Made by a program: the position numbers and the translations under genes
Shown: piece by piece, positions 1 to 64,000 of the stretch
Layout of the letters: each line of letters starts with the position of its first letter
How positions within the stretch are numbered: position 1 is the stretch's first letter
Source of the DNA: Candidatus Woesearchaeota archaeon
GTDB lineage: Archaea; Nanobdellota; Nanobdellia; SCGC-AAA011-G17; JAGVZF01
Direction: 5' to 3'
Assembly: GCA_964549185.1 (NCBI GenBank)
Contig: CAZJUI010000001.1
Location: forward strand, 850-64,849
DNA: 64,000 nucleotides
Notes under the pieces: model-generated
Databases searched by the model: none
What the model saw: the letters and a program-made list of their open reading frames with translations, nothing else
What the model was told of the DNA's origin: nothing

Positions 1-876
1 ATAGAGAATGATAATGGAGGAAGAGAAATTTACTCAAAAAACAACACTATACAAGATAATCTCATAAATAGTAGTGGTATTGTTATATCATATGGAGATG
101 GTAATAAAATTATAAACAATATAATGAATAACATTGGTGGACAAAGCATTTGGACAGAAAACTGTAACAATAACTTTACAAATAATATAGGAGATGATTT
201 GCCTATTGTCTACGCAAATACTCAAACAGATATTCTAAATCTAAAAGTTGCGCAAATCTTCCTATGCAATGCTCATGGAAGTATAATACAAAATGTGACT
301 GTTATAGGTTCCTTAACAAGGCAGAGTAATGGCATATTTCTAAGAGATACTGATAATGTCATTATTTCTGAATCAAATTCTTCAGGAAATCGTCATGGGG
401 TTTATATTTCTAACAGTAATGATAATATTATCACAAATAACTCATTCTTTAATAACTCAGAGGCTGGTGTTTCAATATTTTCAGGAACAAACAATATAAT
501 AACAAATAACAAATTCATCAAAAATGGACTTTATAATTATGGCTACCCGTTATATGTCAATGCTTATGTAAATTCTGCTGGAAATATCTTTAATATATCA
601 GATATAGGAAACTATTGGAATGATTTTGATCTAAATCCAGGTTATCCAACAAAATATATTATAACTGATCCTATTGCAATAGATTACAGACCATTAAATG
701 ATGATGATAATGATGGTTATCCAGCGTGGAATGAATGTAATGATAAAAATGCAAATATAAATCCCTCTGTTTTAGAACGTTGTAATGGTGTAGATGATAA
801 TTGTGATGGAAGAGTAGATGAAAATTGTTCAGACTATAGACCAATACCAAAAGATAGAAAATATAATTCACCTTAA
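1..876 (+). CDS. Secreted/surface right-handed parallel beta-helix repeat protein, 5' partial. The C-terminal Cys/Asp-rich CNGVDDNCDGRVDENC motif resembles the MopE-type putative metal-binding motif.
   Basis: The reading frame is open from base 1, with no in-frame stop before the annotated Met at 124, so the gene starts upstream of the window. It has repeated N-rich NNIITNN / SNSNDNIITNNSF units typical of pectin-lyase-fold (NosD-like) beta-helix repeats. The C-terminus carries a CxxxDDNCDGxxDE motif. Confidence 0.5.
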   Translation: MENDNGGREIYSKNNTIQDNLINSSGIVISYGDGNKIINNIMNNIGGQSIWTENCNNNFTNNIGDDLPIVYANTQTDILNLKVAQIFLCNAHGSIIQNVTVIGSLTRQSNGIFLRDTDNVIISESNSSGNRHGVYISNSNDNIITNNSFFNNSEAGVSIFSGTNNIITNNKFIKNGLYNYGYPLYVNAYVNSAGNIFNISDIGNYWNDFDLNPGYPTKYIITDPIAIDYRPLNDDDNDGYPAWNECNDKNANINPSVLERCNGVDDNCDGRVDENCSDYRPIPKDRKYNSP

Positions 877-939
877 ATTTCCTTCTTTTCATTAGTAACA
901 ACAAAAACTATATAAATAAAGTTATAAAAATCATCTTTA

Positions 940-1797
940 ATGGTAATAGAATACTTAATGCGTCCGTTTAAGTTTGAACATAAACCTTGGAAGATGTTTT
1001 TTCTTGGTATTCTATATTCATCGATTGCTATCTTTCTAAGTCTATGGATCTTTAAACGTTATTCATCTCTAGTCATGGTATTTCTTACTGTTATAGCTTC
1101 TCTTCCCATAATGTTTAGAGCTTTAAAGATGGAAGAAAAGGCAGACATGCAGATAAATGAAGAAGGTAGATTAATGAAAGAGCATGCTCATGTTATCACT
1201 TTCTTACTTTACTTATTTATGGGTTATTTAGTTGCAATGGCAATCTGGTTTATTGTTCTTCCAGCAGATACAGTTCAAACTTTATTCTCATCTCAGCTAG
1301 AAACTATTGGAATAATAAATTCAAACATTCAAGGCAGTTTTATTTCCTCAACATCAATCTTCATGCAAATTTTGTTAAATAATATAAAAGTTTTAATGTT
1401 CTGTATATTTTTCGCTTTCTTCTACGGCGCAGGAGCATTATTTATATTAACTTGGAATGCTTCTGTTATCAGTGCAGCAATTGGCTCTTTATTCAAAAAT
1501 AAGATAGCAGACATAGCAGCAGCATCTGGCGCTCCTAATTTATTTAATTATTTTCATGTCTTTTCATTTTCAATTTTAAGATATGCAATTCACGGTATTC
1601 CAGAAATCGCAGCTTATTTTGTAGGTGCAATGGCTGGCGGTATTATAAGTGTAGCTATGATAAATCATGATATTGAGTCTGATAGATTTAAGAATATTAT
1701 GATAGATGCCTTAGATTTGACTTTACTTGCTTTATTTATTCTAGTTGTAGCAGCTTTAATGGAAGTAACAATAACACCTTTATTTTTTTCAGCTTAA
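940..1797 (+). CDS. Polytopic membrane protein, SpoIIM/DUF95-like.
   Basis: It has multiple hydrophobic helices. The YGAGALFILTWNASVISAAIG and HGIPEIAAYFVGAMAGG segments resemble the DUF95/SpoIIM family. Its 3' end overlaps the convergent MazF-like gene by 4 nt. Confidence 0.4.
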   Translation: MVIEYLMRPFKFEHKPWKMFFLGILYSSIAIFLSLWIFKRYSSLVMVFLTVIASLPIMFRALKMEEKADMQINEEGRLMKEHAHVITFLLYLFMGYLVAMAIWFIVLPADTVQTLFSSQLETIGIINSNIQGSFISSTSIFMQILLNNIKVLMFCIFFAFFYGAGALFILTWNASVISAAIGSLFKNKIADIAAASGAPNLFNYFHVFSFSILRYAIHGIPEIAAYFVGAMAGGIISVAMINHDIESDRFKNIMIDALDLTLLALFILVVAALMEVTITPLFFSA

Positions 1798-2138
1798 TCT
1801 AAGTTTAAACTTACTTTTAATGCTTTATCAATTTTATCCATTATATACAAATCTAAAGATCCTATTTTTTTGATAAGTCTAGAATTATCTATCGTTCTAA
1901 TTTGATTTAACATTATGGTAGAATCTTTGTCCAATCCAGAATCTTTTTTAGATATAAAAACATTTGTTGGGAATTCTTTTTCATATAATTTTGAAGTAAT
2001 TGCAGCTATTATAGTTACAGGAGAATATTTGTTTGATATATCATTCTGAATTATCAATACAGGTCTTTTTCCTCCCTGTTCTCTTCCTTTTATTGGCTCT
2101 AGGTCAGCTAAAAAAATGTTTCCTCTTTGAATTATCAT
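1794..2138 (-). CDS. MazF/PemK-family type II toxin (mRNA interferase).
   Basis: The sequence GNIFLADLEPIKGREQGGKRPVLIIQND...SPVTIIAAITSK matches the PemK/MazF core: an N-terminal beta strand, a GxEQxGxRP loop and a hydrophobic core. It is preceded on the same strand by a small antitoxin-like gene. Confidence 0.75.
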   Translation of the reverse strand: MIIQRGNIFLADLEPIKGREQGGKRPVLIIQNDISNKYSPVTIIAAITSKLYEKEFPTNVFISKKDSGLDKDSTIMLNQIRTIDNSRLIKKIGSLDLYIMDKIDKALKVSLNLD

Positions 2139-2142
2139 TTCA

Positions 2143-2373
2143 TTACCATTTCCATTCGTCTAAATCTTCAATAGCTTCAAATTCTTTGGTTATCTTTAGA
2201 TTTTCCTTAGCCATTTCTCGACACCCTTCAATTAGTAATTGTTTTTGTTCTCTTTTTGTTTTTTCAGCTATATTCATTAAATTTAGAATTACTTCTTCAT
2301 AAGTCTCTTTACCTGTTTTTAATCTATTCAAGGCATTTTTTACACCTTCATCAATTTGTATTGTGGTTATCAT
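2143..2373 (-). CDS. Cognate antitoxin of the MazF-like toxin (small acidic DNA-binding protein).
   Basis: A 76-aa charged protein lies 4 nt upstream of the MazF-like gene on the same strand. This is the typical antitoxin-first operon order. Its C-terminus is acidic (EDLDEWKW). Confidence 0.5.
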   Translation of the reverse strand: MITTIQIDEGVKNALNRLKTGKETYEEVILNLMNIAEKTKREQKQLLIEGCREMAKENLKITKEFEAIEDLDEWKW

Positions 2374-2417
2374 ATAACTATAGAAATTCTATAGTATATA
2401 AATCTTTTGATTTATTA

Positions 2418-2546
2418 TTAAGCTATCATATTCCAACAAGCAAAACACACATAATAATCTTTACCATACTTACCTTCAGGCATTAAAAAAGCTTCTTTCT
2501 TTGAAATCTCTTTCTTACATCTACTGCATTTTATATTTTCTTCCAT
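2418..2546 (-). CDS. 42-aa CxxC...CxxC zinc-ribbon mini-protein (MEENIKCSRCKKEISKKEAFLMPEGKYGKDYYVCFACWNMIA).
   Basis: I translated this by hand from the minus strand. It is below the 60-aa cutoff of the supplied ORF track. It has two CxxC pairs spaced about 25 aa apart and lies 44 nt upstream of the antitoxin/toxin pair on the same strand. Confidence 0.35.
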   Translation of the reverse strand: MEENIKCSRCKKEISKKEAFLMPEGKYGKDYYVCFACWNMIA

Positions 2547-2642
2547 AATATTAAAACATTAACAAACTTTATTAATCTTTTCTTTAACTCTAGTTTAGTA
2601 GAAAAACAACATTTATATATTCTAACTTAACAATAGTTTATT

Positions 2643-4061
2643 ATGAAAATTTTACTTATTAATCCACCTGCAATTCAAACAATAGAAGAATATGATGAGC
2701 CAGATAATCCAAGTATTTCTATAGCTTATCTAGCCGGTTATCTAAGATCTAAAAACATAGATGTTGATGTAATTGATGCAAAACTAGAAAGATTAAATTT
2801 CGAGCAAACAATTGAAAGATTTAAAAAAAATAAATATGATATTGTCGGCTTAACCTCTTACACTCATGATGTAAAAAATGCTCATAAGCTTGCATCTTTG
2901 ATAAAACAATTAGATAAAAAAGTTTTAACTTTAATTGGCGGAGTTCATGCAACAGCAATTCCAGTTGAGACATTAGAAAAGCTTCCTGATTTTGATGCAG
3001 CTGTAGTAGGAGAAGGCGAATACATGTTATATGATATCGCAAAAGCGTTAGAAGAAAATAAATCATTAAAAGGAATTGAGGGAGTTTATTATCGTGAAAA
3101 TGGACAAATAATTCCAAATCCAATAAGAATGAGAGAACAAAACTTAGATGCTCTTCCTCTCCCAGCATGGGATATGTTTCCAGCAGCTAAAAAATATCAA
3201 ATTATAGGCGCTCGTGGTTGTCCAAATTTCTGTTCATTCTGCATGTCTCCCTATGGGAGGAAAATTATGCGTTTTAGAAGTCCTGAAAATGTTATTCAAG
3301 AATTAGAATGGATAATTAATACTTATCATCCAATCGAAATTAGATTTAACGATGAAACATTCTCTCATGACATGGAAAGAACCCATAAATTACTTGATAT
3401 GATAATTGAAAGAAATTTACATAAAAAAACAACCTTTAGAGCATCAACAAGAGCAAATAAAGTTGACTATCCATTATTATTAAAAATAAAAAAAGCAAAT
3501 TTCTGTTATCTGGAAATTGGAGTAGAAACAGGAGATCCTGAAATAATAATAAAAACCCATAAAGGAATTACAATAGATCAAACAGAAAGAGCAGTTAAGC
3601 TAGCAAAAAAAGCTGGATTAAATGTCGGCTGTGGATTTATCATCGGTCATCCAGGCGAAACAAAAGAAACAGCTCAAAGAACAATGGATTTCATGGTAAA
3701 ACTTAATCCCACTCTAGCTGCTATCGGTTTAATGGTTCCTTATCCAGGAACAGAAGTAGCGGAATTGGCAAAAAGGGGAGAAGCAAATTATCGTTTATTG
3801 TCAACAGATTGGGAAGATTATAATAAACAAATAGGAAATGCATTGGAAATGCAAAACTTTACTAGAAAAGAAATGGAAATGATGCAAGCTCTTGGTTATC
3901 TAAAATTATATTATAAAAATTATAGATTTGGTGATTTAGTAAAATTTGTTTGGACATACAAGTCAGCTGGCTTCATGTTTGTCAAAAAACAATTAGGATT
4001 TGGTAGCAAAAAATCTTCAGGAACACAACTCGGTCCTATAAATGCTATATCTACAGCTTAA
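2643..4061 (+). CDS. B12-binding (class B) radical SAM protein, paralog 1.
   Basis: The N-terminal region is a Rossmann-like cobalamin-binding domain (MKILLINPP...). The radical SAM cysteine triad CxxxCxxC is present as GCPNFCSFC. Length is 472 aa, and the protein is paralogous to the ORFs at 16685, 41313 and 46824. Confidence 0.8.
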   Translation: MKILLINPPAIQTIEEYDEPDNPSISIAYLAGYLRSKNIDVDVIDAKLERLNFEQTIERFKKNKYDIVGLTSYTHDVKNAHKLASLIKQLDKKVLTLIGGVHATAIPVETLEKLPDFDAAVVGEGEYMLYDIAKALEENKSLKGIEGVYYRENGQIIPNPIRMREQNLDALPLPAWDMFPAAKKYQIIGARGCPNFCSFCMSPYGRKIMRFRSPENVIQELEWIINTYHPIEIRFNDETFSHDMERTHKLLDMIIERNLHKKTTFRASTRANKVDYPLLLKIKKANFCYLEIGVETGDPEIIIKTHKGITIDQTERAVKLAKKAGLNVGCGFIIGHPGETKETAQRTMDFMVKLNPTLAAIGLMVPYPGTEVAELAKRGEANYRLLSTDWEDYNKQIGNALEMQNFTRKEMEMMQALGYLKLYYKNYRFGDLVKFVWTYKSAGFMFVKKQLGFGSKKSSGTQLGPINAISTA

Positions 4062-4116
4062 ATTATTTGATTTATAAAAGAATAACCTTTTAAATTTATC
4101 TATCTATTTAATTTAG

Positions 4117-4644
4117 ATGAAAGAAAAAATCTACTCTTTGGCTAAAGGAATTGATGATTGGTTAAATAAAGTTGATAAGGCAATAGATTTTCTTTATAGT
4201 ACCAAAATTGTTCCAACTATTCTATTTGTCCCAATCGGATTAGGTTTGGGATATACTGCATGGAAAGACCTATCAGAAAAATTACAAATACCACGTCCAA
4301 TTATAGCAGAATCTCCGAATTATGCAACGGGAAAAAAACGTGTTAAATTAATGATGAATGTTGAACCAAGAATTGATGTTCATCAAAATGGATCTAATTT
4401 GGAAATAAAAGTTTTTGATGGAGACGATTTTTGTGCAGATGTTTGGTGGGAGGTAGATAATATTAACGATTCAAGAAACCCAAAAGATATTGCCCATGGA
4501 ATGGAAATGTTTCTCCCAGCTAAAGAAGATTCATTTACTATTTCAACAAAGGCAACTGAAAAAGGAGATTATATTGTATCAGTAGTCTATATTGATGGTA
4601 AAAATTTCAAAAGTACTCCAACAAAAAGATTTAGAATTAATTAA
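4117..4644 (+). CDS. Hypothetical protein with one N-terminal transmembrane helix.
   Basis: 175 aa. A hydrophobic segment (IVPTILFVPIGLGLGYTAW) is followed by a soluble domain. I recognise no motif. Confidence 0.35.
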   Translation: MKEKIYSLAKGIDDWLNKVDKAIDFLYSTKIVPTILFVPIGLGLGYTAWKDLSEKLQIPRPIIAESPNYATGKKRVKLMMNVEPRIDVHQNGSNLEIKVFDGDDFCADVWWEVDNINDSRNPKDIAHGMEMFLPAKEDSFTISTKATEKGDYIVSVVYIDGKNFKSTPTKRFRIN

Positions 4645-4649
4645 ATTAG

Positions 4650-5672
4650 TTATAAATATTTCTTCCACATCTTTCCATATTTTCCAGCCATCATCTTATC
4701 GACTTTTTTCTTTCCTACAAATCCATACCATATATCATAATAAATCTGGGCAGCTAATCTCGGTAATTCAAAAAACTTAGTCTGAAATATAAAATGTGTT
4801 AAAGCTTTAGGACTATGTCTCAAAAACATCTCACTTCCAATAACAATATTATAATCTGCTCTTTTAAATTTAAAATGTGGAATTGGATCTCCAGCAATTT
4901 TTGGATGTATCTTTCCAACTCCAATCTTTTGTGCATACATTAAATGTTCAACTTCTTCTGGTTTAAATCCCATAACTTCAGCAGCCACACTATCAATAGC
5001 AACTAAATCATCAGATGCAAATACATATCCAACTTCTAATGGATCTCCTGATTTCGGTCCTTTTCCCTCCATCCCATATAAAGCATCCATCACTCCAAAT
5101 CTTATTCTTGATTTGAAGAAAATATTAACATCGGCTATCGCCTGATCTACAAATAAATGATAATTATGCCTTAAATCATGTATACATCCCCATTGATTCT
5201 TTAAAGCTCCAGTCATTTTTGTTATTTGATGTGTTTTTAAAACAGGCATTGTAATTATTGTATCAGCATTAAGTAAAGTTTCACTTACTTTCAAATGTTT
5301 TAACTTTACTCCTTTCGGATTATCAACTACATTAAATTTATCATAACTTAAACATAAACAAGTTGCTCCATATTTTTTAGCCAATCTATCTATACCTTGA
5401 ACTCTAAAACTTCTATCAGCATACATTCCAGCAGCTGTATTTGTATCAACAATTGTAATCTTCTTTGGCTTCATCCTGCTAACTTCTTTTAACACTCCTT
5501 CTATCACCATTGGAGTTGTTGTACAGCTAGGATATAATTTATCCCAAACAACATTTACTTTTAATACAATATTATCACCTTTAACATGTTTCTGCCAATT
5601 AGCTAGATTCATTGCTTCGCTTACGCTTTTTAATACATCATCCTTGACTTTAACGCTTGCTACCGTACTCAT
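4650..5672 (-). CDS. DUF362-like domain protein.
   Basis: 340 aa. The KTHQITKMTGALKNQWG segment and overall pattern resemble DUF362 (PF04015) proteins. This assignment is from memory and was not searched. Confidence 0.4.
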   Translation of the reverse strand: MSTVASVKVKDDVLKSVSEAMNLANWQKHVKGDNIVLKVNVVWDKLYPSCTTTPMVIEGVLKEVSRMKPKKITIVDTNTAAGMYADRSFRVQGIDRLAKKYGATCLCLSYDKFNVVDNPKGVKLKHLKVSETLLNADTIITMPVLKTHQITKMTGALKNQWGCIHDLRHNYHLFVDQAIADVNIFFKSRIRFGVMDALYGMEGKGPKSGDPLEVGYVFASDDLVAIDSVAAEVMGFKPEEVEHLMYAQKIGVGKIHPKIAGDPIPHFKFKRADYNIVIGSEMFLRHSPKALTHFIFQTKFFELPRLAAQIYYDIWYGFVGKKKVDKMMAGKYGKMWKKYL

Positions 5673-6393
5673 TTTTCTTTAATATTTTATTAAATTTCTC
5701 CCTTATTATTACTTTAAAATATTTTGTCCACATTGTTAAAAACTTTAATTTTGAGCTTCCATAAACTCTCTTCTTATAATTTATTGGTACTTGATCAACT
5801 TTATACCCCATCAAATAAGTCTTAACAGGAATCTCTGTATGTACCTCAAATCCGTTACTTTTCAAGTTTAAATTCTTTACTACTTCCCTTGTATGCAACC
5901 TATATCCAGAACTGCAATCTTCTACTGGAATTCCAGTTATTATTCTAGCAATATTAGCGCAACTTCTGCTTAAAAATACTCTTAAAGCAGGTAATTCAAC
6001 ACTTCCTCCTTTAATAAATCTTGATCCGATAATTAAATCAGCCTTAGTTTCTTCATATTTTTTTAAAAATATTGGAATTGTCTCAGGTTCATGTGACAAA
6101 TCTCCATCTAGCGATATCACTAAATCTCCGCTTGCTTCTCTAAATCCATCCCTAAAAACTCCACCTAATCCATTTCCCCCTTTTCTATGAAGGACTTTAA
6201 CATTTTTATTCTTACTTTTTATCTTGTCACAAATTTCCCCTGTGTTATCATTGCTATTATCATCAATTAATATTACTTCAGAATTAATTTTATTATCTTT
6301 AATTACCTTATTCAATCTATCAAACATTATATTAACATTCTCTCCTTCATTATGCATCGGTATGATAAAACTTACTTTAGTCATTATAATCAC
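5650..6393 (-). CDS. GT2 glycosyltransferase, polyprenyl/dolichyl-phosphate sugar synthase-like (DPM1/ArnC-like).
   Basis: The N-terminus SFIIPMHNEGENV...LIDDNSNDNT carries the GT2 DxD region. Size is 247 aa with no TM segment. It is divergent from the GT-C-like membrane protein at 6452. Confidence 0.75.
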   Translation of the reverse strand: MIIMTKVSFIIPMHNEGENVNIMFDRLNKVIKDNKINSEVILIDDNSNDNTGEICDKIKSKNKNVKVLHRKGGNGLGGVFRDGFREASGDLVISLDGDLSHEPETIPIFLKKYEETKADLIIGSRFIKGGSVELPALRVFLSRSCANIARIITGIPVEDCSSGYRLHTREVVKNLNLKSNGFEVHTEIPVKTYLMGYKVDQVPINYKKRVYGSSKLKFLTMWTKYFKVIIREKFNKILKKNEYGSKR

Positions 6394-6451
6394 ATCAAAA
6401 CGATTAAAATAAAATCCAAAGATATTTATAACTTTCTAATGTAAAAGTATC

Positions 6452-7912
6452 ATGGAAAGCAGTGACAAAAAGATAAATGACAAATGGTTAATCTTGCCAA
6501 TTATTCTACTTTTAGCCTATTTAATTTTCAGATTAGTTGATCAATCCCAGATGATAACAATCTTTCCAATAGACAATGTGGCAAATGATTTTTCTGGCCA
6601 TATGGCAAGGCTTTATTTTTTAGATAAGTATGGTTTTAACCTTGTTCCTGATTGGTTTAATGGAATAACCCCTCTAAAATTCTACCCGCCGTTTTATTAT
6701 ATTGCTACACTTCCTCTTTACAGAATATTAAATAGCATACAAATTACAATGTTTCTATCATTATTATTTTTATATATCCTTGGATTAATAGGATTTTTTG
6801 TTCTTGGTAAGATATTAAATTTTTCTAAAATTAAGTCCTTATTTTTATTTTGTATATTTTTCATTAACCCTGTTGCTATTGGGAATTTTTTAAGACTTGG
6901 AAAAATAGCAGAAATGTTTGCCTGGGTTATTTCAATTTTCTTAATCTCATTAATATTCTATTATAAAGATAAAAAACTTGATAAAAAATTCTTATTCTTA
7001 TTTATCATTCTATATTCCTTATTATTTTATACACATATTTTATTATTCATCGTAATTTCCTTATTCTTAGGCTGTTTATTCTTTTACAAAAGTTTCAAAG
7101 AAAAATTAATTATAATTCTAGGAAGTATTATTTCATTAGTCTTAACTTCATTCTTTTGGTATCCTTTCATAAAAAGAATAAGTGGAAGCGAGATTGATAA
7201 ATTTTATCCATTACAATGGCTAATATCTCCTGGATTCATAAATGATAAGATTGTTTCTTTTATTGTTCCAACAGCTTTGCTTATAATATTTTATCTATAC
7301 AAAAAATCAAATAAAGAAAGGCTTTCGTTTTATGTTCCAATAATAATTTTCTCTGCTTTATATCTAACAAGATTGGCTGTCTTCATCCCCATACTAAACA
7401 GACCCACTCCAGATACCTATAACTTATTCTTGATATTGATATTTACAATATTCTTTTTAAAATTAGATATACAAAGAACATCATTGAAATTTTTAACATA
7501 TATCATAATCATCTTAATGATAATTTCTTCATTTTTACTAACGCCATTATTTGCAAAACATACAGAAGATATTAATAACACAATAAAAATTCTAGATAAA
7601 ATAGATAAAAAATTTATAATTCATAACCCACCTTATAGGGATGGTGCTATGTATTCATATGCCTCAATCTATAAAAATTTATCAACAGCTGGCGGTTGGG
7701 GTTCAGAAGGTGTTAGGAGTAGTTATATCAAAAAGCTTAATAATCTTTACACATCCATAAATAACAAAGATTGTCCTTTGATTAAGAATAATCTAAAAGA
7801 TCTTAATACAACTTATGTAATAGCATATCAAGATTCATGCAAAACTTTAAATAATTGTCTTTTGAGAAGCAAGGCAGTTGAAGGTAATGTCTGTTTATTT
7901 TCAATAAACTAA
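6452..7912 (+). CDS. Polytopic membrane protein, putative GT-C-fold glycosyltransferase.
   Basis: 486 aa, with more than ten hydrophobic helices and a C-terminal soluble segment. It is divergently paired with a Dol-P-sugar-synthase-like GT2. Confidence 0.4.
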   Translation: MESSDKKINDKWLILPIILLLAYLIFRLVDQSQMITIFPIDNVANDFSGHMARLYFLDKYGFNLVPDWFNGITPLKFYPPFYYIATLPLYRILNSIQITMFLSLLFLYILGLIGFFVLGKILNFSKIKSLFLFCIFFINPVAIGNFLRLGKIAEMFAWVISIFLISLIFYYKDKKLDKKFLFLFIILYSLLFYTHILLFIVISLFLGCLFFYKSFKEKLIIILGSIISLVLTSFFWYPFIKRISGSEIDKFYPLQWLISPGFINDKIVSFIVPTALLIIFYLYKKSNKERLSFYVPIIIFSALYLTRLAVFIPILNRPTPDTYNLFLILIFTIFFLKLDIQRTSLKFLTYIIIILMIISSFLLTPLFAKHTEDINNTIKILDKIDKKFIIHNPPYRDGAMYSYASIYKNLSTAGGWGSEGVRSSYIKKLNNLYTSINNKDCPLIKNNLKDLNTTYVIAYQDSCKTLNNCLLRSKAVEGNVCLFSIN

Positions 7913-7915
7913 AAG

Positions 7916-9031
7916 GTGACTAAAATCAAAGTAGGTGTAATACTCGGGACAAGGCCTGAGATAATAAAACTCAGTCCGGTAATAGACGAATGCATAGCTA
8001 GAAATATAGACTTTTTCATAACACACACTGGCCAACATTACTCATATGAACTAGATAAAATATTCCTAGAAGAATTAAAACTTCCCCAGCCAAAATATAA
8101 CATAGAAGTAGGCTCATTATCTCATGGTGCAATGACTGGAAGAATGCTAGAAAGATTAGAAAAAGTATTCTTTCAAGAAAAGCCGGATGTAATCTTGGTA
8201 GAAGGAGATACAAATACTGTATTAGCCGGAGCTTTAACAGCTGTAAAAATGGGAATTAAAGTCGGCCATGTGGAAGCCGGATTAAGGAGTCATGACAAAA
8301 GAATGCCAGAAGAACATAATAGAAGATTGGCAGATCATATCTCGGATTATCTTTTTGCTCCCACCCAACTTACAAAACAAAACTTATTAAAAGAAAATAT
8401 TCCGGAAAAAAATATCTTCGTTACTGGTAACACAATTGTAGATGCAGTAAATAGAAATATAGTAATATCAAATCAAAAATCAGACATCTTAAAAAATCTA
8501 AATCTTAAAAAAGAGGAATATATAGTAACAACTCTCCATCGTCAGGAAAATGTGGACAATCTAGATTTTATAAGGAAAGTTCTTAACACTTTTAAAGAAA
8601 TATCAGATAAATATAGTATAAAAATAGTTTACCCGATTCATCCAAGAACAAATAAAATGATTGATGTTTTTAATATAAGAAAAGAGGTAGAAAAAATTTC
8701 AAATTTAAGTTTAATAACACCTTTGGGGTATATAGATTTCTTAAAATTACAAGCTAATGCAAAAATGGTCATCACAGATTCAGGCGGTATTCAGGAAGAA
8801 TCATGTATTCTAAAAGTGCCATGCACAACATTTAGACTAAGTACTGAACGTCCAGAAACAGTTGAGGTTGGAAGTAATATAGTGTCTGGATTAACGCAAG
8901 AGGGCATGATAAATTCTATACATCATATGATGAATAAAAAAGAAAGAAACTGGATAAATCCTCTAGGTGATGGAACAGCTGCTAAAAAAATAGTAACAGT
9001 ACTGGAAAATGACTCACGATCATTGGGATGA
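7916..9031 (+). CDS. wecB: UDP-N-acetylglucosamine 2-epimerase (non-hydrolysing).
   Basis: Sequences KVGVILGTRPEIIKLSPVI, HTGQHY, VILVEGDTNT and VGHVEAGLRS are hallmarks of WecB/MnaA. GTG start with an upstream AAAAGG. Confidence 0.85.
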   Translation: MTKIKVGVILGTRPEIIKLSPVIDECIARNIDFFITHTGQHYSYELDKIFLEELKLPQPKYNIEVGSLSHGAMTGRMLERLEKVFFQEKPDVILVEGDTNTVLAGALTAVKMGIKVGHVEAGLRSHDKRMPEEHNRRLADHISDYLFAPTQLTKQNLLKENIPEKNIFVTGNTIVDAVNRNIVISNQKSDILKNLNLKKEEYIVTTLHRQENVDNLDFIRKVLNTFKEISDKYSIKIVYPIHPRTNKMIDVFNIRKEVEKISNLSLITPLGYIDFLKLQANAKMVITDSGGIQEESCILKVPCTTFRLSTERPETVEVGSNIVSGLTQEGMINSIHHMMNKKERNWINPLGDGTAAKKIVTVLENDSRSLG

Positions 9032-9662
9032 ACACTGGACAGAAAGCAATGTTCTTTCTGATTATCATTTAATCTATTATAATTTTTTAAAAAAATTATC
9101 TTCTACTTTACCTCCCTCATCAAAAATATTGGAAGCTGGTTGTGGTTCCGGAAAAGGCATGGCTTGTTTTAAGTCTCATGACATTTATGGTATTGACATC
9201 TCAAAAGAAGCTTTAAATCTATCTAAACAATATGGAAAAATAAAAGAAGGTGATATAATGGATATCCCATTTAAAGATAACACTTTTGATCTAACTTATA
9301 ATTCAGGAGTTATAGAACATTTCGATAATCCGCAAAAAGCTATTGACGAAATGGTAAGAGTAACTAAACCGAATGGCCAGATTATGATAATAGTTCCAAA
9401 TAAATACTGTATTTTCTATCAAATTTACAAAACATTATTCTGGAAAATTGAAGAATCTCCATATTCTTTCTCTAGATTCAAGAAACAACTTGATAATTAT
9501 CCAAATAAAAAATTCTTTGGTTTACATGCATTTATCCCTTTCGCAACATCAAAAACAGAGTTCTTACCGCAAAAGATAAGAGAAAAAATAATAAAGATTG
9601 ATAACATAATCCCATTTAAGCAATATCATGCATACGCCATAGGAGCAATAATAAAAAAATGA
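9009..9662 (+). CDS. Class I SAM-dependent methyltransferase (Methyltransf_11-type), paralog A.
   Basis: The SAM motif I is LEAGCGSGKG. Paralog-shared segments are FDLTYNSGVIEHF and EMVRVTKPNGQIMIIVPN. Its stop overlaps the start of the next GT2 in an ATGA arrangement. Confidence 0.7.
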   Translation: MTHDHWDEHWTESNVLSDYHLIYYNFLKKLSSTLPPSSKILEAGCGSGKGMACFKSHDIYGIDISKEALNLSKQYGKIKEGDIMDIPFKDNTFDLTYNSGVIEHFDNPQKAIDEMVRVTKPNGQIMIIVPNKYCIFYQIYKTLFWKIEESPYSFSRFKKQLDNYPNKKFFGLHAFIPFATSKTEFLPQKIREKIIKIDNIIPFKQYHAYAIGAIIKK

Positions 9663-10366
9663 TATCAATCATAGTTCCGGCATATAATGAACAAGATAAT
9701 GTAAGGGTTTATGATAAAGAATTGATTCCTTATATTAAAGAGTTAAAAAAACCATACGAATTAATAATAGTAGATGATGGAAGTAAAGATAACACTAAAA
9801 TTGAAGCTGAAAAATTATCAAAATCCAATAAAAACATAAGGGTAGTTTCTTATTTTCCAAATGGAGGCATGGGTTGTGCGATAAAAAAGGGGCTTGAAGC
9901 TTCTAAAGGAGATACATTAATAGTCTTAGATTCTGATTTGACTTTTCACCCAAGATTTATCAAAGATTTAATTGATGAGTATGAAAGAACAGATGCTGAC
10001 TGTATTATCGGCTCGCATCTTCTCGCTCAAGATGGATTAAAAAATAAGAATTTTATTAGGGTATTCTTGCATAAGGGCGTTAATACAATCTATTTAATAT
10101 TATTTAATGGGAAAGTTAAAACCATGAGTTCAATTTTTAGGTTGTATAAAGCTTCCAGCTTAAAGGATATGAAGATAGAAAGCAATGGATTTGATATCAA
10201 TGCTGAAATTTTGTTCAAATTGGTTCAGAATAATAAAAGGATAAAGGAAGTTCCTGCAACTCTCGGCACAAGGAGATATGGTGTTTCAAAAATAAATCTT
10301 AAAAAAGAATTTATTAATCATTTAAAGTTAATATCTAAGATAATAAAATGGAAATTATTTGGCTAG
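9659..10366 (+). CDS. GT2 glycosyltransferase, Dol-P sugar synthase-like.
   Basis: ISIIVPAYNEQDNV...LIIVDDGSKDNT. 235 aa with no TM segment. Confidence 0.75.
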   Translation: MISIIVPAYNEQDNVRVYDKELIPYIKELKKPYELIIVDDGSKDNTKIEAEKLSKSNKNIRVVSYFPNGGMGCAIKKGLEASKGDTLIVLDSDLTFHPRFIKDLIDEYERTDADCIIGSHLLAQDGLKNKNFIRVFLHKGVNTIYLILFNGKVKTMSSIFRLYKASSLKDMKIESNGFDINAEILFKLVQNNKRIKEVPATLGTRRYGVSKINLKKEFINHLKLISKIIKWKLFG

Positions 10367-11704
10367 CTTATATACATTTATCAAATTATACTTTTTAATA
10401 AGCTCAAATCCCTCAGGAATGTTTGCGGGATTTGCTCCAATTAGTATAATATCATCATTAAATTTTCTTCTATCATCATTTTCCAAACTAAATTGTAATA
10501 CCAATATTTTATCACTTTTTATTCTTGGTTTGCTTGATATGCTATACTTGCTAAAGGTTTTTGTATCATCCAGGCTGTTTTCATATTCCCAATACCAAAT
10601 AAATTCTGGTTTGTCTGTCCAGGAGAGAGCAGCAAAATTATAGGCCTCAAATGGTGCTGTAATGATATATTCTCTATTAAATTCACTTTTTATCTTATTT
10701 AGATCTTCTATCATTTTGGCATTTGTATTATATCCAAAAAAGGAATTTGTTACTATTATAATTATTATTAATGAAACTATAGTATTTGCAACTAAAAATT
10801 TCTTATTAAACTTTTCATATATCAAAAGCAATATTATTGGGCTAAATGTTAGGAAATATTTTACTGCCTCTCCCCTTATAATAAAGAATAATGAACTTAT
10901 TATAATAAAAATTAACTCTCTTTTGTATTTTTTAAAATCTGTTTTGTATATCAAAAATAAAAATGGAAATATAATAAATGGTAAATACCATAAATAGCTT
11001 TTTACCGTGCTTATCTTAAACGATTGCCCTGCTAATACCAAAGCATTTATTCCAAAATATCTTATCAAAGAATAAAATGGTAATCCAAAGTAATACCAAT
11101 CTAGCAACATCATTGGCAATAATCCTACTCCGGCAGCAAAGCAAAATATAAAAAACTGAATAAAACTCTTATTATAAAAAAAGATTATTATAAAAAATAC
11201 CATCAATAAAAAAATAGGTTGATATATGGCAGCACTTAACCCAAAAAAGAATCCAGACAGTAATAAATAAACATTTTTTTTCTTTTCTTCAGTTTTAATG
11301 AATATTACATATCCCAGTAAAATAAAAAATGCGGCCGGCAATATCGGAGAAACTTGTATGCTCATCATCCAAGATAGAGGTGATAACATCCAGATTAACA
11401 AGGCCTTTTTACTTTTAGTATATTTATACAATAAAAAGCCTATCAGGAATAGCCATATTGAATTAACTAGCTTTAACATAAAAAAACTTTTATCTATTTT
11501 TAAGAATAAACTAAGTATGTAAGGATAAACTAAAGAATGCGTAGTGTAAACTTTAAGATTATGAATCCCGCTCAATTCCTTAGCTACTGTAATATATTCA
11601 GCCGTATCATGAAATAAAATGCTTTTTGAAAAAGAATCAAATAGTATGATAGCTAATAAAAACATTAAAAGTAATACTAATCCTTTTTTATTGCTGTTCT
11701 CCAT
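10355..11704 (-). CDS. Polytopic membrane protein with a C-terminal soluble domain, putative GT-C-fold glycosyltransferase.
   Basis: 449 aa. About ten to eleven hydrophobic helices are followed by a roughly 130-aa hydrophilic tail. It is convergent with the MTase/GT2 pair. Confidence 0.4.
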   Translation of the reverse strand: MENSNKKGLVLLLMFLLAIILFDSFSKSILFHDTAEYITVAKELSGIHNLKVYTTHSLVYPYILSLFLKIDKSFFMLKLVNSIWLFLIGFLLYKYTKSKKALLIWMLSPLSWMMSIQVSPILPAAFFILLGYVIFIKTEEKKKNVYLLLSGFFFGLSAAIYQPIFLLMVFFIIIFFYNKSFIQFFIFCFAAGVGLLPMMLLDWYYFGLPFYSLIRYFGINALVLAGQSFKISTVKSYLWYLPFIIFPFLFLIYKTDFKKYKRELIFIIISSLFFIIRGEAVKYFLTFSPIILLLIYEKFNKKFLVANTIVSLIIIIIVTNSFFGYNTNAKMIEDLNKIKSEFNREYIITAPFEAYNFAALSWTDKPEFIWYWEYENSLDDTKTFSKYSISSKPRIKSDKILVLQFSLENDDRRKFNDDIILIGANPANIPEGFELIKKYNLINVYKLAK

Positions 11705-11767
11705 GGTCTAATAATAAATAGGAAGATATTTAAACGATTCGATACTTATTCGATTGGGGTTTATAAA

Positions 11768-14374
11768 GTGAGTGACGAACTAACAGTAAGAAAAGAAAAG
11801 GTTTTAAATAAAATAATTAAGAGCAAAAACATACTGATCTATTTGGGAGTTATATTAATTGCTTGGTTCGGCTATTATATAAGAACAAGGAATCTTTGGC
11901 TTCTTAATGGATATCTTGCCGATCCAGATGCCCATGTTTTCGCTAGATATGCTAAGTTTATAGTAGAAAACGGACATTTCATGTCTAATGATCCTCTACG
12001 TTATTTCCCGTTAGGATTTGATCCTCGTCCGGAATTTGGTTTTTTTTCATATATAATAGCATATTCTTACAAGATATTTCATGTATTCTCATCAATGTCT
12101 TTTGAAAAGTTTGATGTCATGCTTCCAGCAATATTTTTCATATTTGTGATTATTGTCTTTTTCTTTTTAGTAAAAAAAATATTTGATTATCGAGTAGCAT
12201 TATTAGCTTCATTATTTTTAACCATACTTCCGGCATTTTTATTCAGAACACTCTCAGGAGTTACAGATAAAGAATCTTTCGCTGTTTTACTGATGTTCTT
12301 AGCACTATTGCTTTATGTATGGGCACTTAAAACAGAAAAAATAAAATCTGCATTAATTCTAGCCATACTATCTGGGCTGGTAACAGGGTTAACTTCATTA
12401 ACCTGGGGAGGTGTTGTTTATATATTAATAACAATTGGTGGTTATGCTTTAATAGAACTCTTGCTAGGGAAATTTTCAAGGCGTGAATTCTTCATATATT
12501 TCTTATGGTTTATTTTTGCTGCAATTATAATGATAGCCATCGGCAGATATACAATTAATTCCATGATAGCCTCTTCAACAACATTGGTAATGATGTTTGC
12601 GTTTTTCTTTTCTATAGTAAATTTCTTATTCATTGATAAAAATCTATTAAAATTTAAGGAAAGATTTAAAATAAATGTTCCAGATAGCATTAAATCACTA
12701 ATATTATCTGTAATATTATTAATTATAATAACCTCTATAATTCATGATGTTAGTTTTATCCCAGATAAGATATCTGGAGTGGTAAAAAATATTAACAATC
12801 CATTAAACAATAGATGGGCGCAGACAGTTGCAGAATCTCATCAACCATATATTACAAGTTGGCCAGGTCAATTTGGTGGGGAAAGAATAGGTTGGTGGTT
12901 AATTTGGTTTACAATAATCGGATCAATAGTTTTAGTATACAAGGGAGTTTCTCCGTTAAAGAAAAGCAGAATTAAACTAACAATAGCTTATGCAATATTT
13001 ATTATATTTTTTGTTTTCAGCAGATATTCTCCCAGCTCAAAGCTTAATGGAGATAATAGCTTATCTCATTTCCTATTCTATGGAAGCATTATATTCTTAA
13101 TAGGAACTTCTATCTATCTATACCTTCGTGCGTATTATAAAGATCCAGAGGAATTTGAATCTATTCAAAAGATAGATAAAACATTAAATTTTATCATTGT
13201 ATTCTTTTTAATTGGTATCATAGGTGCAAGGACTGCTGTTAGATTAATCTTCACCTTCGCTCCTTTAGTAGCCATCCTAGTTTCATTTTTAGCTTTCGAA
13301 ACAATAGATTTCTTTTCAAAAAATAAAAAACCAATATACAAAATATCTAGTTATGCAATAGTTTTATTTGTAATGTTGATTTTTGTAATAAGTTTATCAA
13401 AAAGTATAACCGCCCAGGCAAAATATGCTGGTCCTATTTATAATCAGCAATGGCAAGCGGCAGGTGAATGGACGAAAACAAACACTCCAAAAAGTTCTGT
13501 ATTCGCTCACTGGTGGGATTATGGTTATTTGGTTCAAACAGGTTTTGAAAGAGCAACAGTAACAGATGGTGGAAATTCTATTGGTCCTTGGAACTATTAT
13601 ATGGGAAGACATGTTCTAACAGCTCAAAATCTAACCGAGCCTCTTCCATTTTTAAAATCTCATAATGTGACTCATTTACTAATAGTTTCAGATGAAATAG
13701 GAAAATATCCTGCATTCTCTGCAATTGGTTCAGATACAAACTATGATCGTTATTCCTGGATTGGTGTTTACTCTCTTGATCAAAGTCAAACTCAACAAAC
13801 AAGAAATCAAACAATCTACTTATACAGAGGTGGTATAAATTTCGATGAAGACATGACTATTAATGGACAATTTTTCGCAAGAAATGCAGCCGGAGTTGCT
13901 GGATTCTTCATTCCAATTCAAACAGATGGAAATAACACTTCCTTTGGTCAGCCTTCAGCCGTCGTCATAAACAATAATCAAAGAGTTGATATCCCATTGG
14001 AATGTATCTATCTTTCAGAACAAGAAATAATATTCCCTTCGTCTCAAGACTCATTAAAAGGATGTCTAAGATTTATTCCAACGATAAATGATCAAGGTCA
14101 AGTTAATCCTATAGGGGCAGCAATCTATCTATCGCCAAGAGTAAGAAGAACTTTGTTTGCCCACCTTTACATTTATGGAGAAAAATCAGATATCTTTAAG
14201 CTTGCATATTCTGATGAAAACCAAGTTCCATTAGCAGTCTATCAAGGCAGAATTATCGGTCCAATAAAAATATGGGAAGTTAACTATCCTCCTGGAGTCA
14301 AAACAGATCCGATCTATCTATCTCAAACATATCCAAATCCTGAAGTTACATTGGTCAATCCAAGTTATAGTTGA
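11768..14374 (+). CDS. aglB: Archaeal oligosaccharyltransferase AglB (STT3 family).
   Basis: 868 aa. A large multi-TM N-terminal domain is followed by a soluble C-terminal domain. The diagnostic WWDYGY motif is present as VFAHWWDYGYLVQ. GTG start. Confidence 0.85.
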   Translation: MSDELTVRKEKVLNKIIKSKNILIYLGVILIAWFGYYIRTRNLWLLNGYLADPDAHVFARYAKFIVENGHFMSNDPLRYFPLGFDPRPEFGFFSYIIAYSYKIFHVFSSMSFEKFDVMLPAIFFIFVIIVFFFLVKKIFDYRVALLASLFLTILPAFLFRTLSGVTDKESFAVLLMFLALLLYVWALKTEKIKSALILAILSGLVTGLTSLTWGGVVYILITIGGYALIELLLGKFSRREFFIYFLWFIFAAIIMIAIGRYTINSMIASSTTLVMMFAFFFSIVNFLFIDKNLLKFKERFKINVPDSIKSLILSVILLIIITSIIHDVSFIPDKISGVVKNINNPLNNRWAQTVAESHQPYITSWPGQFGGERIGWWLIWFTIIGSIVLVYKGVSPLKKSRIKLTIAYAIFIIFFVFSRYSPSSKLNGDNSLSHFLFYGSIIFLIGTSIYLYLRAYYKDPEEFESIQKIDKTLNFIIVFFLIGIIGARTAVRLIFTFAPLVAILVSFLAFETIDFFSKNKKPIYKISSYAIVLFVMLIFVISLSKSITAQAKYAGPIYNQQWQAAGEWTKTNTPKSSVFAHWWDYGYLVQTGFERATVTDGGNSIGPWNYYMGRHVLTAQNLTEPLPFLKSHNVTHLLIVSDEIGKYPAFSAIGSDTNYDRYSWIGVYSLDQSQTQQTRNQTIYLYRGGINFDEDMTINGQFFARNAAGVAGFFIPIQTDGNNTSFGQPSAVVINNNQRVDIPLECIYLSEQEIIFPSSQDSLKGCLRFIPTINDQGQVNPIGAAIYLSPRVRRTLFAHLYIYGEKSDIFKLAYSDENQVPLAVYQGRIIGPIKIWEVNYPPGVKTDPIYLSQTYPNPEVTLVNPSYS

Positions 14375-14413
14375 TTCGAAACATTTTTAATAATATTGTA
14401 TTAAACTCTTTTT

Positions 14414-15400
14414 ATGATACTTCAAATAATTATATTCTCTGTAATAAGTTTTCTAGTTACATTAATTATGCTACCAAAGCTTATCCGTTATCTAACAAAA
14501 ATTAATTTAGTTGTCAAAGATCAAAATAAAGAAAATCTTCCATTAATCCCTATTTCAGGTGGGATGGCTGTATTGGCTGGGATATCTGCAAGTTTATTAT
14601 TAACTGTTTTTCTGGAAACATTTTACAATAATGGAAGTCAAGAAAGAATTATCTTAATATTTGCAGCCCTATCTACAATTTTAATAATAACCTTTATAGG
14701 ATTTATAGATGATTTAATAATAAAAACCTCAAGAGAAAGTTCATCTGGGTTAAAGCAATGGCAAAAGCCATTACTAACGCTTCCAGCAACAATTCCGTTA
14801 ATCGTGGCTAATGCAGGAGTCACAATTATAGCTATTCCATTTTACAAAGCAATTGATGTTGGCTTAATCTATCCATTAATTTTGGTCCCTATAGGTATCA
14901 TAGGAGCAGCAAACATGGTTAATCTACTTGCTGGATTTAATGGTTCAGAAGCAGGCATGGGTTTAGTTTACACAGGAATGCTAGGACTATATGCTTTAGT
15001 AAATAACAGAGATTTGGCAGCAATTCTCGCATTTTCAACATTTGCAGCATTGCTTGCCTTTTTCATATTTAACAAATATCCTTCAAAAATATTTCCAGGT
15101 GATTCATTAACTTATTTATTGGGTGCTGTTATTGCAACCATAGCCATTATCGGGAATATAGAAAAGGCAGCTTTAATCGCCTCAACTCCTTTTTTTATAG
15201 AATTTATCCTAAAAGCAAGAGGCAAGTTTAAAGCACAAAGTTATGGTTTCTATAAGGATGGAAAAGTTCAATCAAAATATAGTAAAATTTATTCTATTCC
15301 CCATATATTAACGAGAACAGGAAAATATACAGAAAAGCAAGTTACTTTGTTTATGATCGTTATAGAATTATTCTTTTCAAGTTTGATATGGATACTTTAA
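14414..15400 (+). CDS. Polyprenyl/dolichyl-phosphate HexNAc-1-phosphate transferase (GPT/MraY/WecA superfamily, AglH-like).
   Basis: Multi-TM protein. It has IGFIDDLI (the DDxxD-like Mg site) and NMVNLLAGFNGSEAG (the NxxNxxDGxDGL-type motif). Confidence 0.7.
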   Translation: MILQIIIFSVISFLVTLIMLPKLIRYLTKINLVVKDQNKENLPLIPISGGMAVLAGISASLLLTVFLETFYNNGSQERIILIFAALSTILIITFIGFIDDLIIKTSRESSSGLKQWQKPLLTLPATIPLIVANAGVTIIAIPFYKAIDVGLIYPLILVPIGIIGAANMVNLLAGFNGSEAGMGLVYTGMLGLYALVNNRDLAAILAFSTFAALLAFFIFNKYPSKIFPGDSLTYLLGAVIATIAIIGNIEKAALIASTPFFIEFILKARGKFKAQSYGFYKDGKVQSKYSKIYSIPHILTRTGKYTEKQVTLFMIVIELFFSSLIWIL

Positions 15401-15401
15401 A

Positions 15402-16682
15402 ATGTACAGAAAAATAAAAAATTATATATCATCAAAAGATTTTATTAAAGATAACCTTATTTTATTTATAGCTTCTTTTATAATGAACATCCTTGGTTAT
15501 CTTTATCATTTTTCAATGGGAAGAACCCTCGGTCCAGTACAGTATGGAATTCTTGGTTCTTTATTTTCCATAATCTACATAATTACAATTCCCATTAATA
15601 CTATCCAGACAACAATAGCAAATTTTACAGCAAGGTTTAAGGTAAATAATGAAAAAGATAAAATTAATTATTTGATACGTTCATCTTTAAAGAAAATATC
15701 TATCTATAGTTTAGTAGTTATAATAATCGCAGTAATAATAACTCCATTTATTCAAGATTTTCTCCATATCTCTAACAAATATTATCTATATTTGGTTTAC
15801 GTTTTCTTTATTTTCGCTATGATCATCCCAATTTCAAGAGGGGTTTTCCAGGGTTTGCAAAACTTTAAACAACTTGGACTATCAATGATCCTTGAAGGAT
15901 TTTTCAAACTATTTCCAGCTCTCGTTCTTGTATATTTGGGGTTTGGAATAGTTGGGGCAATAGTAGCTGTAATTATCTCATATTTAATACCAATTTTAGT
16001 TTCAACATTTCAGCTTAAAGATATTATTAAAACAGAAAAAAAGAAGTTTGAATCAAAAGAGGTTTACAAATATACTGTTCCTGTAATGTTAATGCTTTTG
16101 TTCACAACATTATACTATAGTATGGATATCTTATTGGTAAAACATTTTTTTTCAGAGCATGATGCAGGTTATTATGCTGCAATCTCATTGTTGGGTAAAA
16201 TAATATTTTTCGGTTCATTATCTATCGTAATGGTAATGTTTCCAAAAGTTTCTGAAAATTATTACAATAAAAAACCACATAAAAGAATACTTTACAAATC
16301 ATTGGGAGCCGTGGCTTTATTTGGCTTTGCGGTTTCACTATTTTACTTCTTATTTTCAGATTTAACAGTAAAGGTGGTTTTTGGGGATAAATATGCTCCC
16401 ATAGCTGGTTTAATTGGTATTTTTGGCTTAATGACTACCTTTATTTCATTAAGTTATTTAATCGCATATTATAATATCTCAATAAACAAGATAAGATTTT
16501 TAATAATCTTGTTTGTGTTTGACATATTAGAAATACTCTTAATATGGTTCTTCCATAATAGCTTAGCTACAGTGATATACATATTATTATTCATGATGAT
16601 TACATTATTTATTATCTTATTTACATTATTTTATATATCAAAAGAGCGTTATCATAAACCCAGAGTAGTTAGCAAAATTTAA
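15402..16682 (+). CDS. Oligosaccharide flippase (MOP/Wzx-like polysaccharide biosynthesis protein).
   Basis: 426 aa with about 12 predicted helices. Its start lies 2 nt after the GPT gene stop, and it is co-oriented with aglB. Confidence 0.5.
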   Translation: MYRKIKNYISSKDFIKDNLILFIASFIMNILGYLYHFSMGRTLGPVQYGILGSLFSIIYIITIPINTIQTTIANFTARFKVNNEKDKINYLIRSSLKKISIYSLVVIIIAVIITPFIQDFLHISNKYYLYLVYVFFIFAMIIPISRGVFQGLQNFKQLGLSMILEGFFKLFPALVLVYLGFGIVGAIVAVIISYLIPILVSTFQLKDIIKTEKKKFESKEVYKYTVPVMLMLLFTTLYYSMDILLVKHFFSEHDAGYYAAISLLGKIIFFGSLSIVMVMFPKVSENYYNKKPHKRILYKSLGAVALFGFAVSLFYFLFSDLTVKVVFGDKYAPIAGLIGIFGLMTTFISLSYLIAYYNISINKIRFLIILFVFDILEILLIWFFHNSLATVIYILLFMMITLFIILFTLFYISKERYHKPRVVSKI

Positions 16683-16684
16683 AT

Positions 16685-18028
16685 ATGTCCTCAACTAAAC
16701 GATTGTTAAGAAAAATGAAGGTAAGTCTTGTTTTCCCTAGAATGAAATACCAAACTGGAGATCCTCCTCTAGGTATGGGTTTATTGGCTGCCAATTTAAG
16801 AAAAAACGGATTTGAAGTAGAAATCATAGACACAACATTCCATCAATCTCTTGATTATGTTAAAGAGAGGCTAACTAAGTTTAATCCTGACTGGGTTGCT
16901 ATTTATTCAGATACGATGATGTATAATGATTGCTTAAAAATCTCTGTAATGGCTAAAGAAATGGGTAAAAAGGTTATCATGGGCGGACCCCATGCAACAT
17001 TAAAACCAGAGACTTTAGTTGATCATGCTGATTACTTGGTTCAAGGAGAGGCAGAAGTTACAATAATAGATGTAATCAATGGGAAATTTAATGGTACGAA
17101 GATAGTAAAGGGAGTTCCTGCAGATATAGAAACTTTACCAATGGCAACATATGATTTACTTGAAATGAAAGAATACATCAAAAGATGGCATCTACTCGAT
17201 AGTATCAATCCTGATCTTCATGGTACAAGCATGTTTTCAGCTCGTGGTTGTTCTTTCAGATGTACCTTTTGCCAACCAGTATTAGATAAATTATTTGGTA
17301 GAATGTTTAGAACAAGAAGTGTTGAAAGTATTATTCAAGAACTTAAATATCTAAAAGAAAATGTCGGTATTAAAGCCTTTTTCTTCCAAGATGATACATT
17401 TACATTAAAAAAGATATGGATACGAGAATTCTGTAAAAGAATGATAGATGAAAAATTAGACTTATTATGGGGCTGTAATTCCCGTATTGATCTAATAGAT
17501 GAGGAGATAATGCGCACAATGTATAATGCTGGTTTAAGAGTCATGCACATGGGTCTTGAATCTGGAAGTCAAAGAGTTTTAGATGAAATATATCATAAAG
17601 ATATTAAATTAGAAGGAATTCCTGAAAAAATAGCCTTAGCAGAAAAAATTGGTATTCATTGTTTATGCTTCTTTATGTTAGGTGCTCCTGGTGAAACAAG
17701 GGAAGAAATAGAAAAAACAATTAAATTTGCTACCTCTCTTGATGCTACTGAAATAACAGCAACAATTGCAACGCCTTTACCTGGAACTTATTTATATGAT
17801 GCAATTAAAGATAAATATAAGATTACTACAGATTTTGACAATTTTGATTATTACAAAAATAGTGCTTTTGAAAATCCTGATGTAAACTTCAAAGAACTTA
17901 AATGGCTACAAAAAAAATTGTTATTTAGATTTTATACTCATCCAAAAAGGTGGGGATATATCGGAAAGCATCTTACACATCCAAGTGGATATGGAAAAAT
18001 GGTAAAGAAAATTGCTAGATTCTTATAA
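16685..18028 (+). CDS. B12-binding radical SAM protein, paralog 2.
   Basis: N-terminal B12-binding fold. The CxxxCxxC triad is GCSFRCTFC. 447 aa. Confidence 0.8.
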   Translation: MSSTKRLLRKMKVSLVFPRMKYQTGDPPLGMGLLAANLRKNGFEVEIIDTTFHQSLDYVKERLTKFNPDWVAIYSDTMMYNDCLKISVMAKEMGKKVIMGGPHATLKPETLVDHADYLVQGEAEVTIIDVINGKFNGTKIVKGVPADIETLPMATYDLLEMKEYIKRWHLLDSINPDLHGTSMFSARGCSFRCTFCQPVLDKLFGRMFRTRSVESIIQELKYLKENVGIKAFFFQDDTFTLKKIWIREFCKRMIDEKLDLLWGCNSRIDLIDEEIMRTMYNAGLRVMHMGLESGSQRVLDEIYHKDIKLEGIPEKIALAEKIGIHCLCFFMLGAPGETREEIEKTIKFATSLDATEITATIATPLPGTYLYDAIKDKYKITTDFDNFDYYKNSAFENPDVNFKELKWLQKKLLFRFYTHPKRWGYIGKHLTHPSGYGKMVKKIARFL

Positions 18029-19483
18029 TTATCTAATAAACAACCAACTATTGCTTAACACCCAAGGCACTGTAAATATCATATTAGATGTTATCATTAT
18101 TAAAAATATTTGCTTCGCTAAATCTTTATTCACATAATTTAATAATATATAAGCACTTAAAATTCCATAGATAAACGCAGCTGGAGAAAATAAATCCCAG
18201 CCCAACTTCTCTTGATATTCTATATTTAATGTTATTGTAAACAAGAAAAAGAAGCTAAACATTATCAATAAAAACATAATCACATTATCTTTAAAGTTAA
18301 TTTTTTTCCTATGGGTTAAAAACAATAAAGCAAACAGCAATAAACCCATCCCTGCAGCTAATATATTTTCATTAAAAGAATAAATGAAATGATCAAAAGA
18401 TATCATTTTATATTTTTCCCATGGTGATTTATATTCAAACAAGGGTAAAAACATTATTCCATCTCCCCCGCCAAACGTATTTCCCACTTTTACCTTTTCT
18501 ATATCAGTAACATGAATCCCAAAACTTGTATACAAATTGAATTCTATATAAACAAAAAATAGTACTGTTAAAATAATAAAAGGAGCTATAAACCTAATAA
18601 ATCTCATATTAAATATTCCTTTAAAAAAATTCTTAATATTTAATTTCTTAATTCCAGAATCTACAAAATATAAGTATAATAAAGATGGTAATATCCAAAA
18701 TGCAGCTAAATGGCTCCAAAAAGATAACCACATAGCCATTGTAGGATATATCAATTTAGTATTTTTCTTAAGATAATAGATAGAAACCAAGATGTATAAA
18801 AACATTGTAAATGCTAATCTAGAAGTTCCCTCCCACCATCCAAAGAAAAACTCTATTGTTCCCATACTTCCTATAAACATAAACACAAAAAATCTTTCTA
18901 TTTTGTCTTTTCCTAATAAATTAGATAATAAGAATAATAGGATGATAAAGAAAAATCCAATAATATTCACAAAAAAACCAGTTGATTTAACTGGTTCCCA
19001 TCCGATTATGGGGCTCGTTACTTTGTAAAATAAATAATCGCTATAAGAGCTTATTGGTGAACTCATAAAAAACCTAGATGCTGGTATTGTAAATGCCTCT
19101 TTAGGTAAAATACCTGCATCTCCCAAACCGTAATTAACTATCTGAAATAAAAAGAATATTATAAAAAACGTAAAAGCAACTAAGATATATCCTTTTACGT
19201 TTATTTTTGCAAATAAACTATTAATAATCTTGCTATTTTCCAATCCGATTAATATCTTTTTCTGAATCTTGGGAATTGCAATAATAATTAATATTATTAA
19301 GCCAATTAATGTCCATAAAAATTCTATCCAAGCTGGAATTGTTAAATTCAAAAAGCCCCAAATCAAATAATTAAATTTACTAATCCCGAAAATATTCAAT
19401 AAGGTTCCAATTAACTTAATCAAAACGATTATAATTGCTATTATTAATACACTATTTTTTAACTTACTCATGTTCCTTCCCAC
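18029..19483 (-). CDS. Polytopic membrane protein, possible GT-C or polymerase-like.
   Basis: 484 aa with many hydrophobic helices and no recognised motif. Confidence 0.35.
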   Translation of the reverse strand: MGRNMSKLKNSVLIIAIIIVLIKLIGTLLNIFGISKFNYLIWGFLNLTIPAWIEFLWTLIGLIILIIIAIPKIQKKILIGLENSKIINSLFAKINVKGYILVAFTFFIIFFLFQIVNYGLGDAGILPKEAFTIPASRFFMSSPISSYSDYLFYKVTSPIIGWEPVKSTGFFVNIIGFFFIILLFLLSNLLGKDKIERFFVFMFIGSMGTIEFFFGWWEGTSRLAFTMFLYILVSIYYLKKNTKLIYPTMAMWLSFWSHLAAFWILPSLLYLYFVDSGIKKLNIKNFFKGIFNMRFIRFIAPFIILTVLFFVYIEFNLYTSFGIHVTDIEKVKVGNTFGGGDGIMFLPLFEYKSPWEKYKMISFDHFIYSFNENILAAGMGLLLFALLFLTHRKKINFKDNVIMFLLIMFSFFFLFTITLNIEYQEKLGWDLFSPAAFIYGILSAYILLNYVNKDLAKQIFLIMITSNMIFTVPWVLSNSWLFIR

Positions 19484-19581
19484 TTAAAAAGAAAATATAA
19501 AACAATATCAAGCATATTGCTAATACAAACAATCCACTTTCATAATTCAAATTCCAATATTTTATTATATAATTTGTTAAA

Positions 19582-20850
19582 CTACTCATCTTTTATCTTG
19601 GTTGTTTTTATGATTATATCAACAAGCCAGTGAATTTTTACACTTTCTATCTTAAATCCATGTCTCTCTATATCTTCCAAAAATTTTTTCTTTGAGAATT
19701 TCTCATCATGTGTATCTTTCCACATATCACCTACGCTTCTGGTCCATAACCACCAAAACATATTAAATAATGTGTTCTCATTTGGAACAGATATAACTAA
19801 TGTTCCGTCTTTTCTTAATACTCTATTGATATTATTTAAAGCTAAATCTCTATCTTTTACATGCTCTAAAACTTCCATTGCTGTTATTGCGTCAAAACTA
19901 TTTGCTTTAAATGGTATATCTGTTATACTTCCTCTTTTAAAATTAAATCCTCTGCAATCTTTAACATCCATTCCAATTCCATGACCTAAAAACCTAATAA
20001 AACTTCCATCTTTCATTGAATTACAAGGTTTCCCACACCCTACATCTAATAAATCCTTTTTATCAGGTAATAATCTTCTAACTTTTCTATATCTCGAATA
20101 ATGATAACTTTCTCTTAATCTATTAAACATTGGATTAAATAATCTTTTCCTAAGTTTATATAAATATAAATCTCCAAGTTGCATTACATATTCCATGTTT
20201 TGTTTCATCCCAAGTTTACTTTTTCCATCAGTTCTATTCTTGAACATATATGGAATTTCGACTGCCCTATTATAATTTCCTTTAGCTAATATTTCCAATC
20301 CTATCTTATAACCTCTAGGAACCAATCTCGCTTCTTCTATAACCTCTCTCTTAAAGAAAAAAAATCCTGACATTGGATCTTTAATTGTTGTAACAGGTTT
20401 AGCTAAAATCGTGGCAATTCTTGATGTTAATCTTCTTTGTTCTGGCCAATTAGTTACACCTCCACCTTCAATTAGTCTGCTTCCGACTGTTACTTCAGCT
20501 TCATTGTTAAATATGGGTTTTAACATATCCACGATTTTCTCAGCTGGATGGCTTAAATCAGCATCCATAAAACCTATAATCTCTCCTTTAGAAATTTCAA
20601 TCCCGTCCAAAACAGCAGATGCTAAGCCTTTCTTATCTTTCCTGCAGATTGCATTAATATTATATCTCTTATCTTTCTTTAATTTATTCACAATATCCAG
20701 TGTTCCATCTTTACTGTTGTCATCAACTATGACTACTTCTAATTTAAGTTTATTTTTTTTTGAAACTAAAAATATATCTTCCAATAATCTTCCAATATTG
20801 TCACTTTCATTTAAAGTAGGTATAATCAAAGATATATTCATTTTATACAT
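19582..20850 (-). CDS. Bifunctional GT2 glycosyltransferase (N-terminal, Dol-P sugar synthase-like) fused to a class I SAM methyltransferase (C-terminal).
   Basis: The N-terminus is ISLIIPTLNESDNIGRL...VVIVDDNSKDGT. The C-terminus has LLDVGCGKPC (SAM motif I), FDAITAMEVLEHV and VLRKDGTLVISVPN, which match the free-standing MTase paralogs. Confidence 0.7.
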   Translation of the reverse strand: MYKMNISLIIPTLNESDNIGRLLEDIFLVSKKNKLKLEVVIVDDNSKDGTLDIVNKLKKDKRYNINAICRKDKKGLASAVLDGIEISKGEIIGFMDADLSHPAEKIVDMLKPIFNNEAEVTVGSRLIEGGGVTNWPEQRRLTSRIATILAKPVTTIKDPMSGFFFFKREVIEEARLVPRGYKIGLEILAKGNYNRAVEIPYMFKNRTDGKSKLGMKQNMEYVMQLGDLYLYKLRKRLFNPMFNRLRESYHYSRYRKVRRLLPDKKDLLDVGCGKPCNSMKDGSFIRFLGHGIGMDVKDCRGFNFKRGSITDIPFKANSFDAITAMEVLEHVKDRDLALNNINRVLRKDGTLVISVPNENTLFNMFWWLWTRSVGDMWKDTHDEKFSKKKFLEDIERHGFKIESVKIHWLVDIIIKTTKIKDE

Positions 20851-20936
20851 TTACCTTAATTAAATTTAAAAAGCTTTCTGTAATATTAGAATATAACTGT
20901 TGTATATTATATATCTATAAAAACAAGAATTGAGTT

Positions 20937-21479
20937 ATGCATAGAATGCGTTTCAAATGTTTAAACTTAGGTAGTGGGAAGAGTTATAAAAAAGGCAATG
21001 AAAAGGAAGAATGGATAAATATTGATATCAATCCTGATTGGAATCCTGATGTTTTGCATGATCTCAATAAATTTCCATACCCATTTAAAGATGACACCTT
21101 TGATTTGGTATTTGCAGATAATATTCTAGAACATTTTGATAGTCAACAATTAAAGAAAGTTCTTAATGAAATGGGAAGAATATTAAAAGAAGATGGAAGA
21201 TTAAAGGTCATTGTACCTCATTTTTCTAATGCCTCAGCCTATCAAATAAATCATAAAATGTTTTTTCAATCAAACTTTTTTCATGAAAGGAATATTCCAA
21301 ATGTTAAAGTTTTAGATATTAAATTAATGCTAACGCAAAATAAATTTTTTAATTTTCTTAATTATATAGCAAATATCAATCCATTTGTCTGGGAAAGATT
21401 TTTCTGCTATTATTATCCAATTCAAATGATTCATTTTGAATTAAAAATTATTAAAGATAAAGATAATAAGATAAGATAA
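20937..21479 (+). CDS. Class I SAM-dependent methyltransferase, paralog B.
   Basis: LNLGSGKSYK (motif I-like), FDLVFADNILEHF and MGRILKEDGRLKVIVPH. Confidence 0.6.
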   Translation: MHRMRFKCLNLGSGKSYKKGNEKEEWINIDINPDWNPDVLHDLNKFPYPFKDDTFDLVFADNILEHFDSQQLKKVLNEMGRILKEDGRLKVIVPHFSNASAYQINHKMFFQSNFFHERNIPNVKVLDIKLMLTQNKFFNFLNYIANINPFVWERFFCYYYPIQMIHFELKIIKDKDNKIR

Positions 21480-21554
21480 CGCTAAAATATATATTTCACA
21501 ATAATAAATTTCTCATCAAATGATTTATAATACTTTTTATCATCTATTTTATCA

Positions 21555-22319
21555 ATGGAAAGCTTATCTCTAATCATTCCTGCATATAATGAAGAACATA
21601 GGATAGGGAAAACGTTGGATTACTATTCAGTTTATCTCTCTTCAAACATTAAAGATTTTGAAATTATAGTAGTTTTAAATGGTTGCAAGGACAATACATT
21701 AAATGTTATTTTAAATTATCAAAAAAAATATCCTAAAATAATTAAATATCTTAATTTTACTAATCCAATAGGCAAGGGCCCTGCGGTTATTGAAGGTTTT
21801 AAAGCAGCTAATAATGAATTAATTGGTTTTGTTGATGCTGATATGTCAACACCACCAGAAGCATTTCATGATCTTGTTTTAAAAATAAATGGCTATGATG
21901 GGATATTAGCTTCAAGATGGATTAAAGGAGCCACAATTCCAATACAGCAAAGATTGCCTCGTAGAATCGCTTCAAGGTCTTTTAACATTTTAGTAAGAAT
22001 ATTATTCAACTTAAATGTAAATGATACTCAATGTGGCTGCAAATTATTCAAAAAAAATGCGATCAAATCTATTATTAATGATATTGGCAAAACAAAATGG
22101 GCTTTTGATATTGATGTTTTATATAGATTAAATAAAAAAGGTTATAAAGTGACTGAAATCCCAACATATTGGAGTGATGCAAAAGACTCTCATTTAAATG
22201 TCACAAAAACAAGTATAGAAATGTTTTTATCAATAATAAGGTTAAGATTAATTTACTCAAATCTTGAAGTAATAGTTAAATCATACAATAAAATTCATGA
22301 TTTAATTTTAAAAAAATGA
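21555..22319 (+). CDS. GT2 glycosyltransferase, Dol-P sugar synthase-like.
   Basis: LSLIIPAYNEEHRIGKTL... with a DxD region (FVDADM). 254 aa. Confidence 0.75.
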   Translation: MESLSLIIPAYNEEHRIGKTLDYYSVYLSSNIKDFEIIVVLNGCKDNTLNVILNYQKKYPKIIKYLNFTNPIGKGPAVIEGFKAANNELIGFVDADMSTPPEAFHDLVLKINGYDGILASRWIKGATIPIQQRLPRRIASRSFNILVRILFNLNVNDTQCGCKLFKKNAIKSIINDIGKTKWAFDIDVLYRLNKKGYKVTEIPTYWSDAKDSHLNVTKTSIEMFLSIIRLRLIYSNLEVIVKSYNKIHDLILKK

Positions 22320-23362
22320 AAATATTAACAATATTGCTACCTGGAATAGGAAACACCTTACTATTTACACCAACATTAAAAGCACTAAGGAAAAATTTTC
22401 CAAATTCAGAGATTACAGCTTTGGTTATGTATAAAGGTTCACAAGAGGTATTGGAAGGAAATCCATACATTGATAAAATAATCTTCTATCCATTTATGAA
22501 AAAAGGTCATATTAAATCCTTATTTTTTGTCCTAAAACAAAGATTTCAAAATTATGATATATCAATCCTAGCTTATCCTGCCAATAGATTTCAATATTCC
22601 ATTATTGGATTTTTAATTGGAGCAAAGATTAAAATAACCCATTCATACGATCATAATAAATTATTCTCAGGAAGTTTATTTTATTCAAAAAAATTACCGT
22701 TAAATAAAAACATGCATGAAATAGAAGAAAACCTCAACCTATTAAAACTATTAAATATAAATGCTCTAGGTGAAGATAAATCAGTTTTTCTAAAATTAGA
22801 TAAAGAACATGAAATTTTTGCATCAAATTTTATAAAAAATAATAAACTAAAAGAAAAAAAATTAGTTGGTATTCATGCTGGCTCTTCTGTTTTATCTGGA
22901 ATGATAAACAAAAGATGGCCAAAGGAAAGGTTCGCATCATTAATAGACAAACTATCAAATAAAAATATTATATGTTTATTATTTGGTGGAAATGATGAAT
23001 CTGAGTTAAAAAAATGGATATATGAAAACACAAATAATAAACCTATATTGGTTAATACTCCTTCAGTAAAACATTCTGCATCTTTAATCAAGATGTGTAA
23101 CTTATTTATTTCAAATGACACTGCCCTAATGCATGTAGCTGGAGCTGTTAACACTCCAACAATAGTTCTTGTTGGGCCCGTCCCTAAAAAGACTTTACCT
23201 CAAGGGAATATTCACACCGCAATATTTAAAAATCTGCCCTGTCAGCCTTGTTATAGAATTGGAGACACAATGAAATGTGTCTTAAATATAGATTATAAAT
23301 GTCTTAAAGATATAACAGTAGATGAGGTTTACAATCTGGCATGGAAGAAATTAAAGGAATAA
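22316..23362 (+). CDS. GT9-family glycosyltransferase (LPS heptosyltransferase-like).
   Basis: The N-terminus MKILTILLPGIGNTLLFTPTLKALRKNFPNSEITAL is GT9-characteristic. The fold is GT-B and the length is 348 aa. Its ATGA start overlaps the preceding GT2 stop. Confidence 0.6.
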   Translation: MKILTILLPGIGNTLLFTPTLKALRKNFPNSEITALVMYKGSQEVLEGNPYIDKIIFYPFMKKGHIKSLFFVLKQRFQNYDISILAYPANRFQYSIIGFLIGAKIKITHSYDHNKLFSGSLFYSKKLPLNKNMHEIEENLNLLKLLNINALGEDKSVFLKLDKEHEIFASNFIKNNKLKEKKLVGIHAGSSVLSGMINKRWPKERFASLIDKLSNKNIICLLFGGNDESELKKWIYENTNNKPILVNTPSVKHSASLIKMCNLFISNDTALMHVAGAVNTPTIVLVGPVPKKTLPQGNIHTAIFKNLPCQPCYRIGDTMKCVLNIDYKCLKDITVDEVYNLAWKKLKE

Positions 23363-23892
23363 CAACAATAGAGAAAGATTCTTTTTGTATTCAACAACAG
23401 GATAAGATTATTAGAGATACAATAGAATTAATTAATAAAAAAGAGCTTAACATATTGCAATTAGGTTGTAATTTTATTGATAATTCATTATTACTGGAAA
23501 AAAACGAAAAGTATAAAATAACATTAATAGATGATAAAAATGAAACAATTAATTTCAGTAAATTAAATATATCAAAATCACCATTAACAAAAACGAACTT
23601 TGAAGACAACACTTTCGATTTAACATTTAACATAGATGTAATAAATAAAACCCAAGATCCATTAAATGTAATAAAGGAGATGGTAAGAGTTACAAGAAAA
23701 TACGGAATGATATTATTAATATTTTCAAATAATTTTGATATAAAAAAAATAATAAAAGATATAAACATTAATTTAATAGATGAAAAGATTCCGGACTTGG
23801 ATGCAAAGTTAGCTGAATATGGAAACTTCAAGATATCAAAAAATCCCCTAAGTAAAAAAGGAAAAAATTATCTAATAATGTTCAAGATTTAG
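23341..23892 (+). CDS. Degenerate class I methyltransferase-like protein, paralog C.
   Basis: FDLTFNIDVI...VIKEMVRVTRKYGMILLIFSN matches the C-terminal half of the MTase paralogs. Its motif I region is degenerate (ILQLGCNFIDNS). Confidence 0.4.
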   Translation: MEEIKGITTIEKDSFCIQQQDKIIRDTIELINKKELNILQLGCNFIDNSLLLEKNEKYKITLIDDKNETINFSKLNISKSPLTKTNFEDNTFDLTFNIDVINKTQDPLNVIKEMVRVTRKYGMILLIFSNNFDIKKIIKDININLIDEKIPDLDAKLAEYGNFKISKNPLSKKGKNYLIMFKI

Positions 23893-25414
23893 GAAATTCA
23901 TATATTATAACTAGTGGTTGTTTTTGTTCTTGGTCTGCAAAATATGCTTGTACTGGCTTTAATTCGTGCTTTTCAGGATACTCAAAATAAACTTGCCCTG
24001 AATTTTCAAAGATAGAAACAACAAAATATCTTGGATTATACTTATTAATTTCGCTTTCTTCATAAGCATATCTTGTTTCTCTTTCAGAATAATAGGTATT
24101 TTGGGGTATAGAATTGCTTATAACTACATCTCCCTTATTGGAATTTTCTTTTATCCAAAGTCCGGCTACTTTTATTGGTTCGTATGAGCTAACTTTATTT
24201 TTTATTAATGCATCACTATATCTTAATTGTTGGAAACCAACTATTAAAATTATTAGTACAACAAAACTGATTGCAATACTTTTATTATGTTTTTTAATAT
24301 AATCTGATATCAATATTATTGCTTTTGCAGCTATGAAAAATACTGCAGGAAAGACAATTATAAGATATCTATCCTCTCCTCGCCCGCTTGTATTTATAGC
24401 AACATATGTTAACAATATTAATGGTATTAGTATCCATAATAACAAAAATAAATCTTTTTTTAATTCAAGATTTTTCTCTTTTATCATTAAATCAAAACCC
24501 AATATAAGATTGATTAATAAATATAATAATCCTAATAAGAATATTATAAGCAAGACTATTTGAAGATAAGTTGGAAACATTTTTAGATAAACATTCCAAG
24601 CAGAATAAACAGCTTTTGTTTCAGGGTTTGCAATGCTTGCTTGTACCGCTGCCAATCTAGGTATCGGGGCTCCTAATGTAGCCATAGAATAAAAAATATA
24701 AGGTAATAATAATATCAAGATTATTATAGCTGCTATCCACACTTTTCTATTCTTCAAGAATTTAAATTTGTCTGTTATTAATAAATATATCAACATTACC
24801 AATCCGATAAATCCAACAGCATAGTAACTCAAAAACCCAATTAAAATTGCTAACCCAGAAAATAAAAGATATTTAAGATTAATTTGTTTAACATAACCCT
24901 TCCAAAAACAATAAACAGCAACTGTGACAAAAGCTAATGTTGGTGCTTCTGACATGAATCTTAAAGAGTAAAATAAATGTAAATAAAAAACAGATAAAAA
25001 TGCTGTTGCAATAATCGCAATTTTCTTATCAAAAATTTCTTTTCCTAAAAGATATGTAAAAATAATTGCCACCATTGAGAATAATGTTTCAATAAATCTA
25101 ATAAAAAATTCAGAAGCTCCTATTTTAAATAATAATCCCCAAAATAATGGTAATAAAGGCTCTCTATATGGAAACCATCCTGTATTTGGTGTATTAAAAG
25201 CATAATGTTTTGCCTGCAACATCATCTCAGCTTCATCCCACCATAATGGTTGATGGGAAGCAACAAATAAATAATAAAGTCTTATTATAATCCCCATGCT
25301 GATAACAACCAATGCAATAATATTTAATTTATCACTAAAAAATCCTTTTTTCTGTTCTTGAGTTTCAATTTTAATCTCTGTAGGTTTAATTTCTATCTTT
25401 GCTTCTTCTTCCAT
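23882..25414 (-). CDS. GT-C-fold glycosyltransferase, ArnT/PMT-like (COG1807-like).
   Basis: 510 aa polytopic. The first loop carries the acidic signature HQPLWWDEAEMM typical of ArnT/PMT-family GT-C enzymes. It has a C-terminal soluble domain. Confidence 0.55.
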   Translation of the reverse strand: MEEEAKIEIKPTEIKIETQEQKKGFFSDKLNIIALVVISMGIIIRLYYLFVASHQPLWWDEAEMMLQAKHYAFNTPNTGWFPYREPLLPLFWGLLFKIGASEFFIRFIETLFSMVAIIFTYLLGKEIFDKKIAIIATAFLSVFYLHLFYSLRFMSEAPTLAFVTVAVYCFWKGYVKQINLKYLLFSGLAILIGFLSYYAVGFIGLVMLIYLLITDKFKFLKNRKVWIAAIIILILLLPYIFYSMATLGAPIPRLAAVQASIANPETKAVYSAWNVYLKMFPTYLQIVLLIIFLLGLLYLLINLILGFDLMIKEKNLELKKDLFLLLWILIPLILLTYVAINTSGRGEDRYLIIVFPAVFFIAAKAIILISDYIKKHNKSIAISFVVLIILIVGFQQLRYSDALIKNKVSSYEPIKVAGLWIKENSNKGDVVISNSIPQNTYYSERETRYAYEESEINKYNPRYFVVSIFENSGQVYFEYPEKHELKPVQAYFADQEQKQPLVIIYEFPKS

Positions 25415-25483
25415 TTTTATTTCTTTAATATTCTAACTTAAATATGTTTTTATTAATCTTAAATATAGAGAATTAAGAATATA

Positions 25484-26470
25484 TTACTTTTCGTCCAAAC
25501 TTGCTAACAATTCATCTAAAGTTAATGTTGCTGTTCCAACTTTACCAATAACTATTGCAGCCGCATGATTTGCAACATACATTGAATCCTTAACTCCCAA
25601 TTCAGAAGCTAATCCCAAAGAAAATGTAACTAGTGCCGTATCTCCTGCTCCAGAAAGATCATATACTGGAACTTTTTTTGCTTTAGAATGATAGTAAAGC
25701 CCTTCTTGCCCAAAAAATTTCATTCCTTCTTTACCGCAAGTAATAACAACCCCTCCAGTCCAATATCTAGCTACAATCTCTCTACCAACATGATTTATAT
25801 GCTTATTTTTATCTAGCCCAGTTATCTCTCTTGCCTCTTTAGAATTTAACATTAAAAAATCCATATCATAATAGATGTCAGCATTTACTGGTTTGGGTTC
25901 AATAATAAATAATTTGTTTCTTCTTTTAGCTTCCCTTCTCAAAAATTTTACCAAGGTTTTAGTAATAATCCCTTTACCATAATCTGATATTAAATATACA
26001 TCAGCATCTAAATCAGATTCTCTAAAGTGATTTATTAAAAAATTAGTTTGATCTCTATTCAATCTTGTATCCATTTCTTCATCGAATCTCGCAATTAAAT
26101 CTTCATCATCAGCTATAAGCCTATTTTTTGTTGTAGTTATTCTATTTCTTAATGAAATCACTCTAGATTTAATTCCATTATAAGAAGCTAAATCATGAAC
26201 AACTTTTCCAGATTCATCATTTCCAACAATCCCATATAGATAAGCTGTAGATCCTAAACTTGCAACATTGCTTGCTGTATTCCCTGCACCACCCAAAACA
26301 TTAGAATATCCATTAACTTTCACTAAATTTGTTGCCCGTCTTTCAGGATTTAATCTTTCTATCTCCCCCATGATATAATGATCTAACATAACATCACCAA
26401 CAACTAAGATTTTTCTATTTGGAATTGTTCTAACAATTTCTTTTATTTTTTCTAGGTTCATATTAATCAC
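25484..26470 (-). CDS. D-glycero-beta-D-manno-heptose-7-phosphate kinase (HldE/RfaE domain I homolog, PfkB family).
   Basis: ILVVGDVMLDHY, GGAGNTASNVASLG, LISDYGKG, VYDLSGAGDT and AAIVIGKVGTATL correspond to conserved blocks of the HldE kinase domain. Confidence 0.75.
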   Translation of the reverse strand: MINMNLEKIKEIVRTIPNRKILVVGDVMLDHYIMGEIERLNPERRATNLVKVNGYSNVLGGAGNTASNVASLGSTAYLYGIVGNDESGKVVHDLASYNGIKSRVISLRNRITTTKNRLIADDEDLIARFDEEMDTRLNRDQTNFLINHFRESDLDADVYLISDYGKGIITKTLVKFLRREAKRRNKLFIIEPKPVNADIYYDMDFLMLNSKEAREITGLDKNKHINHVGREIVARYWTGGVVITCGKEGMKFFGQEGLYYHSKAKKVPVYDLSGAGDTALVTFSLGLASELGVKDSMYVANHAAAIVIGKVGTATLTLDELLASLDEK

Positions 26471-28356
26471 TTCGTACTTTCTACTCTCTCCCAGGCGTCA
26501 TTATAATGTTTTCTTATCAATCTAGTATCGTAATAAACACTAATCCACATATATAATCTGGCAAAAAATAATCTTAATGTCCACCAAAATTCTCTCAAAT
26601 TTTTAGGATAAGATAAAGCCCAAAATGTTCCAATAAATACTTCATTAAAAAAAGATTTAACTCTCGGAAAATCAGGAGCATATTTGGTTAATGTTTCATG
26701 AGCCTTTGCTGTTCTTTTTCTTTGTTTAAACCATTCATCAAAATTATCAGGGTTCTTAACAAATACTTTAGCCTCTTTTACATACTTAATTTTATATCCT
26801 CTTTTCCAAAAATAATAAGGGATTATGCTGTCTTCAGCTACATCTAATGGAATCTTATGGATGATATTATTTCTAAAGGCAAATAAATATCCAGAACATT
26901 CTAAAAATTTCCCTTGTTCGGATAATTTTTTTCTTATTTTATGGGCTCCAGCATCAGCCAATAAATGACTCCAATATCCAAATATATCGTCTTTTGTATT
27001 AGATGAAACAATTCTTCCTGTAACACATCCTGTTTTAAGGTCAAAAAAAGATCTAGCAATTTCATTAATTGAATTTTCTCCCAAAACAACATCACCATCT
27101 GTAAAAATCAAAATATCTCCCTTTAATTCTTTAAATAATAAATTTATTGCATAGCTTTTTCCTATTCCAGGATCTTTAAAATATTTTATATTCTGTTTTT
27201 TATTTAGCTTATTAAATAATGTTTTAGCTTCTTCATCTGGACTTGCTATAATAATTTCATAGTCGTAATCTATTTGTTGTTTCAGTATAGAATCAATAGC
27301 CTTTGGCAAATTAGGTTCTTTAAAAGAAGTAACAATAATTGATAATTTATTTTTTATTAACCTATTCGCAGCATTAACAATATTATCTACATTCATCTTA
27401 TTCATACTTTGGCAGTCTGATTTATAACAACATAAACAATTAGAATTTGGCGTTAATCTTATACCTTGTCCATACAAATCTAGTTCTGCAGCAGATGTTG
27501 GACCAACTAAAACGACAACTTTCCTGTTCAGAGCTACAGCTAAATGTAATCCTAAGCTGTCGCTGGTTACAAAAACATTACAAATTGTTATTAATGCTGG
27601 AAATTCAAAAAGATCATTGCCACATCCCGTGTTTATTATAGGAACTTTGCTTAAAGAAATAATATTGTCATTTCTTTCTATCTCATCCTGCCCGCCAAAC
27701 AGCAATATTTTATATTTATAATTTTTATATAACATTTCAGCAAGTTTTGCTGTCTTTTCTATGCTTAATTTCTTTGATGGCCAAACTCCACCAGATCCTG
27801 TATTAATTCCTATAACAATATCCTCTTCTCTTATATTATATCTTCTCTTGAAATCACTTAAAAATTTCCCTTGTTCCCTATTTAATTTTAAATTCATAAA
27901 AGTCTTATCATAATCCACTCCAACCATATCGCTAATAATTTGTTGGTACGTTTTCTTATTTTTCTTTTTGAGAATATCATTTTGGGGTTTCTTGCCTAAT
28001 TTACTCATATCATACCATTCTTTTGCGCTTTCAGAGGGTATAACTCTAAGATTTTTATCTAAATAGTTTCCAATGATCTTTCCAGTTTTAATCTTTGTAG
28101 CCAATGCACAAGCTTCAAAATCTTCATCTAAGTTAATTACAATATCAAAATGCATTCCTTCTAGGTATTTTAAATTTACCTTGCTGTAATAAACTGCATC
28201 ATCAACAAATTTATTATTTTTTATTAGGTAATAAGCATTCTTTTTTGTAAGCCAATAAATCTTTGAATCTCTATATTTTTCTTTTAATGCTGGAAGTATT
28301 GCAGTTGTTCTTACTACATCTCCCATAGCTCCTAATTTAATTATAAGAATTTTCAT
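26467..28356 (-). CDS. Fusion protein: N-terminal GT9 (heptosyltransferase-like) plus C-terminal GT2 glycosyltransferase.
   Basis: The N-terminus MKILIIKLGAMGDVVRTTAILPALKEKYRDSKIYWLT is GT9. The C-terminal half, from about residue 340, has LSIIVTSFKEPNLPKAI...FTDGDV, a GT2 DxD region. 629 aa. It is translationally coupled to the upstream kinase. Confidence 0.65.
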   Translation of the reverse strand: MKILIIKLGAMGDVVRTTAILPALKEKYRDSKIYWLTKKNAYYLIKNNKFVDDAVYYSKVNLKYLEGMHFDIVINLDEDFEACALATKIKTGKIIGNYLDKNLRVIPSESAKEWYDMSKLGKKPQNDILKKKNKKTYQQIISDMVGVDYDKTFMNLKLNREQGKFLSDFKRRYNIREEDIVIGINTGSGGVWPSKKLSIEKTAKLAEMLYKNYKYKILLFGGQDEIERNDNIISLSKVPIINTGCGNDLFEFPALITICNVFVTSDSLGLHLAVALNRKVVVLVGPTSAAELDLYGQGIRLTPNSNCLCCYKSDCQSMNKMNVDNIVNAANRLIKNKLSIIVTSFKEPNLPKAIDSILKQQIDYDYEIIIASPDEEAKTLFNKLNKKQNIKYFKDPGIGKSYAINLLFKELKGDILIFTDGDVVLGENSINEIARSFFDLKTGCVTGRIVSSNTKDDIFGYWSHLLADAGAHKIRKKLSEQGKFLECSGYLFAFRNNIIHKIPLDVAEDSIIPYYFWKRGYKIKYVKEAKVFVKNPDNFDEWFKQRKRTAKAHETLTKYAPDFPRVKSFFNEVFIGTFWALSYPKNLREFWWTLRLFFARLYMWISVYYDTRLIRKHYNDAWERVESTK

Positions 28357-28410
28357 GATAATGAGATATAGGAAAATTTAATAAACCTTACCATAAATCT
28401 TATCATCTAA

Positions 28411-28680
28411 CTATATTTTTCTGCCCAATTTTAAAGCAAATTCATCTATTTCTTTTTCACTTAATTTATTCTTTTTAACCATCTTATTAAGAGTAATTAA
28501 TGCATTTGATTTGCTTCTTTCTAATGTTAATGCTTTCTGGGCTTCATCTTCATATAGAAATTCTTCTTTACAGTTATCGCATCTTTCTCCTTTAAGTATA
28601 AAATCATATCCTCCTAAATCTAATTTAATATTTTTTACTCTAATCAAATTTCCATTTTCACATATTGGGCATTTTTTCAT
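28411..28680 (-). CDS. YgiT/MqsA-type zinc-ribbon small protein.
   Basis: MKKCPICENGNLIRV...GERCDNCKEEF gives CxxC...CxxC with the spacing of YgiT-type zinc fingers. 89 aa. It lies 45 nt downstream of the GT4 gene on the same strand. Confidence 0.5.
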   Translation of the reverse strand: MKKCPICENGNLIRVKNIKLDLGGYDFILKGERCDNCKEEFLYEDEAQKALTLERSKSNALITLNKMVKKNKLSEKEIDEFALKLGRKI

Positions 28681-28725
28681 TCTTTTTAACTTTTCGTTAT
28701 AATCAATTTTTCTTAATAAATTTTT

Positions 28726-29850
28726 CTATTTCAAATAAATCTCCATAACTCTTTCCGCTATTTTATCCCAGTCATATTGTTTAGCTTTAATAACATTATT
28801 CTTACTTATCTTGCCCCTTAACTTCTTATTATCAACTAACTTTAACACATTAAGCTTTAAACAATTAATATCTCCATAATCGCAGAAAAATCCATTTTCC
28901 TTATCTTTCATTTCATAAGGAATTCCATTAACAGGACTAGCAACTACAGGCAATCCACAAGCAAAGCTTTCAAAAATTGTCAGTGGCAATCCTTCTCTAA
29001 AGCTAGGCATAACATAAACTTCGCTTGCTTGATACATCTTAATAACCTCTTTTCTATCTCTTATTGCTCCCAAAATCTTTATTCTTTTGTCAGCTAATCT
29101 CTTAACATCTTCCAACATTCCTTCATCAGGTCCAACAATAACAAAATCTAGATCTTTTCTTTCTTTTAATAAATCATTAGCCATTAAAACAAATTTATCT
29201 ACTCCTTTGGTTTTATTCAATCTTCCAAAAAATAATATTAATTTACCTTTAATTCCATGTTTCTTTTTGAAATCATTTTTCTTAATTCTCTTAAAAAACT
29301 CCTTGCCCATTCCATTTGGTATAATTTCAATCTTTCCTTTTCCGCCGTATTTTTCAATAAATTGTATTTCCCAAGGTGTTATCGCAATTATCTTATCAGT
29401 CCATCTAAAACTTAATCTCATAAATGTATTATAAACAATTCCCAGTAATACTTTAGCAAAAAAACTTCTATTCTCTGTAGTCCATGGACAATGCGTCGTA
29501 TGAATTAATTTTATTCCTCTAAATTTTGCGTTTAAAGCTCCAAAAAATTGATGAGCATGTCCTGCAACATGTGTATGAATTACATCAAAATCTTCTTTAT
29601 TTAATTTAAATAAAACGCTTGGCCAAAAAGTAGAGAAATTAGCAACTTTAAACCAAGAATAACATCTATGAACATGAATTCCATCAATTATCTCTTCTTT
29701 AATTTTTAATCTTTCTTTCTTATCATTATCAACAGTATAAACATGAACTTCATGTCCTTCTTTAATAAATCTCTGGCTTAGTTCATAAATTACTTGTGCT
29801 GGTCCATCCACGGCAGGAAAAAAATATGAGCATAAATAAGCTATTTTCAT
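28726..29850 (-). CDS. GT4 glycosyltransferase (GT-B, retaining).
   Basis: The C-terminal EGLPLTIFESFACGLPVVASPVNGIPYEM segment (Ex7E motif) and overall length are typical of GT4. Confidence 0.8.
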   Translation of the reverse strand: MKIAYLCSYFFPAVDGPAQVIYELSQRFIKEGHEVHVYTVDNDKKERLKIKEEIIDGIHVHRCYSWFKVANFSTFWPSVLFKLNKEDFDVIHTHVAGHAHQFFGALNAKFRGIKLIHTTHCPWTTENRSFFAKVLLGIVYNTFMRLSFRWTDKIIAITPWEIQFIEKYGGKGKIEIIPNGMGKEFFKRIKKNDFKKKHGIKGKLILFFGRLNKTKGVDKFVLMANDLLKERKDLDFVIVGPDEGMLEDVKRLADKRIKILGAIRDRKEVIKMYQASEVYVMPSFREGLPLTIFESFACGLPVVASPVNGIPYEMKDKENGFFCDYGDINCLKLNVLKLVDNKKLRGKISKNNVIKAKQYDWDKIAERVMEIYLK

Positions 29851-29851
29851 T

Positions 29852-30724
29852 TCAATACTTCCTGAAAGCTTCTTTCACTCCATCCCAGCTTCCTTTATAA
29901 ACTGATTTTATTAAATCAAATTGTCTTCTAAAAATAAATAATATAGCTTGAACTTGAATTATCACAATAAAATGTATTAATAAAAATAATAAAAATCTAA
30001 ACAATTTTAAATGTTTCTTTAATAATATTATCCTATTTCTATATAAATAATAAACAACAAATTTATTCTTCTTTCCGCCAGAACTTCCATAAACTTTATG
30101 ATAAACTTTCGCATTCGGATTAATATAAGCCTTAAATCCCTTTTCATATGCCTTAAAAATTAAATCTTCTGTCTCACAATACATAAAGAAATTTTCATCA
30201 TACATCCCAACCTCTTTTATTATTTTATTACTTATTAACAAAGCACAAGCATCCAAATATTCATTCTTCTTTAGTTCAGCTGGAGCATAATAATCTTTTA
30301 GGGGTTTAGCAATCCCTGTTATAAAATCTAATTTCCCACCTAATGAATCTAAATCCTTTGAATAATAATTAAATATCGCGCTTCCAACAAATCCGATTCT
30401 TTCATCTTTAATTGCAACATTAACTAACTCCTTTAATAAAAATTTATCAACAACTGCATCGCTGTTTAATAATAAGTAATAATCATAGTTTTTATTCTCT
30501 CTTATTACTAGATTAACAGCTCCTGTAATTCCTGAATTTACTTTATTTTTCATTAACTTAACATTTTTAATCTTCTTTAACTTCTCTATGCTTTTACTTG
30601 CATTATCTACAATTAATATCTCATAATTTTTATATTCCAATCTTCTTATGCTCTCAATTAATTCAATCGTATCATCTTCCGTATTATAATTTACAATTAT
30701 TATCAAAACCTTAGGTTCTTTCAT
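29852..30724 (-). CDS. GT2 glycosyltransferase (cytoplasmic, rhamnosyltransferase-like).
   Basis: VLIIIVNYNTEDDTIELIESI...ILIVDNASK plus a DxD region. Confidence 0.7.
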   Translation of the reverse strand: MKEPKVLIIIVNYNTEDDTIELIESIRRLEYKNYEILIVDNASKSIEKLKKIKNVKLMKNKVNSGITGAVNLVIRENKNYDYYLLLNSDAVVDKFLLKELVNVAIKDERIGFVGSAIFNYYSKDLDSLGGKLDFITGIAKPLKDYYAPAELKKNEYLDACALLISNKIIKEVGMYDENFFMYCETEDLIFKAYEKGFKAYINPNAKVYHKVYGSSGGKKNKFVVYYLYRNRIILLKKHLKLFRFLLFLLIHFIVIIQVQAILFIFRRQFDLIKSVYKGSWDGVKEAFRKY

Positions 30725-30758
30725 AAAATTATTAAGAACAATAAGCTTTTAAAACTAA

Positions 30759-31679
30759 TTATCCGATTGCAATCAATACTGTTCCAAAAATCATAATTAA
30801 AGCAGCTACAACATTCTTTATTATTCCTCTTTCTTTAAAGAAAATATATCCATAGATTATGCTAAAAACAATGCTTAATCTTTTTACAGATATCATATAA
30901 GCATTTAAAGTTAAACTTTGCGCTTTGAAAGAAGCCAAGCTCATCAAAGCGCTTAATGTTCCTATTATCAACAATATCCATATATTAGTTTTACTAGCTG
31001 TCCTTATTGGATTTTCTTTAAATCTTATCATTATATATAATGTAGATACAATACAGATTGAAATTATAGCCAATCCAGAAACAGCTAATGGGTTTTTTGT
31101 TTGATTTATTAAAATTTTATACAGTGGAGTTACAACAGCATATAAAAAAGCAGCTATAAGCATATACATTGATCCTTTATCTCTGAATAAGCTTCTAATT
31201 GGTTGGAATGAAATAAATCTTCCTTCTGTTTTTATTATATAAGATCCAAGAAATATCAAAAAAATCCCGATTGCTCCCAATAATGATGGTATTTCATTCA
31301 AAAAAATCCATGATATTATTGTTAAAAAAACAGGTGTAAAACTCAAAAAAGGAACTGTAATTGCTAATCCAGATATTTTAATTGCCTTTACATATAAAAT
31401 TATCGCTATCATCTCTAAAATTCCTGTAACAAAAAGCAAGAGAATTGATAATAAATCTAAATTCGGAATCTTTACAATAAATAATGTTATTATAATTATT
31501 GGTAAAGAAAAAAACCATACTGCCCATGAAACAATATAATCATTATATCTATTTAACGCTAGTTTCTGAACTAAATTATTCGTAGCTGTACTTAGTGCTG
31601 CAAATAAAGATAGTATTAGCCAAAGCATATTTATATTAAAAAAACACAGTTTAAAAAACTTGTTATTAATTAAAAACAT
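30759..31679 (-). CDS. DMT-superfamily (EamA-like) 10-TM transporter.
   Basis: 306 aa, arranged as two blocks of five hydrophobic helices. The annotated start overlaps the divergent neighbour, so the true start may be the internal Met near 31628. Confidence 0.45.
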   Translation of the reverse strand: MFLINNKFFKLCFFNINMLWLILSLFAALSTATNNLVQKLALNRYNDYIVSWAVWFFSLPIIIITLFIVKIPNLDLLSILLLFVTGILEMIAIILYVKAIKISGLAITVPFLSFTPVFLTIISWIFLNEIPSLLGAIGIFLIFLGSYIIKTEGRFISFQPIRSLFRDKGSMYMLIAAFLYAVVTPLYKILINQTKNPLAVSGLAIISICIVSTLYIMIRFKENPIRTASKTNIWILLIIGTLSALMSLASFKAQSLTLNAYMISVKRLSIVFSIIYGYIFFKERGIIKNVVAALIMIFGTVLIAIG

Positions 31680-31707
31680 TTATAACTTTTTCCACCATTC
31701 CATATTT

Positions 31708-33471
31708 ATGAAAGATGTAAAGATCGGTGACAAGATAATTGGCAAAGGCCATCCTGTCTTTGTTATAGCAGAAACAGCCTCTAGCCATGTAGGAAATAAA
31801 GAAAAACTTAAACAACTAATTAAAGCTGCAATAGATTCAGATGCAGACGCAATTAACCTACAAAAATTCTATGCAAATGAGCTTGCTGTTCCTCAAAATC
31901 CACAGCATAAAGACTTAGCAATTATTGAACTTAAAGATTCAGATTGGAAAGAAATCCTAGATTATACTAAAACATTAAACACAATTATTATAGGAAATCC
32001 ATTTGATGAATCAAGTGTTGATTTTTTTGATCCTTATGTAGATGCTTTCAAAATCCACTCTACTGATATTAATAATCCAGAAATGTTAACCAAAGTTGCA
32101 AAAAAGAATAAACCTATGTTTCTCGGTATTGGAGGAGCAAAACCTTTTGAAATAAAAAGAGCAATTAAAATTCTTCAATCAACTGGAAATGATCAAATCG
32201 TCTTAATGCATGGTTTTCAAGCCTTCCCAACAAGATTAGAAGATAGTAATCTAAAATTAATACCGACAGCAGAAAAAGAATATGATCTTCCAACTGGTTT
32301 TCTAGATCATATTGATGCAGAGACAAAGATGGCAATGGTTCTTCCATTATTATCTGTAGTTCAAGGAGCTGTTTTAATTGAAAAACATATCACTCTAGAC
32401 AGAAAATTAAAAGAATATGATTACTTTTCTGCTTTACATCCAAATGAATTCAAAGAAATGATGTTCTTAATTAGAGAAACAGAAAAAGCAATCGGTCATG
32501 GACAATTTATTCAATCAGAAGGTGAAGTTGGATATAATACCATGATGAAAAAGAATTTAGTTGCAAAAGTTCAAATAAAAAAAGATACAATTTTAACAAA
32601 AGATATGATAACTTTCAAAAGAGCTCGAGTTAATCCAGGACCTTCTCCAATTGATATAGAAAAATTTATAGGTAAATCAATAAATAAAGACTTAAATGAA
32701 AATGATCCAATTACAATGGAAGATTTAAATCTTAAATCAATTATTACATTGGCTGTTAGAATGAAATCATCTAGATTGCCAAGAAAAGCTCTAGCTGTAG
32801 TTGAAGATCAAACTGTTATCGAACATTTAATTGATAGAATGAAACTTTGTAAAGTCCCATCTGATTTAATTTTATGTACATCAACTCATCCAGATGACGC
32901 TGTTTTAATAGATATCGCAAAGAAAAAAGATATAAAATATTTTGCAGGTTCAGAAGATGATGTTATGGATCGTTTCATTAAAGCAGCATTGCCTGAAAAA
33001 GCAGATATAATTGTAAGAGTTACAGGAGATAATATTTTCACAGATCCTGAATGGCTTGATGAAACAATAAGATTCCATATAAAAAATAATCTAGATTATT
33101 CATTGCAGGATGGACTTCCAATTGGTTGTGTTTCAGAAGTTATCACTCTACATAATTTAATTAAAGCTCATGAAGCAGCTCTAGATCCTGAAAATACAGA
33201 ATATATGACATATTATTTAAGAAATGAAGATTATTTCAAGGGAAAACAATTAAAAGTTTCAGATGAATTTTATTTTCCAAATTACAGATTAACAATAGAT
33301 AATCCAGAAGATTTACAATTAATTCAAGCAATCTTTAAAGAACTTTACACTCCTGGAAAAGTAATTCCATTAAAGGATGTTCTAAATTTAATAAATAAAA
33401 AGCCTGAATTGCTAAATATAAATAAAAATGTTCAAGGAATACAATTTACAGTTAAGGGTTTGAAAAGTTAG
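31708..33471 (+). CDS. Fusion: NeuB-like nonulosonic acid synthase (N-terminal) plus SpsF/PseF-like cytidylyltransferase (C-terminal).
   Basis: The N-terminus KIGDKIIGKGHPVFVIAETASSHVGN...DADAINLQKF parallels the NeuB ORF at 37739. The C-terminal half has LAVRMKSSRLPRKAL (the SxRLPxK cytidylyltransferase motif, CTP_transf_3). I moved the start to ATG 31708; the track's TTG at 31660 would overlap the divergent gene. Confidence 0.65.
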   Translation: MKDVKIGDKIIGKGHPVFVIAETASSHVGNKEKLKQLIKAAIDSDADAINLQKFYANELAVPQNPQHKDLAIIELKDSDWKEILDYTKTLNTIIIGNPFDESSVDFFDPYVDAFKIHSTDINNPEMLTKVAKKNKPMFLGIGGAKPFEIKRAIKILQSTGNDQIVLMHGFQAFPTRLEDSNLKLIPTAEKEYDLPTGFLDHIDAETKMAMVLPLLSVVQGAVLIEKHITLDRKLKEYDYFSALHPNEFKEMMFLIRETEKAIGHGQFIQSEGEVGYNTMMKKNLVAKVQIKKDTILTKDMITFKRARVNPGPSPIDIEKFIGKSINKDLNENDPITMEDLNLKSIITLAVRMKSSRLPRKALAVVEDQTVIEHLIDRMKLCKVPSDLILCTSTHPDDAVLIDIAKKKDIKYFAGSEDDVMDRFIKAALPEKADIIVRVTGDNIFTDPEWLDETIRFHIKNNLDYSLQDGLPIGCVSEVITLHNLIKAHEAALDPENTEYMTYYLRNEDYFKGKQLKVSDEFYFPNYRLTIDNPEDLQLIQAIFKELYTPGKVIPLKDVLNLINKKPELLNINKNVQGIQFTVKGLKS

Positions 33472-33512
33472 TTTTATAAAGTTTTTGGTATTTTAAATAA
33501 TGGGGTATAAAA

Positions 33513-33857
33513 ATGGAACAATTAGACAAAAAAATAACTTTTGAAGATGAAGTAACAGTAAATGATCCACTTTATTCCAGTTTAGCTACAACTATTTCTG
33601 CAAGTGGATTTCAAGCAGGTTATGACCAACGGCCATGGAGGGCTCCAAAAAAAGATGATTTGGTAAGTTCCAAACACATCGATATTTTTTCCTATGAAAC
33701 AAGAAGAACTGGTATTTTTGGATTAAATAAAGAAGCAGAATGGATTGGGAGACTATATCTAAATGATCCTTATTATGGAGCAAGAGAAAATTGCAGATGG
33801 GTATTAGATGTTCACGGAAGAAAAAATATTCCGGTATTAACAGAGCTTGCAAAATAA
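33513..33857 (+). CDS. Hypothetical small protein. Its C-terminal domain is shared with the ORF at 34279.
   Basis: 114 aa. The C-terminal GRLYLNDPYYGARENCRWVLDVHGRKNIPVL aligns with GYLYFNDPNKWKMEVYGRNNINKL of the ORF at 34279. Confidence 0.35.
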   Translation: MEQLDKKITFEDEVTVNDPLYSSLATTISASGFQAGYDQRPWRAPKKDDLVSSKHIDIFSYETRRTGIFGLNKEAEWIGRLYLNDPYYGARENCRWVLDVHGRKNIPVLTELAK

Positions 33858-33974
33858 ATATCAAAACCACATAATGTAAATGTCCATCTAAGATTAATGA
33901 CTGAAAGAACAATATATGAAGGACAATATGAAGGAGATGACATCTGTTAATTTTGATTTATTATATAAATAAAA

Positions 33975-34277
33975 ATGATAGACCCAGAAGATGTAAAATT
34001 AGTAAAGGGAAGGGCAAGTGATTTTAGATTAACCAAAAATTTCACAAATGATTTAGATTTAGAATTTATCTGTATGGTATCATCTGCAGATAGTGGAGAT
34101 ATTCAAGCAGTTAAAGGCAATGTTGATGCAGGTATAAAAGAATTAGCTGCTCGGGCTGGAGCAAATTATATATTTGAATTAGAATATGTTTTTCATTTTG
34201 ATAATAATAATGCTGTAATGAATATCATATGCTATGGAGATGCTTACTTAATAAAGCCTAGAAGAGATAATCAATAA
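33975..34277 (+). CDS. YbjQ/UPF0145-family (DUF74) protein.
   Basis: AARAGANYIFELEYVFHF...MNIICYGDAYLIKP matches the conserved GA(N)A(V)...G(T)AV core of YbjQ-family proteins. 100 aa. Confidence 0.5.
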   Translation: MIDPEDVKLVKGRASDFRLTKNFTNDLDLEFICMVSSADSGDIQAVKGNVDAGIKELAARAGANYIFELEYVFHFDNNNAVMNIICYGDAYLIKPRRDNQ

Positions 34278-34278
34278 A

Positions 34279-34758
34279 ATGCCAATCGATGATGCGTTAA
34301 ATGATTTGCCAAAATCAAAAGAAGCGTCAAAACAGATAGTTGCACCTCCAGAGCCAGAGCAAGCAAATAAAGTAACCTTCATTGATACAATACAGCAATT
34401 TAGAAATAGTTTACAATATCATCTTCCTTACCAACTGGCAACAATTATAAAAAGTAAGGGGTTAGAAGTAACATGGGATAATGGTAATATAGTTTCTTCT
34501 TTAGATTCTCAGCATTTTCTAAAATTTATATCGATGGGAATTGCAGCCCAAAAAAGGTTTTGGTTTGGTCATGACTGGATAGGTTATTTATATTTTAATG
34601 ATCCTAATAAATGGAAAATGGAAGTTTATGGAAGAAATAATATAAATAAATTAAAAAATCTTGCTGACGAAATATCAAAACGGTATTCAAAAGATATAGA
34701 GCTTATATTAGAATTAGAATATCCAAGACCAAAGCCAGTAGGATTTTATAATTTATAA
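34279..34758 (+). CDS. Hypothetical protein sharing a C-terminal domain with the ORF at 33513.
   Basis: 159 aa. Its start is 2 nt after the stop of the YbjQ-like gene. See the shared motif above. Confidence 0.35.
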   Translation: MPIDDALNDLPKSKEASKQIVAPPEPEQANKVTFIDTIQQFRNSLQYHLPYQLATIIKSKGLEVTWDNGNIVSSLDSQHFLKFISMGIAAQKRFWFGHDWIGYLYFNDPNKWKMEVYGRNNINKLKNLADEISKRYSKDIELILELEYPRPKPVGFYNL

Positions 34759-34759
34759 T

Positions 34760-35902
34760 CTAAATCTTTAATTCTTCATAAATTAACCTAACAACCCTTT
34801 CAGTAGCTTTCCCATCATTACCTTCAACAAAGCTTTTCCTTCTTTCTTTTAATTCTTCTCTAAATTCTCCATTATATAATATTTTCATTAAATTAGGAAC
34901 TAACTCTCTTGTCTCATAAACGCCAAGAGAATAACCATTTTTATTAGTAATTAATGGATCTTCTGTTTTTAATCCAACTTGTAAACTTAAAACATCGGTA
35001 TCTAATAAACAAGCTTCCATTAATGAAGTTGACATCATCCCAACTACCAAATTAGAAGCTTTCATTGTCTCTCTCGTATTATAATTATTATTATACTCTC
35101 TTTTTGTTGCATCTTCCTTTCCACTAATAACAAAATTCATATCTTTTAACAATAATGTTCTTTCTGCAATATCTTCAAATGTCTCTCTGGGATGAAATTT
35201 AATCACAAAAGTTCCATGATATCCCATGTCATTCAATCCCTTAGACAATATTTTAAAAATTGTTTCTTCATTATAACCCCAATCAGTCGTTTTATTAGCT
35301 TTAAGATCTCCTTTAATTGGCTGTGAAATAAATGTTATCAAACTTCCTTCTGGGTGCACTCCAAAATATTCTCTTATCTCTTTTCTTTTATTAATTGTAA
35401 ATTTAGCATTTAATTCTCCTATATCATCAAAGTAAGGGTTTCCTGTAATCTTTAATCTTTCTCTAGGTAAACTTTCTTTAACCATTTTCTCCAAACTTTC
35501 TGCATCTAATGCTGTATGAATATCAGGCATGCATCCTAAGTTATCTCCAGTTTTATCATTTCTAACTCTTACAATATAATTTACAGGTAAATCTATAACA
35601 GATAAACTTCTAACTCCTATCCTTCTAGCAGCTAATATTCCTTCTTTTTCAACACACCATCCACCACTGCTTCCAGTAACTAAAAAGTTTGGTTTTTCTT
35701 CTTCCATAGCTATATCACCACTCAAGTAATCATCTAGTTTTCTATGGGGTAAGCCAGCTTGTGTAAATAAACTAACAGCAGGTCCGTTAGCTATTAATGT
35801 CAAATCCACTTTATCATCTTTTTGCAATCTTCTTGCAACAGGGATAACAGAATTCGCACTTCCAGTATATTGCGCTGCCACCATCACTTTAGGTTTTGTC
35901 AC
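34760..35902 (-). CDS. Putative GT-B-fold glycosyl/nonulosonate transferase with a KxHP motif.
   Basis: 380 aa Rossmann-like protein. The VIKFHPRE motif is paralogous to IIKLHPKD in the ORF at 35942. HP motifs are catalytic in bacterial GT-B sialyltransferases and KpsC/S-type transferases. This is an assignment by motif only. Confidence 0.3.
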   Translation of the reverse strand: MTKPKVMVAAQYTGSANSVIPVARRLQKDDKVDLTLIANGPAVSLFTQAGLPHRKLDDYLSGDIAMEEEKPNFLVTGSSGGWCVEKEGILAARRIGVRSLSVIDLPVNYIVRVRNDKTGDNLGCMPDIHTALDAESLEKMVKESLPRERLKITGNPYFDDIGELNAKFTINKRKEIREYFGVHPEGSLITFISQPIKGDLKANKTTDWGYNEETIFKILSKGLNDMGYHGTFVIKFHPRETFEDIAERTLLLKDMNFVISGKEDATKREYNNNYNTRETMKASNLVVGMMSTSLMEACLLDTDVLSLQVGLKTEDPLITNKNGYSLGVYETRELVPNLMKILYNGEFREELKERRKSFVEGNDGKATERVVRLIYEELKI

Positions 35903-35941
35903 TTTTTATCACAAAATAAAGGTGTAGAAAAATATATAAAT

Positions 35942-37726
35942 CTATTTTATAGATATTTCATCAATAAGATTTATAACTCTTTCGGTGCTTTTTCCATCAA
36001 TTTTATAAGCATAATCCTTAATAAATTTCTCCATGTTTTTTTCTAGTTTTTCCTTAATCTTTTTATTGTTAAAAACCTCATTTATTGCCTTTTTCAATTC
36101 ATTTTCTTCTTTTATATCAATTACACATCCATAATCATTGTAATCAATCATTTCATTACTTCCTTTTATGTTGGCTAAATTTAAAGTAATTACAGGAACA
36201 TTAAACAACATAGATTCAATAACAACAGTAGATGAAGCCCTGCTTATAGTTAAATCTGCAATATTCAAAAAATTATAAATATCATAATCTTTAACAACAA
36301 CAACTTTGTTTTTAATATCCTTTAATCTGCTATTATAGAAATCAACCTCATCTTTTGGATGTAATTTTATTATTAGTTGCTCATCTTGCAAAGAATTAAT
36401 AACCGCCTTGAACATATCTTCTTTCTCTGGAACTGTCTGTGTTCCAAATAATATTATCTTTTTATCTTTATCCAAATTAAATTGTTTATATACTTCTTCT
36501 TTATTATATTGTTTATTTTTAATAATATCGAACTTACTGGCTCCAGTTATAACTATTTTCTTATCATTAACATTATTTTGTAATAAAAATTTCTTTGTAG
36601 CTTCTCCCCAAACAGCTATTTTTGTGCTTGTAACAGGAACAAATCCCAATCTTCCAGCAACTCCATGTTGTAAAACTAAAGATTTTATCTCTAATTTATT
36701 CCCGACAAAAGATACTGTTTTTCCAAATCTATGAACATCACTGCCTATAACAATAACATCTATCTTCTCTTTTTTTATAACAATTTTAATTCCTTCAATT
36801 AGTCTAACAACTTCATAAAAATGTTTAAACACGGTATAATACAATTCATCTTCTAAAATTTCCCATAAATTAATATTATCATACATAAATCTCCTATCTT
36901 GTTGTAAAATTTCCCATATCTGATCAAGCTCTTTCTTCTTTTTATCAAGAATATTATTTATTTCATTTAAATCATAATCCGCAAATGTATTAAATTTAAT
37001 GCCCTTTTTCGCAAATGCCTCCTGAACGTCTAAAGCTAAAGCGAATACTAAATAATTTTTGCCTTGTTTTTTCATCTCTTCTATAATCGGAAGCATTATT
37101 TGCGGATCTAAATTTAAATAGCTAAAAAACATCACTCTCTTATCTCCATAGTTTTTATTCTTATAATTAAAATTTTTTAACTTTACATAATTATCCAAAA
37201 CAACTGGTTTTATGTATCTTCCAGCAATAAATTTTGTTTTTTTTCTAAATATATTCATAAGATTAACATTCCCATTGCTAATAATCTCATATTTAGCATT
37301 CAGTTCCTTCAAACTAGTAATTATTGTTTTGCTTAGAAGATCTTTTCCATCAACTATCAAAAACATATCTGGTTTCTCTTTCTCAATAACCTTCTTTATT
37401 AATTCTACATTTACAATCAAGCTTCTTAAAACAAGTTCAAAATGTAAGCTTGTACATTCATATAATGGAATTCCATCATGCTTTGCCAATTTTTTTGCTT
37501 CAGAAAAACTAATCATTTTCCAATTAATGCTCATATTTCTTATTTTATCACTTAATTCATTAATTAATTTAGTTTCATTGATATAATCACTCTTCGTTTT
37601 AACATTCGTAGAATTAATTTTTTTGTTAGAAAGATTTAGTACTATTCCATCCCCTAAATCTTTTAATCTTCTATCAATCTTATCTAGTTCTTTCTCGTCT
37701 TTTACTATTCCGATAATCCTTGTCAT
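35942..37726 (-). CDS. Two-domain putative GT-B-like transferase (KxHP motif), paralogous to the ORF at 34760.
   Basis: 594 aa. The C-terminal half contains VLQHGVAGRLG and IIKLHPKDE. It is co-oriented with the ORF at 34760 and with NeuB. Confidence 0.3.
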   Translation of the reverse strand: MTRIIGIVKDEKELDKIDRRLKDLGDGIVLNLSNKKINSTNVKTKSDYINETKLINELSDKIRNMSINWKMISFSEAKKLAKHDGIPLYECTSLHFELVLRSLIVNVELIKKVIEKEKPDMFLIVDGKDLLSKTIITSLKELNAKYEIISNGNVNLMNIFRKKTKFIAGRYIKPVVLDNYVKLKNFNYKNKNYGDKRVMFFSYLNLDPQIMLPIIEEMKKQGKNYLVFALALDVQEAFAKKGIKFNTFADYDLNEINNILDKKKKELDQIWEILQQDRRFMYDNINLWEILEDELYYTVFKHFYEVVRLIEGIKIVIKKEKIDVIVIGSDVHRFGKTVSFVGNKLEIKSLVLQHGVAGRLGFVPVTSTKIAVWGEATKKFLLQNNVNDKKIVITGASKFDIIKNKQYNKEEVYKQFNLDKDKKIILFGTQTVPEKEDMFKAVINSLQDEQLIIKLHPKDEVDFYNSRLKDIKNKVVVVKDYDIYNFLNIADLTISRASSTVVIESMLFNVPVITLNLANIKGSNEMIDYNDYGCVIDIKEENELKKAINEVFNNKKIKEKLEKNMEKFIKDYAYKIDGKSTERVINLIDEISIK

Positions 37727-37738
37727 ACTCTATCATAA

Positions 37739-38809
37739 CTATTTCTTCAATTCTCCCACATGTTCCCAATCTAATATATCATCCTCTTTCATATCCTTTA
37801 CTGCTTTTCTTCCTATAATCTCTCTAAAGAATCTCGGATTAATTCCTGTACCGGGTCTTTTTGATGTTATATTTTTAATGTCAAATATCTCCCCAGCCTT
37901 AATATCTCTATTAGCTACAATGCTTCTTCTTGCTAATCTTTGAGCCGGCTCTTCAACTTTAATTGGTCGTCTTGCTAATGAACTTCCTAATGCACTTTCG
38001 ATCTGTTTTATATTTGTGACCATCTCTTTCAATTCTTTAGGATCTACAGATAACCAATGATCCGCACTTCCCTTCAATGCTTTATCTATGGTATAATGTT
38101 TCTCTATCATCTTTGCTCCTAAACTAACAGCTCCGATTGGCACCAAAGTTCCTAAACTATGATCACTTAATCCAATTAAATAATCCGGAAATATTTTCTT
38201 TAAAGTTGGAATCATATTCAAATTCATATCTTCAGTTGGTGTCGGATAAGACAAAATGCAATGCAACAATATTATTTGATTATTTCCCTCTTCTTCAATC
38301 ACCCTTGCAGCTTCTTCTATCTCCCCAATTGTAGCTGCTCCTGTTGATAATGCCATTGGTAATCCTTTTTTTGCTATATGTCTTAAAAGATTTAAATGAG
38401 TTATATCCGCACTTGCAATTTTATACATTGGCACCCCAATCTTTTCCAAAAAATCGGCACTTTCCTCGTCAAAGGGTGTTGAAAAAAATATTATTCCTAA
38501 TTCTTCAGCATATTTCTGCATTTTAATAAAATCTTCTTCGCTAAGATAATCGAAGTTCTTGTATTCATCATACTGTGTTTCATCACTTTCTGTCCAATAT
38601 TTGGGAGAATTTTTTATTGCTATTTTTTCAGCTTTATATGTTTGGAATTTTATGGCATCAGCTCCATTTTCTTTTGCCTTTTTTATTAATTCATAACCTC
38701 TTTCTAACATACAATCATGATTTACTCCAGCTTCAGCTACAACAAAACATGGCTCATCATCCCCTACATATCTATTTCCTATCTTTATTCTTGTCACCAT
38801 TTCAACCAC
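37739..38809 (-). CDS. neuB: N-acetylneuraminate/nonulosonic acid synthase (NeuB/PseI/LegI family) with a C-terminal SAF domain.
   Basis: CFVVAEAGVNHDCMLE...ADAIKFQTYKAEK, STPFDEESADFL, ILLHCILSYPTPTEDMNLN and a C-terminal KAGEIFD...ITSKRPGTG SAF domain. The match to E. coli NeuB blocks is strong. Confidence 0.85.
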   Translation of the reverse strand: MVEMVTRIKIGNRYVGDDEPCFVVAEAGVNHDCMLERGYELIKKAKENGADAIKFQTYKAEKIAIKNSPKYWTESDETQYDEYKNFDYLSEEDFIKMQKYAEELGIIFFSTPFDEESADFLEKIGVPMYKIASADITHLNLLRHIAKKGLPMALSTGAATIGEIEEAARVIEEEGNNQIILLHCILSYPTPTEDMNLNMIPTLKKIFPDYLIGLSDHSLGTLVPIGAVSLGAKMIEKHYTIDKALKGSADHWLSVDPKELKEMVTNIKQIESALGSSLARRPIKVEEPAQRLARRSIVANRDIKAGEIFDIKNITSKRPGTGINPRFFREIIGRKAVKDMKEDDILDWEHVGELKK

Positions 38810-40193
38810 CCTTATAGTTTCTTATTATCTGTTCAGCAAGCCACAAATCATATTCATTATATATCCTTACAGCTTCGTTCGGCATCATCTCTACATAAGC
38901 TACACTATTCCCAATAATTCCATTATTGTTTAAATTTTCTAAAGTTGTAATATAAAATGCTCCATTTTCTTCTAGGATAGTATCTTTTTCATCTCTCAAT
39001 AATCTTTTATTAAATAATGGCTCGATTCCATATCTTCCTGGTTTCCAATGAAAATTAAGGTTTGCACAAACAGAGACTATGCTATCTGTTTTAAATATTA
39101 ACTGGGTAAAAATTCCTTCTTTTATATGCTCACTTGTTTTAAAGGGGCTTATCAAATGTAAAACAGCAATTAAATCAGGAACATAATCATCATTCTTCTT
39201 CAAATAATCAACAACATGTCTTACAACATCATCAACATGAACTGTTTTTTTTGCTAAATCAACAGGTCTTTTGATAACATAAGCTCCTATTTTTTCAGCA
39301 GCACTTGCAATGTCATAATCTTCAGTAGAAACAACAATTTTATTAAACAATTCAGTTTTTTTCGCTTCATCTATCGTATAAGATAATAAAGGTTTTCCAT
39401 TTAAATTAGCGATTGGAATTTTAATCCCATTAATCATGTCGCCCCTAGCAGGAATAACAGCTAATATTTTCAAATTTTTTAACTTTCCATCATAATGTCT
39501 TTTAACAAATTCTTCCTTTACAATTCTTTTAGAGTGTAAAATCCCTTTCATATTCTTAGTCATATTTGCGCCATGTCTTCTATAATAAAACAAAGGCAGA
39601 TTAATATTTCTAACTTTAAATTTAGTAATAAACTTCATCCAAAAATCATAGTCTTCTCCAATCTTTAAATTTTCATTATATCCCCCAATTTCATCATAGC
39701 ATGTTCTCTTGTACATCGCTCCAGCAGCTAAAGGACTTCTTTGCAGTAAATCAACTTCTTCATTAACTTTCATCAATCTATTATGCTCCAATATCTTTCC
39801 ATCTTCATCTATGGTATAATAATCTGAATAAACCAAATCAACATCTTTATTTTCATACAAAAATCTTTCTTCTACCAATAGCAAATTATCATCAAAATAA
39901 TCATCAGCATCTAATCTTATTATAAAATCCCCCTGAGACATACTAATTCCTTTATTACAAGCTGCACTTAATCCAACATTATCTACCCTTATTACTTTCA
40001 AATTATTTGGAAATTTTGATTTATAACTCTGAATAACATCTTGAGTCTCATCTGTACTTCCATCATCTACTATAATAATCTCAAAATCCTTATATGTCTG
40101 TCTAAATAAACTTTCCAGGCATTTACCTAAAAACCTTCCGTAATTGTGAGCTGTCACTATCACACTTACTCTCGGTTTCTTAATAGTCTCCAT
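38802..40193 (-). CDS. Fusion: GT2 glycosyltransferase (N-terminal) plus NeuA-like CMP-nonulosonate synthetase (C-terminal).
   Basis: The N-terminus is VSVIVTAHNYGRFLGKCLESLFRQTYKDFEIIIVDDGSTDET (GT2). The C-terminus ILAVIPARGDMINGIKIPIANLNGKPLLSYTIDEA...VVSTEDYDIASAAEKIGAYVIKRP...LHLISPFK parallels NeuA blocks (IPARGGS, LxGKPLIAYTI, VSTDD, QPTSPLR). Confidence 0.7.
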   Translation of the reverse strand: METIKKPRVSVIVTAHNYGRFLGKCLESLFRQTYKDFEIIIVDDGSTDETQDVIQSYKSKFPNNLKVIRVDNVGLSAACNKGISMSQGDFIIRLDADDYFDDNLLLVEERFLYENKDVDLVYSDYYTIDEDGKILEHNRLMKVNEEVDLLQRSPLAAGAMYKRTCYDEIGGYNENLKIGEDYDFWMKFITKFKVRNINLPLFYYRRHGANMTKNMKGILHSKRIVKEEFVKRHYDGKLKNLKILAVIPARGDMINGIKIPIANLNGKPLLSYTIDEAKKTELFNKIVVSTEDYDIASAAEKIGAYVIKRPVDLAKKTVHVDDVVRHVVDYLKKNDDYVPDLIAVLHLISPFKTSEHIKEGIFTQLIFKTDSIVSVCANLNFHWKPGRYGIEPLFNKRLLRDEKDTILEENGAFYITTLENLNNNGIIGNSVAYVEMMPNEAVRIYNEYDLWLAEQIIRNYKGG

Positions 40194-40228
40194 AGTGTCA
40201 CCTTTTTCGCTTATATTATAAGTAATTC

Positions 40229-41305
40229 CTATATATTAACCTTTATCTCAGAAGGTTTAGCATATCTATAACCCTCATGCAGATTGCAAGTTCTGCAAGC
40301 AGGCATAACATCTAACTTGCTTTGTTTATGCAACTCTCTTAATTGATTTAGTATTGCTCCATTCCATATCTCTTTTAATGTTTGTTTAGTAACATCACCC
40401 ACAACATTTTTTCTAAACCAATCTCCACAGCACATCATAACCTTTCCATCCCACGCTACCATCAATCTTTGGAATGGCTGTGGACAAGTTTTTCTTCCTA
40501 AGGTAATTTGATCATATTCAATTGATCTATCATTTTCTTCTCCTTCCCCCCTATTGCTGTAATCATTAGTTGCAACATGATCTACTATTCCTTCCCACAT
40601 TTTGATAAATTGGTCAACTTCATGAACATTATCTTTCATCCTAACCATCTGTATTCTGATAAATGGTTTTTTCTTTCCCATTTCATTTCTTATTCTTACA
40701 AAATCTTTAATATTTTTCATTAAAATGTCATATTTTGCTCTCACTCTTATTTTTTCATAAGTTTCCTTAGTTGCTCCATCCATAGAAAATATTATTCCAT
40801 CTAATCCAGCTTCTATCAATCCTCTTATTTTATTTTCATTTAATAAAGTTCCATTAGAATTTGTTTGTAATTCCTTTATGCCTTTATCTTTTGCATATTT
40901 CACCATTTCAATAAATTTAGGATGTATTAATGGTTCTCCTCTCCAATTAAGTTTCATAGAATATAATCCTTCTTTTGCACATTCATCTACAATTTTATGA
41001 AATAAATCCATTGTAATAAATCCGTCTTGAATTCCGCTTCTATCAAAACTCTGTGGGCACATTACACATCTTAAATTGCATGCATCACTCGGTTCTATAT
41101 CAACATGTGTTGGGAATTTAGGTATTAATCCAAATCTTGCAACTCTCGGGCTCCAATTCCATTTAGCCCTATACCATAAGTACTTAGGATCTTTCTTATT
41201 CATAAACTTCTTTAATTTAGCTTTAAATCCACCTTGTATGTGATGTCCACTTCCACCATAGAAGTGTTGTTTCTCGTTTGTTTCATTACTTTGTTCAGTT
41301 GACAT
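40229..41305 (-). CDS. Radical SAM protein with a C-terminal SPASM/twitch Cys-rich domain.
   Basis: The CxxxCxxC triad is SDACNLRCVMC. The C-terminus CPQPFQRLMVAWDGKVMMCCGDW...PACRTCNL provides auxiliary Fe-S cysteines. Confidence 0.7.
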   Translation of the reverse strand: MSTEQSNETNEKQHFYGGSGHHIQGGFKAKLKKFMNKKDPKYLWYRAKWNWSPRVARFGLIPKFPTHVDIEPSDACNLRCVMCPQSFDRSGIQDGFITMDLFHKIVDECAKEGLYSMKLNWRGEPLIHPKFIEMVKYAKDKGIKELQTNSNGTLLNENKIRGLIEAGLDGIIFSMDGATKETYEKIRVRAKYDILMKNIKDFVRIRNEMGKKKPFIRIQMVRMKDNVHEVDQFIKMWEGIVDHVATNDYSNRGEGEENDRSIEYDQITLGRKTCPQPFQRLMVAWDGKVMMCCGDWFRKNVVGDVTKQTLKEIWNGAILNQLRELHKQSKLDVMPACRTCNLHEGYRYAKPSEIKVNI

Positions 41306-41312
41306 ATTAATC

Positions 41313-42767
41313 TTAAACAGTAGCTTCCCCGCTTTTTCCGGTTATCAAATTTAAAGCGCCTAAAGCTCCTCTCGCATAATATTTTACTTGTTCAAATGAT
41401 TTAATTCCAATAAACATCTTCCATAAATAACTTGGTCTCATATAAAATTCTTTGTAAGCTTTCTTTCTTAACTCTTGTAATTGGTCTGTTGTTAATTCCC
41501 TAGATCTTATTAATGGATCTTCAGCTATCTGCACCCAATTATCCCAATTTGGATCTGAAATTAAGTTTTCTTTTACAGTAATATCATACAATCCGGTTCC
41601 AACAATCGGGATTGCCAAGAAAAAATAAGCTAACTGAGGATTAATCTCTTTAGCTAATTTTATTGTTTCTTCAAATGTTTCTGTTGTCTCTCCAGGATAT
41701 CCTAAAATAAAAGATGCTGATGCTGGAATTCCAACTTCATGTATTAACTTAAAAGCTGCTTTTATTTGTGCAGGGGTTTGATCTTTTTCCATTGCATCCA
41801 ATATTTTTTGACTTCCTGACTCTACTCCAAATCTAACAAAATAACATCCTGATTTTTTCATCTTTTCTAAGCTTTCTCTGTCACAATGATTAACTCTAGT
41901 CAAACAGTTCCAATGCAGATCATAATCTCTTTTTATTAATCCATCTAAAATTGGATTCATTCTGCTTTTATTAATAACAAAAATTTCATCATTAAATTCC
42001 AAGCAATGAATATTAAATTTATCAACCAAATAGTCTATTTCTTCCAATGTTCTCTCAACACTCCAATATCTTACTTTTCTCGTCCACATAACCTTAGAAG
42101 CACAAAAATTACATCTGTAAGGACATCCTCTTAAAGAAAAAAATATTGTGAATGGTTGTAATTTAACACCTTTAACCTGGAATGAACTATGGTGCGCAGG
42201 TGGTCTATATAATTCCATAGGCAATAAATCATAAGCTGGCATTGGCAAAATATCTAAATTTTCAATTAATGGTCTTGGAGCAGTCATTCTTATCTGTCCA
42301 TTGTCTCTGTAAATCATTCCATTAACTTTAGATAAATCTTTTTTTCCTCTTTTTTCTAATTTATCTAATAGCTCAACTGTTGTTATCTCCCCCTCACTTA
42401 TAACTCCATAATCAACAATTGGAAATTCTTTCATTGTCTCAAAAGGCAGTGCAGTCATATGATCTCCACCTAAGAAAGTCTTAACATTAGGACTAACATT
42501 TCTAGCTATCTGTAGAACATCACATGCTTTTTTTACTGTAGGTGTAACAGCCCCAACTCCAACTACATCAACATCTTTTGGAATATGTTTATGCAATTCA
42601 CTCATCGGAATTTGTAAAGCAACAGCATCTAGAATACTCACTTTATGCCCATTCTCTCTCATATAAGCAGCAAGATAAGCTAATCCCATTGGTTGATTAA
42701 TTCCTGCAACTGTTGGAACTTTCTTATATACTTCCTGGTAGCTTGGGTTGATGAGTTGGACTTTCAT
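41313..42767 (-). CDS. B12-binding radical SAM protein, paralog 3.
   Basis: N-terminal B12-binding domain (MKVQLINPS...). The CxxxCxxC triad is GCPYRCNFC. 484 aa. Confidence 0.8.
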   Translation of the reverse strand: MKVQLINPSYQEVYKKVPTVAGINQPMGLAYLAAYMRENGHKVSILDAVALQIPMSELHKHIPKDVDVVGVGAVTPTVKKACDVLQIARNVSPNVKTFLGGDHMTALPFETMKEFPIVDYGVISEGEITTVELLDKLEKRGKKDLSKVNGMIYRDNGQIRMTAPRPLIENLDILPMPAYDLLPMELYRPPAHHSSFQVKGVKLQPFTIFFSLRGCPYRCNFCASKVMWTRKVRYWSVERTLEEIDYLVDKFNIHCLEFNDEIFVINKSRMNPILDGLIKRDYDLHWNCLTRVNHCDRESLEKMKKSGCYFVRFGVESGSQKILDAMEKDQTPAQIKAAFKLIHEVGIPASASFILGYPGETTETFEETIKLAKEINPQLAYFFLAIPIVGTGLYDITVKENLISDPNWDNWVQIAEDPLIRSRELTTDQLQELRKKAYKEFYMRPSYLWKMFIGIKSFEQVKYYARGALGALNLITGKSGEATV

Positions 42768-42912
42768 AGAACTTCCCTCTTTTATCGTTAAATAGTAAGA
42801 ATATTTAAATTTTGGTGTTTTTTAAGCATTATTGTGATATAATATATAGTTAACAATAGTTAATTAATCTTTAAACTAAAGTTTTTTAAATAATCTAAAT
42901 AAATCTTATTTT

Positions 42913-43230
42913 TCATATTTTGATGCCTTCTTTTACGGCTTCTGAAACTATAGAAACCTGTTTCTTTAATTTCTTGAACTCTCCCGGAGTATAGCAAAGA
43001 AAATCTACTGGATAATTTAAATCCCAATAATCATACATTTTAGCTCCTCTTTTAAAAAAATCTAATTTTTTAAATTTGGGGCTTACTATTATCAAATCTA
43101 TATCGCTCCATTTATGTGTTCTACCTGAAACTTGGGAACCAAATAAATACATATTTGTTATAGGGAAATCCTCATTTACAGATTTTTTAAAAAATTTTAA
43201 TTTTAATTTTATAGTTTTTTTCTTATCCAT
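42913..43230 (-). CDS. Minimal nucleotidyltransferase (MNT), a HEPN/MNT-type toxin-antitoxin component.
   Basis: MYLFGSQVSGRTHKWSDIDLIIV is the GSx(n)DxD nucleotidyltransferase signature. 105 aa. It overlaps the upstream HEPN gene by 22 nt. Confidence 0.7.
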   Translation of the reverse strand: MDKKKTIKLKLKFFKKSVNEDFPITNMYLFGSQVSGRTHKWSDIDLIIVSPKFKKLDFFKRGAKMYDYWDLNYPVDFLCYTPGEFKKLKKQVSIVSEAVKEGIKI

Positions 43231-43469
43231 TCTAATATTTCCTCCGAATATTCCAAAAATTTCCGAGATATATCTCTAATGTTCTTTTCTTCCTTAATAT
43301 CAGGATATCTAGCGTAAATATAAGATAAAGTTAATTCTTTACAATATTCAATAAGATTGTTTGGTAATTCAACATCCTTTCCGAGTTCTACTAAATCATG
43401 AATCTTTTTAAGTTTATTGGTTTTCTTATATATAATGCTTTCAGTCCTTTCTCTATAGATTGTTGACAA
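43209..43469 (-). CDS. HEPN-domain protein, partner of the MNT gene.
   Basis: 86 aa helical protein with the YIYARYPD segment seen in HEPN (PF05168) members. It is tightly coupled to the MNT gene. Confidence 0.45.
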   Translation of the reverse strand: MSTIYRERTESIIYKKTNKLKKIHDLVELGKDVELPNNLIEYCKELTLSYIYARYPDIKEEKNIRDISRKFLEYSEEILEWIRKKL

Positions 43470-43671
43470 TAGAAAGCTGTTCCATCATATTTTCTATTTT
43501 TATAAAGAATTATAGCTTTTTCTAAATCATCCTCTGCTTTATCCCACCAGTTCTTGATTTCTTCTTTCATTCTATTTAAATAAGTTAGATAACTAGTTTT
43601 TATATTTTTGCATAATACAAAATTAAATAATAAAGAAAAGTTATTTAAAAAGGAACAATTTTATTGCTAAG

Positions 43672-45174
43672 ATGAATAAAAAACATCTCAATATTATAGC
43701 AAGCGGAGCTTTAATTACCTTAATTGGAATTCTAATATCTAAATTATTTAGTTATTCATATAGATTAATTGTCTCAAGATTGGGAAGCGAGAGTTATGGA
43801 TTAATCTCTCTAGCTTTTGCTGTTGTTGGAATACTTTCAATATTTACTTCAATTGGCTTAGATTTTGGAATTACTAGATATATTTCTTATTATAAAAGTA
43901 AAAATGATCTTCCAAGATTAAAAGGAACTTTTTTTTCAGCTTTTAAGATTAGTTTTGTTTTAAGCATAATTTTTAGCATAATTCTTTTCTTTTCCTCTAA
44001 TTTTATCTCAAATAATTTATTCCATAATCAAAATTTATCAATTATCCTTAAAATATTTTCCTTGGTCTTAATATTTCAATCTGTAAGAAAGATAATTACA
44101 GAAACTTTAAGAGCTTTCAAAAAAATAAATTATTATGTAATCTCATTAAACATTATTGAGCCCGTAATAAATCTTATATTAACCTTAATTTTTATCTATC
44201 TTGGTTATCATCTTATTGGAATTAGTATTGCCTATGTTTCAGCTGTTTTTATTAGTTTAGCAATCTCTATTTATTTTTTAGAAAAAAAAGTCTTTCCAGT
44301 TTTTACTAGCAAAATTGCTTCAATTTACGAAAACAAAGAATTAATCTCATATTCGTGGCCATTAATGTTCAGTACAGCATTAGCCAGATTTATAGTTTGG
44401 ACAGATATATTATTCTTAGGTTTTTACAAAACAGTTTCCGATGTAGGAATCTATAACACTGCAATACCAACTGCACAATTACTTTTAATAGCGCCAACGG
44501 CCATCTTAAACCTATTTGTCCCAATAATAACTGAATTAATAGCAAAAAACAATCCTGATGAAATAAAAACAGTATATCAAACAACTACAAAATGGATTTT
44601 CTTCATTAATCTCCCTATAACCTTATTCTTCATTATTAATTCGACTTCATTATTAAGGATATTATTCGGTGCAGAATATTCAATCGGATTTATTTCATTA
44701 ATAATTTTGTCTATCGGTTATTTCATTAATTCAATATTATTTGCATCTAGATATATGCTAGATTCTCTTAAGAAAACTAAATTTATTCTACTAAACACAA
44801 TAATTGTCACCATTATAAACATAATACTTAATTTAATCTTAATTCCAAAATATGGAATTTTAGGAGCAGCTATAGCAACAGCATTAACAACTTCATTATT
44901 CGGAATAATAAATTGGATAAAAGTTTATAGTATAAATAAAATAAATATTTTTAGATTAAATTACTTTAAATCAGTAATCGCAAGTTTAATAGCCATTTTT
45001 CCGATATCATTTTTATTAAAAATTACTGGAATTAAAACTTTATTACTATCATTTATCTTATCTGGAATAATATACCTGGTTTTAATGTTGATAACAAAAG
45101 CCTTATCGAAAGATGATTTGGAAGTAATTAACACCTTATTAAAATTAAAAAAAGTAAAAAACCTAGAATCATAA
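43672..45174 (+). CDS. Polysaccharide biosynthesis protein / oligosaccharide flippase (MOP superfamily, Wzx-like).
   Basis: 500 aa with about 12 to 14 hydrophobic helices. The overall architecture is that of Wzx/MATE-like flippases. Confidence 0.55.
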   Translation: MNKKHLNIIASGALITLIGILISKLFSYSYRLIVSRLGSESYGLISLAFAVVGILSIFTSIGLDFGITRYISYYKSKNDLPRLKGTFFSAFKISFVLSIIFSIILFFSSNFISNNLFHNQNLSIILKIFSLVLIFQSVRKIITETLRAFKKINYYVISLNIIEPVINLILTLIFIYLGYHLIGISIAYVSAVFISLAISIYFLEKKVFPVFTSKIASIYENKELISYSWPLMFSTALARFIVWTDILFLGFYKTVSDVGIYNTAIPTAQLLLIAPTAILNLFVPIITELIAKNNPDEIKTVYQTTTKWIFFINLPITLFFIINSTSLLRILFGAEYSIGFISLIILSIGYFINSILFASRYMLDSLKKTKFILLNTIIVTIINIILNLILIPKYGILGAAIATALTTSLFGIINWIKVYSINKINIFRLNYFKSVIASLIAIFPISFLLKITGIKTLLLSFILSGIIYLVLMLITKALSKDDLEVINTLLKLKKVKNLES

Positions 45175-46722
45175 AGCATACAATTTAAATTTCCTGTTTT
45201 CATATAATAATATAAAGTTCATTTCTTTTTCAACGACAATGTAATTTATGCCATATTTCTTCTTTAAAACTAAAAAATCTTCTTCATTTAATTTATTGTA
45301 TCCTTCATCGCATTTTTCAATAAATATTATCGCATCAACTTTAAAATCCTTAGTCTTACAAACATCTTCTATTCTTTCAATAGCTGTTTTAACTAGTGAA
45401 GGATTATACAAGAAATTTCCAGCAGTCTTCCAATCAATTAAATTGCTTCTCTTTGAAAAAGCATTAAATCCTGTATATAATGGAGGTGTTATAAATAAGG
45501 AATCTTTATCCGTGTTCTTTTCAGCCCAAAAAGCTATATCTTGAAATTCATCTGACTGTTTATTTCCTGGATATTCAATATTATAAATAAATCCTTTTTC
45601 TACTCCGACAAAAGCAGGAACTAAAATTATGATTAACAAAAACATGATTGTAAAATAAAATATAAATGATTGTAAATTTATAAATTTCTTAAAATCTTTT
45701 CTATAAAAATTAATCAAATAATTTGCGATATAGATTAAAACAAATATCTTAAAAAATATAAAACTTCTAAACAATATTGCAGTCATAAAAACAGAAACTG
45801 GAAAAACTTCACTAAAAATTAACCCAAATATTCCCATTATTCCGATAGCAACTAAAAATAATATTACTTTTCTATTTAATCTTTCTTCTGGTTTATATCT
45901 TAAAGAAACTCCAAATAAGAATAATAAAATTCCGAATAAAACAAACTGATAAATCGGCCATAAACTCGGAAATATATGATGACTTAATCTCAATTTAAGA
46001 AAATCCAGCCATAATCCTTTATCAACACTTAATTTTTGTATCCCTAAACTTCCAATAATAATCGGTAAACTCAAAACAAAAAAGAAAATATAAGATAATA
46101 TAACTTCTTTAATTTTTCTTTTCTCTAATATCTTACTTTTCTGAATATAACTTATTAAAAGATAAAATGAATACATCGCAATTACATATAAAGAAACTAA
46201 TAAATTAAGATAATTAATAATTATTAGTAATAAGAAAGATATAATATAATTTTTCTTTAAAAAGAAAAAAATTGAAAATAAAGCTATCGGCAAAGAAAAA
46301 AACCATGGACTTATCGTACTATCGATTAATTTTATATTTCCTAAAGTTAACAAGGTTCCCTTTATCCCTATTAATAAAATAACACTTAGGATTCCAACTA
46401 ATTTATCTTTAAATAAATAATAAGCTAATAAGAATATAGAAAAAACCAATAACAATCTTGAAACTAAAAATCCTAAGAAAAAAAACCACTCTACATTGAT
46501 ATCTTTAAAAAACTCTCCAAAAGTTAGTTCTATCGGTGCATAAATTATCCTTAAATTATCAACCAATATATCTTTATCATACAAGCTATTATCTTGATAG
46601 TAATTTATCAAAGGAACATAAACAACACTATCATTAGAATTAAAGCTATATCCTGTATAAAATATTGAAGCTATAGCTAAGAATATTAAGATTATTATTG
46701 TTAAACCCCATCCTTTAGCCAT
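45169..46722 (-). CDS. Polytopic membrane protein with a C-terminal soluble domain (GT-C or Wzy-like candidate).
   Basis: 517 aa. About 11 helices are followed by a roughly 150-aa hydrophilic tail (EYPGNKQSDEF...). Confidence 0.35.
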   Translation of the reverse strand: MAKGWGLTIIILIFLAIASIFYTGYSFNSNDSVVYVPLINYYQDNSLYDKDILVDNLRIIYAPIELTFGEFFKDINVEWFFFLGFLVSRLLLVFSIFLLAYYLFKDKLVGILSVILLIGIKGTLLTLGNIKLIDSTISPWFFSLPIALFSIFFFLKKNYIISFLLLIIINYLNLLVSLYVIAMYSFYLLISYIQKSKILEKRKIKEVILSYIFFFVLSLPIIIGSLGIQKLSVDKGLWLDFLKLRLSHHIFPSLWPIYQFVLFGILLFLFGVSLRYKPEERLNRKVILFLVAIGIMGIFGLIFSEVFPVSVFMTAILFRSFIFFKIFVLIYIANYLINFYRKDFKKFINLQSFIFYFTIMFLLIIILVPAFVGVEKGFIYNIEYPGNKQSDEFQDIAFWAEKNTDKDSLFITPPLYTGFNAFSKRSNLIDWKTAGNFLYNPSLVKTAIERIEDVCKTKDFKVDAIIFIEKCDEGYNKLNEEDFLVLKKKYGINYIVVEKEMNFILLYENRKFKLYAL

Positions 46723-46823
46723 TCTTAATTAAGAGTGAATAAGTTTTTTAAACCCTACTAATTTTTCAAAACCTTTATAAATAACACAAAATTAACAATT
46801 ATAAAGAGGCACGATTCTTACAG

Positions 46824-48350
46824 GTGATTCTTATGGAAAAAAAAGTAAAATCAAAAGAAAAGAAAAAGATCATTTTAATCTATCCTAATCTAGGTATTTA
46901 TGGAAAGATCATTCAAGATTTACCTTTAGCTTTACTGCAAACAGCAAGAATTGTCTATGATAAAGGTTATGATATATTAATTCTCGATCAAAGACTAGAT
47001 GATAACTGGAGAGATACATTAAAAAAAGAAATTAACAAAGACACTTTATTTGTAGCTCTATCTGCAATGATAGGTGAACCAATAAACTATGCTCTAGAAA
47101 TTGCAAAGTTCATGAAAGATAACTATCCTGAAATGCCTGTTCTTTGGGGCGGTATTCATCCAACATTATTGCCTTTACAAACTTTAGAACATCCATTAGT
47201 TGATATTGTAATTAAAGGAGATGGAGAAGAAACAATCTATGATGTTGCTCAAGCATTAGAAAAAGGTAAATCATTAAAGGGAATTCCAGGTGTTTTCTAT
47301 AAAGAAAAAGACGGAACTATAGTTTCAAATCCAGTAAGAGCTCCATCTAATCTAGATGCTTTACCTCCAATTCCATATAATTTAGTAAACATTGAAGCTT
47401 ATGAAAGACAAGGATTCAAAGAAAAAACATTCACAATATTTACCTCCGCTTCCTGCCCTCATAGATGTGCATTTTGCCATGTTCCAGGTGAAAAAAGTAC
47501 ATGGCGTCCTGAAAGTGTAGACAAAACAATGGCTCATTTAAGATATATTTATAATACTTACCATCCTCAATATATCTACTTTGGAGATAATGATTTCTTT
47601 GTAAGAATGGACAGGGCAAAGGAAATTTTTAGAAGAATAAAAGAAGAAAAATTTGAAGGAGTTACTTTCGGTTTCAGGGGAACAAGAATAGATGAACTAG
47701 ACAGAATGGATGATGCAATGTTATCTTTAATGGAAGAAATTAATCTAACATATTTACATATTGGAGCTGAATCAGGATCACAAAGAATTTTAGATTTCAT
47801 CTGGAAAGACATAAAATTAGAGCAAACAATAAGAGTAAATGAAAAACTTGCTAAACATCCAAAACTTCATCCATCTTACAATTTTTTCTGTGGAGTTCCT
47901 ACAGAAACTAAAGCTGATTTAAAAGCAACAACTGATCTAATTTTAAGATTATTGCAAGATAATCCAAATGCTCAGATTAGCAGCGCAACTCAATTCACTC
48001 CTTATCCTGGAACAAGATTATTTGACATAGCTATTCAATATGGATTTAAGCCTCCAACTTCGCTAGAAGGATGGGCAAAGTTTGATCCAAGTGATTTCGC
48101 AAAAAGACTTCCATGGTTAAGTAAAGAAAGACAAAGATTATTAGACTTAATTTACATAACAGCATGGTTTGTAGATAAAAAAGTGAATTGGAACTTTACA
48201 TCAGATGAAATATTCTGGAAAGTGTTTCGTACATTGTCATCAGCTTATCGCCCAATAGCAAAATTTAGATTGAAACATCATTTTACAGGTCTTCCATTTG
48301 AATATCCTGCTAGAAAAATATTCTTTAATATATTAGAAAATAGAAACTAA
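46824..48350 (+). CDS. B12-binding radical SAM protein, paralog 4.
   Basis: N-terminal B12-binding domain. The CxxxCxxC triad is SCPHRCAFC. 508 aa. The start may be ATG 46833 rather than GTG 46824. Confidence 0.8.
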   Translation: MILMEKKVKSKEKKKIILIYPNLGIYGKIIQDLPLALLQTARIVYDKGYDILILDQRLDDNWRDTLKKEINKDTLFVALSAMIGEPINYALEIAKFMKDNYPEMPVLWGGIHPTLLPLQTLEHPLVDIVIKGDGEETIYDVAQALEKGKSLKGIPGVFYKEKDGTIVSNPVRAPSNLDALPPIPYNLVNIEAYERQGFKEKTFTIFTSASCPHRCAFCHVPGEKSTWRPESVDKTMAHLRYIYNTYHPQYIYFGDNDFFVRMDRAKEIFRRIKEEKFEGVTFGFRGTRIDELDRMDDAMLSLMEEINLTYLHIGAESGSQRILDFIWKDIKLEQTIRVNEKLAKHPKLHPSYNFFCGVPTETKADLKATTDLILRLLQDNPNAQISSATQFTPYPGTRLFDIAIQYGFKPPTSLEGWAKFDPSDFAKRLPWLSKERQRLLDLIYITAWFVDKKVNWNFTSDEIFWKVFRTLSSAYRPIAKFRLKHHFTGLPFEYPARKIFFNILENRN

Positions 48351-48354
48351 GAAA

Positions 48355-48984
48355 ATGAACATTGACAACTATTTTAAGTATAGATTGCCCTATGATAAAA
48401 ATAGGGAAATCGTATGGAAAGAATTAGCTAAATATTTACAGAAATTTATTCCTAAAACCTCTAAAATTCTCGAGCTTGGAGCAGGTTATTGTGAATTTAT
48501 AAATAATATTGAAGGATCTGAAAAACATGCTCTTGACATTTATCAGGAAATAAAGAATTTTGCTAAGCCTGGAATAATAACTCACATTTCTTCCTGTACT
48601 AAAATAAAATTAGATAAAGATTATTTTGATATTGTGTTTGCAAGTAATTTACTTGAACATCTGAATAAAGAAGATATAGATAAAACATTAAATGAAATTT
48701 ACAGAATATTAAAGAAAGATGGTAAATTAATCTTAATTCAACCAAATTTTAAGTTTGCTTACAAAGAATATTTCGATGATTACACTCATCAAACAACCTT
48801 TACTGATATAAGTTTAAATGATTTATTATTGTCAAAAAACTTCATAATCTTAAGATTAATGCCAAAATTCCTTCCAATATCTCTTAAATCCAAGCTTCCT
48901 AAAAATTCGTTACTAATAAAAGCTTATCTGCATTCTCCAATTAAGCCATTTGGCAAGCAAATGTTAATTATAGCAAAGAAATAG
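48355..48984 (+). CDS. Class I SAM-dependent methyltransferase, paralog D.
   Basis: ILELGAGYCEF (motif I), FDIVFASNLLEHL and YRILKKDGKLILIQPN. Confidence 0.65.
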   Translation: MNIDNYFKYRLPYDKNREIVWKELAKYLQKFIPKTSKILELGAGYCEFINNIEGSEKHALDIYQEIKNFAKPGIITHISSCTKIKLDKDYFDIVFASNLLEHLNKEDIDKTLNEIYRILKKDGKLILIQPNFKFAYKEYFDDYTHQTTFTDISLNDLLLSKNFIILRLMPKFLPISLKSKLPKNSLLIKAYLHSPIKPFGKQMLIIAKK

Positions 48985-49703
48985 TGATAAAGATGTGGCA
49001 AAAACAAAAAGTGTCTGTAATCTTTCCTACATATAATGAAAAAGATTCTATATATTATTCAATCCAAGATTTTTTTGCATCAAAATATGTAGATGAAATT
49101 ATAGTCGTTAATAACAATGCAGCTCCTGGAACAAAAGAAGAAGTAGATAAAACAAAAGCAATCCAAGTATTTGAAACAAAACAAGGTTATGGTCATGCTA
49201 TTCAAAGAGGTTTTAAGGAAGTTAAAGGAGAGATAATAATTATATCTGAGCCAGATGGAACATTCTCAGGAAAAGATATTCTTAAATTATTATCATATTC
49301 AGACAACTTTGATGTTATTTTTGGTTCTAGAACTTGGAGCATAATGATACAAAGAGGAGCTAACATGGGATTTTTCTTAAAGTGGGGCAATTGGTTTTTA
49401 GCAAAGTTAATGCAATTTTCCTTTAACACAACAAGATTAACAGATATAGGCTGCACAATGAGATTAATAAAAAAAAATGCTTTAAATAAGATAGAAAAAG
49501 ATTTTACAGTTGGCTCTTCTCATTTCGGAGTTGAGATGATGCTTTTGGTAATGAGCAATAAAATAAGATTCATCGAAGTCCCTGTTTCCTATCATCCAAG
49601 AGTTGGTCAATCTTCAGTTACAGGAAGTAAAGTGAAAGCATTCCTTCTCGGATTAGATATGTTAAGCTTGGTAATAAAACATAGAATAAAAAGTTTATTT
49701 TAG
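48984..49703 (+). CDS. GT2 glycosyltransferase, Dol-P sugar synthase-like.
   Basis: VSVIFPTYNEKDSIYYSIQDF plus an (E)PDG acidic region. 239 aa. Its start overlaps the MTase stop. Confidence 0.75.
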   Translation: MIKMWQKQKVSVIFPTYNEKDSIYYSIQDFFASKYVDEIIVVNNNAAPGTKEEVDKTKAIQVFETKQGYGHAIQRGFKEVKGEIIIISEPDGTFSGKDILKLLSYSDNFDVIFGSRTWSIMIQRGANMGFFLKWGNWFLAKLMQFSFNTTRLTDIGCTMRLIKKNALNKIEKDFTVGSSHFGVEMMLLVMSNKIRFIEVPVSYHPRVGQSSVTGSKVKAFLLGLDMLSLVIKHRIKSLF

Positions 49704-50843
49704 CTTTCCATACGATGTTATTACTAAAAATCCTGCTAACGCTGTCAATGTTATTCCAATAACCCATCCTGACTGTATATTTTCTGGGGGGGAGTAAGCT
49801 ATATTTACAGAACATGCTCCATCAATACAACTTCCCTTGCATGTAAATGATTTAAATGAAATTGTAGTTGTTGATGAACAATAATATTCAGTCAATGTTT
49901 TTGAGTTAGAACAAAAATCTGTTTTTGTTTGTGTAACAGCCCCATTTGATCCAATTATTGTTGTTGTTCCTTGTTGATTATAGTTCAATCCATTATCGCT
50001 GTCTGAACATGTGTAAGTTACCTGCTGTGTTTGATTTAAAGGTATCATAAGCACACCAACATCTGTTATCATAAATTCATTGACTTTCTTATCTACAACT
50101 ACTGTATTATATCCTTCTTTTGTAAATCTAATTGTATGCCATCCACTATCAACTATATAAAATGGTTCATCTCCAATATATGCTCCATCTACATAGATAT
50201 TTATGGGGTGTACTGCTGGATACGGATCAAATACTAAAGCTCCCTTAAAGGGAAGAGCATAAGTTTGATTTAGTTTCATAGGAACTGCTCCAGCATCAGC
50301 TAACCTACCATTAAGAACATATGGAAATAAGATAAGATCTTTATATCCCGATGATGAAAAATTAACACTGTGTGATCCTACAGTTAGATTTGTTACGATA
50401 AGCCCATTATAATATGTATTTCCTTTAAATTTATTATCCACATAAACAGCTGTATATATAGTAGACCTAGCAAATATCCCAGCATTTCTATAAGAAGGAT
50501 TTACTATTGTATCATTTATTGCTGTTAAAGCAACATCTAAATAAGTTATCATTCCAGCTGTAATATTCTCTGGATAGGTTACATCTAGATAATTTGGTTT
50601 TGCAAACCTGAAAGTATGGCTTCCAGCAGGAATATTGTTTATATACCATCCATTATTAAGTCCTACTGCTGTTCCACTCGGTCCATTTTGATTATAAGGA
50701 ACACCATCAATATAAACCTGAATTCCTGTTATTGGATAAGATCTTAACCTAGCAGCACCATAATTTACTGTTTGCGCATTAACAAAACTCAAAAACAAAA
50801 TAAAACTAAACACTAAAGATATTAGAATTAAACTTTTTCTCAT
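49695..50843 (-). CDS. Secreted cell-surface protein with PEGA-like repeats, many N-x-S/T sequons and a C-terminal TM anchor.
   Basis: N-terminal signal peptide (MRKSLILISLVFSFILFLSFVNA). VYIDGVPY and IYVDGAYIGDEPF are PEGA-like motifs. There are more than ten NxS/T sequons. A C-terminal Cys-rich stretch is followed by the hydrophobic GWVIGITLTALAGFLVI and then KLK. Confidence 0.5.
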   Translation of the reverse strand: MRKSLILISLVFSFILFLSFVNAQTVNYGAARLRSYPITGIQVYIDGVPYNQNGPSGTAVGLNNGWYINNIPAGSHTFRFAKPNYLDVTYPENITAGMITYLDVALTAINDTIVNPSYRNAGIFARSTIYTAVYVDNKFKGNTYYNGLIVTNLTVGSHSVNFSSSGYKDLILFPYVLNGRLADAGAVPMKLNQTYALPFKGALVFDPYPAVHPINIYVDGAYIGDEPFYIVDSGWHTIRFTKEGYNTVVVDKKVNEFMITDVGVLMIPLNQTQQVTYTCSDSDNGLNYNQQGTTTIIGSNGAVTQTKTDFCSNSKTLTEYYCSSTTTISFKSFTCKGSCIDGACSVNIAYSPPENIQSGWVIGITLTALAGFLVITSYGKLK

Positions 50844-50921
50844 TCATTACACCTCTTTATATAATTAAAAAGAAAATAATCTAAGATATATATATATTGT
50901 TTATCTTAAAAGTGATAAAAA

Positions 50922-52595
50922 CTATCTTTTCTTTTTCTCTAATAAAAAGTTCCCAACAGCCAAATAATCTAATCCCGTACTATAAAATGTTTTTATAGCT
51001 TCTTTCGGTCCAAGAACAATAGGATCTCCAGCATCGTTAAATGATGTGTTTAATACAGCTGGTATTCCAGTTTCATCTTCAAAAGCTTCTATCATTTTAT
51101 AATATTTCGGATTAATTCTTTTAACAACAGTCTGTATTCTTGCTGTTCCATCTATATGAATGGCAGCAGCTAATTCTTTCTGCTTTTTCTTTTTAGTATC
51201 AAAAGTTAACAACATAAATGGACTATTATAATAATTTTCAAAATATTCATCGCAAGCTCGATCTAAAACACTTGGTGCAAATGGTCTCCAATTTTCTCTA
51301 TGTTTCACTTCTTTATTCACTTTATCCTTCATCGAAGCAACACTTGGATTTGCTAATATGCTTCTATTTCCCAAAGCTCTTGGTCCGAGCTCTAATTTTC
51401 CTTGGCACCATCCAACAATAAATCCTTTAGCTAGTTTTTCAGCAACCGCTCCTTCAATATCTTTTTGATAACTATAAACTGCTTTAGATTCTTTTAACAC
51501 TTTTTCAATCTCTTCATCGCTAAATTCCGGCCCATAATAAGCATGCTCCATAACAAAATTTGTTTTGTATCCAAGTTGACTATAAAGCTCATAAGCAGCT
51601 CCTAATGCAGTTCCTGCATCATGTGACGCTGGTTGAATAAATATATCTTTAGTAAAAGGCATCCCAAGTATTTTAGCATTCATGTCACAATTTAATGCAA
51701 CACCCCCAGCCAAACAAAAATTAGGAATACCTGTTCTATCGTACATAACTTCTGCCAATCTTTTTCCAATTTGCTCTAATTTAAATTGTACAGAAGCAGC
51801 CAAATTTTTATGATGTTGTGTAATCTCTTCTTCAGGTTTTCTTGGTCTTCCAACTATATTTGCTACAGTACTAAACCAATTTTTATCAAATCTATATCCT
51901 CCTCTTGTTATTTTTACAACATCATCTAAATCAAATACAGGTTTTCCATATGTAGCCAATCCCATAATTTTTCCTTCGTCTTTATGACTCCCAAAACCAA
52001 GTAAATGTGTAAATGAAGAATATAAATTTCCTAAAGAATTATGCACATCATACGTTTCAATTTGATTTATCCTTCCATTTTCTCCAACGCCCAAAAATGT
52101 GGATTCGTTCTCCCCTCTTCCATCTAATGTTATTATATTTGCTTTACTCATTCCAGAAACGAAAAATGTGCTAGCTGCATGTGCTCTATGGTGAGGAATA
52201 AATTTAATTTCTTTTTTCTTGCCTTTCATCATATCATTTAATTTTCTCATCTCTTTAAGATAAGTGAAATAAGCATCAATGCCTGCAAAAGGATCAGAAA
52301 CGTAATTATTTTCTTTAATAAACGGTTTAAATCTAAATTTTAATAAATAGCTTGCATAACTTACATATAAAAACTTGTTTGGTGTTCCAAAACCAACCGC
52401 AATATAATCTATATCATCAAATGTGATATTAGCCTCTTTTAAACAAAATTTTATAGCATTTTTAGGAAACATTCTTGGAGAATATTTAATTCCATTAAAT
52501 CTTTCTTCTTCAGCAGTTGCAATCAATCTTCCATCTTTTACTATAGCTGCTGCATTGTTCCACGATATTGGCCCAGTTATTCCTAAAATGTACAT
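50922..52595 (-). CDS. Carbamoyltransferase (NodU/CmcH family).
   Basis: The N-terminus MYILGITGPISWNNAAAIVKDGRLIATAEEERFNGIKYSP is the classical YrdC/Kae1-like carbamoyltransferase start. 557 aa. Confidence 0.85.
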   Translation of the reverse strand: MYILGITGPISWNNAAAIVKDGRLIATAEEERFNGIKYSPRMFPKNAIKFCLKEANITFDDIDYIAVGFGTPNKFLYVSYASYLLKFRFKPFIKENNYVSDPFAGIDAYFTYLKEMRKLNDMMKGKKKEIKFIPHHRAHAASTFFVSGMSKANIITLDGRGENESTFLGVGENGRINQIETYDVHNSLGNLYSSFTHLLGFGSHKDEGKIMGLATYGKPVFDLDDVVKITRGGYRFDKNWFSTVANIVGRPRKPEEEITQHHKNLAASVQFKLEQIGKRLAEVMYDRTGIPNFCLAGGVALNCDMNAKILGMPFTKDIFIQPASHDAGTALGAAYELYSQLGYKTNFVMEHAYYGPEFSDEEIEKVLKESKAVYSYQKDIEGAVAEKLAKGFIVGWCQGKLELGPRALGNRSILANPSVASMKDKVNKEVKHRENWRPFAPSVLDRACDEYFENYYNSPFMLLTFDTKKKKQKELAAAIHIDGTARIQTVVKRINPKYYKMIEAFEDETGIPAVLNTSFNDAGDPIVLGPKEAIKTFYSTGLDYLAVGNFLLEKKKR

Positions 52596-52655
52596 TTTAG
52601 TTAAATCATTGCGAAAAACTTATATAACTTTCTTTTTTATTACCTATAGTCTCTA

Positions 52656-54326
52656 TTATCTACTATCATAAACATATATAGTTTCTTCTCTAGTTTTGCT
52701 TTTCAATAATACCCCATAATCTAATTCATAAGTAGAAATTATATAATCAGGTTTTAATTTTGTTTCATTTAAATATTCAGAAATAGTATTTTTATTCATC
52801 CAATATCCCATTATTAAAACAGATCTGTCTTTTTTTCCAAAAACATCTGTTCCTCTTCTAAAATCTTCATCTTCATTTCTTCTATCAAACATAATTAAAG
52901 AACTTTGCTTAACATTCTTATCCATCCATTTTCCCATCCAAGTTTGATCTTGTTTATACCAATTTTCATAAGAATTATAGATTGCTATAAAACTTCCGAA
53001 TAAAGTTATCAAAAAGAAGAATATCATATAAATTTTTAATATTCTTTCTAATTTATAATTATAAATTTTCATAATCAAAAAGGGAATAAAAAACATGATT
53101 ATGCCCAAGATTAAAATATTATACTTTGTAACTAATCCCAAGACTATTGTAAAAACTCCGATATAGCTTAAAGATGAGCTATTTATTGGCAATAAACTTC
53201 TGAATGTTATTGTTGTTGTTATCACAGCTAAAATACTTATTAAGAATATCAAGATTTTTTTATTTATTTTGTCTAAAATATTTTTCTCAATACTTACTGC
53301 GCCTAAAATAATAATTAAAGGCAAAACTCCTTCTAAATATCTTCCTAAAACTCTTCCATTAAATATATTATCTTTAGTTAAAGGGAAACTGCTGCTATGT
53401 GTAGCTGCTATAAAAATTAAAAATAATGAAGATAATATTGTTATTGCATTTAATAAATTTATTTTTTTATCTTGTTGTTTTTTAATATTTATTAAAAATC
53501 CTATAAAAAATAATATGCCGCTTGCCAATAATATATATCCTACATCAATAATAATCCAATAAAAGAATTGTAACGGTGTAAAATTGTTTTGTACAGATGC
53601 TATATTTTCTCCATATCCAAATAAACCGCTTATAGAAAATCCAAATATGCTTAAATTTCTTATCAACCAAGGCAAAACAACAATAAATGCAATTAAGAAT
53701 AAAATTATTTTCTTTTTTATTTGACTATAATCCTTATCTCTAAACAGTTTAATTAATAATATAATGACTATTGTTGGAATTAAAGACAAAGCTAATATTC
53801 TCGTTAAGTAACTTAATCCTAAAAATATTCCAGCTAAAACATCCCATTTTATTCCATTATCATTAAAAGATCTATAAATAAAATAAATTGTAAATAAAAA
53901 TAAAGGAAAAAATAAATTTTCACTTAACACATAAGAAGAAAAAACAAAAAATGGAGGTATTATCCCAACTAAACTCGCTATCAAGAAAGATTTTTTATTA
54001 TCGAAAAATTCTTTAGCAATCAGCCAGGCTGGAAATATTATAAAACTAGATAATATCGCATTAATAATTTTAAATATAAAATAAATTACCTCCATATTCT
54101 TGAAAATATAAGATATTGAAATTATTATCGGATATAAAGGAGGATAAAGATAACTTGCTCTTCCATCAACAGTAAATTTTCCTTCATAAAAAAAACTTCT
54201 AGCCATCTTCATATAATGGTAATCATCAGCAAACGTGCTCGGAGATAAAACAAAAAAAGCAATAGCTATCTTTATTAAAATTAAAACAATAAATACAATT
54301 ATTAACTTTTTAAAAAATTTCTCCAT
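52656..54326 (-). CDS. GT-C-fold glycosyltransferase, ArnT/PMT-like.
   Basis: 556 aa polytopic. The first loop has the acidic FADDYHYMKMARSF motif, and there is a C-terminal soluble domain. Confidence 0.5.
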   Translation of the reverse strand: MEKFFKKLIIVFIVLILIKIAIAFFVLSPSTFADDYHYMKMARSFFYEGKFTVDGRASYLYPPLYPIIISISYIFKNMEVIYFIFKIINAILSSFIIFPAWLIAKEFFDNKKSFLIASLVGIIPPFFVFSSYVLSENLFFPLFLFTIYFIYRSFNDNGIKWDVLAGIFLGLSYLTRILALSLIPTIVIILLIKLFRDKDYSQIKKKIILFLIAFIVVLPWLIRNLSIFGFSISGLFGYGENIASVQNNFTPLQFFYWIIIDVGYILLASGILFFIGFLINIKKQQDKKINLLNAITILSSLFLIFIAATHSSSFPLTKDNIFNGRVLGRYLEGVLPLIIILGAVSIEKNILDKINKKILIFLISILAVITTTITFRSLLPINSSSLSYIGVFTIVLGLVTKYNILILGIIMFFIPFLIMKIYNYKLERILKIYMIFFFLITLFGSFIAIYNSYENWYKQDQTWMGKWMDKNVKQSSLIMFDRRNEDEDFRRGTDVFGKKDRSVLIMGYWMNKNTISEYLNETKLKPDYIISTYELDYGVLLKSKTREETIYVYDSR

Positions 54327-54356
54327 AAAACTAAAAGAAAGATAAATTTAATAAAG

Positions 54357-54995
54357 CTATTTATAAGCTTTCTCGCCCGTTTTATATTGCAAATCATCAA
54401 CTTTTTTAATTATCTTTGCTGGATTTCCAACAACAACTGAATTTTCAGAAACATCTTTTGTTACCACACTTCCAGCCCCAACTAAAGCATTTTTTCCTAT
54501 ATTTAATCCAGGAAGTAAAGTAGAATTTGCTCCTATCTTTGCATTCTCTCCAATAACTGATCCAGCAAGTTTATTTTTTGCTAATTCTGATAGTGGAAAT
54601 GATGCATTTGTTAAAACAACATTTGGACCAATCCAGCTTCCTTTCTTTAATTCGCAATATTCAGGAACAAAAGCTTGAGTGTGTATTCTTACATTATCTT
54701 CAATCTTAACATGATGCTCAACTACACTTAAAGTTCCTATGGCAACATTATCTCCAATTTCATTTTCTTCTCTTATATTTACTTTATTTCCTGTTTGAAA
54801 ATTATCTCCAATCCTATTTCCAGAATAAATTACAGTATGACTTCTAATATGGCAATTATTTCCTAAAATTGTTTTTAATTCTCCTTCTTTTTTTCCACGA
54901 GGAGATGCTCCAATAATAACATAATCTTCTATAACACAATTATCTCCTAAGGTAACATTTTCATGTATTTTTGCAGTAATAGCTATTTTGTTCAT
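54357..54995 (-). CDS. Hexapeptide-repeat (left-handed beta-helix) sugar N-acetyltransferase (WbpD/PglD-like).
   Basis: Tandem [LIV]GxxxxI hexapeptide repeats run throughout, e.g. VTLGDNCVIEDYVIIG and IGDNVAIGTLSVV. 212 aa. Confidence 0.75.
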   Translation of the reverse strand: MNKIAITAKIHENVTLGDNCVIEDYVIIGASPRGKKEGELKTILGNNCHIRSHTVIYSGNRIGDNFQTGNKVNIREENEIGDNVAIGTLSVVEHHVKIEDNVRIHTQAFVPEYCELKKGSWIGPNVVLTNASFPLSELAKNKLAGSVIGENAKIGANSTLLPGLNIGKNALVGAGSVVTKDVSENSVVVGNPAKIIKKVDDLQYKTGEKAYK

Positions 54996-55065
54996 AATAA
55001 TGGTAAATTACAAAGATTTATATAACTTTTCTATTCTTTATTTTTAATTCTTTAAGGTGATAGTA

Positions 55066-56166
55066 ATGATTGAAAAAGAGATACCACAAGTTGATTTGAA
55101 AAGGCAATATTATTCTATTAAGAAAGAGATAGATGAAGCTATATTTAATACAATTGAAAATAGTTCTTTTATTAACGGAAAAGCAGTAACTGAATTTGAA
55201 AATGATTTTGCTAAGTTTTGCAATGCTAAATATTGTATTGGTGTTAGTTCAGGAACAAGTGCGGTAGAAATTGCATTGCAAGCAGCAGGAATTAAGGCAG
55301 GAGATGAAGTTATCACAGTTCCTAATACTTTTATTGCAACAACAGAAGCGATAACAAAATTAGGATCTAGGTTTAAATTTGTTGATATTGATGAAGAAAC
55401 TTATACAATGGATATTAATCAAATTGAAAAGACAATAACATCAAAAACAAAAGCCATTTTGCCTGTTCAACTATATGGACAATCAAGTGAAATGGATAAA
55501 ATAAAAGAGATAGCTGAAATTTTTAATTTAAAAATAATAGAAGATTGCGCACAGGCTCACGGAGCTGAATATAATGGTAAAAGATTGCCTTATTCTTTAG
55601 TTGGGACATTTAGTTTTTTTCCAGCTAAAAATCTTGGAAGTTTCGGTGATGCAGGAGCTGTTGTCACAAATGATGAAGAGATAGCCAATAAAGCTAGATT
55701 ATTAAAAGATCATGGAAGAACAGGAAAATATATTCATGAAATTGAAGGTTATAATCATAGATTGGATACATTACAGGCAGCAATATTAAAAGTTAAGTTA
55801 AAGAAATTAGATGAATGGATTAATAAAAGAAGAGAAAATGTTAAGTTATATAATGAATTATTGAAAGATGATATAATAAAACCTATAGAAAGAGGAAATT
55901 CTAAGCATGTTTATTATGTTTATACAATAAGAGTAAAGAATAGAGATGGATTACAAAAATATTTGAAAGAAAATAAAATAGCTTCTCAAATTTATTATCC
56001 AATCCCATTGCATTTACAGCCAGCTTATTCTTCTCTTGGTTATAAAAAAGGAGATTTTCCAGTAACAGAAAAAGTTTGTGATGAAATATTATCTTTACCT
56101 TTATTTCCTGAGTTAACCAAAGAAGAGATTGAATATATTAGTGAAAAAGTTAATTCATTTATTTGA
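55066..56166 (+). CDS. DegT/DnrJ/EryC1-family PLP-dependent sugar aminotransferase (WbpE-like).
   Basis: FENDFAKFCNAKYCIGVSSGTSAVEIAL, DCAQAHGAEY and SFFPAKNLGSFGDAG give the family blocks. ATG 55066 is preceded by AAGGTGA. The track's alternative GTG start is at 55057. Confidence 0.85.
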   Translation: MIEKEIPQVDLKRQYYSIKKEIDEAIFNTIENSSFINGKAVTEFENDFAKFCNAKYCIGVSSGTSAVEIALQAAGIKAGDEVITVPNTFIATTEAITKLGSRFKFVDIDEETYTMDINQIEKTITSKTKAILPVQLYGQSSEMDKIKEIAEIFNLKIIEDCAQAHGAEYNGKRLPYSLVGTFSFFPAKNLGSFGDAGAVVTNDEEIANKARLLKDHGRTGKYIHEIEGYNHRLDTLQAAILKVKLKKLDEWINKRRENVKLYNELLKDDIIKPIERGNSKHVYYVYTIRVKNRDGLQKYLKENKIASQIYYPIPLHLQPAYSSLGYKKGDFPVTEKVCDEILSLPLFPELTKEEIEYISEKVNSFI

Positions 56167-56644
56167 TCATATCCATAAAACCTTTTCTATAAATTTTAAT
56201 ATCTTCGTTATTTATTTTTGAAATAAAATCAATTAATTTACTATTAAAAATTTCAGCTTTACTTATAGTATCTTTAACTTCCTCTTTGGTTACCACAAAA
56301 TCAACATAATATTGCTTATCTATCCTTTCTTTTTTCGCATCAAAGATTTCTTTATTATCATAATTAAATAGATTTTTTAGTAATATTATAGAAGCGGAAT
56401 GGTTTTCAGATTTAATTCCAATTTTAAATAACAAAGCAGTTAATAGATGATACATACTATAATAAGCAAGTCCAACAGATTCTTCAAATTTATCATTATT
56501 CAGAAGAATTTTTGCAGAAGCAAGATTACTTTCAGATTTTATAATATATGATTGTTTCAATTCTTCACTTGATTCAACTAATTCTAATTTTCTTTGCTTA
56601 CGAAGTTTCTTCAAAAAATTTGTTTCTTTCATAATATATTTCAA
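56159..56644 (-). CDS. HEPN-domain protein (toxin-like partner of the upstream nucleotidyltransferase).
   Basis: 161 aa helical protein. The SNLASAKILLNN...AYYSMYHLLTALLFKIGIKSENHSASI segment is HEPN-like. It overlaps the upstream NTase gene by 47 nt. Confidence 0.5.
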   Translation of the reverse strand: MKYIMKETNFLKKLRKQRKLELVESSEELKQSYIIKSESNLASAKILLNNDKFEESVGLAYYSMYHLLTALLFKIGIKSENHSASIILLKNLFNYDNKEIFDAKKERIDKQYYVDFVVTKEEVKDTISKAEIFNSKLIDFISKINNEDIKIYRKGFMDMIK

Positions 56645-57164
56645 TGCCCTTTATTATTACATGGTTTCTTTCTATTTCTTTTATTAATAAATTTGATTTA
56701 TCATATCTTCCTATTTTAACACTTAATTTTGAATCTATTAAACTAATTTCTTCTTTTATTTTTTTGCTATCTGTTTCAATATAAACATCAATATCACTAT
56801 TTAATTTAGCAATCCCTTTTGCATATGAACCAAATAAGATAGCAAGTTTTATATCTTTATTGTTTTGAATTTTCTCTATTATCCTTCTTAAATTTGGATA
56901 TTTCTTTAATAATTTGTTTAACTTATAGTTTTCGGCAGAAAAAGCAAAGTTTTTGGCTTCTATTGTTTTTTTTAAAAAATACTTTTTGTTTTTTCCTTCT
57001 CGTTTATAGTCTACAATATTTTCTTTATATAATCCTTTTATTTTCCTTACTATTATCATATGATTCGTATTTAATTTTCTAGCAAGCTCTCTTATATGAT
57101 ATTCTCCATTTAATAATTCATTTATGATTTCTAATTTGTAACTTTTTAGTTCCATATGTAACAA
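56598..57164 (-). CDS. wHTH plus nucleotidyltransferase-domain protein (MNT-like antitoxin component).
   Basis: N-terminal ELARKLNTNHMIIVRKI (HTH). The central LAILFGSYAKGIAKLNSDIDVYIE is the GSx(n)DxD NTase motif. Confidence 0.65.
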   Translation of the reverse strand: MLHMELKSYKLEIINELLNGEYHIRELARKLNTNHMIIVRKIKGLYKENIVDYKREGKNKKYFLKKTIEAKNFAFSAENYKLNKLLKKYPNLRRIIEKIQNNKDIKLAILFGSYAKGIAKLNSDIDVYIETDSKKIKEEISLIDSKLSVKIGRYDKSNLLIKEIERNHVIIKGIEIYYERNKFFEETS

Positions 57165-57291
57165 TTACATTACAATAGTATTTAAGGCTTCCGATTAGCG
57201 ATATTGTTGAGAAAACTAATCTATTAGCAATTAACCATTTTTATTATAAGCGAAAGATTTATCTAGATAATAGCAATTATTATAAGATTAT

Positions 57292-57489
57292 ATGAAAAAA
57301 ATAAAATATCAAAAGAATAAGGCTGTAGAACTTTATAAAATAAAAAAAGTAAGCTTAGGCTTAGGTGCTAAACTTGCGGGAGTCTCATTAAGTGAATTTA
57401 TTGATTTACTCAAAGAGCATAATATTTATTTGAATTTAGATAAAGAAGATATTGAAAGTGCAATTAAAACAGCAAGAAAAGTAATATAA
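57292..57489 (+). CDS. Small HTH-like protein, possibly an orphan UPF0175-type antitoxin.
   Basis: 65 aa. GLGAKLAGVSLSEFIDLLKEHNI resembles UPF0175 antitoxin helices. No PIN toxin lies adjacent. Confidence 0.3.
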   Translation: MKKIKYQKNKAVELYKIKKVSLGLGAKLAGVSLSEFIDLLKEHNIYLNLDKEDIESAIKTARKVI

Positions 57490-57494
57490 GAAGA

Positions 57495-57746
57495 CTAAGC
57501 AACTCTTTTAATTTTCCCAGACTTTACATCTTCTAATCCGTCTTTAAATTGTTTAACTAAATCATAATCAATTTTCTTATTTTTTCTTAATTTTCTATAT
57601 TTAGCTGCTAACACTTTTAATTGATTCATATCCATAATCTCTTCACCACAACTAGAACATCTATAAGCTTCAAATTCTACTCCATCCTTTTCTATCTTAT
57701 CATTTACCTTTTCCATTTTTCCTTTATTGCATATTGGACATTTCAT
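57495..57746 (-). CDS. YgiT/MqsA-type zinc-ribbon small protein, paralog of the ORF at 28411.
   Basis: MKCPICNKGKMEKV...YRCSSCGEEIMD. 83 aa. Its ATG overlaps the TGA of the upstream GT2 in an ATGA arrangement. Confidence 0.55.
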   Translation of the reverse strand: MKCPICNKGKMEKVNDKIEKDGVEFEAYRCSSCGEEIMDMNQLKVLAAKYRKLRKNKKIDYDLVKQFKDGLEDVKSGKIKRVA

Positions 57747-58702
57747 TTTTGTAACTTCTGATTAGCTTGCATATCAAATAACATTGCAAACAAGAAGAAT
57801 TGCAATCCTGTTATTATAAATAAAGCAGATAATATTGTCTCATTTGTTGGTGCAGTAGATATAATTGCAAAATACAATGCTCTTATTCCCAAGATTATTC
57901 CTATCGGTATAAATAATAATCCAAAGAAATAAAAAAATACTAATGGATGAAATTCTTGAAATAAATATTTATTTTTTAATCTCCAAAAAAATCTTTTAAT
58001 CAATAAAGGAGCCATTCTTCTTATATATTTTCCAATCTTAATTTGAGATTGCCTTTCTCCAGGTAAATAAATTGCTCTTCTAGGAACATCTTTTACTCTT
58101 AAATTATATCTATTAAAAACAACTAAGAAATCAGAAACATAACCATAACCACCCCAAACTTCTTTCCAATCAATTAAATCTACTGCTTTTTTTGATATTG
58201 CTGTATATCCATCCTGCGTGTCAAATATTCCCCAATAACCAGAAGCAAATTTTGTCATGAAAGATAACATTGAATTTCCAAAAAATCTTTTTCCAGGCAT
58301 TACATTAAAAGCACTTGCATTCACACCAAGAAATCTATTGCCTTTAACATAATCTGCTTCATCTTTCACAAAAGGTTCAAGAAAATTTGGTAAATCAGCT
58401 AGGTCCATTTGATTATCACCACCAATAACAACAGCAACATCATAGCCATATCTTGAAGCTTTTTGATATCCTGCTATAATTCCATGTCCAGGACCTCTTG
58501 GATATTTCTTATCATGAAACTTTACTAATTCCACTCTTTTATCTTTCCAGTTTTTTACAATTTCAGCTGTTTTATCTGTGGAAGCATCATCCATAACATA
58601 AACTTTATCTATTGTTTTAGGAACATTTTCTAAAGTTGGAACTATTAATCTTTCTTCATTATGAGCAGGCATTACTAATGCTACTTTTAGTTTCTTGTAC
58701 AT
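57743..58702 (-). CDS. Membrane-anchored GT2 glycosyltransferase (Dol-P-hexose synthase type, AglD/AglJ/GtrB-like).
   Basis: The N-terminus LKVALVMPAHNEERLIVPTL...VYVMDDASTDKT is GT2. Two C-terminal TM helices are present (LVFFYFFGLLFIPIGIILG, ALFIITGLQFFLFAMLF). Confidence 0.75.
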   Translation of the reverse strand: MYKKLKVALVMPAHNEERLIVPTLENVPKTIDKVYVMDDASTDKTAEIVKNWKDKRVELVKFHDKKYPRGPGHGIIAGYQKASRYGYDVAVVIGGDNQMDLADLPNFLEPFVKDEADYVKGNRFLGVNASAFNVMPGKRFFGNSMLSFMTKFASGYWGIFDTQDGYTAISKKAVDLIDWKEVWGGYGYVSDFLVVFNRYNLRVKDVPRRAIYLPGERQSQIKIGKYIRRMAPLLIKRFFWRLKNKYLFQEFHPLVFFYFFGLLFIPIGIILGIRALYFAIISTAPTNETILSALFIITGLQFFLFAMLFDMQANQKLQK

Positions 58703-58790
58703 CGATACTAAATAATAAGAAAAATTTATAAAGGTAACTAATTAAAATGATTTAGATAGGTTTAAATAATTTTTTATATTAATTATTGAT

Positions 58791-59180
58791 ATGACAATTG
58801 AAGATTTAATCAATAGATCCAAAATTGAACTTGAAGGAAAAGTTTTTGACATACAAAAATCAGTAAAAAGCAATCCATATAACTTTGTTAGAAACCCTCT
58901 TACTTCTGCACACGAAACAGCCCAATATGTATATTTTATTGAAACAACTGATGGAATAAAAATGGTTGACTTTCCAGAATCTTCAGAAGAACGACAATTT
59001 TCTAGTGATTTACAATTTTTGGAATGGCGAAGGAGAATGATAGGATCATTAGTTAGATATACAAGAATTCCTAGTAAATTTTTTCCGGGGGACAGAGAAT
59101 ATGGCATAAATTATAAGCTTGATGTTCTTGAAGGAGAATTAAAAGGAACTTATGAAGAATCTGTTTGGTGGGTTATATAA
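58791..59180 (+). CDS. Hypothetical protein.
   Basis: 129 aa with a balanced charged composition. I prefer it over the overlapping antisense ORF 58742..59107. Confidence 0.3.
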   Translation: MTIEDLINRSKIELEGKVFDIQKSVKSNPYNFVRNPLTSAHETAQYVYFIETTDGIKMVDFPESSEERQFSSDLQFLEWRRRMIGSLVRYTRIPSKFFPGDREYGINYKLDVLEGELKGTYEESVWWVI

Positions 59181-59255
59181 TATTAATAGAGAAAAACTTA
59201 AAAAGCTATCTATATAATAGTAAATGTTATAAATTTATTCTCGTTTCTTAAATAA

Positions 59256-60173
59256 ATGCTAAGAGTAGGATTAGTCGGATTAGGTGGAATTTCAAAGTAT
59301 TATTTAAGTGCATTACAAACAAATCCAGAATTACAATTAAAAGCAGTTTGTGATATTGATCCAGAAAAACTTCAAGATGTTGCAGTTAATGGAGTTAGTG
59401 GATTTACAAGTTTAGATGATTTTCTTGCTAATTCTTATGTTGATGCTGTTATAATAACATTACCAAATTATCTTCATCATCAATCTGTAAGAAATGCATT
59501 AACAGCCGGATTGCACGTCCTTGTTGAAAAGCCATTAACAACTAATGTAAAAGAATCAGAAGATTTAGTAAGAACATCAGAACAAACTAAAAGAGTTTTG
59601 TTTACAGCATTCCATCGAAGATATAATAGAAATTTTGAAGATTTAATAGAAAATCCAACTAGATATGGAAGAATAACAAGTTTCAAAGCAAGATATCTGG
59701 AAAAGATAGAAGATCATTCTGCTGATGATAGTTGGTATTTAGATGTTAAAAAATGTGGTGGCGGATGTGTAATTGATAATGGAATAAATGTTATAGATTT
59801 ACTTAGTCATATTCTTGGGCCTTTAACTGTAGAAGATTCTAGAGTAACTTATGATACTCGAGGAATAGATATGCAAGCTTTAATCACGTTTGGATTTGCT
59901 CACGGTCATGGAACTTTAGAATTGGATTGGGCTTATGCAAAAGGTGAAGCAAAAGATGTTTCATTTGTAAAAGAAGATGGCTTTACAATGTATCGTGATA
60001 TGTTATCAAGATCAAGAGAATTTAAAGGAAGTTTATGGCATGAGTATGAAAGATTATTAAAAGATTTTGCTGAAAGTGTGAAAACTGGAAGAGATCATGG
60101 AGAAAAAGGTTTAGAAGCTCAAAAAACAATTGCTAATTGTTATGCAAGGGGTGAAAGTAATGCCAGAAGTTAA
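59256..60173 (+). CDS. Gfo/Idh/MocA-family NAD(P)-dependent oxidoreductase (WbpB-like sugar dehydrogenase candidate).
   Basis: The N-terminus MLRVGLVGLGGISKYY is a Rossmann GxGxxG. ITLPNYLHHQ and EKPL are typical family blocks. Confidence 0.75.
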   Translation: MLRVGLVGLGGISKYYLSALQTNPELQLKAVCDIDPEKLQDVAVNGVSGFTSLDDFLANSYVDAVIITLPNYLHHQSVRNALTAGLHVLVEKPLTTNVKESEDLVRTSEQTKRVLFTAFHRRYNRNFEDLIENPTRYGRITSFKARYLEKIEDHSADDSWYLDVKKCGGGCVIDNGINVIDLLSHILGPLTVEDSRVTYDTRGIDMQALITFGFAHGHGTLELDWAYAKGEAKDVSFVKEDGFTMYRDMLSRSREFKGSLWHEYERLLKDFAESVKTGRDHGEKGLEAQKTIANCYARGESNARS

Positions 60174-61098
60174 ACCAATAGAAATGCGTTTATGTGATGT
60201 TTATCCTAGAATACCTCTTGGAGATAATTTTGTTGTAAGAATTATAGATACAAAGGAAAATCTTTCTTTACCAGAAGATGTCGAAGCAAGAGTAAGAACA
60301 ACATGGAATAAATTTACGGCTGTAAAAAAAACTGCAACAGATGGCTTAGCTGCATATCTAGATTCTTATTTTAGAGATGATCAAATATTATCAGAAGTAT
60401 TGGTTAGCCGTTATAGATACACTTTACATTTTGCAAGAAGAGATATTGATATGGAAGATACAAGTTTTGCAGATCAATTTAAAGTTTTTCCATTTACAAC
60501 ATTTATTTTAATAGGATCAAATAGAGAAGAGAAAGCTCTTTTTGGTTATAAACATGATTATGGTGCTAATACTGTTTCAGGTTTTGGTTCTATAGTCTCA
60601 GCAAATGATATTCCAGAAAATCAAGCAAGTTTAAGCCATCATGTTAATAGGGTATTAAATGGTGAGCTTGGTTCAGATCTTGCGCAAAGAGTAACTGGGA
60701 TTTATACAACTGGACTTAACTTTTCGCCTACTATAAGATCATTAGATGGATCTGGAGAAATTGTTGGACCACGAGAATTTGATGTTGTTTGTTATGTAAC
60801 TCTAGATGGAACTATAGATAATCTAGCAAAACTAATGGAAGCAAATGAGCAATTTAAAAAAGAATTAATTCCAGTAAGCTTAGATAAAGAAAGTTTATTT
60901 GGATTTTTGCAAAATGAAAAATTTAAACATACAAAAAGTTGTGTAGCTGGAATTTTATCTTATCTTCTTAGCAATAGAGATGAAAGAGATAAGTCTAGAT
61001 TACTAAAAGAATATTCTAAATTTGGCAGGGTTAATGTTGAATTATTATCTCCACATTTAAATGGAGTCGTTGATAAAAGAGTTACTAGTTTATTTTAA
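60160..61098 (+). CDS. Hypothetical protein.
   Basis: About 312 aa. I chose ATG 60160, preceded by GGGGTGA, over the track's TTG at 60130. It overlaps the upstream gene by 14 nt. No motif recognised. Confidence 0.35.
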   Translation: MPEVKPIEMRLCDVYPRIPLGDNFVVRIIDTKENLSLPEDVEARVRTTWNKFTAVKKTATDGLAAYLDSYFRDDQILSEVLVSRYRYTLHFARRDIDMEDTSFADQFKVFPFTTFILIGSNREEKALFGYKHDYGANTVSGFGSIVSANDIPENQASLSHHVNRVLNGELGSDLAQRVTGIYTTGLNFSPTIRSLDGSGEIVGPREFDVVCYVTLDGTIDNLAKLMEANEQFKKELIPVSLDKESLFGFLQNEKFKHTKSCVAGILSYLLSNRDERDKSRLLKEYSKFGRVNVELLSPHLNGVVDKRVTSLF

Positions 61099-61115
61099 TA
61101 TTTTTATTACATATC

Positions 61116-61565
61116 TCAAGTCTTATTTGTACTCATATACATTTCAGGCACATTAAAAAAGTTTTTAGCCAAATTACGTAATCTTTCTTCATGGTGTGTT
61201 ATAAAAGGATCATTTTCATCAGGCTGGTTAGCATTTGGATGACTTATGTATAACCTTGAACCTGGTGCTCTTTCAAGCATTAGTCCATAAATAAAAAATG
61301 CCATTACATCTACATTTTCTCCTTTTCTATCTTTAATGGTGACTTTTGCATCTAATTTACCGTGATCAAAGTTAAATAAGCCAGGTTGATAATTAAAATC
61401 TCTATACCATACAATTTCTCCGTGCAAACTTTTTTCTATTATATCATCATATGCTCTATTCAATACACTTTCAGCAAAAAATTTAAATTTTGCACTATCA
61501 ACTACTTCTTCAAGTCCTTTAAACAAAATTGAAGCTACATGGTTTTTTCTTTCTGATTGGGTCAT
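61116..61565 (-). CDS. Hypothetical protein.
   Basis: 149-aa soluble protein with no recognised motif. Confidence 0.3.
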   Translation of the reverse strand: MTQSERKNHVASILFKGLEEVVDSAKFKFFAESVLNRAYDDIIEKSLHGEIVWYRDFNYQPGLFNFDHGKLDAKVTIKDRKGENVDVMAFFIYGLMLERAPGSRLYISHPNANQPDENDPFITHHEERLRNLAKNFFNVPEMYMSTNKT

Positions 61566-61601
61566 TTTAATTAATTATATAGTAAAAATATTATCTACTA
61601 A

Positions 61602-62101
61602 CTATCTTTTTATATAAATTCTTTGATATCTTTGAAGCCACCCATTCCTATTAAAATCATTAAGGACTTCTGGTACTCTTTCTGATGATAAATATAATCC
61701 TATAGATGGAGCATATTTATATTGTTCGTTAGGTAAAAAAGCAAATTTTGGGGGGTAGTTAGACACATACTAAACTTTGAAGAGTCATAACCTGAAAGAT
61801 GTGTGCCATTTGTTAAATTTAATTTAATATTATCTCCGTTTCTTTCAAATCCCTTAAAGATTAATGGATGATCAGGTGGGTTAAGAGGACGCCATGAATT
61901 ATCACCAGGTCTCTTAGAAAAACCATCGATATTATATCTATCAAACATATGCGCAACAACTGTTTGAAATAATTCTAAATTTTCGTTTCTTAATTCAAAA
62001 ACGGTTAATGGATTTATTGGTAAAACATGTCTAAGTAAACTATCTGTATTTGCTCTTTCAATTTCTCCTCGTTCTTCTGATCTTGTTTTGCTTCCAAACA
62101 T
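61602..62101 (-). pseudogene. Hypothetical gene with a probable frameshift at a C6/G6 homopolymer (61750-61755).
   Basis: The annotated ORF 61700..62101 ends in an implausible tail (MCLTTPQNLLFYLTNNINMLHL). Shifting one base at the C-run gives a 49-codon open continuation, PKFAFLPNEQYKYAPSIGLYLSSERVPEVLNDFNRNGWLQRYQRIYIKR, that ends at 61602. This is unlikely by chance in AT-rich DNA. Confidence 0.35.
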
Positions 62102-62163
62102 ATTATTACTCCAAAATATATAATAGATAATATAGAAAGATTTAAAAGACTATCTAATCAAAT

Positions 62164-62886
62164 TTATTTTAAAATAAATATCAATATTGGCGTATATATT
62201 AATCCAATTAATATAGATATTGAAACTAAACTTGCAGCAAATTCATTATCTAAATTTTCTAATGAAGAGAATGTTAATGTATTATATCCAATAGGCGCAG
62301 CTGAAGATATTAAGATAAATAACCTATTTAATCCTTCTAAGTTAAAGATTTTTACAAACATAAAACCAAGAGCTAAACCAAAAAACATTCTAATAAATAT
62401 TCCTGAAAAAATAGATTTCATTTTAATAATTCTTGGGGAAAAATAAATGCCTAAAGCTAATAATGTTAAAGGTGTTAATATAACCCCCAAACCTTGTAAA
62501 AAATTATCAGCTATTGATGGAATTTTTATATTATTTAGATTTAATATTATTGCCAATATCAATGAAATTAATGGAGGAGATAATAAAAACTTTTTCATAA
62601 CAGTTTTTAAATTCCCTTTACCACTACCATATTTAATTGCAAGATAGTATGCAAATGCATATGATGTTAATCCATTTCCCAGGCTAAATAAATATGTCCT
62701 TGCTATCCCTTCATTTCCGTAAGCAGCAATGACAAAAGGTAATGTAAATCCAGTATTCATTATTATTGTTCCTATTAAGAAAACTCCTAAAGAACCTCCT
62801 TCAAGATGCAATAATTTCTTGCCTACAAAAAAGGATATTATAAATGTTATAAAAGATATTAAAATCGCAGTTAATGGAATAAACAT
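62164..62886 (-). CDS. Polytopic membrane transporter, AEC (auxin efflux carrier)-like.
   Basis: 240 aa with about eight hydrophobic helices. The N- and C-terminal segments resemble AEC-family permeases. It is shorter than typical members. Confidence 0.35.
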   Translation of the reverse strand: MFIPLTAILISFITFIISFFVGKKLLHLEGGSLGVFLIGTIIMNTGFTLPFVIAAYGNEGIARTYLFSLGNGLTSYAFAYYLAIKYGSGKGNLKTVMKKFLLSPPLISLILAIILNLNNIKIPSIADNFLQGLGVILTPLTLLALGIYFSPRIIKMKSIFSGIFIRMFFGLALGFMFVKIFNLEGLNRLFILISSAAPIGYNTLTFSSLENLDNEFAASLVSISILIGLIYTPILIFILK

Positions 62887-63118
62887 AAGATTAGCAGAAA
62901 GTTTAATATTTGTAATAGAAATTAAAGTTAAAGCAGGAGATGCAACGTAAAATACTAATTTTAGAAGTAAATCTCCATCTTCTTTTTTAATACTTTAACT
63001 TTTCTTAGAAAATAACCAATTATGAAAATAAAAATTATTGGAATTATCTTTATTATTAAATCATTCATTTTTATTTAAAACTGGTAAAAGTTTAAAAATA
63101 TATCTAAAAAAGAAAAAA

Positions 63119-63556
63119 TTAACCTTCTTTCATATAGGGTCTTTCACTTAACACTCTATATACACTTCCTCCTCTTTCAGGTAGTGATGGTGAAAGTATA
63201 TTTATATAACTTTTCCAATTCTTGCCTATATGATCAAGAACTTCTGCTGCAACTTCTTTTCCTTTCATTATCATGCTTGCAATATAAGCTGAAGCTAATG
63301 CCTGATTGGAAAATGTTTGTAATCTCGGACCTGAAAGGAAGTCACACAAATCAGTTGCTGTTAATCTTACAGGAGTTGGTGTTTTTTTGAATTGTGGATT
63401 TGCTTTAAATAATTCTATTGCTTTTCCAGTTGAAAGTTCAGTTTCAACAATTCCAGTTAAATCAAATCCTCTATTTGGAATTATATCTCTATAAACTAAC
63501 CCAACTGCATGCATTCCACTAACATGCTCCAAATAGTCTTTCCCCTGCTTCTCCAC
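63119..63556 (-). CDS. Hypothetical protein, possibly the C-terminal part of a split gene.
   Basis: GTG start at 63556 with a stop codon immediately upstream in frame. It overlaps the upstream ORF by 38 nt in another frame. Confidence 0.3.
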   Translation of the reverse strand: MEKQGKDYLEHVSGMHAVGLVYRDIIPNRGFDLTGIVETELSTGKAIELFKANPQFKKTPTPVRLTATDLCDFLSGPRLQTFSNQALASAYIASMIMKGKEVAAEVLDHIGKNWKSYINILSPSLPERGGSVYRVLSERPYMKEG

Positions 63557-63992
63557 TTATTAATCTTCTGAAAAAAATATCCATATCTATTCTAGTTCCA
63601 TTTTCTGTTAAATCTTGTTCATTTGCTATGCCTCCAGCAATAGAAGTCATTGCAAATTGATCAGCTCTTGGATTCTTTGGATCATGGGTTGCTTTATATC
63701 CATAAAGAACACACCATTCTCCATCTTTTTCATCTCTTGTTAATACATAGAGCATTGTTGTAAATATTCCTGCAATTCCAGTTTGAACACTTACTTTTCT
63801 ACCATTTGGCAAACCTTGCCCTCTATTAAATGCTTGATTTATACTAAAAACTCTTCTTTCAACTATAGCTTCTATCCCTACACTTGGAGAGTATTGATAA
63901 TTTTGCATATAAAATGCAGCACCGTTATGAGGTCTTTTTCCAGTTGCTTTTTCTCTTTCTGCAGAGAATATTTCCCATTCTTCATCAACCAT
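63519..63992 (-). CDS. Hypothetical protein, possibly the N-terminal part of a split gene. It may extend beyond the window.
   Basis: 157 aa. No in-frame stop occurs between the Met at 63992 and the window edge. Confidence 0.3.
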   Translation of the reverse strand: MVDEEWEIFSAEREKATGKRPHNGAAFYMQNYQYSPSVGIEAIVERRVFSINQAFNRGQGLPNGRKVSVQTGIAGIFTTMLYVLTRDEKDGEWCVLYGYKATHDPKNPRADQFAMTSIAGGIANEQDLTENGTRIDMDIFFRRLISGEAGERLFGAC

Positions 63993-64000
63993 TCTTTGGT

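Follow-up and report, generated by a model that had tools for sequence, protein, structure and literature searches.

A probable strain-variable slot for small genes, housing members of an unannotated DPANN protein family, in an archaeal surface-glycosylation island

Three small genes of a Candidatus Woesearchaeota archaeon, here called P1, P2, and P3, probably lie in and next to a strain-variable small-gene slot, located where a short plus-strand unit begins, just downstream of a NeuB/CMP-transferase fusion gene in a DPANN surface-glycosylation island. P1 and P3 are members of an unannotated family of predicted soluble proteins of about 130 to 150 aa. P3 is a stable, fast-evolving yet selected member of that family, and in close relatives the exact place of P1 and P2 is taken by other, unrelated small ORFs. 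The three genes do not make up a functional module that evolves as one.

RESULTS

Organization of the locus

The window, meaning the whole 64,000-nucleotide stretch of DNA that was analyzed (GCA_964549185.1, CAZJUI010000001.1:850-64849), has a GC content of about 29% and carries an archaeal-type oligosaccharyltransferase (AglB/STT3), an AglJ-like glycosyltransferase, and many further sugar genes. An Rfam scan of the whole window returned no RNA family. Scans with bacterial-type models, which are unsuited to archaea, gave 13 promoter-like sites (10.2 +/- 3.7 in shuffled sequence) and 2 terminator-like sites (0.7 +/- 1.0 in shuffled sequence), neither count being clearly above the shuffled level. 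The features at and around the three genes are as follows.

31708..33471, plus strand: NeuB + SAF + CMP-sugar cytidylyltransferase (CTP_transf_3) fusion (Pfam NeuB 1.4e-48, CTP_transf_3 9.9e-17, SAF 1.5e-7)
33472..33501, plus strand: conserved 5' region common to every cassette variant, with TATA-like TTTTATAAAG (33472-33481) immediately past the stop of the fusion gene (left-junction alignment, blastn); a putative promoter
33502..34264, plus strand: strain-variable segment of 763 bp, holding P1 and P2 (blastn against L001 to L010, junction alignments, ORF lists)
33513..33857, plus strand: P1, 114 aa, family member ended by an in-frame TAA at 33855-33857 (profile A4, BLASTP to P3)
33858..33950, plus strand: in-frame continuation of P1, ISKPHNVNVHLRLMTERTIYEGQYEGDDIC*, corresponding to the end of the C-terminal helix and the last strand (translation, A4 score, codon log-odds of 0.275)
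33975..34277, plus strand: P2, 100 aa, pI 4.7, lineage-specific orphan (search of 5.8 billion proteins, codon log-odds of 0.47)
34279..34758, plus strand: P3, 159 aa, divergent family member kept in the closest relatives (P0002, synteny, dN/dS, A4)
34760..35902, minus strand: convergent gene for a 380-aa GT-B-like protein (weak Pfam matches, comparison with L017)

A preliminary description of this DNA had placed three plus-strand ORFs of 114, 100, and 159 aa here, and both their coordinates and the 1-nt gap between P2 and P3 proved exact. Its picture of a trio inserted into, and breaking, a run of minus-strand genes did not hold, as the gene directly upstream (31660/31708-33471) is likewise on the plus strand. 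Because this NeuB fusion gene shares their orientation, the three ORFs extend a plus-strand block, in convergent orientation to the minus-strand genes that begin at 34760. In-frame codon-usage log-odds were 0.33 for P1, 0.47 for P2, and 0.32 for P3, compared with 0.36 +/- 0.12 for the long genes of the window, and the other five frames gave negative values for all three ORFs.

The fusion protein probably starts at the ATG at 31708 (587 aa) rather than at the TTG at 31660; its 587-aa orthologues in L001 to L008, eight loci from close relatives, begin MKDVKIG. Measured against L002, the fusion gene has a dN/dS of 0.06. On the other side of the trio, the 380-aa protein had no Pfam match above the cutoff, the weak matches being to Epimerase_2, Glyphos_transf, and polysialyltransferase.

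P1 and P3 belong to an unannotated family of small DPANN proteins

A motif shared by P1 and P3 had been noticed by eye, and it is real: P1 reads IGRLYLNDP...RWVLDVHGRKNIP where P3 reads IGYLYFNDP.NKWKMEVYGRNNIN. Pairwise alignment recovered the similarity far above chance (BLASTP E = 1e-8, 30% identity), and in a Smith-Waterman comparison (z = 12.4) none of 2,000 shuffles reached the observed score. The motif was first thought to be a C-terminal element of about 30 aa; it is indeed common to both proteins, but the similarity extends over essentially all of P1. By the shuffle test, P2 is related to neither.

Database searches with the two proteins differed in reach. A word-indexed search of 5.8 billion proteins returned P3 itself, a protein 85% identical to it (P0002), P1, a fragment of a third paralogue, and nothing else. 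A four-sequence profile, searched exhaustively with HMMER against 1.84 billion cluster representatives, gave 31 matches at E < 1e-3, of which 28 were new (E = 2e-7 to 8e-4); all matches were between 114 and 206 aa long, and the majority covered nearly the full profile. The resulting alignment of 32 family members (A3) was complemented by a profile made from 10 distant members only (A4), against which P3 scored 52.0 bits, P1 48.7 to 48.9 bits, and P1 with read-through of its stop codon 71.3 bits. Since A4 was built from distant members alone, the membership of P1 and P3 is not circular.

The core motif of the family, W-x-[LMIV]-[ED]-[VI]-[YH]-G-[RK] following an I-G-x-L strand, is present in both P1 and P3. 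Across A3 the G is invariant and the W and Y are conserved in at least 90% of members, with P1 having H in place of Y. The N-terminal part of the family layout consists of a conserved stretch ending in G-Y and then IGIL, FLG, and IGxL stretches, and the C-terminal part of W-x-L-E/D-V-Y-G-R-E/D/N, then L..LA..LS..Y, and then V.I.V.L..E. The complete C-terminal helix and final strand (L..LA..LS..Y.V.I.V.L..E) are found in P3, and in P1 solely by reading through its TAA. Many members end in an acidic/aromatic tail, E-x-[YF]-L-S-D-[FY]-x-Y. In a low-confidence model of P3, a hairpin, a helix, and a final strand match the end of this layout, and an N-terminal extension of about 30 aa is unstructured; the structure models, with pLDDT values of 50 and 61, are too poor to speak for or against any fold assignment.

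The expectation that the domain common to P1 and P3 would match no recognized family was borne out in Pfam, NCBIfam, PHROGs, PADLOC, and PDB sequences, the newest models dating from 2025 in the Pfam copy and from 2026 in NCBIfam. When all 32 members were compared with Pfam and NCBIfam, scattered chance matches appeared, each involving one member, and PDB sequence searches with the 4-sequence and 32-sequence profiles gave no significant match. Alba1 and the RpoN C-terminal domain were considered as relatives of the family and rejected, at E = 0.2 to 0.3 with one helix covered. P1, P2, and P3 are hydrophilic, and the family is without a match to any catalytic family.

Every family member with a named source comes from a DPANN archaeon. 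Source names were Nanoarchaeia and Aenigmarchaeota alone, and the product was always listed as "hypothetical protein." A locus search with A4, using a strict search pattern, found 4 genome and 7 metagenome loci, and 4 of 4 genome matches were DPANN (Aenigmatarchaeota, Woesearchaeota, and Nanobdellati). The domain is not private to the island; the family occurs in other DPANN archaea too. No family members were found in IMG/VR viral contigs, and tblastn against GenBank phage records and PLSDB plasmids gave no homologue.

Distant family members are single genes in unrelated, mostly housekeeping surroundings, with no recurring neighbor or operon partner among the 13 that were compared. For example, the member in L014 has a phosphoribosyltransferase, an OMP decarboxylase, and a dihydroorotate dehydrogenase as neighbors, and that in L020 an OMP decarboxylase. 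A link to pyrimidine operons was considered on this basis and rejected, the OMP decarboxylase neighbor being seen in L014 and L020 and in none of the other 11 contexts. Elsewhere the neighbors include ribosomal proteins S8e and L11, an NAD-dependent DNA ligase, a nucleoside deoxyribosyltransferase-like gene, two differing methyltransferases, VanZ, HIT, peptidase A24, peptidase U32, a class I tRNA synthetase, and several unknowns.

P3 is conserved in close relatives, and the P1-P2 segment is replaced

The closest relative of P3, P0002, is annotated from a Candidatus Nanoarchaeia metagenome-assembled genome and is encoded on 17 to 24 contigs from several projects. These loci are 90 to 93% identical to the window at the nucleotide level, and their syntenic span runs from glycosyltransferases through the NeuB fusion gene, the 380-aa and 594-aa genes, and a second NeuB gene to radical-SAM genes. 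The dN/dS of P3 is 0.31, versus 0.03 to 0.14 for its neighbors, which indicates that P3 is under selection, albeit looser than that on the neighbors.

Conservation in close relatives thus applies to part of the trio: P3 is kept at ten loci (L001 to L010), but P1 and P2 are absent there, and window positions 33502 to 34264 are without a counterpart. In L002 to L010, 318 bp carrying an 87-aa ORF replace this segment, and the 87-aa ORF has no similarity to P2. In L001, about 930 bp replace it, encoding a 186-aa family paralogue (KWRLEVYGKNRI; E = 4e-6 against P3) together with an 86-aa ORF. The left break point lies at 33501 (33485 for L001), just past the TATA-like TTTTATAAAG, and the right break point lies 14 to 16 nt upstream of the P3 ATG. 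A GGGG(G)T element is kept in all three cassette variants, lying some 8 nt upstream of the first ATG. This sharp replacement of nonhomologous DNA between flanks that are 90 to 93% identical is what marks the segment as a strain-variable cassette. A second indel lies nearby, where relatives have 2.8 kb (HAD, APH, and DHDPS-family genes) between an EamA gene and the NeuB fusion gene and the window has about 79 bp.

The P1-P2 segment is thus variable with respect to close relatives, and the trio is not a recurrent cassette. The co-occurrence of P1, P2, and P3 outside the window is limited to 100% identical fragments, L011 and L031, from two runs with neighboring accessions.

A more distant relative, L017, encodes a fusion protein 81% identical to that of the window. 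Behind that fusion gene lies a 92-aa ORF, again unrelated, and the family member of L017, P0022, is encoded on the far side of a 388-aa GT-B-like gene. P0022 is close to the 186-aa ORF of L001 (130 bits), and the two represent a third branch of the family. The 380-aa protein of the window is 52% identical to the 388-aa protein of L017, compared with 76 to 81% for flanking genes, and the GT-B-like gene adjoins a family member in the window lineage and in L017 alike.

The relationship between P1 and P3 is not that of recent copies. Among the best matches other than itself, read-through P1 hits distant family members, for example P0011 at 59.9 bits, and P3 is absent from its best eight matches; the nearest relatives of P3 besides P0002 are likewise other distant family members. 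Because P1 is closer to distant members, from other DPANN phyla, than to P3, the two do not result from a recent tandem duplication. Three old branches of one family are gathered in one small region of closely related lineages. Their position beside the same sugar genes is not obviously a matter of chance and may signal a functional link to the nonulosonate genes.

P1 is interrupted by a nonsense codon

The family alignment shows P1 ending in the middle of the C-terminal helix. Its TAA (33855-33857) interrupts a frame of 145 codons that ends at 33950, and translation past it reads ...LTELAK*ISKPHNVNVHLRLMTERTIYEGQYEGDDIC*. When the stop was masked, the score of P1 against A4 rose from 48.9 to 71.3 bits (+22 bits) with a gap-free alignment. 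The stop sits where the A4 consensus is K, and a change from AAA to TAA would have taken one transversion. A separately assembled contig (L031, run SRR12113430) is 100% identical over 33492 to 34547, TAA included, which makes an assembly error unlikely. The segment after the stop has a codon log-odds of 0.275, which is coding-like; since this region still looks coding and is worth 22 bits, any inactivation of P1 would be recent. P1 is most likely either a recently inactivated copy or a C-terminally truncated protein, and truncated P1 could be functional or could be supplemented by low-level read-through.

P2 is a lineage-specific orphan

P2 had been assigned to the YbjQ (UPF0145/DUF74) family, an assignment that failed at every step of sequence comparison. 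An hmmscan search of Pfam-A, which includes the family's model (PF01906), gave JAG1 alone at E <= 1 (E = 0.22). A relationship to solved DUF74 structures was rejected after a phmmer search of the PDB at E <= 10 returned BacD and ACP alone, with E > 0.2. BLASTP against an approximate E. coli YbjQ sequence gave no alignment. An AlphaFold2 single-sequence model of P2 has a beta-alpha-beta-beta core (residues 27 to 93) at a low-confidence pLDDT of 61.5, and a Foldseek search of the PDB with this low-confidence model found nothing below E = 0.19. Any resemblance to YbjQ would be a distant one of predicted fold, sequence-level tests having all failed.

More generally, the sole match to P2 among 5.8 billion proteins was P2 itself, and there was no match in Pfam, NCBIfam, PHROG, PADLOC, or PDB sequences. 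A candidate match in a viral contig (L030) was set aside as chance, the similarity being an 8-residue word shared with a 308-aa protein. P2 is taken to be a real gene from its codon usage, the length of its ORF, and the single nucleotide that separates it from P3, and it is an orphan gene that arrived together with P1.

DISCUSSION

The arrangement described here is best accounted for, with reasonable though not high confidence, by a slot in which small genes turn over between strains. The variable segment would have been exchanged by recombination between conserved flanks, as suggested by the positions of the break points alone: on the left, conserved sequence stops at a promoter-like region, and on the right it resumes 14 to 16 nt ahead of the P3 ATG. 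The slot would form the 5' end of a transcription unit closing with P3. Flexible glycosylation islands that vary between strains, with cassettes exchanged between flanks that are conserved, are familiar in prokaryotes. The present locus resembles them in its exchange of 763 bp for 318 or about 930 bp between similar flanks, in the nearby 2.8-kb indel, and in its sugar-gene surroundings. It differs from them in that the swapped unit contains small unknown genes instead of a sugar gene, and in that the swap falls inside what appears to be a single transcription unit, ahead of the conserved P3.

An alternative that gives P1 and P2 no function, with P1 a decaying pseudogene, P2 an ORF that arose by chance or de novo in AT-rich sequence, and P3 alone of importance, would explain the in-frame TAA of P1, the lack of any P2 homologue in 5.8 billion proteins, and the absence of both genes from the closest relatives. 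It is quite unlikely, however, given a P2 codon log-odds of 0.47 that is at the high end for real genes of this DNA while the five other frames are negative, and given that P2 abuts P3 with 1 nt between them and that the region after the P1 stop is still coding-like and contributes 22 bits. In addition, because stop codons are AT-rich, an open frame of 100 codons is unlikely to arise by chance in DNA of 29% GC. The opposite proposal, that the trio is a self-contained module inserted into the island (a binding protein with its immunity protein, a toxin-antitoxin-like unit, or a defense unit), draws on the tight packing of the genes, with P2 and P3 1 nt apart, on the strain variability of the segment, and on the small size and fast evolution of the proteins. 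Orphan immunity-gene arrays, in which diverse small paralogues lie side by side, offer a precedent, and the resemblance to such SUKH/Imm arrays includes small cytoplasmic alpha/beta proteins, adjacent diverse paralogues, strain-variable content, and raised dN/dS. The family described here nevertheless lacks what characterizes those arrays: 0 of 32 members match Imm or SUKH in Pfam (E <= 0.1), none of the three proteins matched a PADLOC family at E <= 1, the flanking genes are all sugar-pathway genes with no toxin-like neighbor, and distant members are single. To our knowledge, a motif as strongly conserved as W-x-L-E-V-Y-G-R would also be unusual for immunity proteins. Beyond this, the P1 stop is premature, viral contigs, phage records, and plasmids contained no homologues, and the trio was seen only in 100% identical fragments while relatives keep P3 without P1 and P2. 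This lack of co-occurrence largely refutes a module, which we consider highly improbable, and nothing was found in support of the immunity or regulatory role that the preliminary description had entertained for the trio.

A further alternative is that the position of these genes has been selected and is not incidental. The family proteins of the island would then assist nonulosonic-acid glycosylation as accessory, specificity, or regulatory subunits, with the 380-aa GT-B-like protein as candidate partner. In favor of this, three deep branches in this clade occur within about 2 kb of the fusion gene and adjoin the 380/388-aa gene. Three arrangements are seen, namely P1 together with P3 in the window, the 186-aa ORF of L001, and the P0022 gene of L017. 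That P3 and the 380-aa gene both evolve faster than their flanks also fits. Set against these points, 0 of 13 distant members have a nonulosonate-pathway gene as an immediate neighbor, P1 carries a nonsense codon, and the island examples are not independent because all come from one narrow clade, leaving such a role unlikely. A search for literature on DPANN archaea together with nonulosonic acid found none.

Two related ideas about function are speculative. The family might be nonenzymatic and consist of small proteins that serve in the cytoplasm as binding proteins or adaptors, with divergent copies recruited beside the 380-aa GT-B-like gene in this clade, a rather doubtful proposal in which the conserved tail may act as a docking motif. 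In a broader form, which we regard as very unlikely, a DPANN-wide adaptor would dock through its acidic/aromatic tail, and copies would have been recruited repeatedly in the Nanoarchaeia clade as specificity or regulatory subunits of nonulosonic-acid glycosylation, for instance of the 380-aa GT-B-like protein. If this were true, adaptor swapping would be part of cell-surface variation.

For the strain-variable slot that we favor, the general phenomena are already familiar, and nothing points to a system of a new kind. No long-standing open question is touched unless the family proves to be tied to nonulosonate glycosylation. The annotation of the locus is corrected in three respects: P1 is interrupted by a nonsense codon, P2 is not a YbjQ protein by sequence, and the trio is not a module.

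The family itself merits being defined as a new one, of unknown function. DPANN proteomes are described as rich in hypothetical proteins (PMC9258230; PMC8204110), and small, fast-evolving proteins as easily missed by clustering (PMC9258230). The P1/P3 family is like the hypothetical families of those surveys in its small size, its sightings confined to DPANN, and its lack of annotation; the portions of the surveys drawn on here do not, however, describe three deep branches in one variable slot, as seen at this locus (PMC9258230; PMC8204110). For this previously unannotated small-protein family, seen only in DPANN archaea, an alignment, a motif, and a list of members are now available, which would allow its deposition as a new family, and a deep alignment should permit structure prediction. 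The locus also represents cleanly bounded turnover of small genes within a glycosylation island, in an episymbiotic lineage of archaea in which selection presumably acts on the cell surface.

Family members next to a fast-evolving candidate transferase

The gene converging on P3, the last of the three small plus-strand genes (P1 to P3) downstream of the NeuB/CMP-transferase fusion, encodes a 380-aa protein. Genes relevant to sugar modification in the window are as follows.

34760-35902, minus strand: 380-aa protein, no Pfam match above the cutoff, weak GT-B-like matches
37739-40193 and 40229-42767, minus strand: second stand-alone NeuB, GT2 plus CTP_transf_3 fusion, radical SAM/SPASM, and B12-binding radical SAM genes
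2643-4061 and 46824-48350, elsewhere in the window: two further B12-radical-SAM genes
50922-52595, elsewhere in the window: NodU-like carbamoyltransferase

This sugar-modification repertoire is unusually rich for a DPANN genome. Searched against Pfam, the 380-aa protein returned nothing above the cutoff, its weak GT-B-like matches being Epimerase_2, polysialyltransferase, and Glyphos_transf. It shares 52% identity with its counterpart in a more distant relative (L017), compared to 76 to 81% for flanking genes, and can be considered a fast-evolving candidate nonulosonate transferase. In both lineages, a 380-aa-type gene is adjoined by a member of the W-x-L-E/D-V-Y-G-R family of small proteins, to which P1 and P3 belong.

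A third, insert-bearing branch of this family consists of proteins of 186 to 187 aa (L001:9093-9653 and L017:4557-5120, the latter encoding P0022). One population variant, represented by the close-relative locus L001, carries the third-branch gene directly after the NeuB fusion. In L017, the P0022 gene lies between the 388-aa and 594-aa-like genes, and ~90 bp of it overlap with the 3' end of the 594-aa-like gene.

The orphan gene P2 contains a short GC-rich inverted repeat, TGCTCGGGCTGGAGCA (window 34147-34164), that scores as terminator-like on both strands and is probably a chance feature of the codons encoding the residues AARAGA.

Distant family members

In two distant DPANN lineages, a family member is located directly 5' of an OMP-decarboxylase-family gene (L014:4696-8378 and L020:99-1227), an adjacency absent from the other contexts examined. 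The L014 member is flanked by a phosphoribosyltransferase-domain gene on one side and by OMP decarboxylase and dihydroorotate dehydrogenase genes on the other, with overlapping stop and start codons. Many of the distant members in family alignment A3 (proteins P0006 to P0033) also have a conserved acidic/aromatic C-terminal tail, such as ETYLSDFDY, ESYPSDFSL, EHYLSDNSY, or EAFNSDYNY, which looks like a short docking motif. The tails of P1 and P3 diverge from this type.

A second indel upstream of the NeuB fusion

The mechanical ORF call for the fusion gene (31660-33471) begins at a TTG at 31660 and overlaps the EamA transporter gene. Because fusion orthologues begin at an ATG equivalent to 31708 (587 aa, MKDVKIG...), this ATG is probably the true start. 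The interval between the EamA gene and the fusion is only ~79 bp in the window (31629-31707), compared to 2.8 kb in close relatives, where it contains HAD hydrolase, APH-type kinase, and DHDPS-family genes (L002:5061-7840). This interval is a second strain-specific indel within the nonulosonate sub-cluster, and it could alter which sugar gets made.

Follow-up and report, generated by a model that had tools for sequence, protein, structure and literature searches.

A nonulosonate operon in an archaeal N-glycosylation island

The window, a 64,000-nucleotide stretch of a Candidatus Woesearchaeota contig, is one large N-glycosylation island of a DPANN (Nanoarchaeia-like) archaeon, with genes for AglB, a GlcNAc-1-P-transferase-like protein, flippase-like proteins and many glycosyltransferases. 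Within it, six minus-strand genes form an operon in the order B12-radical SAM, radical SAM/SPASM, GT2–CMP-synthetase fusion, NeuB, ORF2 and ORF1, separated by 7, 35, -8, 12 and 39 nt. ORF1 and ORF2 are both real, and translation confirmed the coordinates and the motifs VIKFHPRE and IIKLHPKD given in the initial annotation, which had described the pair as paralogous Rossmann-type proteins and candidate nonulosonate (NulO) transferases. The operon and its convergent neighbor comprise the following genes.

41313-42767, minus strand: B12-binding radical SAM protein, operon gene 1
40229-41305, minus strand: radical SAM/SPASM protein, operon gene 2 (the two radical SAM genes together span 40229-42767)
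38802-40193, minus strand: fusion of GT2 and CTP_transf_3 (CMP-sugar synthetase), overlapping NeuB by 8 nt
37739-38809, minus strand: nonulosonate synthase of the NeuB family, operon gene 4, with 12 nt between it and the downstream ORF2
35942-37726, minus strand: ORF2, 594 aa, ATG start, three-domain (N'-N-C) GT-B protein, main candidate CMP-nonulosonate transferase
34760-35902, minus strand: ORF1, 380 aa, GTG start, short-form (N-C) paralogue, candidate second transferase or NDP-sugar hydrolase
31660-33471, plus strand: fusion of NeuB and CTP_transf_3, 603 aa, TTG start, convergent neighbor of ORF1

The NeuB within the operon scored 293 bits against Pfam NeuB and carries a SAF domain; it reached 360 bits with TIGR03569 and 313 bits with PseI, both short of the equivalog cut-offs and too low to assign a sugar type. 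The GT2 fusion matched Pfam Glycos_transf_2 (117 bits), CTP_transf_3 (37.5 bits) and PseF (74 bits). A non-hydrolysing WecB (425 bits) is encoded elsewhere in the window. We found no homologs of PseG, NeuC or PseB in the window, including by phmmer with archaeal PseG sequences, and the role of nucleotide-sugar hydrolase is therefore vacant. Rfam gave no RNA in the window, and promoter and terminator scans, which are uninformative for an AT-rich archaeon, stayed close to the shuffled expectation.

Fold, domains and protein families

The AlphaFold (AF2) models of ORF1 (pLDDT 86.1) and ORF2 (pLDDT 82.5, pTM 0.82) both have a two-Rossmann GT-B fold, and neither protein contains transmembrane segments; together with the NeuB and CTP_transf_3 neighbors, the models bear out the description as Rossmann-type proteins tied to NulO genes. 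BLASTP aligned the two with 24% identity over 266 aa (E 2e-10) and their HP motifs in register, while profile–profile alignment of the two families with hhalign gave an E value of 7e-46 and placed residues 3-379 of ORF1 on 195-594 of ORF2. The two are true paralogues, as had been proposed, with a similarity far beyond chance. The earlier description of ORF2 as a two-domain protein needs revision, as three domains were found.

37265-37726, minus strand: ORF2 N' domain, aa 1-154, internal duplicate of the GT-B N-domain without QHG
36551-37144, minus strand: ORF2 GT-B N-domain (acceptor side), aa 195-392, with D330 and Q353-H354-G355 (QHG at 36662-36670)
35945-36550, minus strand: ORF2 nucleotide-binding C-domain, aa 393-594, with T394-G395..D400, K454-x-H456-P457, S498/T500 and E504
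36350-36373, minus strand: IIKLHPKD motif, ORF2 aa 452-459
35183-35206, minus strand: VIKFHPRE motif, ORF1 aa 233-240, with H237 invariant in 81/81 relatives

Columns 1-190 of the ORF2-family alignment match columns 195-392 with a probability of 99.7% (E 6e-27), as compared to an E value of 0.14 against the C-domain. In the C-domain, G395 and S498 are invariant among 78 relatives, and H456 (75/78), T500 (73/78) and K454 (72/78) are nearly so; in the N-domain, G355 (72/78), D/E330 (71/78) and H354 (65/78) are the conserved positions. Mean identity to ORF2 across its family is 26% in the N-domain versus 33% in the C-domain, a greater variability that would be expected if acceptors differ. The family profile collected 3,828 clusters at E<=1e-30; ORF2-type proteins, which occur in archaea, Omnitrophota, Bacteroidota and Clostridia, fall into thousands of clusters at 50% identity, the shortest members (about 440 aa) with the N' domain missing. 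ORF2 is a member of a large uncharacterised family with a duplicated N-terminal domain. In the ORF1 family, T153-G154, P156, D159 and H237 are invariant in 81/81 relatives, and S291 (79), N155 (78), D104 (76) and P238 (75) are kept in most of the 81.

Single-sequence searches of the PDB returned no significant match. The nearest solved structures to both ORFs are UDP-GlcNAc 2-epimerases, not members of GT38, GT52 or GT80 or KpsC, and hhalign matched an epimerase alignment across the whole GT-B core at 99% probability. The epimerases, including the hydrolysing NeuC and LegG, share with the ORFs full-length profile homology, the TGN..D linker and HP(R), and with ORF2 also the Asp of GD(T). ORF2 passes the Pfam Epimerase_2 (PF02350) gathering score of 30.6 bits by 1.5 bits (32.1), while ORF1 fails it (16.9 bits, E 0.003); the NCBIfam wecB model (TIGR00236) gave 26 bits against a cut-off of 210, and the NeuC model (TIGR03568) did not match. 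The differences lie in the catalytic residues. Among the three of the E. coli enzyme (D95, E117 and E131), ORF2 keeps the first as D330, has H354 in place of E117 and lacks E131, and none of the three is clearly kept in ORF1 in either hhalign or PDB profile alignments. The QHG of ORF2 aligns with the catalytic VEAG of the epimerases and D330 with the Asp of GD(T); in place of the VEAG Glu, ORF2 has His and ORF1 a shifted Asp, and the PEE.NR Glu and GTRPE are absent. An assignment to an epimerase-like fold with a non-transferase function had been named in advance as evidence against a transferase. Half of this applies here: both proteins have such a fold, though not the residues with which epimerases catalyse.

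The best sequence-profile matches in the PDB also include the TagF-like polymerase Cps3D (2e-13) and TarL (6e-11). TagF, TarL and Cps3D are like the ORFs in their GT-B fold and their TG.PR.D and (K/M)HP motifs, and have CMP as leaving group; they differ in transferring an alditol phosphate instead of a glycosyl group, and the ORFs do not reach the Pfam Glyphos_transf family (PF04464), with 13.7 bits for ORF1 against a cut-off of 22.1, no match for ORF2 and weak matches in many homologs. The TarB and TarF models match 5/78 and 3/78 ORF2-family relatives, and an N-domain profile meant to set the catalytic His of TarL against QHG aligned TarL only from the linker onward.

The HP motif (H456-P457 in ORF2, kept in 75/78 relatives; H237-P238 in ORF1, 81/81) had been taken as a sign of GT52, GT80, GT38 or KpsC. 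It aligns with IHPR of the UDP-GlcNAc 2-epimerases and MHP of TarL, and because these carry HP at the same aligned place, the motif is not diagnostic of sialyltransferases. A search for the accompanying D/E-D/E-G motif ([DE][DE]G) found no match anywhere in ORF1 or ORF2; at the corresponding end of the strand, ORF2 has QHG and ORF1 has IDL, and QHG presumably occupies the site at which D/E-D/E-G sits in sialyltransferase structures. Members of GT38, GT52 and GT80, as well as of GT99, GT107 and GT118 (KpsC, WbbB and KpsS1), use a CMP-ulosonate donor and carry HP in a Rossmann-type C-domain. No sequence or structural similarity to GT38, GT52 or GT80 members was found apart from weak matches to polyST (E 0.04-0.05), and the family profile matched KpsC in the PDB (E 8e-4) over about 90 residues, all within the C-domain; against Pfam Capsule_synth (KpsC/KpsS-type), ORF2 scored 15.1 bits with a cut-off of 20 and ORF1 did not match.

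The top curated match of both ORFs is NF046086, the BFO_1060 family, with 102 bits (E 3e-29) for ORF2 and 42 bits (5.6e-11) for ORF1. Neither reaches the cut-off of 200 bits, nor does the best of the 78 relatives (E 3.7e-38), and on these scores both ORFs are related to the BFO_1060 family without being members of it. Among the 78 ORF2-family members, NF046086 matched 77 and TIGR04396 matched 76, as compared to only 42 for wecB. In Tannerella, knock-outs of BFO_1060-family genes keep a fully modified CMP-Pse or CMP-Leg pool and lose the terminal NulO, which complementation restores, and the family therefore acts after CMP activation in that organism. The Tannerella forsythia proteins (Tanf_01245 and TFUB4_00887) are like the ORFs in their GT-B fold, their HP-containing C-domain, to which the similarity is chiefly confined, and the position of their genes beside those for CMP-Pse or CMP-Leg synthesis. 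They are about 445 aa long, have reported D/E-D/E-G and DXD motifs and serve bacterial O-glycosylation, whereas ORF2 has 594 aa, a duplicated N-domain, QHG in place of D/E-D/E-G and a setting in an archaeal AglB island. The second-best curated match, TIGR04396 (“surface carbohydrate biosynthesis protein”), is an uncharacterised family with a best E value of 9e-33 among the 78 members; ORF2 (67.8 bits) and ORF1 (20.4 bits) score below its cut-off of 125 bits. In Herbaspirillum, a TIGR04396 gene is annotated downstream of neuABC and adjoins a LIC12162-family gene, LIC12162 having a single annotation-level mention in the literature searched.

Genomic context of the two families

For the ORF2 family, context was compared in 40 archaeal and bacterial loci of at least 9 kb, within a radius of 10 kb. 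By raw counts, NeuB lies within this distance in 28/40 loci and a CMP-synthetase in 29/40. Long and short forms of the HP GT-B protein recur together, and radical SAM gene types similar to those of the operon recur beside ORF1- and ORF2-like genes. A Methanobacteriaceae locus (L019) encodes PseB, PseC, PseG (203 bits, cut-off 154) and PseI together with a 439-aa HP GT-B protein. In Methanolobus bombayensis (L005), the order is AglB, a long HP GT-B protein, CMP-synthetase, NeuB, formyltransferase, NeuC (457 bits), aminotransferase, dehydratase and a short HP GT-B protein. The ORF2-like gene is an addition to a complete canonical Pse or Leg pathway in these two archaeal loci; as both already have the pathway with its hydrolase, we largely rejected a role of ORF2 as a replacement for NeuC or PseG.

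The ORF1 family divides into clades, and ORF1 belongs to clade A, whose members keep the set of ORF1, an ORF2-like gene, NeuB and two CMP-synthetases; the relative P0003, 52% identical to ORF1, has the same neighborhood of an ORF1-like gene and a NeuB–CMP-synthetase fusion. Clade-B genes lie between an aminotransferase and a CMP-synthetase gene, and their operons lack a canonical hydrolase; they overlap the upstream aminotransferase gene at its stop codon and often have the CMP-synthetase gene directly downstream. In clade C, many loci lack a NeuB gene within 10 kb.

Proposed functions and alternatives

Taking fold, family and context together, the best explanation, to which we give slightly better than even credence, is that ORF2 is a CMP-nonulosonate transferase acting on a lipid-linked glycan and, on weaker grounds, that ORF1 is a second transferase. 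The candidacy put forward in the initial annotation is strengthened for ORF2 by its kinship with the BFO_1060 family, its frequent NeuB neighbors and its presence as an extra gene at loci with PseG or NeuC, and weakened for ORF1 by a possible biosynthetic role as hydrolase. ORF2 is a good, if unproven, candidate for the enzyme that attaches NulO to archaeal surface glycans; ORF1 is ambiguous between a second transferase and the missing NDP-sugar hydrolase.

We infer the donor, acceptor and chemistry as follows. ORF2 would be a soluble or peripheral GT-B enzyme whose family may have descended from the same GT-B branch as the UDP-GlcNAc 2-epimerases and TagF/TarL. The co-transcribed NeuB and cytidylyltransferase would make its donor, a nonulosonic acid activated with CMP; its acceptor would be a glycan carried by a lipid (dolichol) on the cytoplasmic side, which AglB would then move to protein. 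The C-domain is predicted to hold CMP, with K454-x-H456-P457 and S498/T500 on the phosphate and E504 on the ribose, and His456 and Lys454 might stabilise the departing CMP. H354, at the site of the epimerase catalytic Glu and backed by D330, could serve as the base and take the proton from the acceptor hydroxyl, and the N' domain may add acceptor or membrane binding. In ORF1, the conserved D104 would take the position of the base; paired with the adjacent NeuB–CMP-synthetase fusion, the protein would complete a system in which synthases, activating domains and transferases each number two.

A precedent from Bacillus counts against this kind of argument. SpsB of B. subtilis, a TagB-like protein with HP and DEG motifs, adjoins Leg genes, a case resting on motif and context like that for ORF1 and ORF2. 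Yet it is dispensable: Leg is still transferred in the mutant, and for this reason SpsB was dropped as a supporting precedent.

ORF1 may be a hydrolase because PseG, NeuC and PseB are missing from the window, where WecB is present, as they are from many operons of the ORF1 family. With ORF2 kept as the transferase, ORF1 would then stand in for PseG or LegG/NeuC as a non-canonical analogue with an epimerase-like GT-B scaffold, freeing a hexosamine (for example from the UDP-ManNAc of the WecB in the window, or from a 2,4-diacetamido-trideoxyhexose nucleotide) for NeuB and PEP. This division of labor, which we regard as less likely than not, is consistent with the recurrence of canonical PseG or NeuC in only 5/27 NeuB-bearing ORF1-family loci as compared to 14/28 in the ORF2 family, with the 95 unassigned ORFs of 11 such ORF1-family loci, among which no recurrent PseG or NeuC match appeared, with the placement of the clade-B genes and with the joint recurrence of long and short forms. 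It also agrees with the N-domain, at 34-35% identity between ORF1 and clade B, being conserved at least as well as the C-domain (27-29%). However, ORF1 itself falls in clade A; the relatives closest to it from other lineages (L059 and L060) have a PseG-like gene as well, and L117 and L124 combine NeuC (336-360 bits) with an ORF1-like gene. The many clade-C loci without a nearby NeuB and the unrecognisable epimerase triad argue in the same direction, as do the PseG model (TIGR03590), which neither ORF matched at E<=0.1, and the much closer relation of ORF1 to the ORF2 family (hhalign 7e-46 versus 9e-19 for the epimerases) and BFO_1060 than to Epimerase_2.

That neither ORF is a transferase, both being epimerase-derived enzymes for hydrolysis, epimerisation or another modification of nucleotide sugars in nonulosonate biosynthesis, seems unlikely to us. 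The 99% match over the GT-B core, the narrow pass of ORF2 on Epimerase_2 and the epimerase name given to one family member would fit it; E117 and E131, however, are replaced or absent across the family, the wecB and NeuC models score far below their cut-offs, the canonical pathway is already complete at L019 and L005 and the closest curated family works downstream of CMP activation. Least probable is a pair of TagF/TagB-like phosphotransferases that use a CDP-donor for alditol or sugar phosphate, with NulO added elsewhere, for instance by the GT2 domain of the CMP-synthetase fusion. The Cps3D and TarL matches with their shared TG.P..D and H-P motifs, the weak Glyphos_transf matches of ORF1 and many homologs and the fusion itself, which suggests coupled activities, point that way, but the window showed no gene for making CDP-glycerol or CDP-ribitol, Glyphos_transf stays below threshold, TarB and TarF reach only 3-5 of 78 members and the linkage is specifically to NeuB and CTP_transf_3. 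Nor is any GT2 enzyme known that uses a CMP-sugar.

A broader proposal joins the transferase reading of ORF2 with the hydrolase question, and we offer it tentatively, as something short of an even chance. The ORF2-type family and its short-form sisters might be the general, as yet unclassified family of NulO (Pse/Leg/Neu) transferases of Archaea and many uncultured bacteria, derived from a UDP-GlcNAc 2-epimerase-like ancestor by replacement of the catalytic Glu with His or Asp, and one short-form clade might be a new NDP-sugar hydrolase replacing PseG or LegG in reduced genomes, a possible non-orthologous replacement.

The N-glycans of some archaea are capped by nonulosonic acids; in a documented case, Halorubrum sp. 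PV6, the glycosyltransferases are given only as unassigned. No enzyme attaching NulO in any archaeon has been identified in the literature searched, in line with the initial annotation, and nothing was found there on CMP-Pse5Ac7Ac with a GT-B enzyme. Beyond Maf, FlmG, KpsS1 and the Tannerella enzymes implicated by genetics, very few bacterial Pse or Leg transferases are known, and B. subtilis is still without one. The analysis provides a concrete and widespread candidate family with named predicted catalytic residues and a clear genomic signature, and the question is testable in a cultured archaeal host that carries such genes, Methanolobus bombayensis DSM 7082. If they are transferases, these proteins can potentially serve glyco-engineering with Pse or Leg. 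One family member is named “UDP-GlcNAc 2-epimerase” in NCBI, and misannotation of this kind is likely to be systematic.

The two ORFs and their operon

The initial annotation had described two adjacent ORFs with shared motifs, and both were confirmed at the coordinates listed below, with VIKFHPRE at residues 233–240 of ORF1 and IIKLHPKD at residues 452–459 of ORF2 in the translations. Judged from their sequences, ORF1 and ORF2 are real paralogues: they are 24% identical over 266 aa (BLASTP, E 2e-10) and their HP motifs align, and the alignment of the ORF1-family and ORF2-family profiles (E 7e-46) matches ORF1 residues 3–379 to ORF2 residues 195–594. The AlphaFold models are confident (pLDDT 82.5 for ORF2 and 86.1 for ORF1) and have a two-Rossmann GT-B core in both proteins, while no transmembrane segments were found in either. 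ORF2 has a third domain (aa 1–154, nt 37265–37726), a tandem copy of the protein's own GT-B N-domain (hhalign E 6e-27, as compared to E 0.14 against the C-domain). This duplicate, N', keeps the EKPD strand motif without the QHG site, and the linker at 153–192 is of low confidence (AlphaFold pLDDT below 50). The N'-N-C layout is common to most top representatives of the ORF2 family.

ORF2 and then ORF1 stand at the end of a tightly packed six-gene operon on the minus strand, with gaps of 7, 35, −8, 12, and 39 nt.

Features of the operon and of the surrounding island (ORF1 and ORF2 from the ORF listing)
41313–42767, minus: B12-radical SAM gene, ORF2/ORF1 operon
40229–41305, minus: radical SAM/SPASM gene, same operon
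38802–40193, minus: GT2 + CTP_transf_3 fusion, same operon, 8-nt overlap with NeuB
37739–38809, minus: NeuB, same operon
35942–37726, minus: ORF2, long paralogue (N'-N-C), 594 aa, adjoins ORF1
34760–35902, minus: ORF1, short paralogue (N-C), 380 aa, GTG start
31660–33471, plus: NeuB + CTP_transf_3 fusion, convergent with ORF1
11768–14374: AglB/STT3 of the glycosylation island
7916–9031: WecB, a genuine non-hydrolysing epimerase (425 bits), the sole epimerase gene in the window

The entire 64 kb is a glycosylation island, where a Glycos_transf_4 gene and flippase-like genes are accompanied by numerous genes of the GT2, GT4, and GT9 types. A PseC-like aminotransferase and a NeuD-like acetyltransferase lie about 17–20 kb away. 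Homologs of the PseB/LegB dehydratase, PseG, and NeuC/LegG were found nowhere in the 64-kb window, despite its two NeuB genes; either the precursor genes are located elsewhere or a non-canonical route is in use. Both NeuB proteins score under the NeuB and PseI equivalog cut-offs, and the profiles give no nonulosonate type. In the closest genome record, a Candidatus Nanoarchaeia MAG, ORF2 is 92% identical.

Fold and catalytic motifs

For both ORFs, the top curated profile was NCBIfam NF046086, “BFO_1060 family glycosyltransferase” (ORF2, 102 bits, 3e-29; ORF1, 42 bits, 5.6e-11), with TIGR04396 next; all NCBIfam scores are under the curated cut-offs. ORF2 narrowly passed Pfam Epimerase_2 (32.1 vs 30.6) and also matched Glycos_transf_1 and, weakly, Capsule_synth; the Pfam matches of ORF1 were sub-threshold only (Epimerase_2, Glyphos_transf, and polyST). 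Against solved structures, the best 49 Foldseek matches of the ORF2 model were all epimerases, followed by TarL, and neither GT38, GT52, or GT80 sialyltransferases nor KpsC appeared among the structure matches listed. The PDB sequence-profile search returned the TagF-like Cps3D (2e-13), a diacylglycerol glucosyltransferase, the M. jannaschii epimerase (3e-12), TarL (6e-11), and KpsC (8e-4).

The HP motif had been taken as a sign of a sialyltransferase or KpsC-type family. We found that it aligns with IHPR of the epimerases and with MHP of TarL, so it is shared across this entire GT-B branch and does not single out sialyltransferases, and the family assignment drawn from it finds no support. 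The D/E-D/E-G motif named together with HP had no match ([DE][DE]G) in a search of the full ORF1 and ORF2 proteins. TG.P..D of the ORFs aligns with TGN..D or TG.PR.D in the PDB-profile and epimerase alignments.

The strand end that bears the catalytic Glu in epimerases (VEAG) corresponds to Q353-H354-G355 in ORF2, where H354 is kept in 65 of 78 relatives, and to I103-D104-L105 in ORF1, where D104 is kept in 76 of 81. The epimerase Asp is retained in ORF2 as D330, and the Glu of PEE.NR and the GTRPE motif are missing from both ORFs. With catalytic motifs thus altered or missing on an epimerase-like fold, ORF1 and ORF2 have an epimerase-derived fold without being canonical epimerases. An ORF2-family member in Asaccharospora irregularis (P0020, WP_073126003.1, locus L010) carries the name “UDP-N-acetylglucosamine 2-epimerase” in both NCBI and UniRef; this is likely a systematic misannotation, as the family is without the epimerase catalytic Glu residues.

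Gene neighborhoods and candidate functions

Searching 1.8 billion cluster representatives with the ORF2-family profile yielded 3,828 clusters at E<=1e-30, as compared to just 15 by a word-index search; the best 150 of the 3,828 are mostly full-length, about 440–700 aa, the majority 600–670 aa. A genome scan gave 45 ORF2-family loci, with hosts in Nanoarchaeia, Woesearchaeota, Methanosarcinaceae, Methanolobus, Methanobacteriaceae, Methanoregula, Promethearchaeota, Omnitrophota, Bacteroidales, Clostridia, and others. Among the 40 loci that span 9 kb or more, a NeuB homolog lies within 10 kb of the ORF2-family gene in 28 and a CMP-synthetase in 29. Only a minority of genomes have NeuB, in one copy or two, and judged against this general frequency its linkage to the ORF2 family would be far above chance.

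Two of the loci, both archaeal, have a complete canonical pathway. The Methanobacteriaceae locus L019 has genes for PseB, PseC, a cytidylyltransferase, PseG (203 bits, cut-off 154), and PseI, and only the cytidylyltransferase does not exceed its equivalog cut-off; an HP GT-B protein is encoded there as well. In the cultured isolate Methanolobus bombayensis DSM 7082 (L005, NZ_JAGGKD010000001.1 346792–367703), the order is AglB, an unassigned 372-aa ORF, a long HP GT-B protein (645 aa), CMP-synthetase, NeuB, formyltransferase, NeuC (457 bits), aminotransferase, dehydratase, a short HP GT-B protein (384 aa), and a radical SAM/SPASM gene. This cluster is Leg-like and adjoins the oligosaccharyltransferase, and its long and short HP GT-B pair mirrors ORF2 and ORF1. 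L019 and L005 are decisive against ORF2-like proteins supplying a missing biosynthetic step, and the cultured methanogen would make L005 a good experimental system.

The only experimentally anchored relative is BFO_1060. The Tannerella forsythia genes Tanf_01245 and TFUB4_00887 (strain 92A2 name, BFO_1060) adjoin CMP-Pse or CMP-Leg genes; when they are knocked out, the O-glycan is without its terminal Pse or Leg derivative although the fully modified CMP-sugar is still present, and complementation restores the glycan. The role is known from genetics. Herbaspirillum annotation places TIGR04396 and the LIC12162 family downstream of neuABC. The same motif-plus-context argument applies to B. subtilis SpsB, yet SpsB is dispensable for Leg transfer. 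Work on Halorubrum PV6 left its Leg transferase without an assigned gene, which makes the ORF1 and ORF2 proteins a concrete, testable candidate family.

The reading of both ORFs as nonulosonate transferases holds up in part, as a reasonable candidate function for ORF2, for which we put it somewhat above an even chance; in both families the function is inferred. An alternative candidate for the transferase is the GT2 domain fused to the CMP-synthetase. If ORF2 is the transferase, its C-domain would hold the CMP-nonulosonate by K454-x-H456-P457, S498/T500, and E504, and the N and N' domains would hold the lipid-linked glycan acceptor. H354, with help from D330, may deprotonate the acceptor hydroxyl, and CMP would depart, stabilized by His456 and Lys454, before AglB moves the finished glycan onto protein.

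For ORF1, the transferase reading is about evenly balanced with a serious rival, in which it is a non-canonical NDP-sugar hydrolase. ORF1 could perform the same chemistry with D104 as base, on the product of the adjacent NeuB-CMP-synthetase fusion, or alternatively use water as acceptor and an NDP-hexosamine as substrate. The rival is serious because canonical PseG or NeuC is present in 5 of 27 NeuB-bearing ORF1-family loci (vs 14 of 28 for the ORF2 family), because no recurrent PseG or NeuC was found when 95 unassigned ORFs of 11 NeuB-bearing ORF1-family loci were scanned with NCBIfam, and because the window itself lacks a hydrolase homolog. However, a canonical hydrolase and an ORF1-like gene occur together in five loci, and epimerases and PseG are much more distant from ORF1 than the ORF2 family and BFO_1060 are.

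The position of ORF1 within its family also counts against the hydrolase. A metagenome scan gave 132 ORF1 relatives, of which 80 loci were kept, and a neighbor-joining tree with context labels has three clades. Clade A comprises the window ORF1, its 91% ortholog, P0003 (52% identical), and L059–L061; its genes adjoin NeuB, an ORF2-like gene, and two CMP-synthetases, with a PseG-like gene also in L059 and L060. Clade B proteins (about 325–350 aa, e.g., P0008), outside which ORF1 falls, have a fixed order in PseB/PseC/NeuB operons, with an aminotransferase immediately preceding the clade B gene and often a CMP-synthetase immediately following. Clade C is often without NeuB nearby.

A conserved module, in which a short HP GT-B gene (product about 325–350 aa) comes immediately after an aminotransferase and a CMP-synthetase is next in several, was seen in the metagenome and MAG loci L048, L055, L094–L096, L100, L111, L112, L125, L127, L130, and L134, inside PseB/PseC/NeuB operons and often with a GFO/IDH/MocA oxidoreductase. 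No recognizable PseG or NeuC was found in these module loci.

Other genes of the island

Both CTP_transf_3 fusions in the window are unusual; that of GT2 to the CMP-sugar synthetase (CTP_transf_3) is seen again in a Methanolinea locus (L024), and that of NeuB to CTP_transf_3 beside the ORF1 homolog P0003. Between the NeuB-CMP-synthetase fusion and ORF1, the plus strand has three small ORFs at 33513–34758 (114, 100, and 159 aa), the 159-aa ORF being without a family match, and the P0003 loci have a 92-aa ORF at the equivalent position.

The island has four B12-binding radical SAM genes (2643–4061, 16685–18028, 41313–42767, and 46824–48350) and the one radical SAM/SPASM gene at 40229–41305. Such genes occur near ORF1-like genes in 18 of 45 loci; near ORF2-like genes, the B12 type is found in 8 and the SPASM type in 10 of 40. 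Their recurrence suggests a radical modification, e.g., C-methylation, of the nonulosonate or its N-acyl groups.

LPS-style heptose genes are present in this archaeon (22316–23362 and 25484–28356), namely an RfaE-domain-I-like heptose-7-phosphate kinase (262 bits), a GT9 heptosyltransferase-like gene, and a GT9 + GT2 fusion. The minus strand at 56159–57164 encodes a HEPN-domain protein together with a nucleotidyltransferase (Polbeta/NTP_transf_2), and such pairs are typical of toxin-antitoxin-like modules. The island also encodes a carbamoyltransferase and two membrane proteins of the PMT_2 type, which resemble dolichyl-phosphate-mannose protein mannosyltransferases (50922–52595, 23882–25414, and 52656–54326, all minus); these genes hint that sugars are carbamoylated and that there is a second glycosylation route, either O-type or lipid-linked.

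Follow-up and report, generated by a model that had tools for sequence, protein, structure and literature searches.

A conserved GT2 glycosyltransferase fused to a NeuA-fold domain with degenerate catalytic motifs in a nonulosonic acid cassette

The ORF at 38802..40193 on the minus strand of a 64-kb stretch of DNA (64,000 nucleotides, referred to as the window) encodes a genuine protein of two domains, an N-terminal GT2 domain and a C-terminal NeuA-like domain. Our preferred, still tentative explanation is that this fusion is an active GT2 enzyme dependent on nucleoside-diphosphate (NDP) sugars, and that it carries a NeuA-derived, probably non-catalytic module which binds a CMP-sugar and dimerises, within a cassette for nonulosonic acids (NulO). 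In many microbes the surface glycans are capped by nonulosonic acids, for which the enzymes of tailoring and transfer are poorly known.

The fusion protein and its homologues

The fusion ORF runs uninterrupted for 463 aa, from an ATG at 40193, just after AAAGGTGA, to a TGA at 38804-38802. An earlier note on this DNA had described a GT2 domain joined to a NeuA-like domain, and this architecture is real: every peptide quoted there occurs in the translation, and Pfam, PDB matches, AlphaFold2 and Foldseek agree at a level well above chance. The domain boundaries were settled from profiles, PDB matches and the model. The GT2 (GT-A) domain comprises residues 7-217 (39543..40175, minus strand; PF00535, PDB 6p61 and fold search), the helical interdomain linker residues 218-242 (39468..39542, minus strand; AlphaFold2 helices 215-233 and 235-240), and the NeuA-fold domain, whose catalytic motifs are degenerate, residues 243-459 (38817..39467, minus strand; profiles, fold search and alignments). 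The AlphaFold2 model had a pLDDT of 92.3 and a pTM of 0.88, and the interdomain geometry was rigid in this prediction.

The same fusion was present in related genomes. Homologues of full length (451-496 aa), at least 120 of them, were found in bacteria and archaea by a database search, and the hosts included Omnitrophota, Nitrospirota, Elusimicrobiota, Planctomycetota, Aenigmatarchaeota, Hadesarchaea, Nanoarchaeia, and haloarchaea. Each of the best 120 relatives spanned 96% or more of the query, and all but three had both Pfam domains. The family has automatic annotation only, either 'glycosyltransferase' or 'CMP-N-acetylneuraminic acid synthetase/GT2'. The mean pairwise identity among the homologues was 62% for the GT2 half, 42% for the linker, 47% for the NeuA half, and 35% for the P-loop; conservation within the protein is thus highest in the GT2 half.

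The GT2 half

Sequence comparison identified the N-terminal half as an intact, predicted metal-dependent GT-A/GT2 glycosyltransferase domain. Residues 10-134 matched PF00535 Glycos_transf_2 (E 1.3e-33, 116.7 bits, cut-off 23.3), and residues 5-216 matched the GT2 structure 6p61 (E 1.5e-35, 36% identity), with which the N-terminal half was aligned by Foldseek at a TM of 0.95. The GT-A fold was modelled with pLDDT above 90 across residues 9-205. The motifs D44-G-S-x-D48, D95-A-D97-D98 (the DxD), E180-D181-Y-D183 (the base region), and Y203-Y-R-x-H207 were all recognised. D44, D95, D97, D98, E180, D181, D183, R205, and H207 were kept in 118-120 of the 120 homologues; the D95-A-D97-D98 motif and D183 occurred in all 120, and E180 and D181 in 118.

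Sialyltransferases are usually devoid of a DxD, and GT-A enzymes with a DxD use NDP-sugars (PMC7439481, PMC5420450). The best reading of the sequence is therefore that the GT2 half would be of the DxD GT-A type that uses NDP-sugars. The fallback offered in the earlier note, a different donor for the GT2 domain, is the better-supported half of its interpretation. A role as a polyprenyl-phosphate glycosyltransferase was rejected, since ArnC, GtrB, and DPMS matched at only E 1e-4 to 1e-6; the soluble GT2 domains matched at E 1e-20 to 1e-35 in the PDB sequence search. The short soluble GT2 enzymes from Leptospira borgpetersenii (6p61) and Bacillus subtilis (SpsA) are minimal GT-A proteins with a DxD, like the N-terminal half of the fusion. 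The surroundings are also alike, since spsA adjoins NeuB-like (spsE) and cytidylyltransferase (spsF) genes. However, both proteins stand alone, neither with a known acceptor, whereas the GT2 of the fusion is joined to a NeuA-like domain. SpsA is not the CMP-legionaminic acid transferase and is dispensable for that transfer (PMC7439481).

The NeuA-like half

The C-terminal half has the fold of a CMP-NulO synthetase (NeuA) and descends from canonical NeuA. PF02348 CTP_transf_3 matched residues 246-328 (E 2.9e-09, 37.5 bits, cut-off 22.6), over profile positions 3-85 of 217 only, and the NeuA structures 6ifd, 9t4z, and 1eyr matched residues 240-459 in the PDB sequence search (E 3.5e-18 to 6e-13). 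Foldseek against five solved CMP-nonulosonate synthetases gave TM values of 0.80-0.89. The fold is common to the CMP-nonulosonate synthetases (NeuA, LegF, PseF, and CMP-Kdn synthetase; 1eyr, 6ifd, 9t4z, 9ftc, 1qwj), with which this half also shares the VST(E/D), RP..LA, KRxxR, and ENGAxY motifs and the domain-swapped arm. It differs from them in that PARGGSK..KN is absent, Gln104 is replaced, the arm is shorter, and the domain sits behind a GT2. The NCBIfam equivalog TIGR03584 PseF was not reached (73.6 bits, cut-off 205.7). The description of this half as a NeuA-like cytidylyltransferase is right for the fold, but the NeuA catalytic motifs are missing.

In the canonical enzyme, the P-loop residues bind the phosphates and ribose of CTP, and K21A abolishes the activity of the E. 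coli enzyme (PMC6580227). In the N. meningitidis enzyme, D209A or D211A lowers kcat about 15,000-fold (PMC2901514). The equivalent residues in the fusion were assigned from sequence alignments, rather than from superposed coordinates. The P-loop of the window protein is PARGDMINGIKIP, in which, of Arg12, Gly14, Ser15, Lys16, Lys21, and Asn22, only the Arg is kept. Across the 120 homologues, the Arg12 equivalent was mostly Arg (65) or Met (44), Lys21 and Asn22 were not conserved, and the P-loop was hypervariable with insertions and deletions. Gln104 corresponds to H346 in the window protein and to His (44), Pro (32), Gln (23), or Tyr (13) among the homologues. The Mg-binding pair of the N. meningitidis enzyme, Asp209 and Asp211, corresponds to Arg443 and Tyr445. 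The Asp209 equivalent was never Asp in the 120 homologues and was basic in 118 of them (61 Arg, 45 His, 12 Lys); the Asp211 position was acidic in most (48 Asp, 43 Glu). Basic residues were frequent at positions 254 (Arg in 94) and 258 (Lys in 67), and R254 is absent from the window protein.

Other residues were retained. R309, equivalent to the cytosine-contacting Arg71, was found in 120 of 120 homologues, T290 and E409 were invariant, and R397 was found in 119. R400, equivalent to Arg165 of the swapped arm, was basic in 116, and Y414, equivalent to the sugar-contacting Tyr179, was kept in 117. The alignments thus indicate that the NeuA-like half is without the predicted triphosphate- and Mg-handling residues, and that the putative cytosine Arg, swapped-arm Arg, and sugar-contacting Tyr are kept; the domain is still under selection. 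As an internal control, PARGGSK..KN, QPTSP, RQ, and D-I-D are all intact in the stand-alone NeuA-type genes of these cassettes and in the closest stand-alone relatives (37-40% identity).

Coupling of the fusion to NeuB-B

The adjoining gene (37739..38809, minus strand; 356-aa ORF) encodes a nonulosonate synthase of the NeuB family that also has a SAF domain, here called NeuB-B. The order reported earlier, NeuB followed by a fusion whose start overlaps the NeuB stop, has to be reversed: both genes lie on the minus strand, the fusion is upstream, and NeuB-B is next. The fusion TGA overlaps a possible GTG start of NeuB-B at 38809. The more likely start is an ATG at 38800, preceded by the Shine-Dalgarno-like AAGGGTGG; a single base separates it from the fusion stop. 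In the near-identical locus L091, the NeuB was called as 353 aa, from the ATG matching 38800. NeuB-B is translationally coupled to the fusion. Pfam supported its assignment (PF03102 NeuB, 292.9 bits; SAF, 45.9 bits), but it fell below both NCBIfam equivalog cut-offs (NeuB TIGR03569, 359.8 against 399.65; PseI TIGR03586, 313 against 340.25), and 'canonical NeuB' was therefore too strong a term.

The conserved cassette

A radical-SAM/SPASM enzyme gene (40229..41305, minus strand; PF04055 and PF13186; TIGR04321 'spiro-SPASM', 93.4 bits) lies 35 nt upstream of the fusion, and a B12-binding radical-SAM enzyme gene (41313..42767, minus strand) is the first of the co-directional run. A comparable gene lies 3' of the fusion in locus L085. 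On the plus strand, a single ORF (31660..33471) was found by profiles and motifs to encode a further NeuB (NeuB-A), a SAF domain, and an SpsF-type cytidylyltransferase. The motifs of the latter are intact (VRMKSSRLPRK, TGDN, YRLTIDNPEDL), and it is likely to be the real CMP-sugar synthetase of the cassette.

An exact look-up of the window fusion protein gave no record, and the genomic contexts were taken from the loci of the homologues, ten contexts with the window included. The fusion and an adjoining NeuB ortholog occurred in all ten. A radical-SAM/SPASM ortholog occurred in eight, the window counted (43-48% identity in seven further contexts, and 98% in the syntenic L091), and one further ortholog was distant, at 26% identity. 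NeuB-A and the SpsF-type cytidylyltransferase occurred in seven. The fusion, NeuB, radical-SAM/SPASM enzyme, and SpsF-type cytidylyltransferase hence form a conserved cassette, which in the window lies within an archaeal AglB-type N-glycosylation island of Nanoarchaeia/DPANN-like kind. With the radical-SAM/SPASM enzyme, the cassette spans Nanoarchaeia to Nitrospirota and Omnitrophota. The canonical cytidylyltransferases, with the fused domain left uncounted, were at least as many as the NeuB genes in seven of the ten contexts, and the fused domain would therefore be surplus as a synthetase there. The window and its nearest relative have two NeuB genes and one canonical cytidylyltransferase only (64 kb).

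A split form was found on an Ignavibacteria contig (L001). There, beside a NeuB, the gene for a short GT2 of 221 aa (42% identity) shares 4 nt with that of an SpsF-type cytidylyltransferase. A contig scan with generic GT2 patterns gave at least 80 loci; those listed matched by the GT2 only and not as the fusion, and L001 and L007 among them were split forms. The two halves of TIGR04321 'spiro-SPASM' proteins, a cytidylyltransferase-like N-terminus and a radical-SAM/SPASM part, match the radical-SAM/SPASM gene and the SpsF-type domain of the cassette. They form one chain in those proteins, whereas both modules are separate genes in the window. This suggests one functional module, differently fused by lineage. 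No paper on the spiro-SPASM family was found in the literature.

The only strong Epimerase_2 protein of the 64-kb window was rejected as NeuC, since it is the WecB equivalog (non-hydrolysing WecB, 424.8 bits; NeuC, 86.1 bits). No NeuC, PseG, or LegG equivalog was detected in the 64-kb window. The window contains no tRNA genes.

Candidate transferases downstream of NeuB-B

Two genes for BFO_1060-like GT-B proteins follow NeuB-B, one for a protein of 594 aa (35942..37726, minus strand; NF046086, 102.2 bits, cut-off 200) and one for a paralogue-like protein of 380 aa (34760..35902, minus strand; 42.2 bits, same cut-off), the last of the run. Genetics in Tannerella identified transferases of Pse/Leg derivatives of the BFO_1060 type (PMC5420450). 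The genes of the Tannerella forsythia BFO_1060/Tanf_01245 family follow NulO biosynthesis genes, and the two downstream genes of the window are placed alike (PMC5420450). However, the window proteins score below the cut-off, and the 594-aa protein is longer. Both proteins have an invariant HP motif; in the 594-aa protein it is H456-P457, S499-T500 is likewise invariant, and the relatives of this protein have Pfam matches to Epimerase_2, Glyphos_transf, Capsule_synth, and polysialyltransferase. A PDB sequence search with the two neighbours gave nothing significant. The BFO_1060-like proteins are likely candidates for the CMP-nonulosonate transferases and are better ones than the GT2 half. The closest solved folds to the predicted model of the 594-aa protein were UDP-GlcNAc 2-epimerases, which leaves its transferase role tentative.

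Function of the fusion protein

In the explanation that we prefer, the NeuA-derived domain would have lost CMP-NulO synthesis, would bind a cytidine-linked NulO (or NulO itself), and would dimerise the protein, and the donor of the GT2 domain would be an NDP-sugar. Cytidylylation would be carried out by the SpsF-type domain fused to NeuB-A, and the transfer of NulO to the glycan by the BFO_1060-like proteins. In the favoured version, the GT2 would glycosylate a NulO-containing ligand held by the NeuA-like domain, an acceptor that is speculative; we know of no enzyme that glycosylates a CMP-linked sugar. The cassette would be passed as one unit from bacteria to archaea or the reverse, which suggests small substrates of its own making, rather than a lineage-specific glycan. 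A bolder form, which we regard as rather unlikely, is that the NeuA fold was repurposed to bind CMP-nonulosonate and presents this activated sugar as an acceptor to the GT-A domain. The cassette, with two NeuB paralogues, the SpsF-type cytidylyltransferase, the radical-SAM/SPASM enzyme, and in some cases the B12-radical-SAM enzyme, would then build an undescribed nucleotide-activated nonulosonic acid that is glycosylated, modified by radical-SAM chemistry, or both, and it would have spread by horizontal transfer among DPANN, other archaea, and several bacterial phyla.

Among the points against the preferred explanation are these two: the NeuA-like domain is well conserved, with a rewired active site possible for the family, and the two NeuB genes for one canonical cytidylyltransferase leave a job for the fused domain. 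Both belong to a possible but doubtful alternative, a true bifunctional enzyme, in which the NeuA-like domain, rewired but active, would convert what the neighbouring NeuB makes into CMP-NulO, the GT2 would perform an independent NDP-sugar glycan step, and the fusion would co-localise the two. The translational coupling to NeuB, the 47% identity of the NeuA-like domain with its near-universal R309, T290, E409, and R397, the acidic residue at the Asp211 position in most members, and the common R254 and K258 are in keeping with it. The metal ligands of the related CMP-Kdo synthetases lie at other sequence positions, and active sites in the superfamily can thus be rewired (PMC2901514). However, the putative replacement residues are 56-78% conserved, compared with 98-100% for the GT2 catalytic residues, and the family varies in its P-loop by insertions and deletions. 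In the window protein, R254 is missing and the Asp211 equivalent is Tyr, the NeuB count is already matched by canonical cytidylyltransferases in seven of ten contexts, and a transferase of lineage-specific glycans would not usually show a GT2 identity of 62% from bacteria to archaea.

We consider it improbable that the fusion is a feedback-regulated supplier of the NeuB substrate, in which the short GT-A domain would move the sugar of an NDP-hexose to water, the role of PseG, NeuC, or LegG, and the dead NeuA domain would sense CMP-NulO. To our knowledge, a GT-A enzyme devoted to NDP-sugar hydrolysis would be without precedent in such pathways. Consistent with such a role, the window has no equivalog of these hydrolases, and none lies inside the cassettes of L081, L084, L085, and L089; SDR dehydratase/epimerase genes abut or overlap the fusion start in L085, L087, and L090; and the GT2 domain, with its minimal size of about 210 aa and its high conservation, is what would be expected of a small-molecule enzyme. 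CMP-NulO end products are known to inhibit first steps, as CMP-Pse does with PseB (cited in PMC4758666, ref. 216). On the other hand, the BFO_1060-like neighbours, with their 2-epimerase-like fold, could fill the hydrolase role, and NeuB might take sugar phosphates or free sugars.

The earlier note had put forward a single protein that activates a nonulosonic acid and transfers the same CMP-activated sugar by its GT2 domain. Engineered fusions of CMP-Neu5Ac synthetase and sialyltransferase do work, and here the domains are physically fused in a predicted rigid geometry and the gene is coupled to NeuB. Nevertheless, we know of no GT2 enzyme with a CMP-sugar donor. The proposal is very improbable, because the activating domain has lost the P-loop, Gln104, and Asp209/Asp211 residues, the invariant DxD is typical of metal-dependent NDP-sugar enzymes (PMC5420450, PMC7439481), and dedicated HP-motif GT-B candidates lie directly downstream. 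Finally, an artefactual merger of two separate genes through a missed stop or frameshift has next to no probability and was rejected because the architecture is conserved, being uninterrupted in at least 120 independent clusters, complete haloarchaeal genomes and many independent contigs included, with a conserved helical linker modelled at high confidence.

Implications and relation to known NeuA fusions

The label 'CMP-N-acetylneuraminic acid synthetase/GT2' probably misstates the function of the C-terminal half. Should this domain prove to be a pseudoenzyme that binds a ligand, it would be a clear example of an activating enzyme recycled for recognition or regulation, and a warning to genome surveys not to count such genes among the CMP-sialic acid synthetases. 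The cassette with its radical-SAM/SPASM enzyme offers a testable lead to new nonulosonic acid chemistry in uncultured lineages.

Literature searches on such fusions, spiro-SPASM, radical-SAM with NeuB, and Leptospira clusters revealed no description of the GT2/NeuA-like fusion or its cassette, and a search on natural synthetase-sialyltransferase fusions gave no account of it. The papers on Halorubrum, Leptospira, and B. subtilis describe separate genes only.

In nature NeuA is also joined to other partners, for example to an esterase at its C-terminal side in E. coli K1 and in group B Streptococcus. These NeuA-esterase proteins and the engineered CMP-Neu5Ac synthetase-sialyltransferase combine a NeuA-fold domain with a second sialic-acid enzyme, as the fusion does. 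In them NeuA is N-terminal and catalytically canonical, whereas the fusion has its NeuA fold at the C-terminus and in degenerate form, and the partner is a DxD GT2. A library search returned many further multi-domain relatives of NeuA, of 360-580 aa.

Conservation of the fusion

A protein search with the GT2/NeuA-like fusion (463 aa, 38802-40193, minus strand) returned 1,737 matches at E <= 1e-5, and the best 120 were examined. These relatives were 451-496 aa in length and 43-97% identical to the fusion, the query coverage was at least 96%, and both Pfam domains were detected in all but 3 of them. The fusion described in the earlier note is thus real, since the same two-domain architecture recurred across the best 120 of the 1,737 relatives, and the chance of an artefact is negligible. 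The sources among these 120 included Omnitrophota, Nitrospirota, Elusimicrobiota, Planctomycetota, Aenigmatarchaeota, Hadesarchaea, and cultured haloarchaea (Halosimplex and Haloarcula). The nearest named relative, 'Candidatus Nanoarchaeia archaeon', was one member of a cluster 97% identical to the fusion. When the C-terminal domain alone was searched, about 29 clusters (50% identity) were obtained at E <= 1e-30, some further fusions scored lower, and past the fusion clusters were thousands of canonical NeuA proteins. The diversity of the fusion family is modest. On average, pairs of sequences were 62% identical in the GT2 half and 47% in the NeuA half; the NeuA P-loop averaged 35%.

Pfam assigned fusion residues 10-134 to Glycos_transf_2 (E 1.3e-33) and residues 246-328 to CTP_transf_3 (E 2.9e-09); the NCBIfam PseF model aligned to residues 244-442 with 73.6 bits, below its cut-off of 205.7. 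In the PDB sequence search, the N-terminal half matched the 228-aa Leptospira GT2 6p61 (E 1.5e-35), and the matches of the C-terminal half were CMP-Neu5Ac, CMP-Kdn, and CMP-Pse synthetases. The AlphaFold2 model, built with 120 homologues as input (pLDDT 92.3, pTM 0.88), comprised a GT-A domain (9-205), two linker helices (215-240), and a NeuA fold (243-459). Foldseek matched the model to 6p61 with TM 0.95 and to five solved synthetases with TM 0.80-0.89; no solved chain contained both GT2 and NeuA domains.

The fusion lies in a co-directional run of six minus-strand genes with gaps of at most 39 nt. A B12-binding radical-SAM enzyme (41313-42767) and a radical-SAM/SPASM enzyme (40229-41305) precede the fusion, and a NeuB-family synthase with a SAF domain (37739-38809) and two GT-B proteins of 594 aa (35942-37726) and 380 aa (34760-35902) follow it. 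All the peptides quoted in the earlier note were found in the sequence; its gene order, with NeuB ahead of the fusion, was backwards, as NeuB comes after the fusion on the coding strand. The fusion starts at ATG 40193, with AAAGGTGA upstream. Its TGA (38804-38802) either overlaps a possible NeuB GTG at 38809 or stands 1 base ahead of an ATG at 38800. The ATG, which has AAGGGTGG upstream, is more likely to be the NeuB start; in the 96-99% identical sister locus L091, NeuB was called from the equivalent ATG.

Catalytic residues of the two halves

Residues were counted in the 120-sequence alignment of the best fusion relatives. In the GT2 half, D95, D97, D98, D183, R205, and H207 were each present in 120/120 sequences, D44 in 119, and E180 and D181 in 118 each. 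The GT2 signatures are essentially invariant, and by sequence this half is intact.

The C-terminal half has a NeuA fold in which the catalytic motifs are degenerate and the ligand-contact residues are conserved. T290, R309, and E409 were found in all 120 sequences, R397 and D370 in 119 each, and Y414 in 117; position 400 was basic in 116. When aligned with the N. meningitidis enzyme, some of these conserved residues correspond to Arg71, which binds cytosine, to Arg165 of the swapped arm, and to Tyr179. The positions that in canonical enzymes deal with the CTP phosphates and Mg2+ are not conserved in the fused domain. In canonical enzymes, the nucleotide is bound by Arg12, Gly14, Ser15, Lys16, Lys21, and Asn22, and K21A abolishes the activity of the E. 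coli enzyme (PMC6580227). Among the 120 fused domains, the Arg12 position was R in 65 and M in 44, and no conserved counterpart of Lys16, Lys21, or Asn22 was found. The P-loop carried indels between subfamilies (PARAESRINGGKLAL and PAMGLFRNKEKLAL, with PARGDMINGIKIP in the clade of the window protein), including deletions and a haloarchaeal insertion. The equivalent of Gln104 was H (44), P (32), Q (23), or Y (13). The meningococcal enzyme is crippled by D209A or D211A, its kcat falling approximately 15,000-fold (PMC2901514). The Asp209 position was Asp in none of the 120 fused domains (R61/H45/K12), and the Asp211 position was D or E in 91 and is Tyr in the window fusion. Six stand-alone NeuA-type genes of the same cassettes kept PARGGSK..KN, QPTSP, RQ, and D-I-D, as did the closest stand-alone relatives (37-40% identical) in a library of 1.84 billion proteins. 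The motif loss is therefore a derived state confined to the fused domain.

A conserved cassette around the fusion

Ten contexts, the window plus the nine loci L081 and L084-L091, were compared, with orthology assigned by BLAST, and a conserved cassette surrounds the fusion. A NeuB gene adjoined or was near the fusion in all ten. The radical-SAM/SPASM ortholog was present in eight (98% identical in the syntenic L091, 43-48% in seven further loci); a ninth has a distant version. In 7/10 contexts, an SpsF-type cytidylyltransferase was paired with a second NeuB, which is divergent. The pair is a single ORF in the window (31660-33471, plus strand, 603 aa, listed start TTG, with a SAF domain after NeuB) and in L091 (587 aa); in L081, L086, L087, L088, and L090 it consists of separate, adjacent or overlapping genes. 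The SpsF-type domains keep R.KS.RLP.K, GD.P, and YRLT.D.PEDL, and this domain is likely to be the CMP-nonulosonate synthetase of the cassette.

The architecture was already in databases, under automatic names only, and the superfamilies of both domains are well known. A literature search found no paper on the fusion or the cassette. Two features are new: a degenerate NeuA domain is the fixed partner of a GT2, and NeuB and a radical-SAM/SPASM enzyme constantly accompany it.

The radical-SAM/SPASM protein (40229-41305, minus strand) matched the C-terminal half of NCBIfam TIGR04321 'spiro-SPASM', and the SpsF-type domain (32700-33471, plus strand) the N-terminal half, so the same two modules appear fused elsewhere, in an uncharacterised spirochaete family; a literature search on TIGR04321 found nothing. 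In L091 (16875-21368), genes for a DHDPS/NanA-family aldolase, an APH-type kinase, and a HAD phosphatase come after the fused NeuB-cytidylyltransferase; the counterpart position in the window lacks these three and holds an EamA transporter gene instead (30759-31679). No Pfam family matched three small plus-strand ORFs (33513-33857, 33975-34277, and 34279-34758). A C-terminal motif, W-I-G-x-L-Y-x-N-D-P ... V-x-G-R-x-N-I, is common to the first and third, which appear to be paralogues; L091 has small unannotated genes at the same position.

Possible roles of the two halves

We tentatively favour an active GT2 joined to a non-catalytic NeuA-like module. The NeuA-derived domain would bind a cytidine-linked nonulosonate and dimerise the protein without making the CMP-sugar. 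The GT2 donor would be an NDP-sugar, and the favoured acceptor a nonulosonate-containing ligand held by the adjoining NeuA-like domain. The cassette may have been transferred whole between bacteria and archaea. Since such movement coincides with 62% GT2 identity over both domains of life, the substrates are probably small molecules that the cassette itself produces.

A possible but rather unlikely alternative is that the NeuA-like half is a rewired synthetase with activity and the GT2 half carries out an independent step. Leaving the fused domain uncounted, canonical cytidylyltransferases at least equalled NeuB genes in number in 7/10 contexts; the exceptions were the window, L091, and L086, with two NeuB genes versus one canonical cytidylyltransferase. 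That the protein is a GT-A NDP-sugar hydrolase with a CMP-nonulosonate sensor is improbable. The proposal of the earlier note, that one protein activates and transfers the same sugar, fared worse and is very improbable. Split arrangements resemble B. subtilis spsA, spsE, and spsF, and SpsA, a GT2, has been excluded as the legionaminic acid transferase (PMC7439481). One Ignavibacteria contig carries a GT2 of 221 aa (42% identical) whose gene has a 4-nt overlap with that of an SpsF-type cytidylyltransferase; oxidoreductases and NeuB follow. On an Actinomycetota contig, the order is GT2-NeuB-cytidylyltransferase.

Nonulosonate transfer is likely to be the task of the two GT-B proteins encoded downstream (594 and 380 aa). 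They scored 102 and 42 bits with the NCBIfam BFO_1060 model, both under its 200-bit cut-off; to this family belong the genetically validated Tannerella Pse/Leg-derivative transferases with the bacterial sialyltransferase HP motif (PMC5420450). When the 594-aa protein was aligned with 13 relatives, H456-P457 and S499-T500 were invariant or nearly so, and its relatives matched the Pfam families TagF-like, KpsC/S-like, and polysialyltransferase, which use CMP- or CDP-linked donors. However, the closest folds to its AlphaFold model (pLDDT 82.5) were UDP-GlcNAc 2-epimerases, including NeuC (TM 0.6-0.7, 12-16% identity), nearer than any solved sialyltransferase; therefore, it may instead be a hydrolase or epimerase. 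Only one protein of the window matched Epimerase_2 strongly, and it is a WecB of the non-hydrolysing type (424.8 bits versus 86.1 for NeuC). Relatives of the 594-aa protein are very scarce (14 at E <= 1e-8), and its model has a low-confidence insert at residues 153-192.

The surrounding glycan island

The window has a G+C content of about 28%. AglB/STT3 (11768-14374) adjoins an AglH-like GT4, and these genes, together with the Nanoarchaeia relative of the fusion, identify the window as an N-glycosylation island from a DPANN-type archaeon. The stretch 11768-16682 holds the oligosaccharyltransferase (868 aa), the GT4, and a flippase. Four B12-binding radical-SAM genes in the 64-kb island (2643-4061, 16685-18028, 41313-42767, and 46824-48350) suggest extensive radical (C-)methylation or other sugar tailoring. 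A GT2 + methyltransferase fusion, a GT9 + GT2 fusion, a further GT9, and an RfaE-domain-I-like heptose kinase occur at 19582-20850 (minus), 25484-28356 (minus), and 22316-23362 (plus); the multi-domain GT2/GT9 enzymes and the kinase suggest a heptose-containing glycan. A toxin-antitoxin-like HEPN/minimal-nucleotidyltransferase pair (42913-43469, minus strand) lies between the cassette and a flippase gene, and a second ORF with a nucleotidyltransferase domain is found at 56598-57164 (minus strand).
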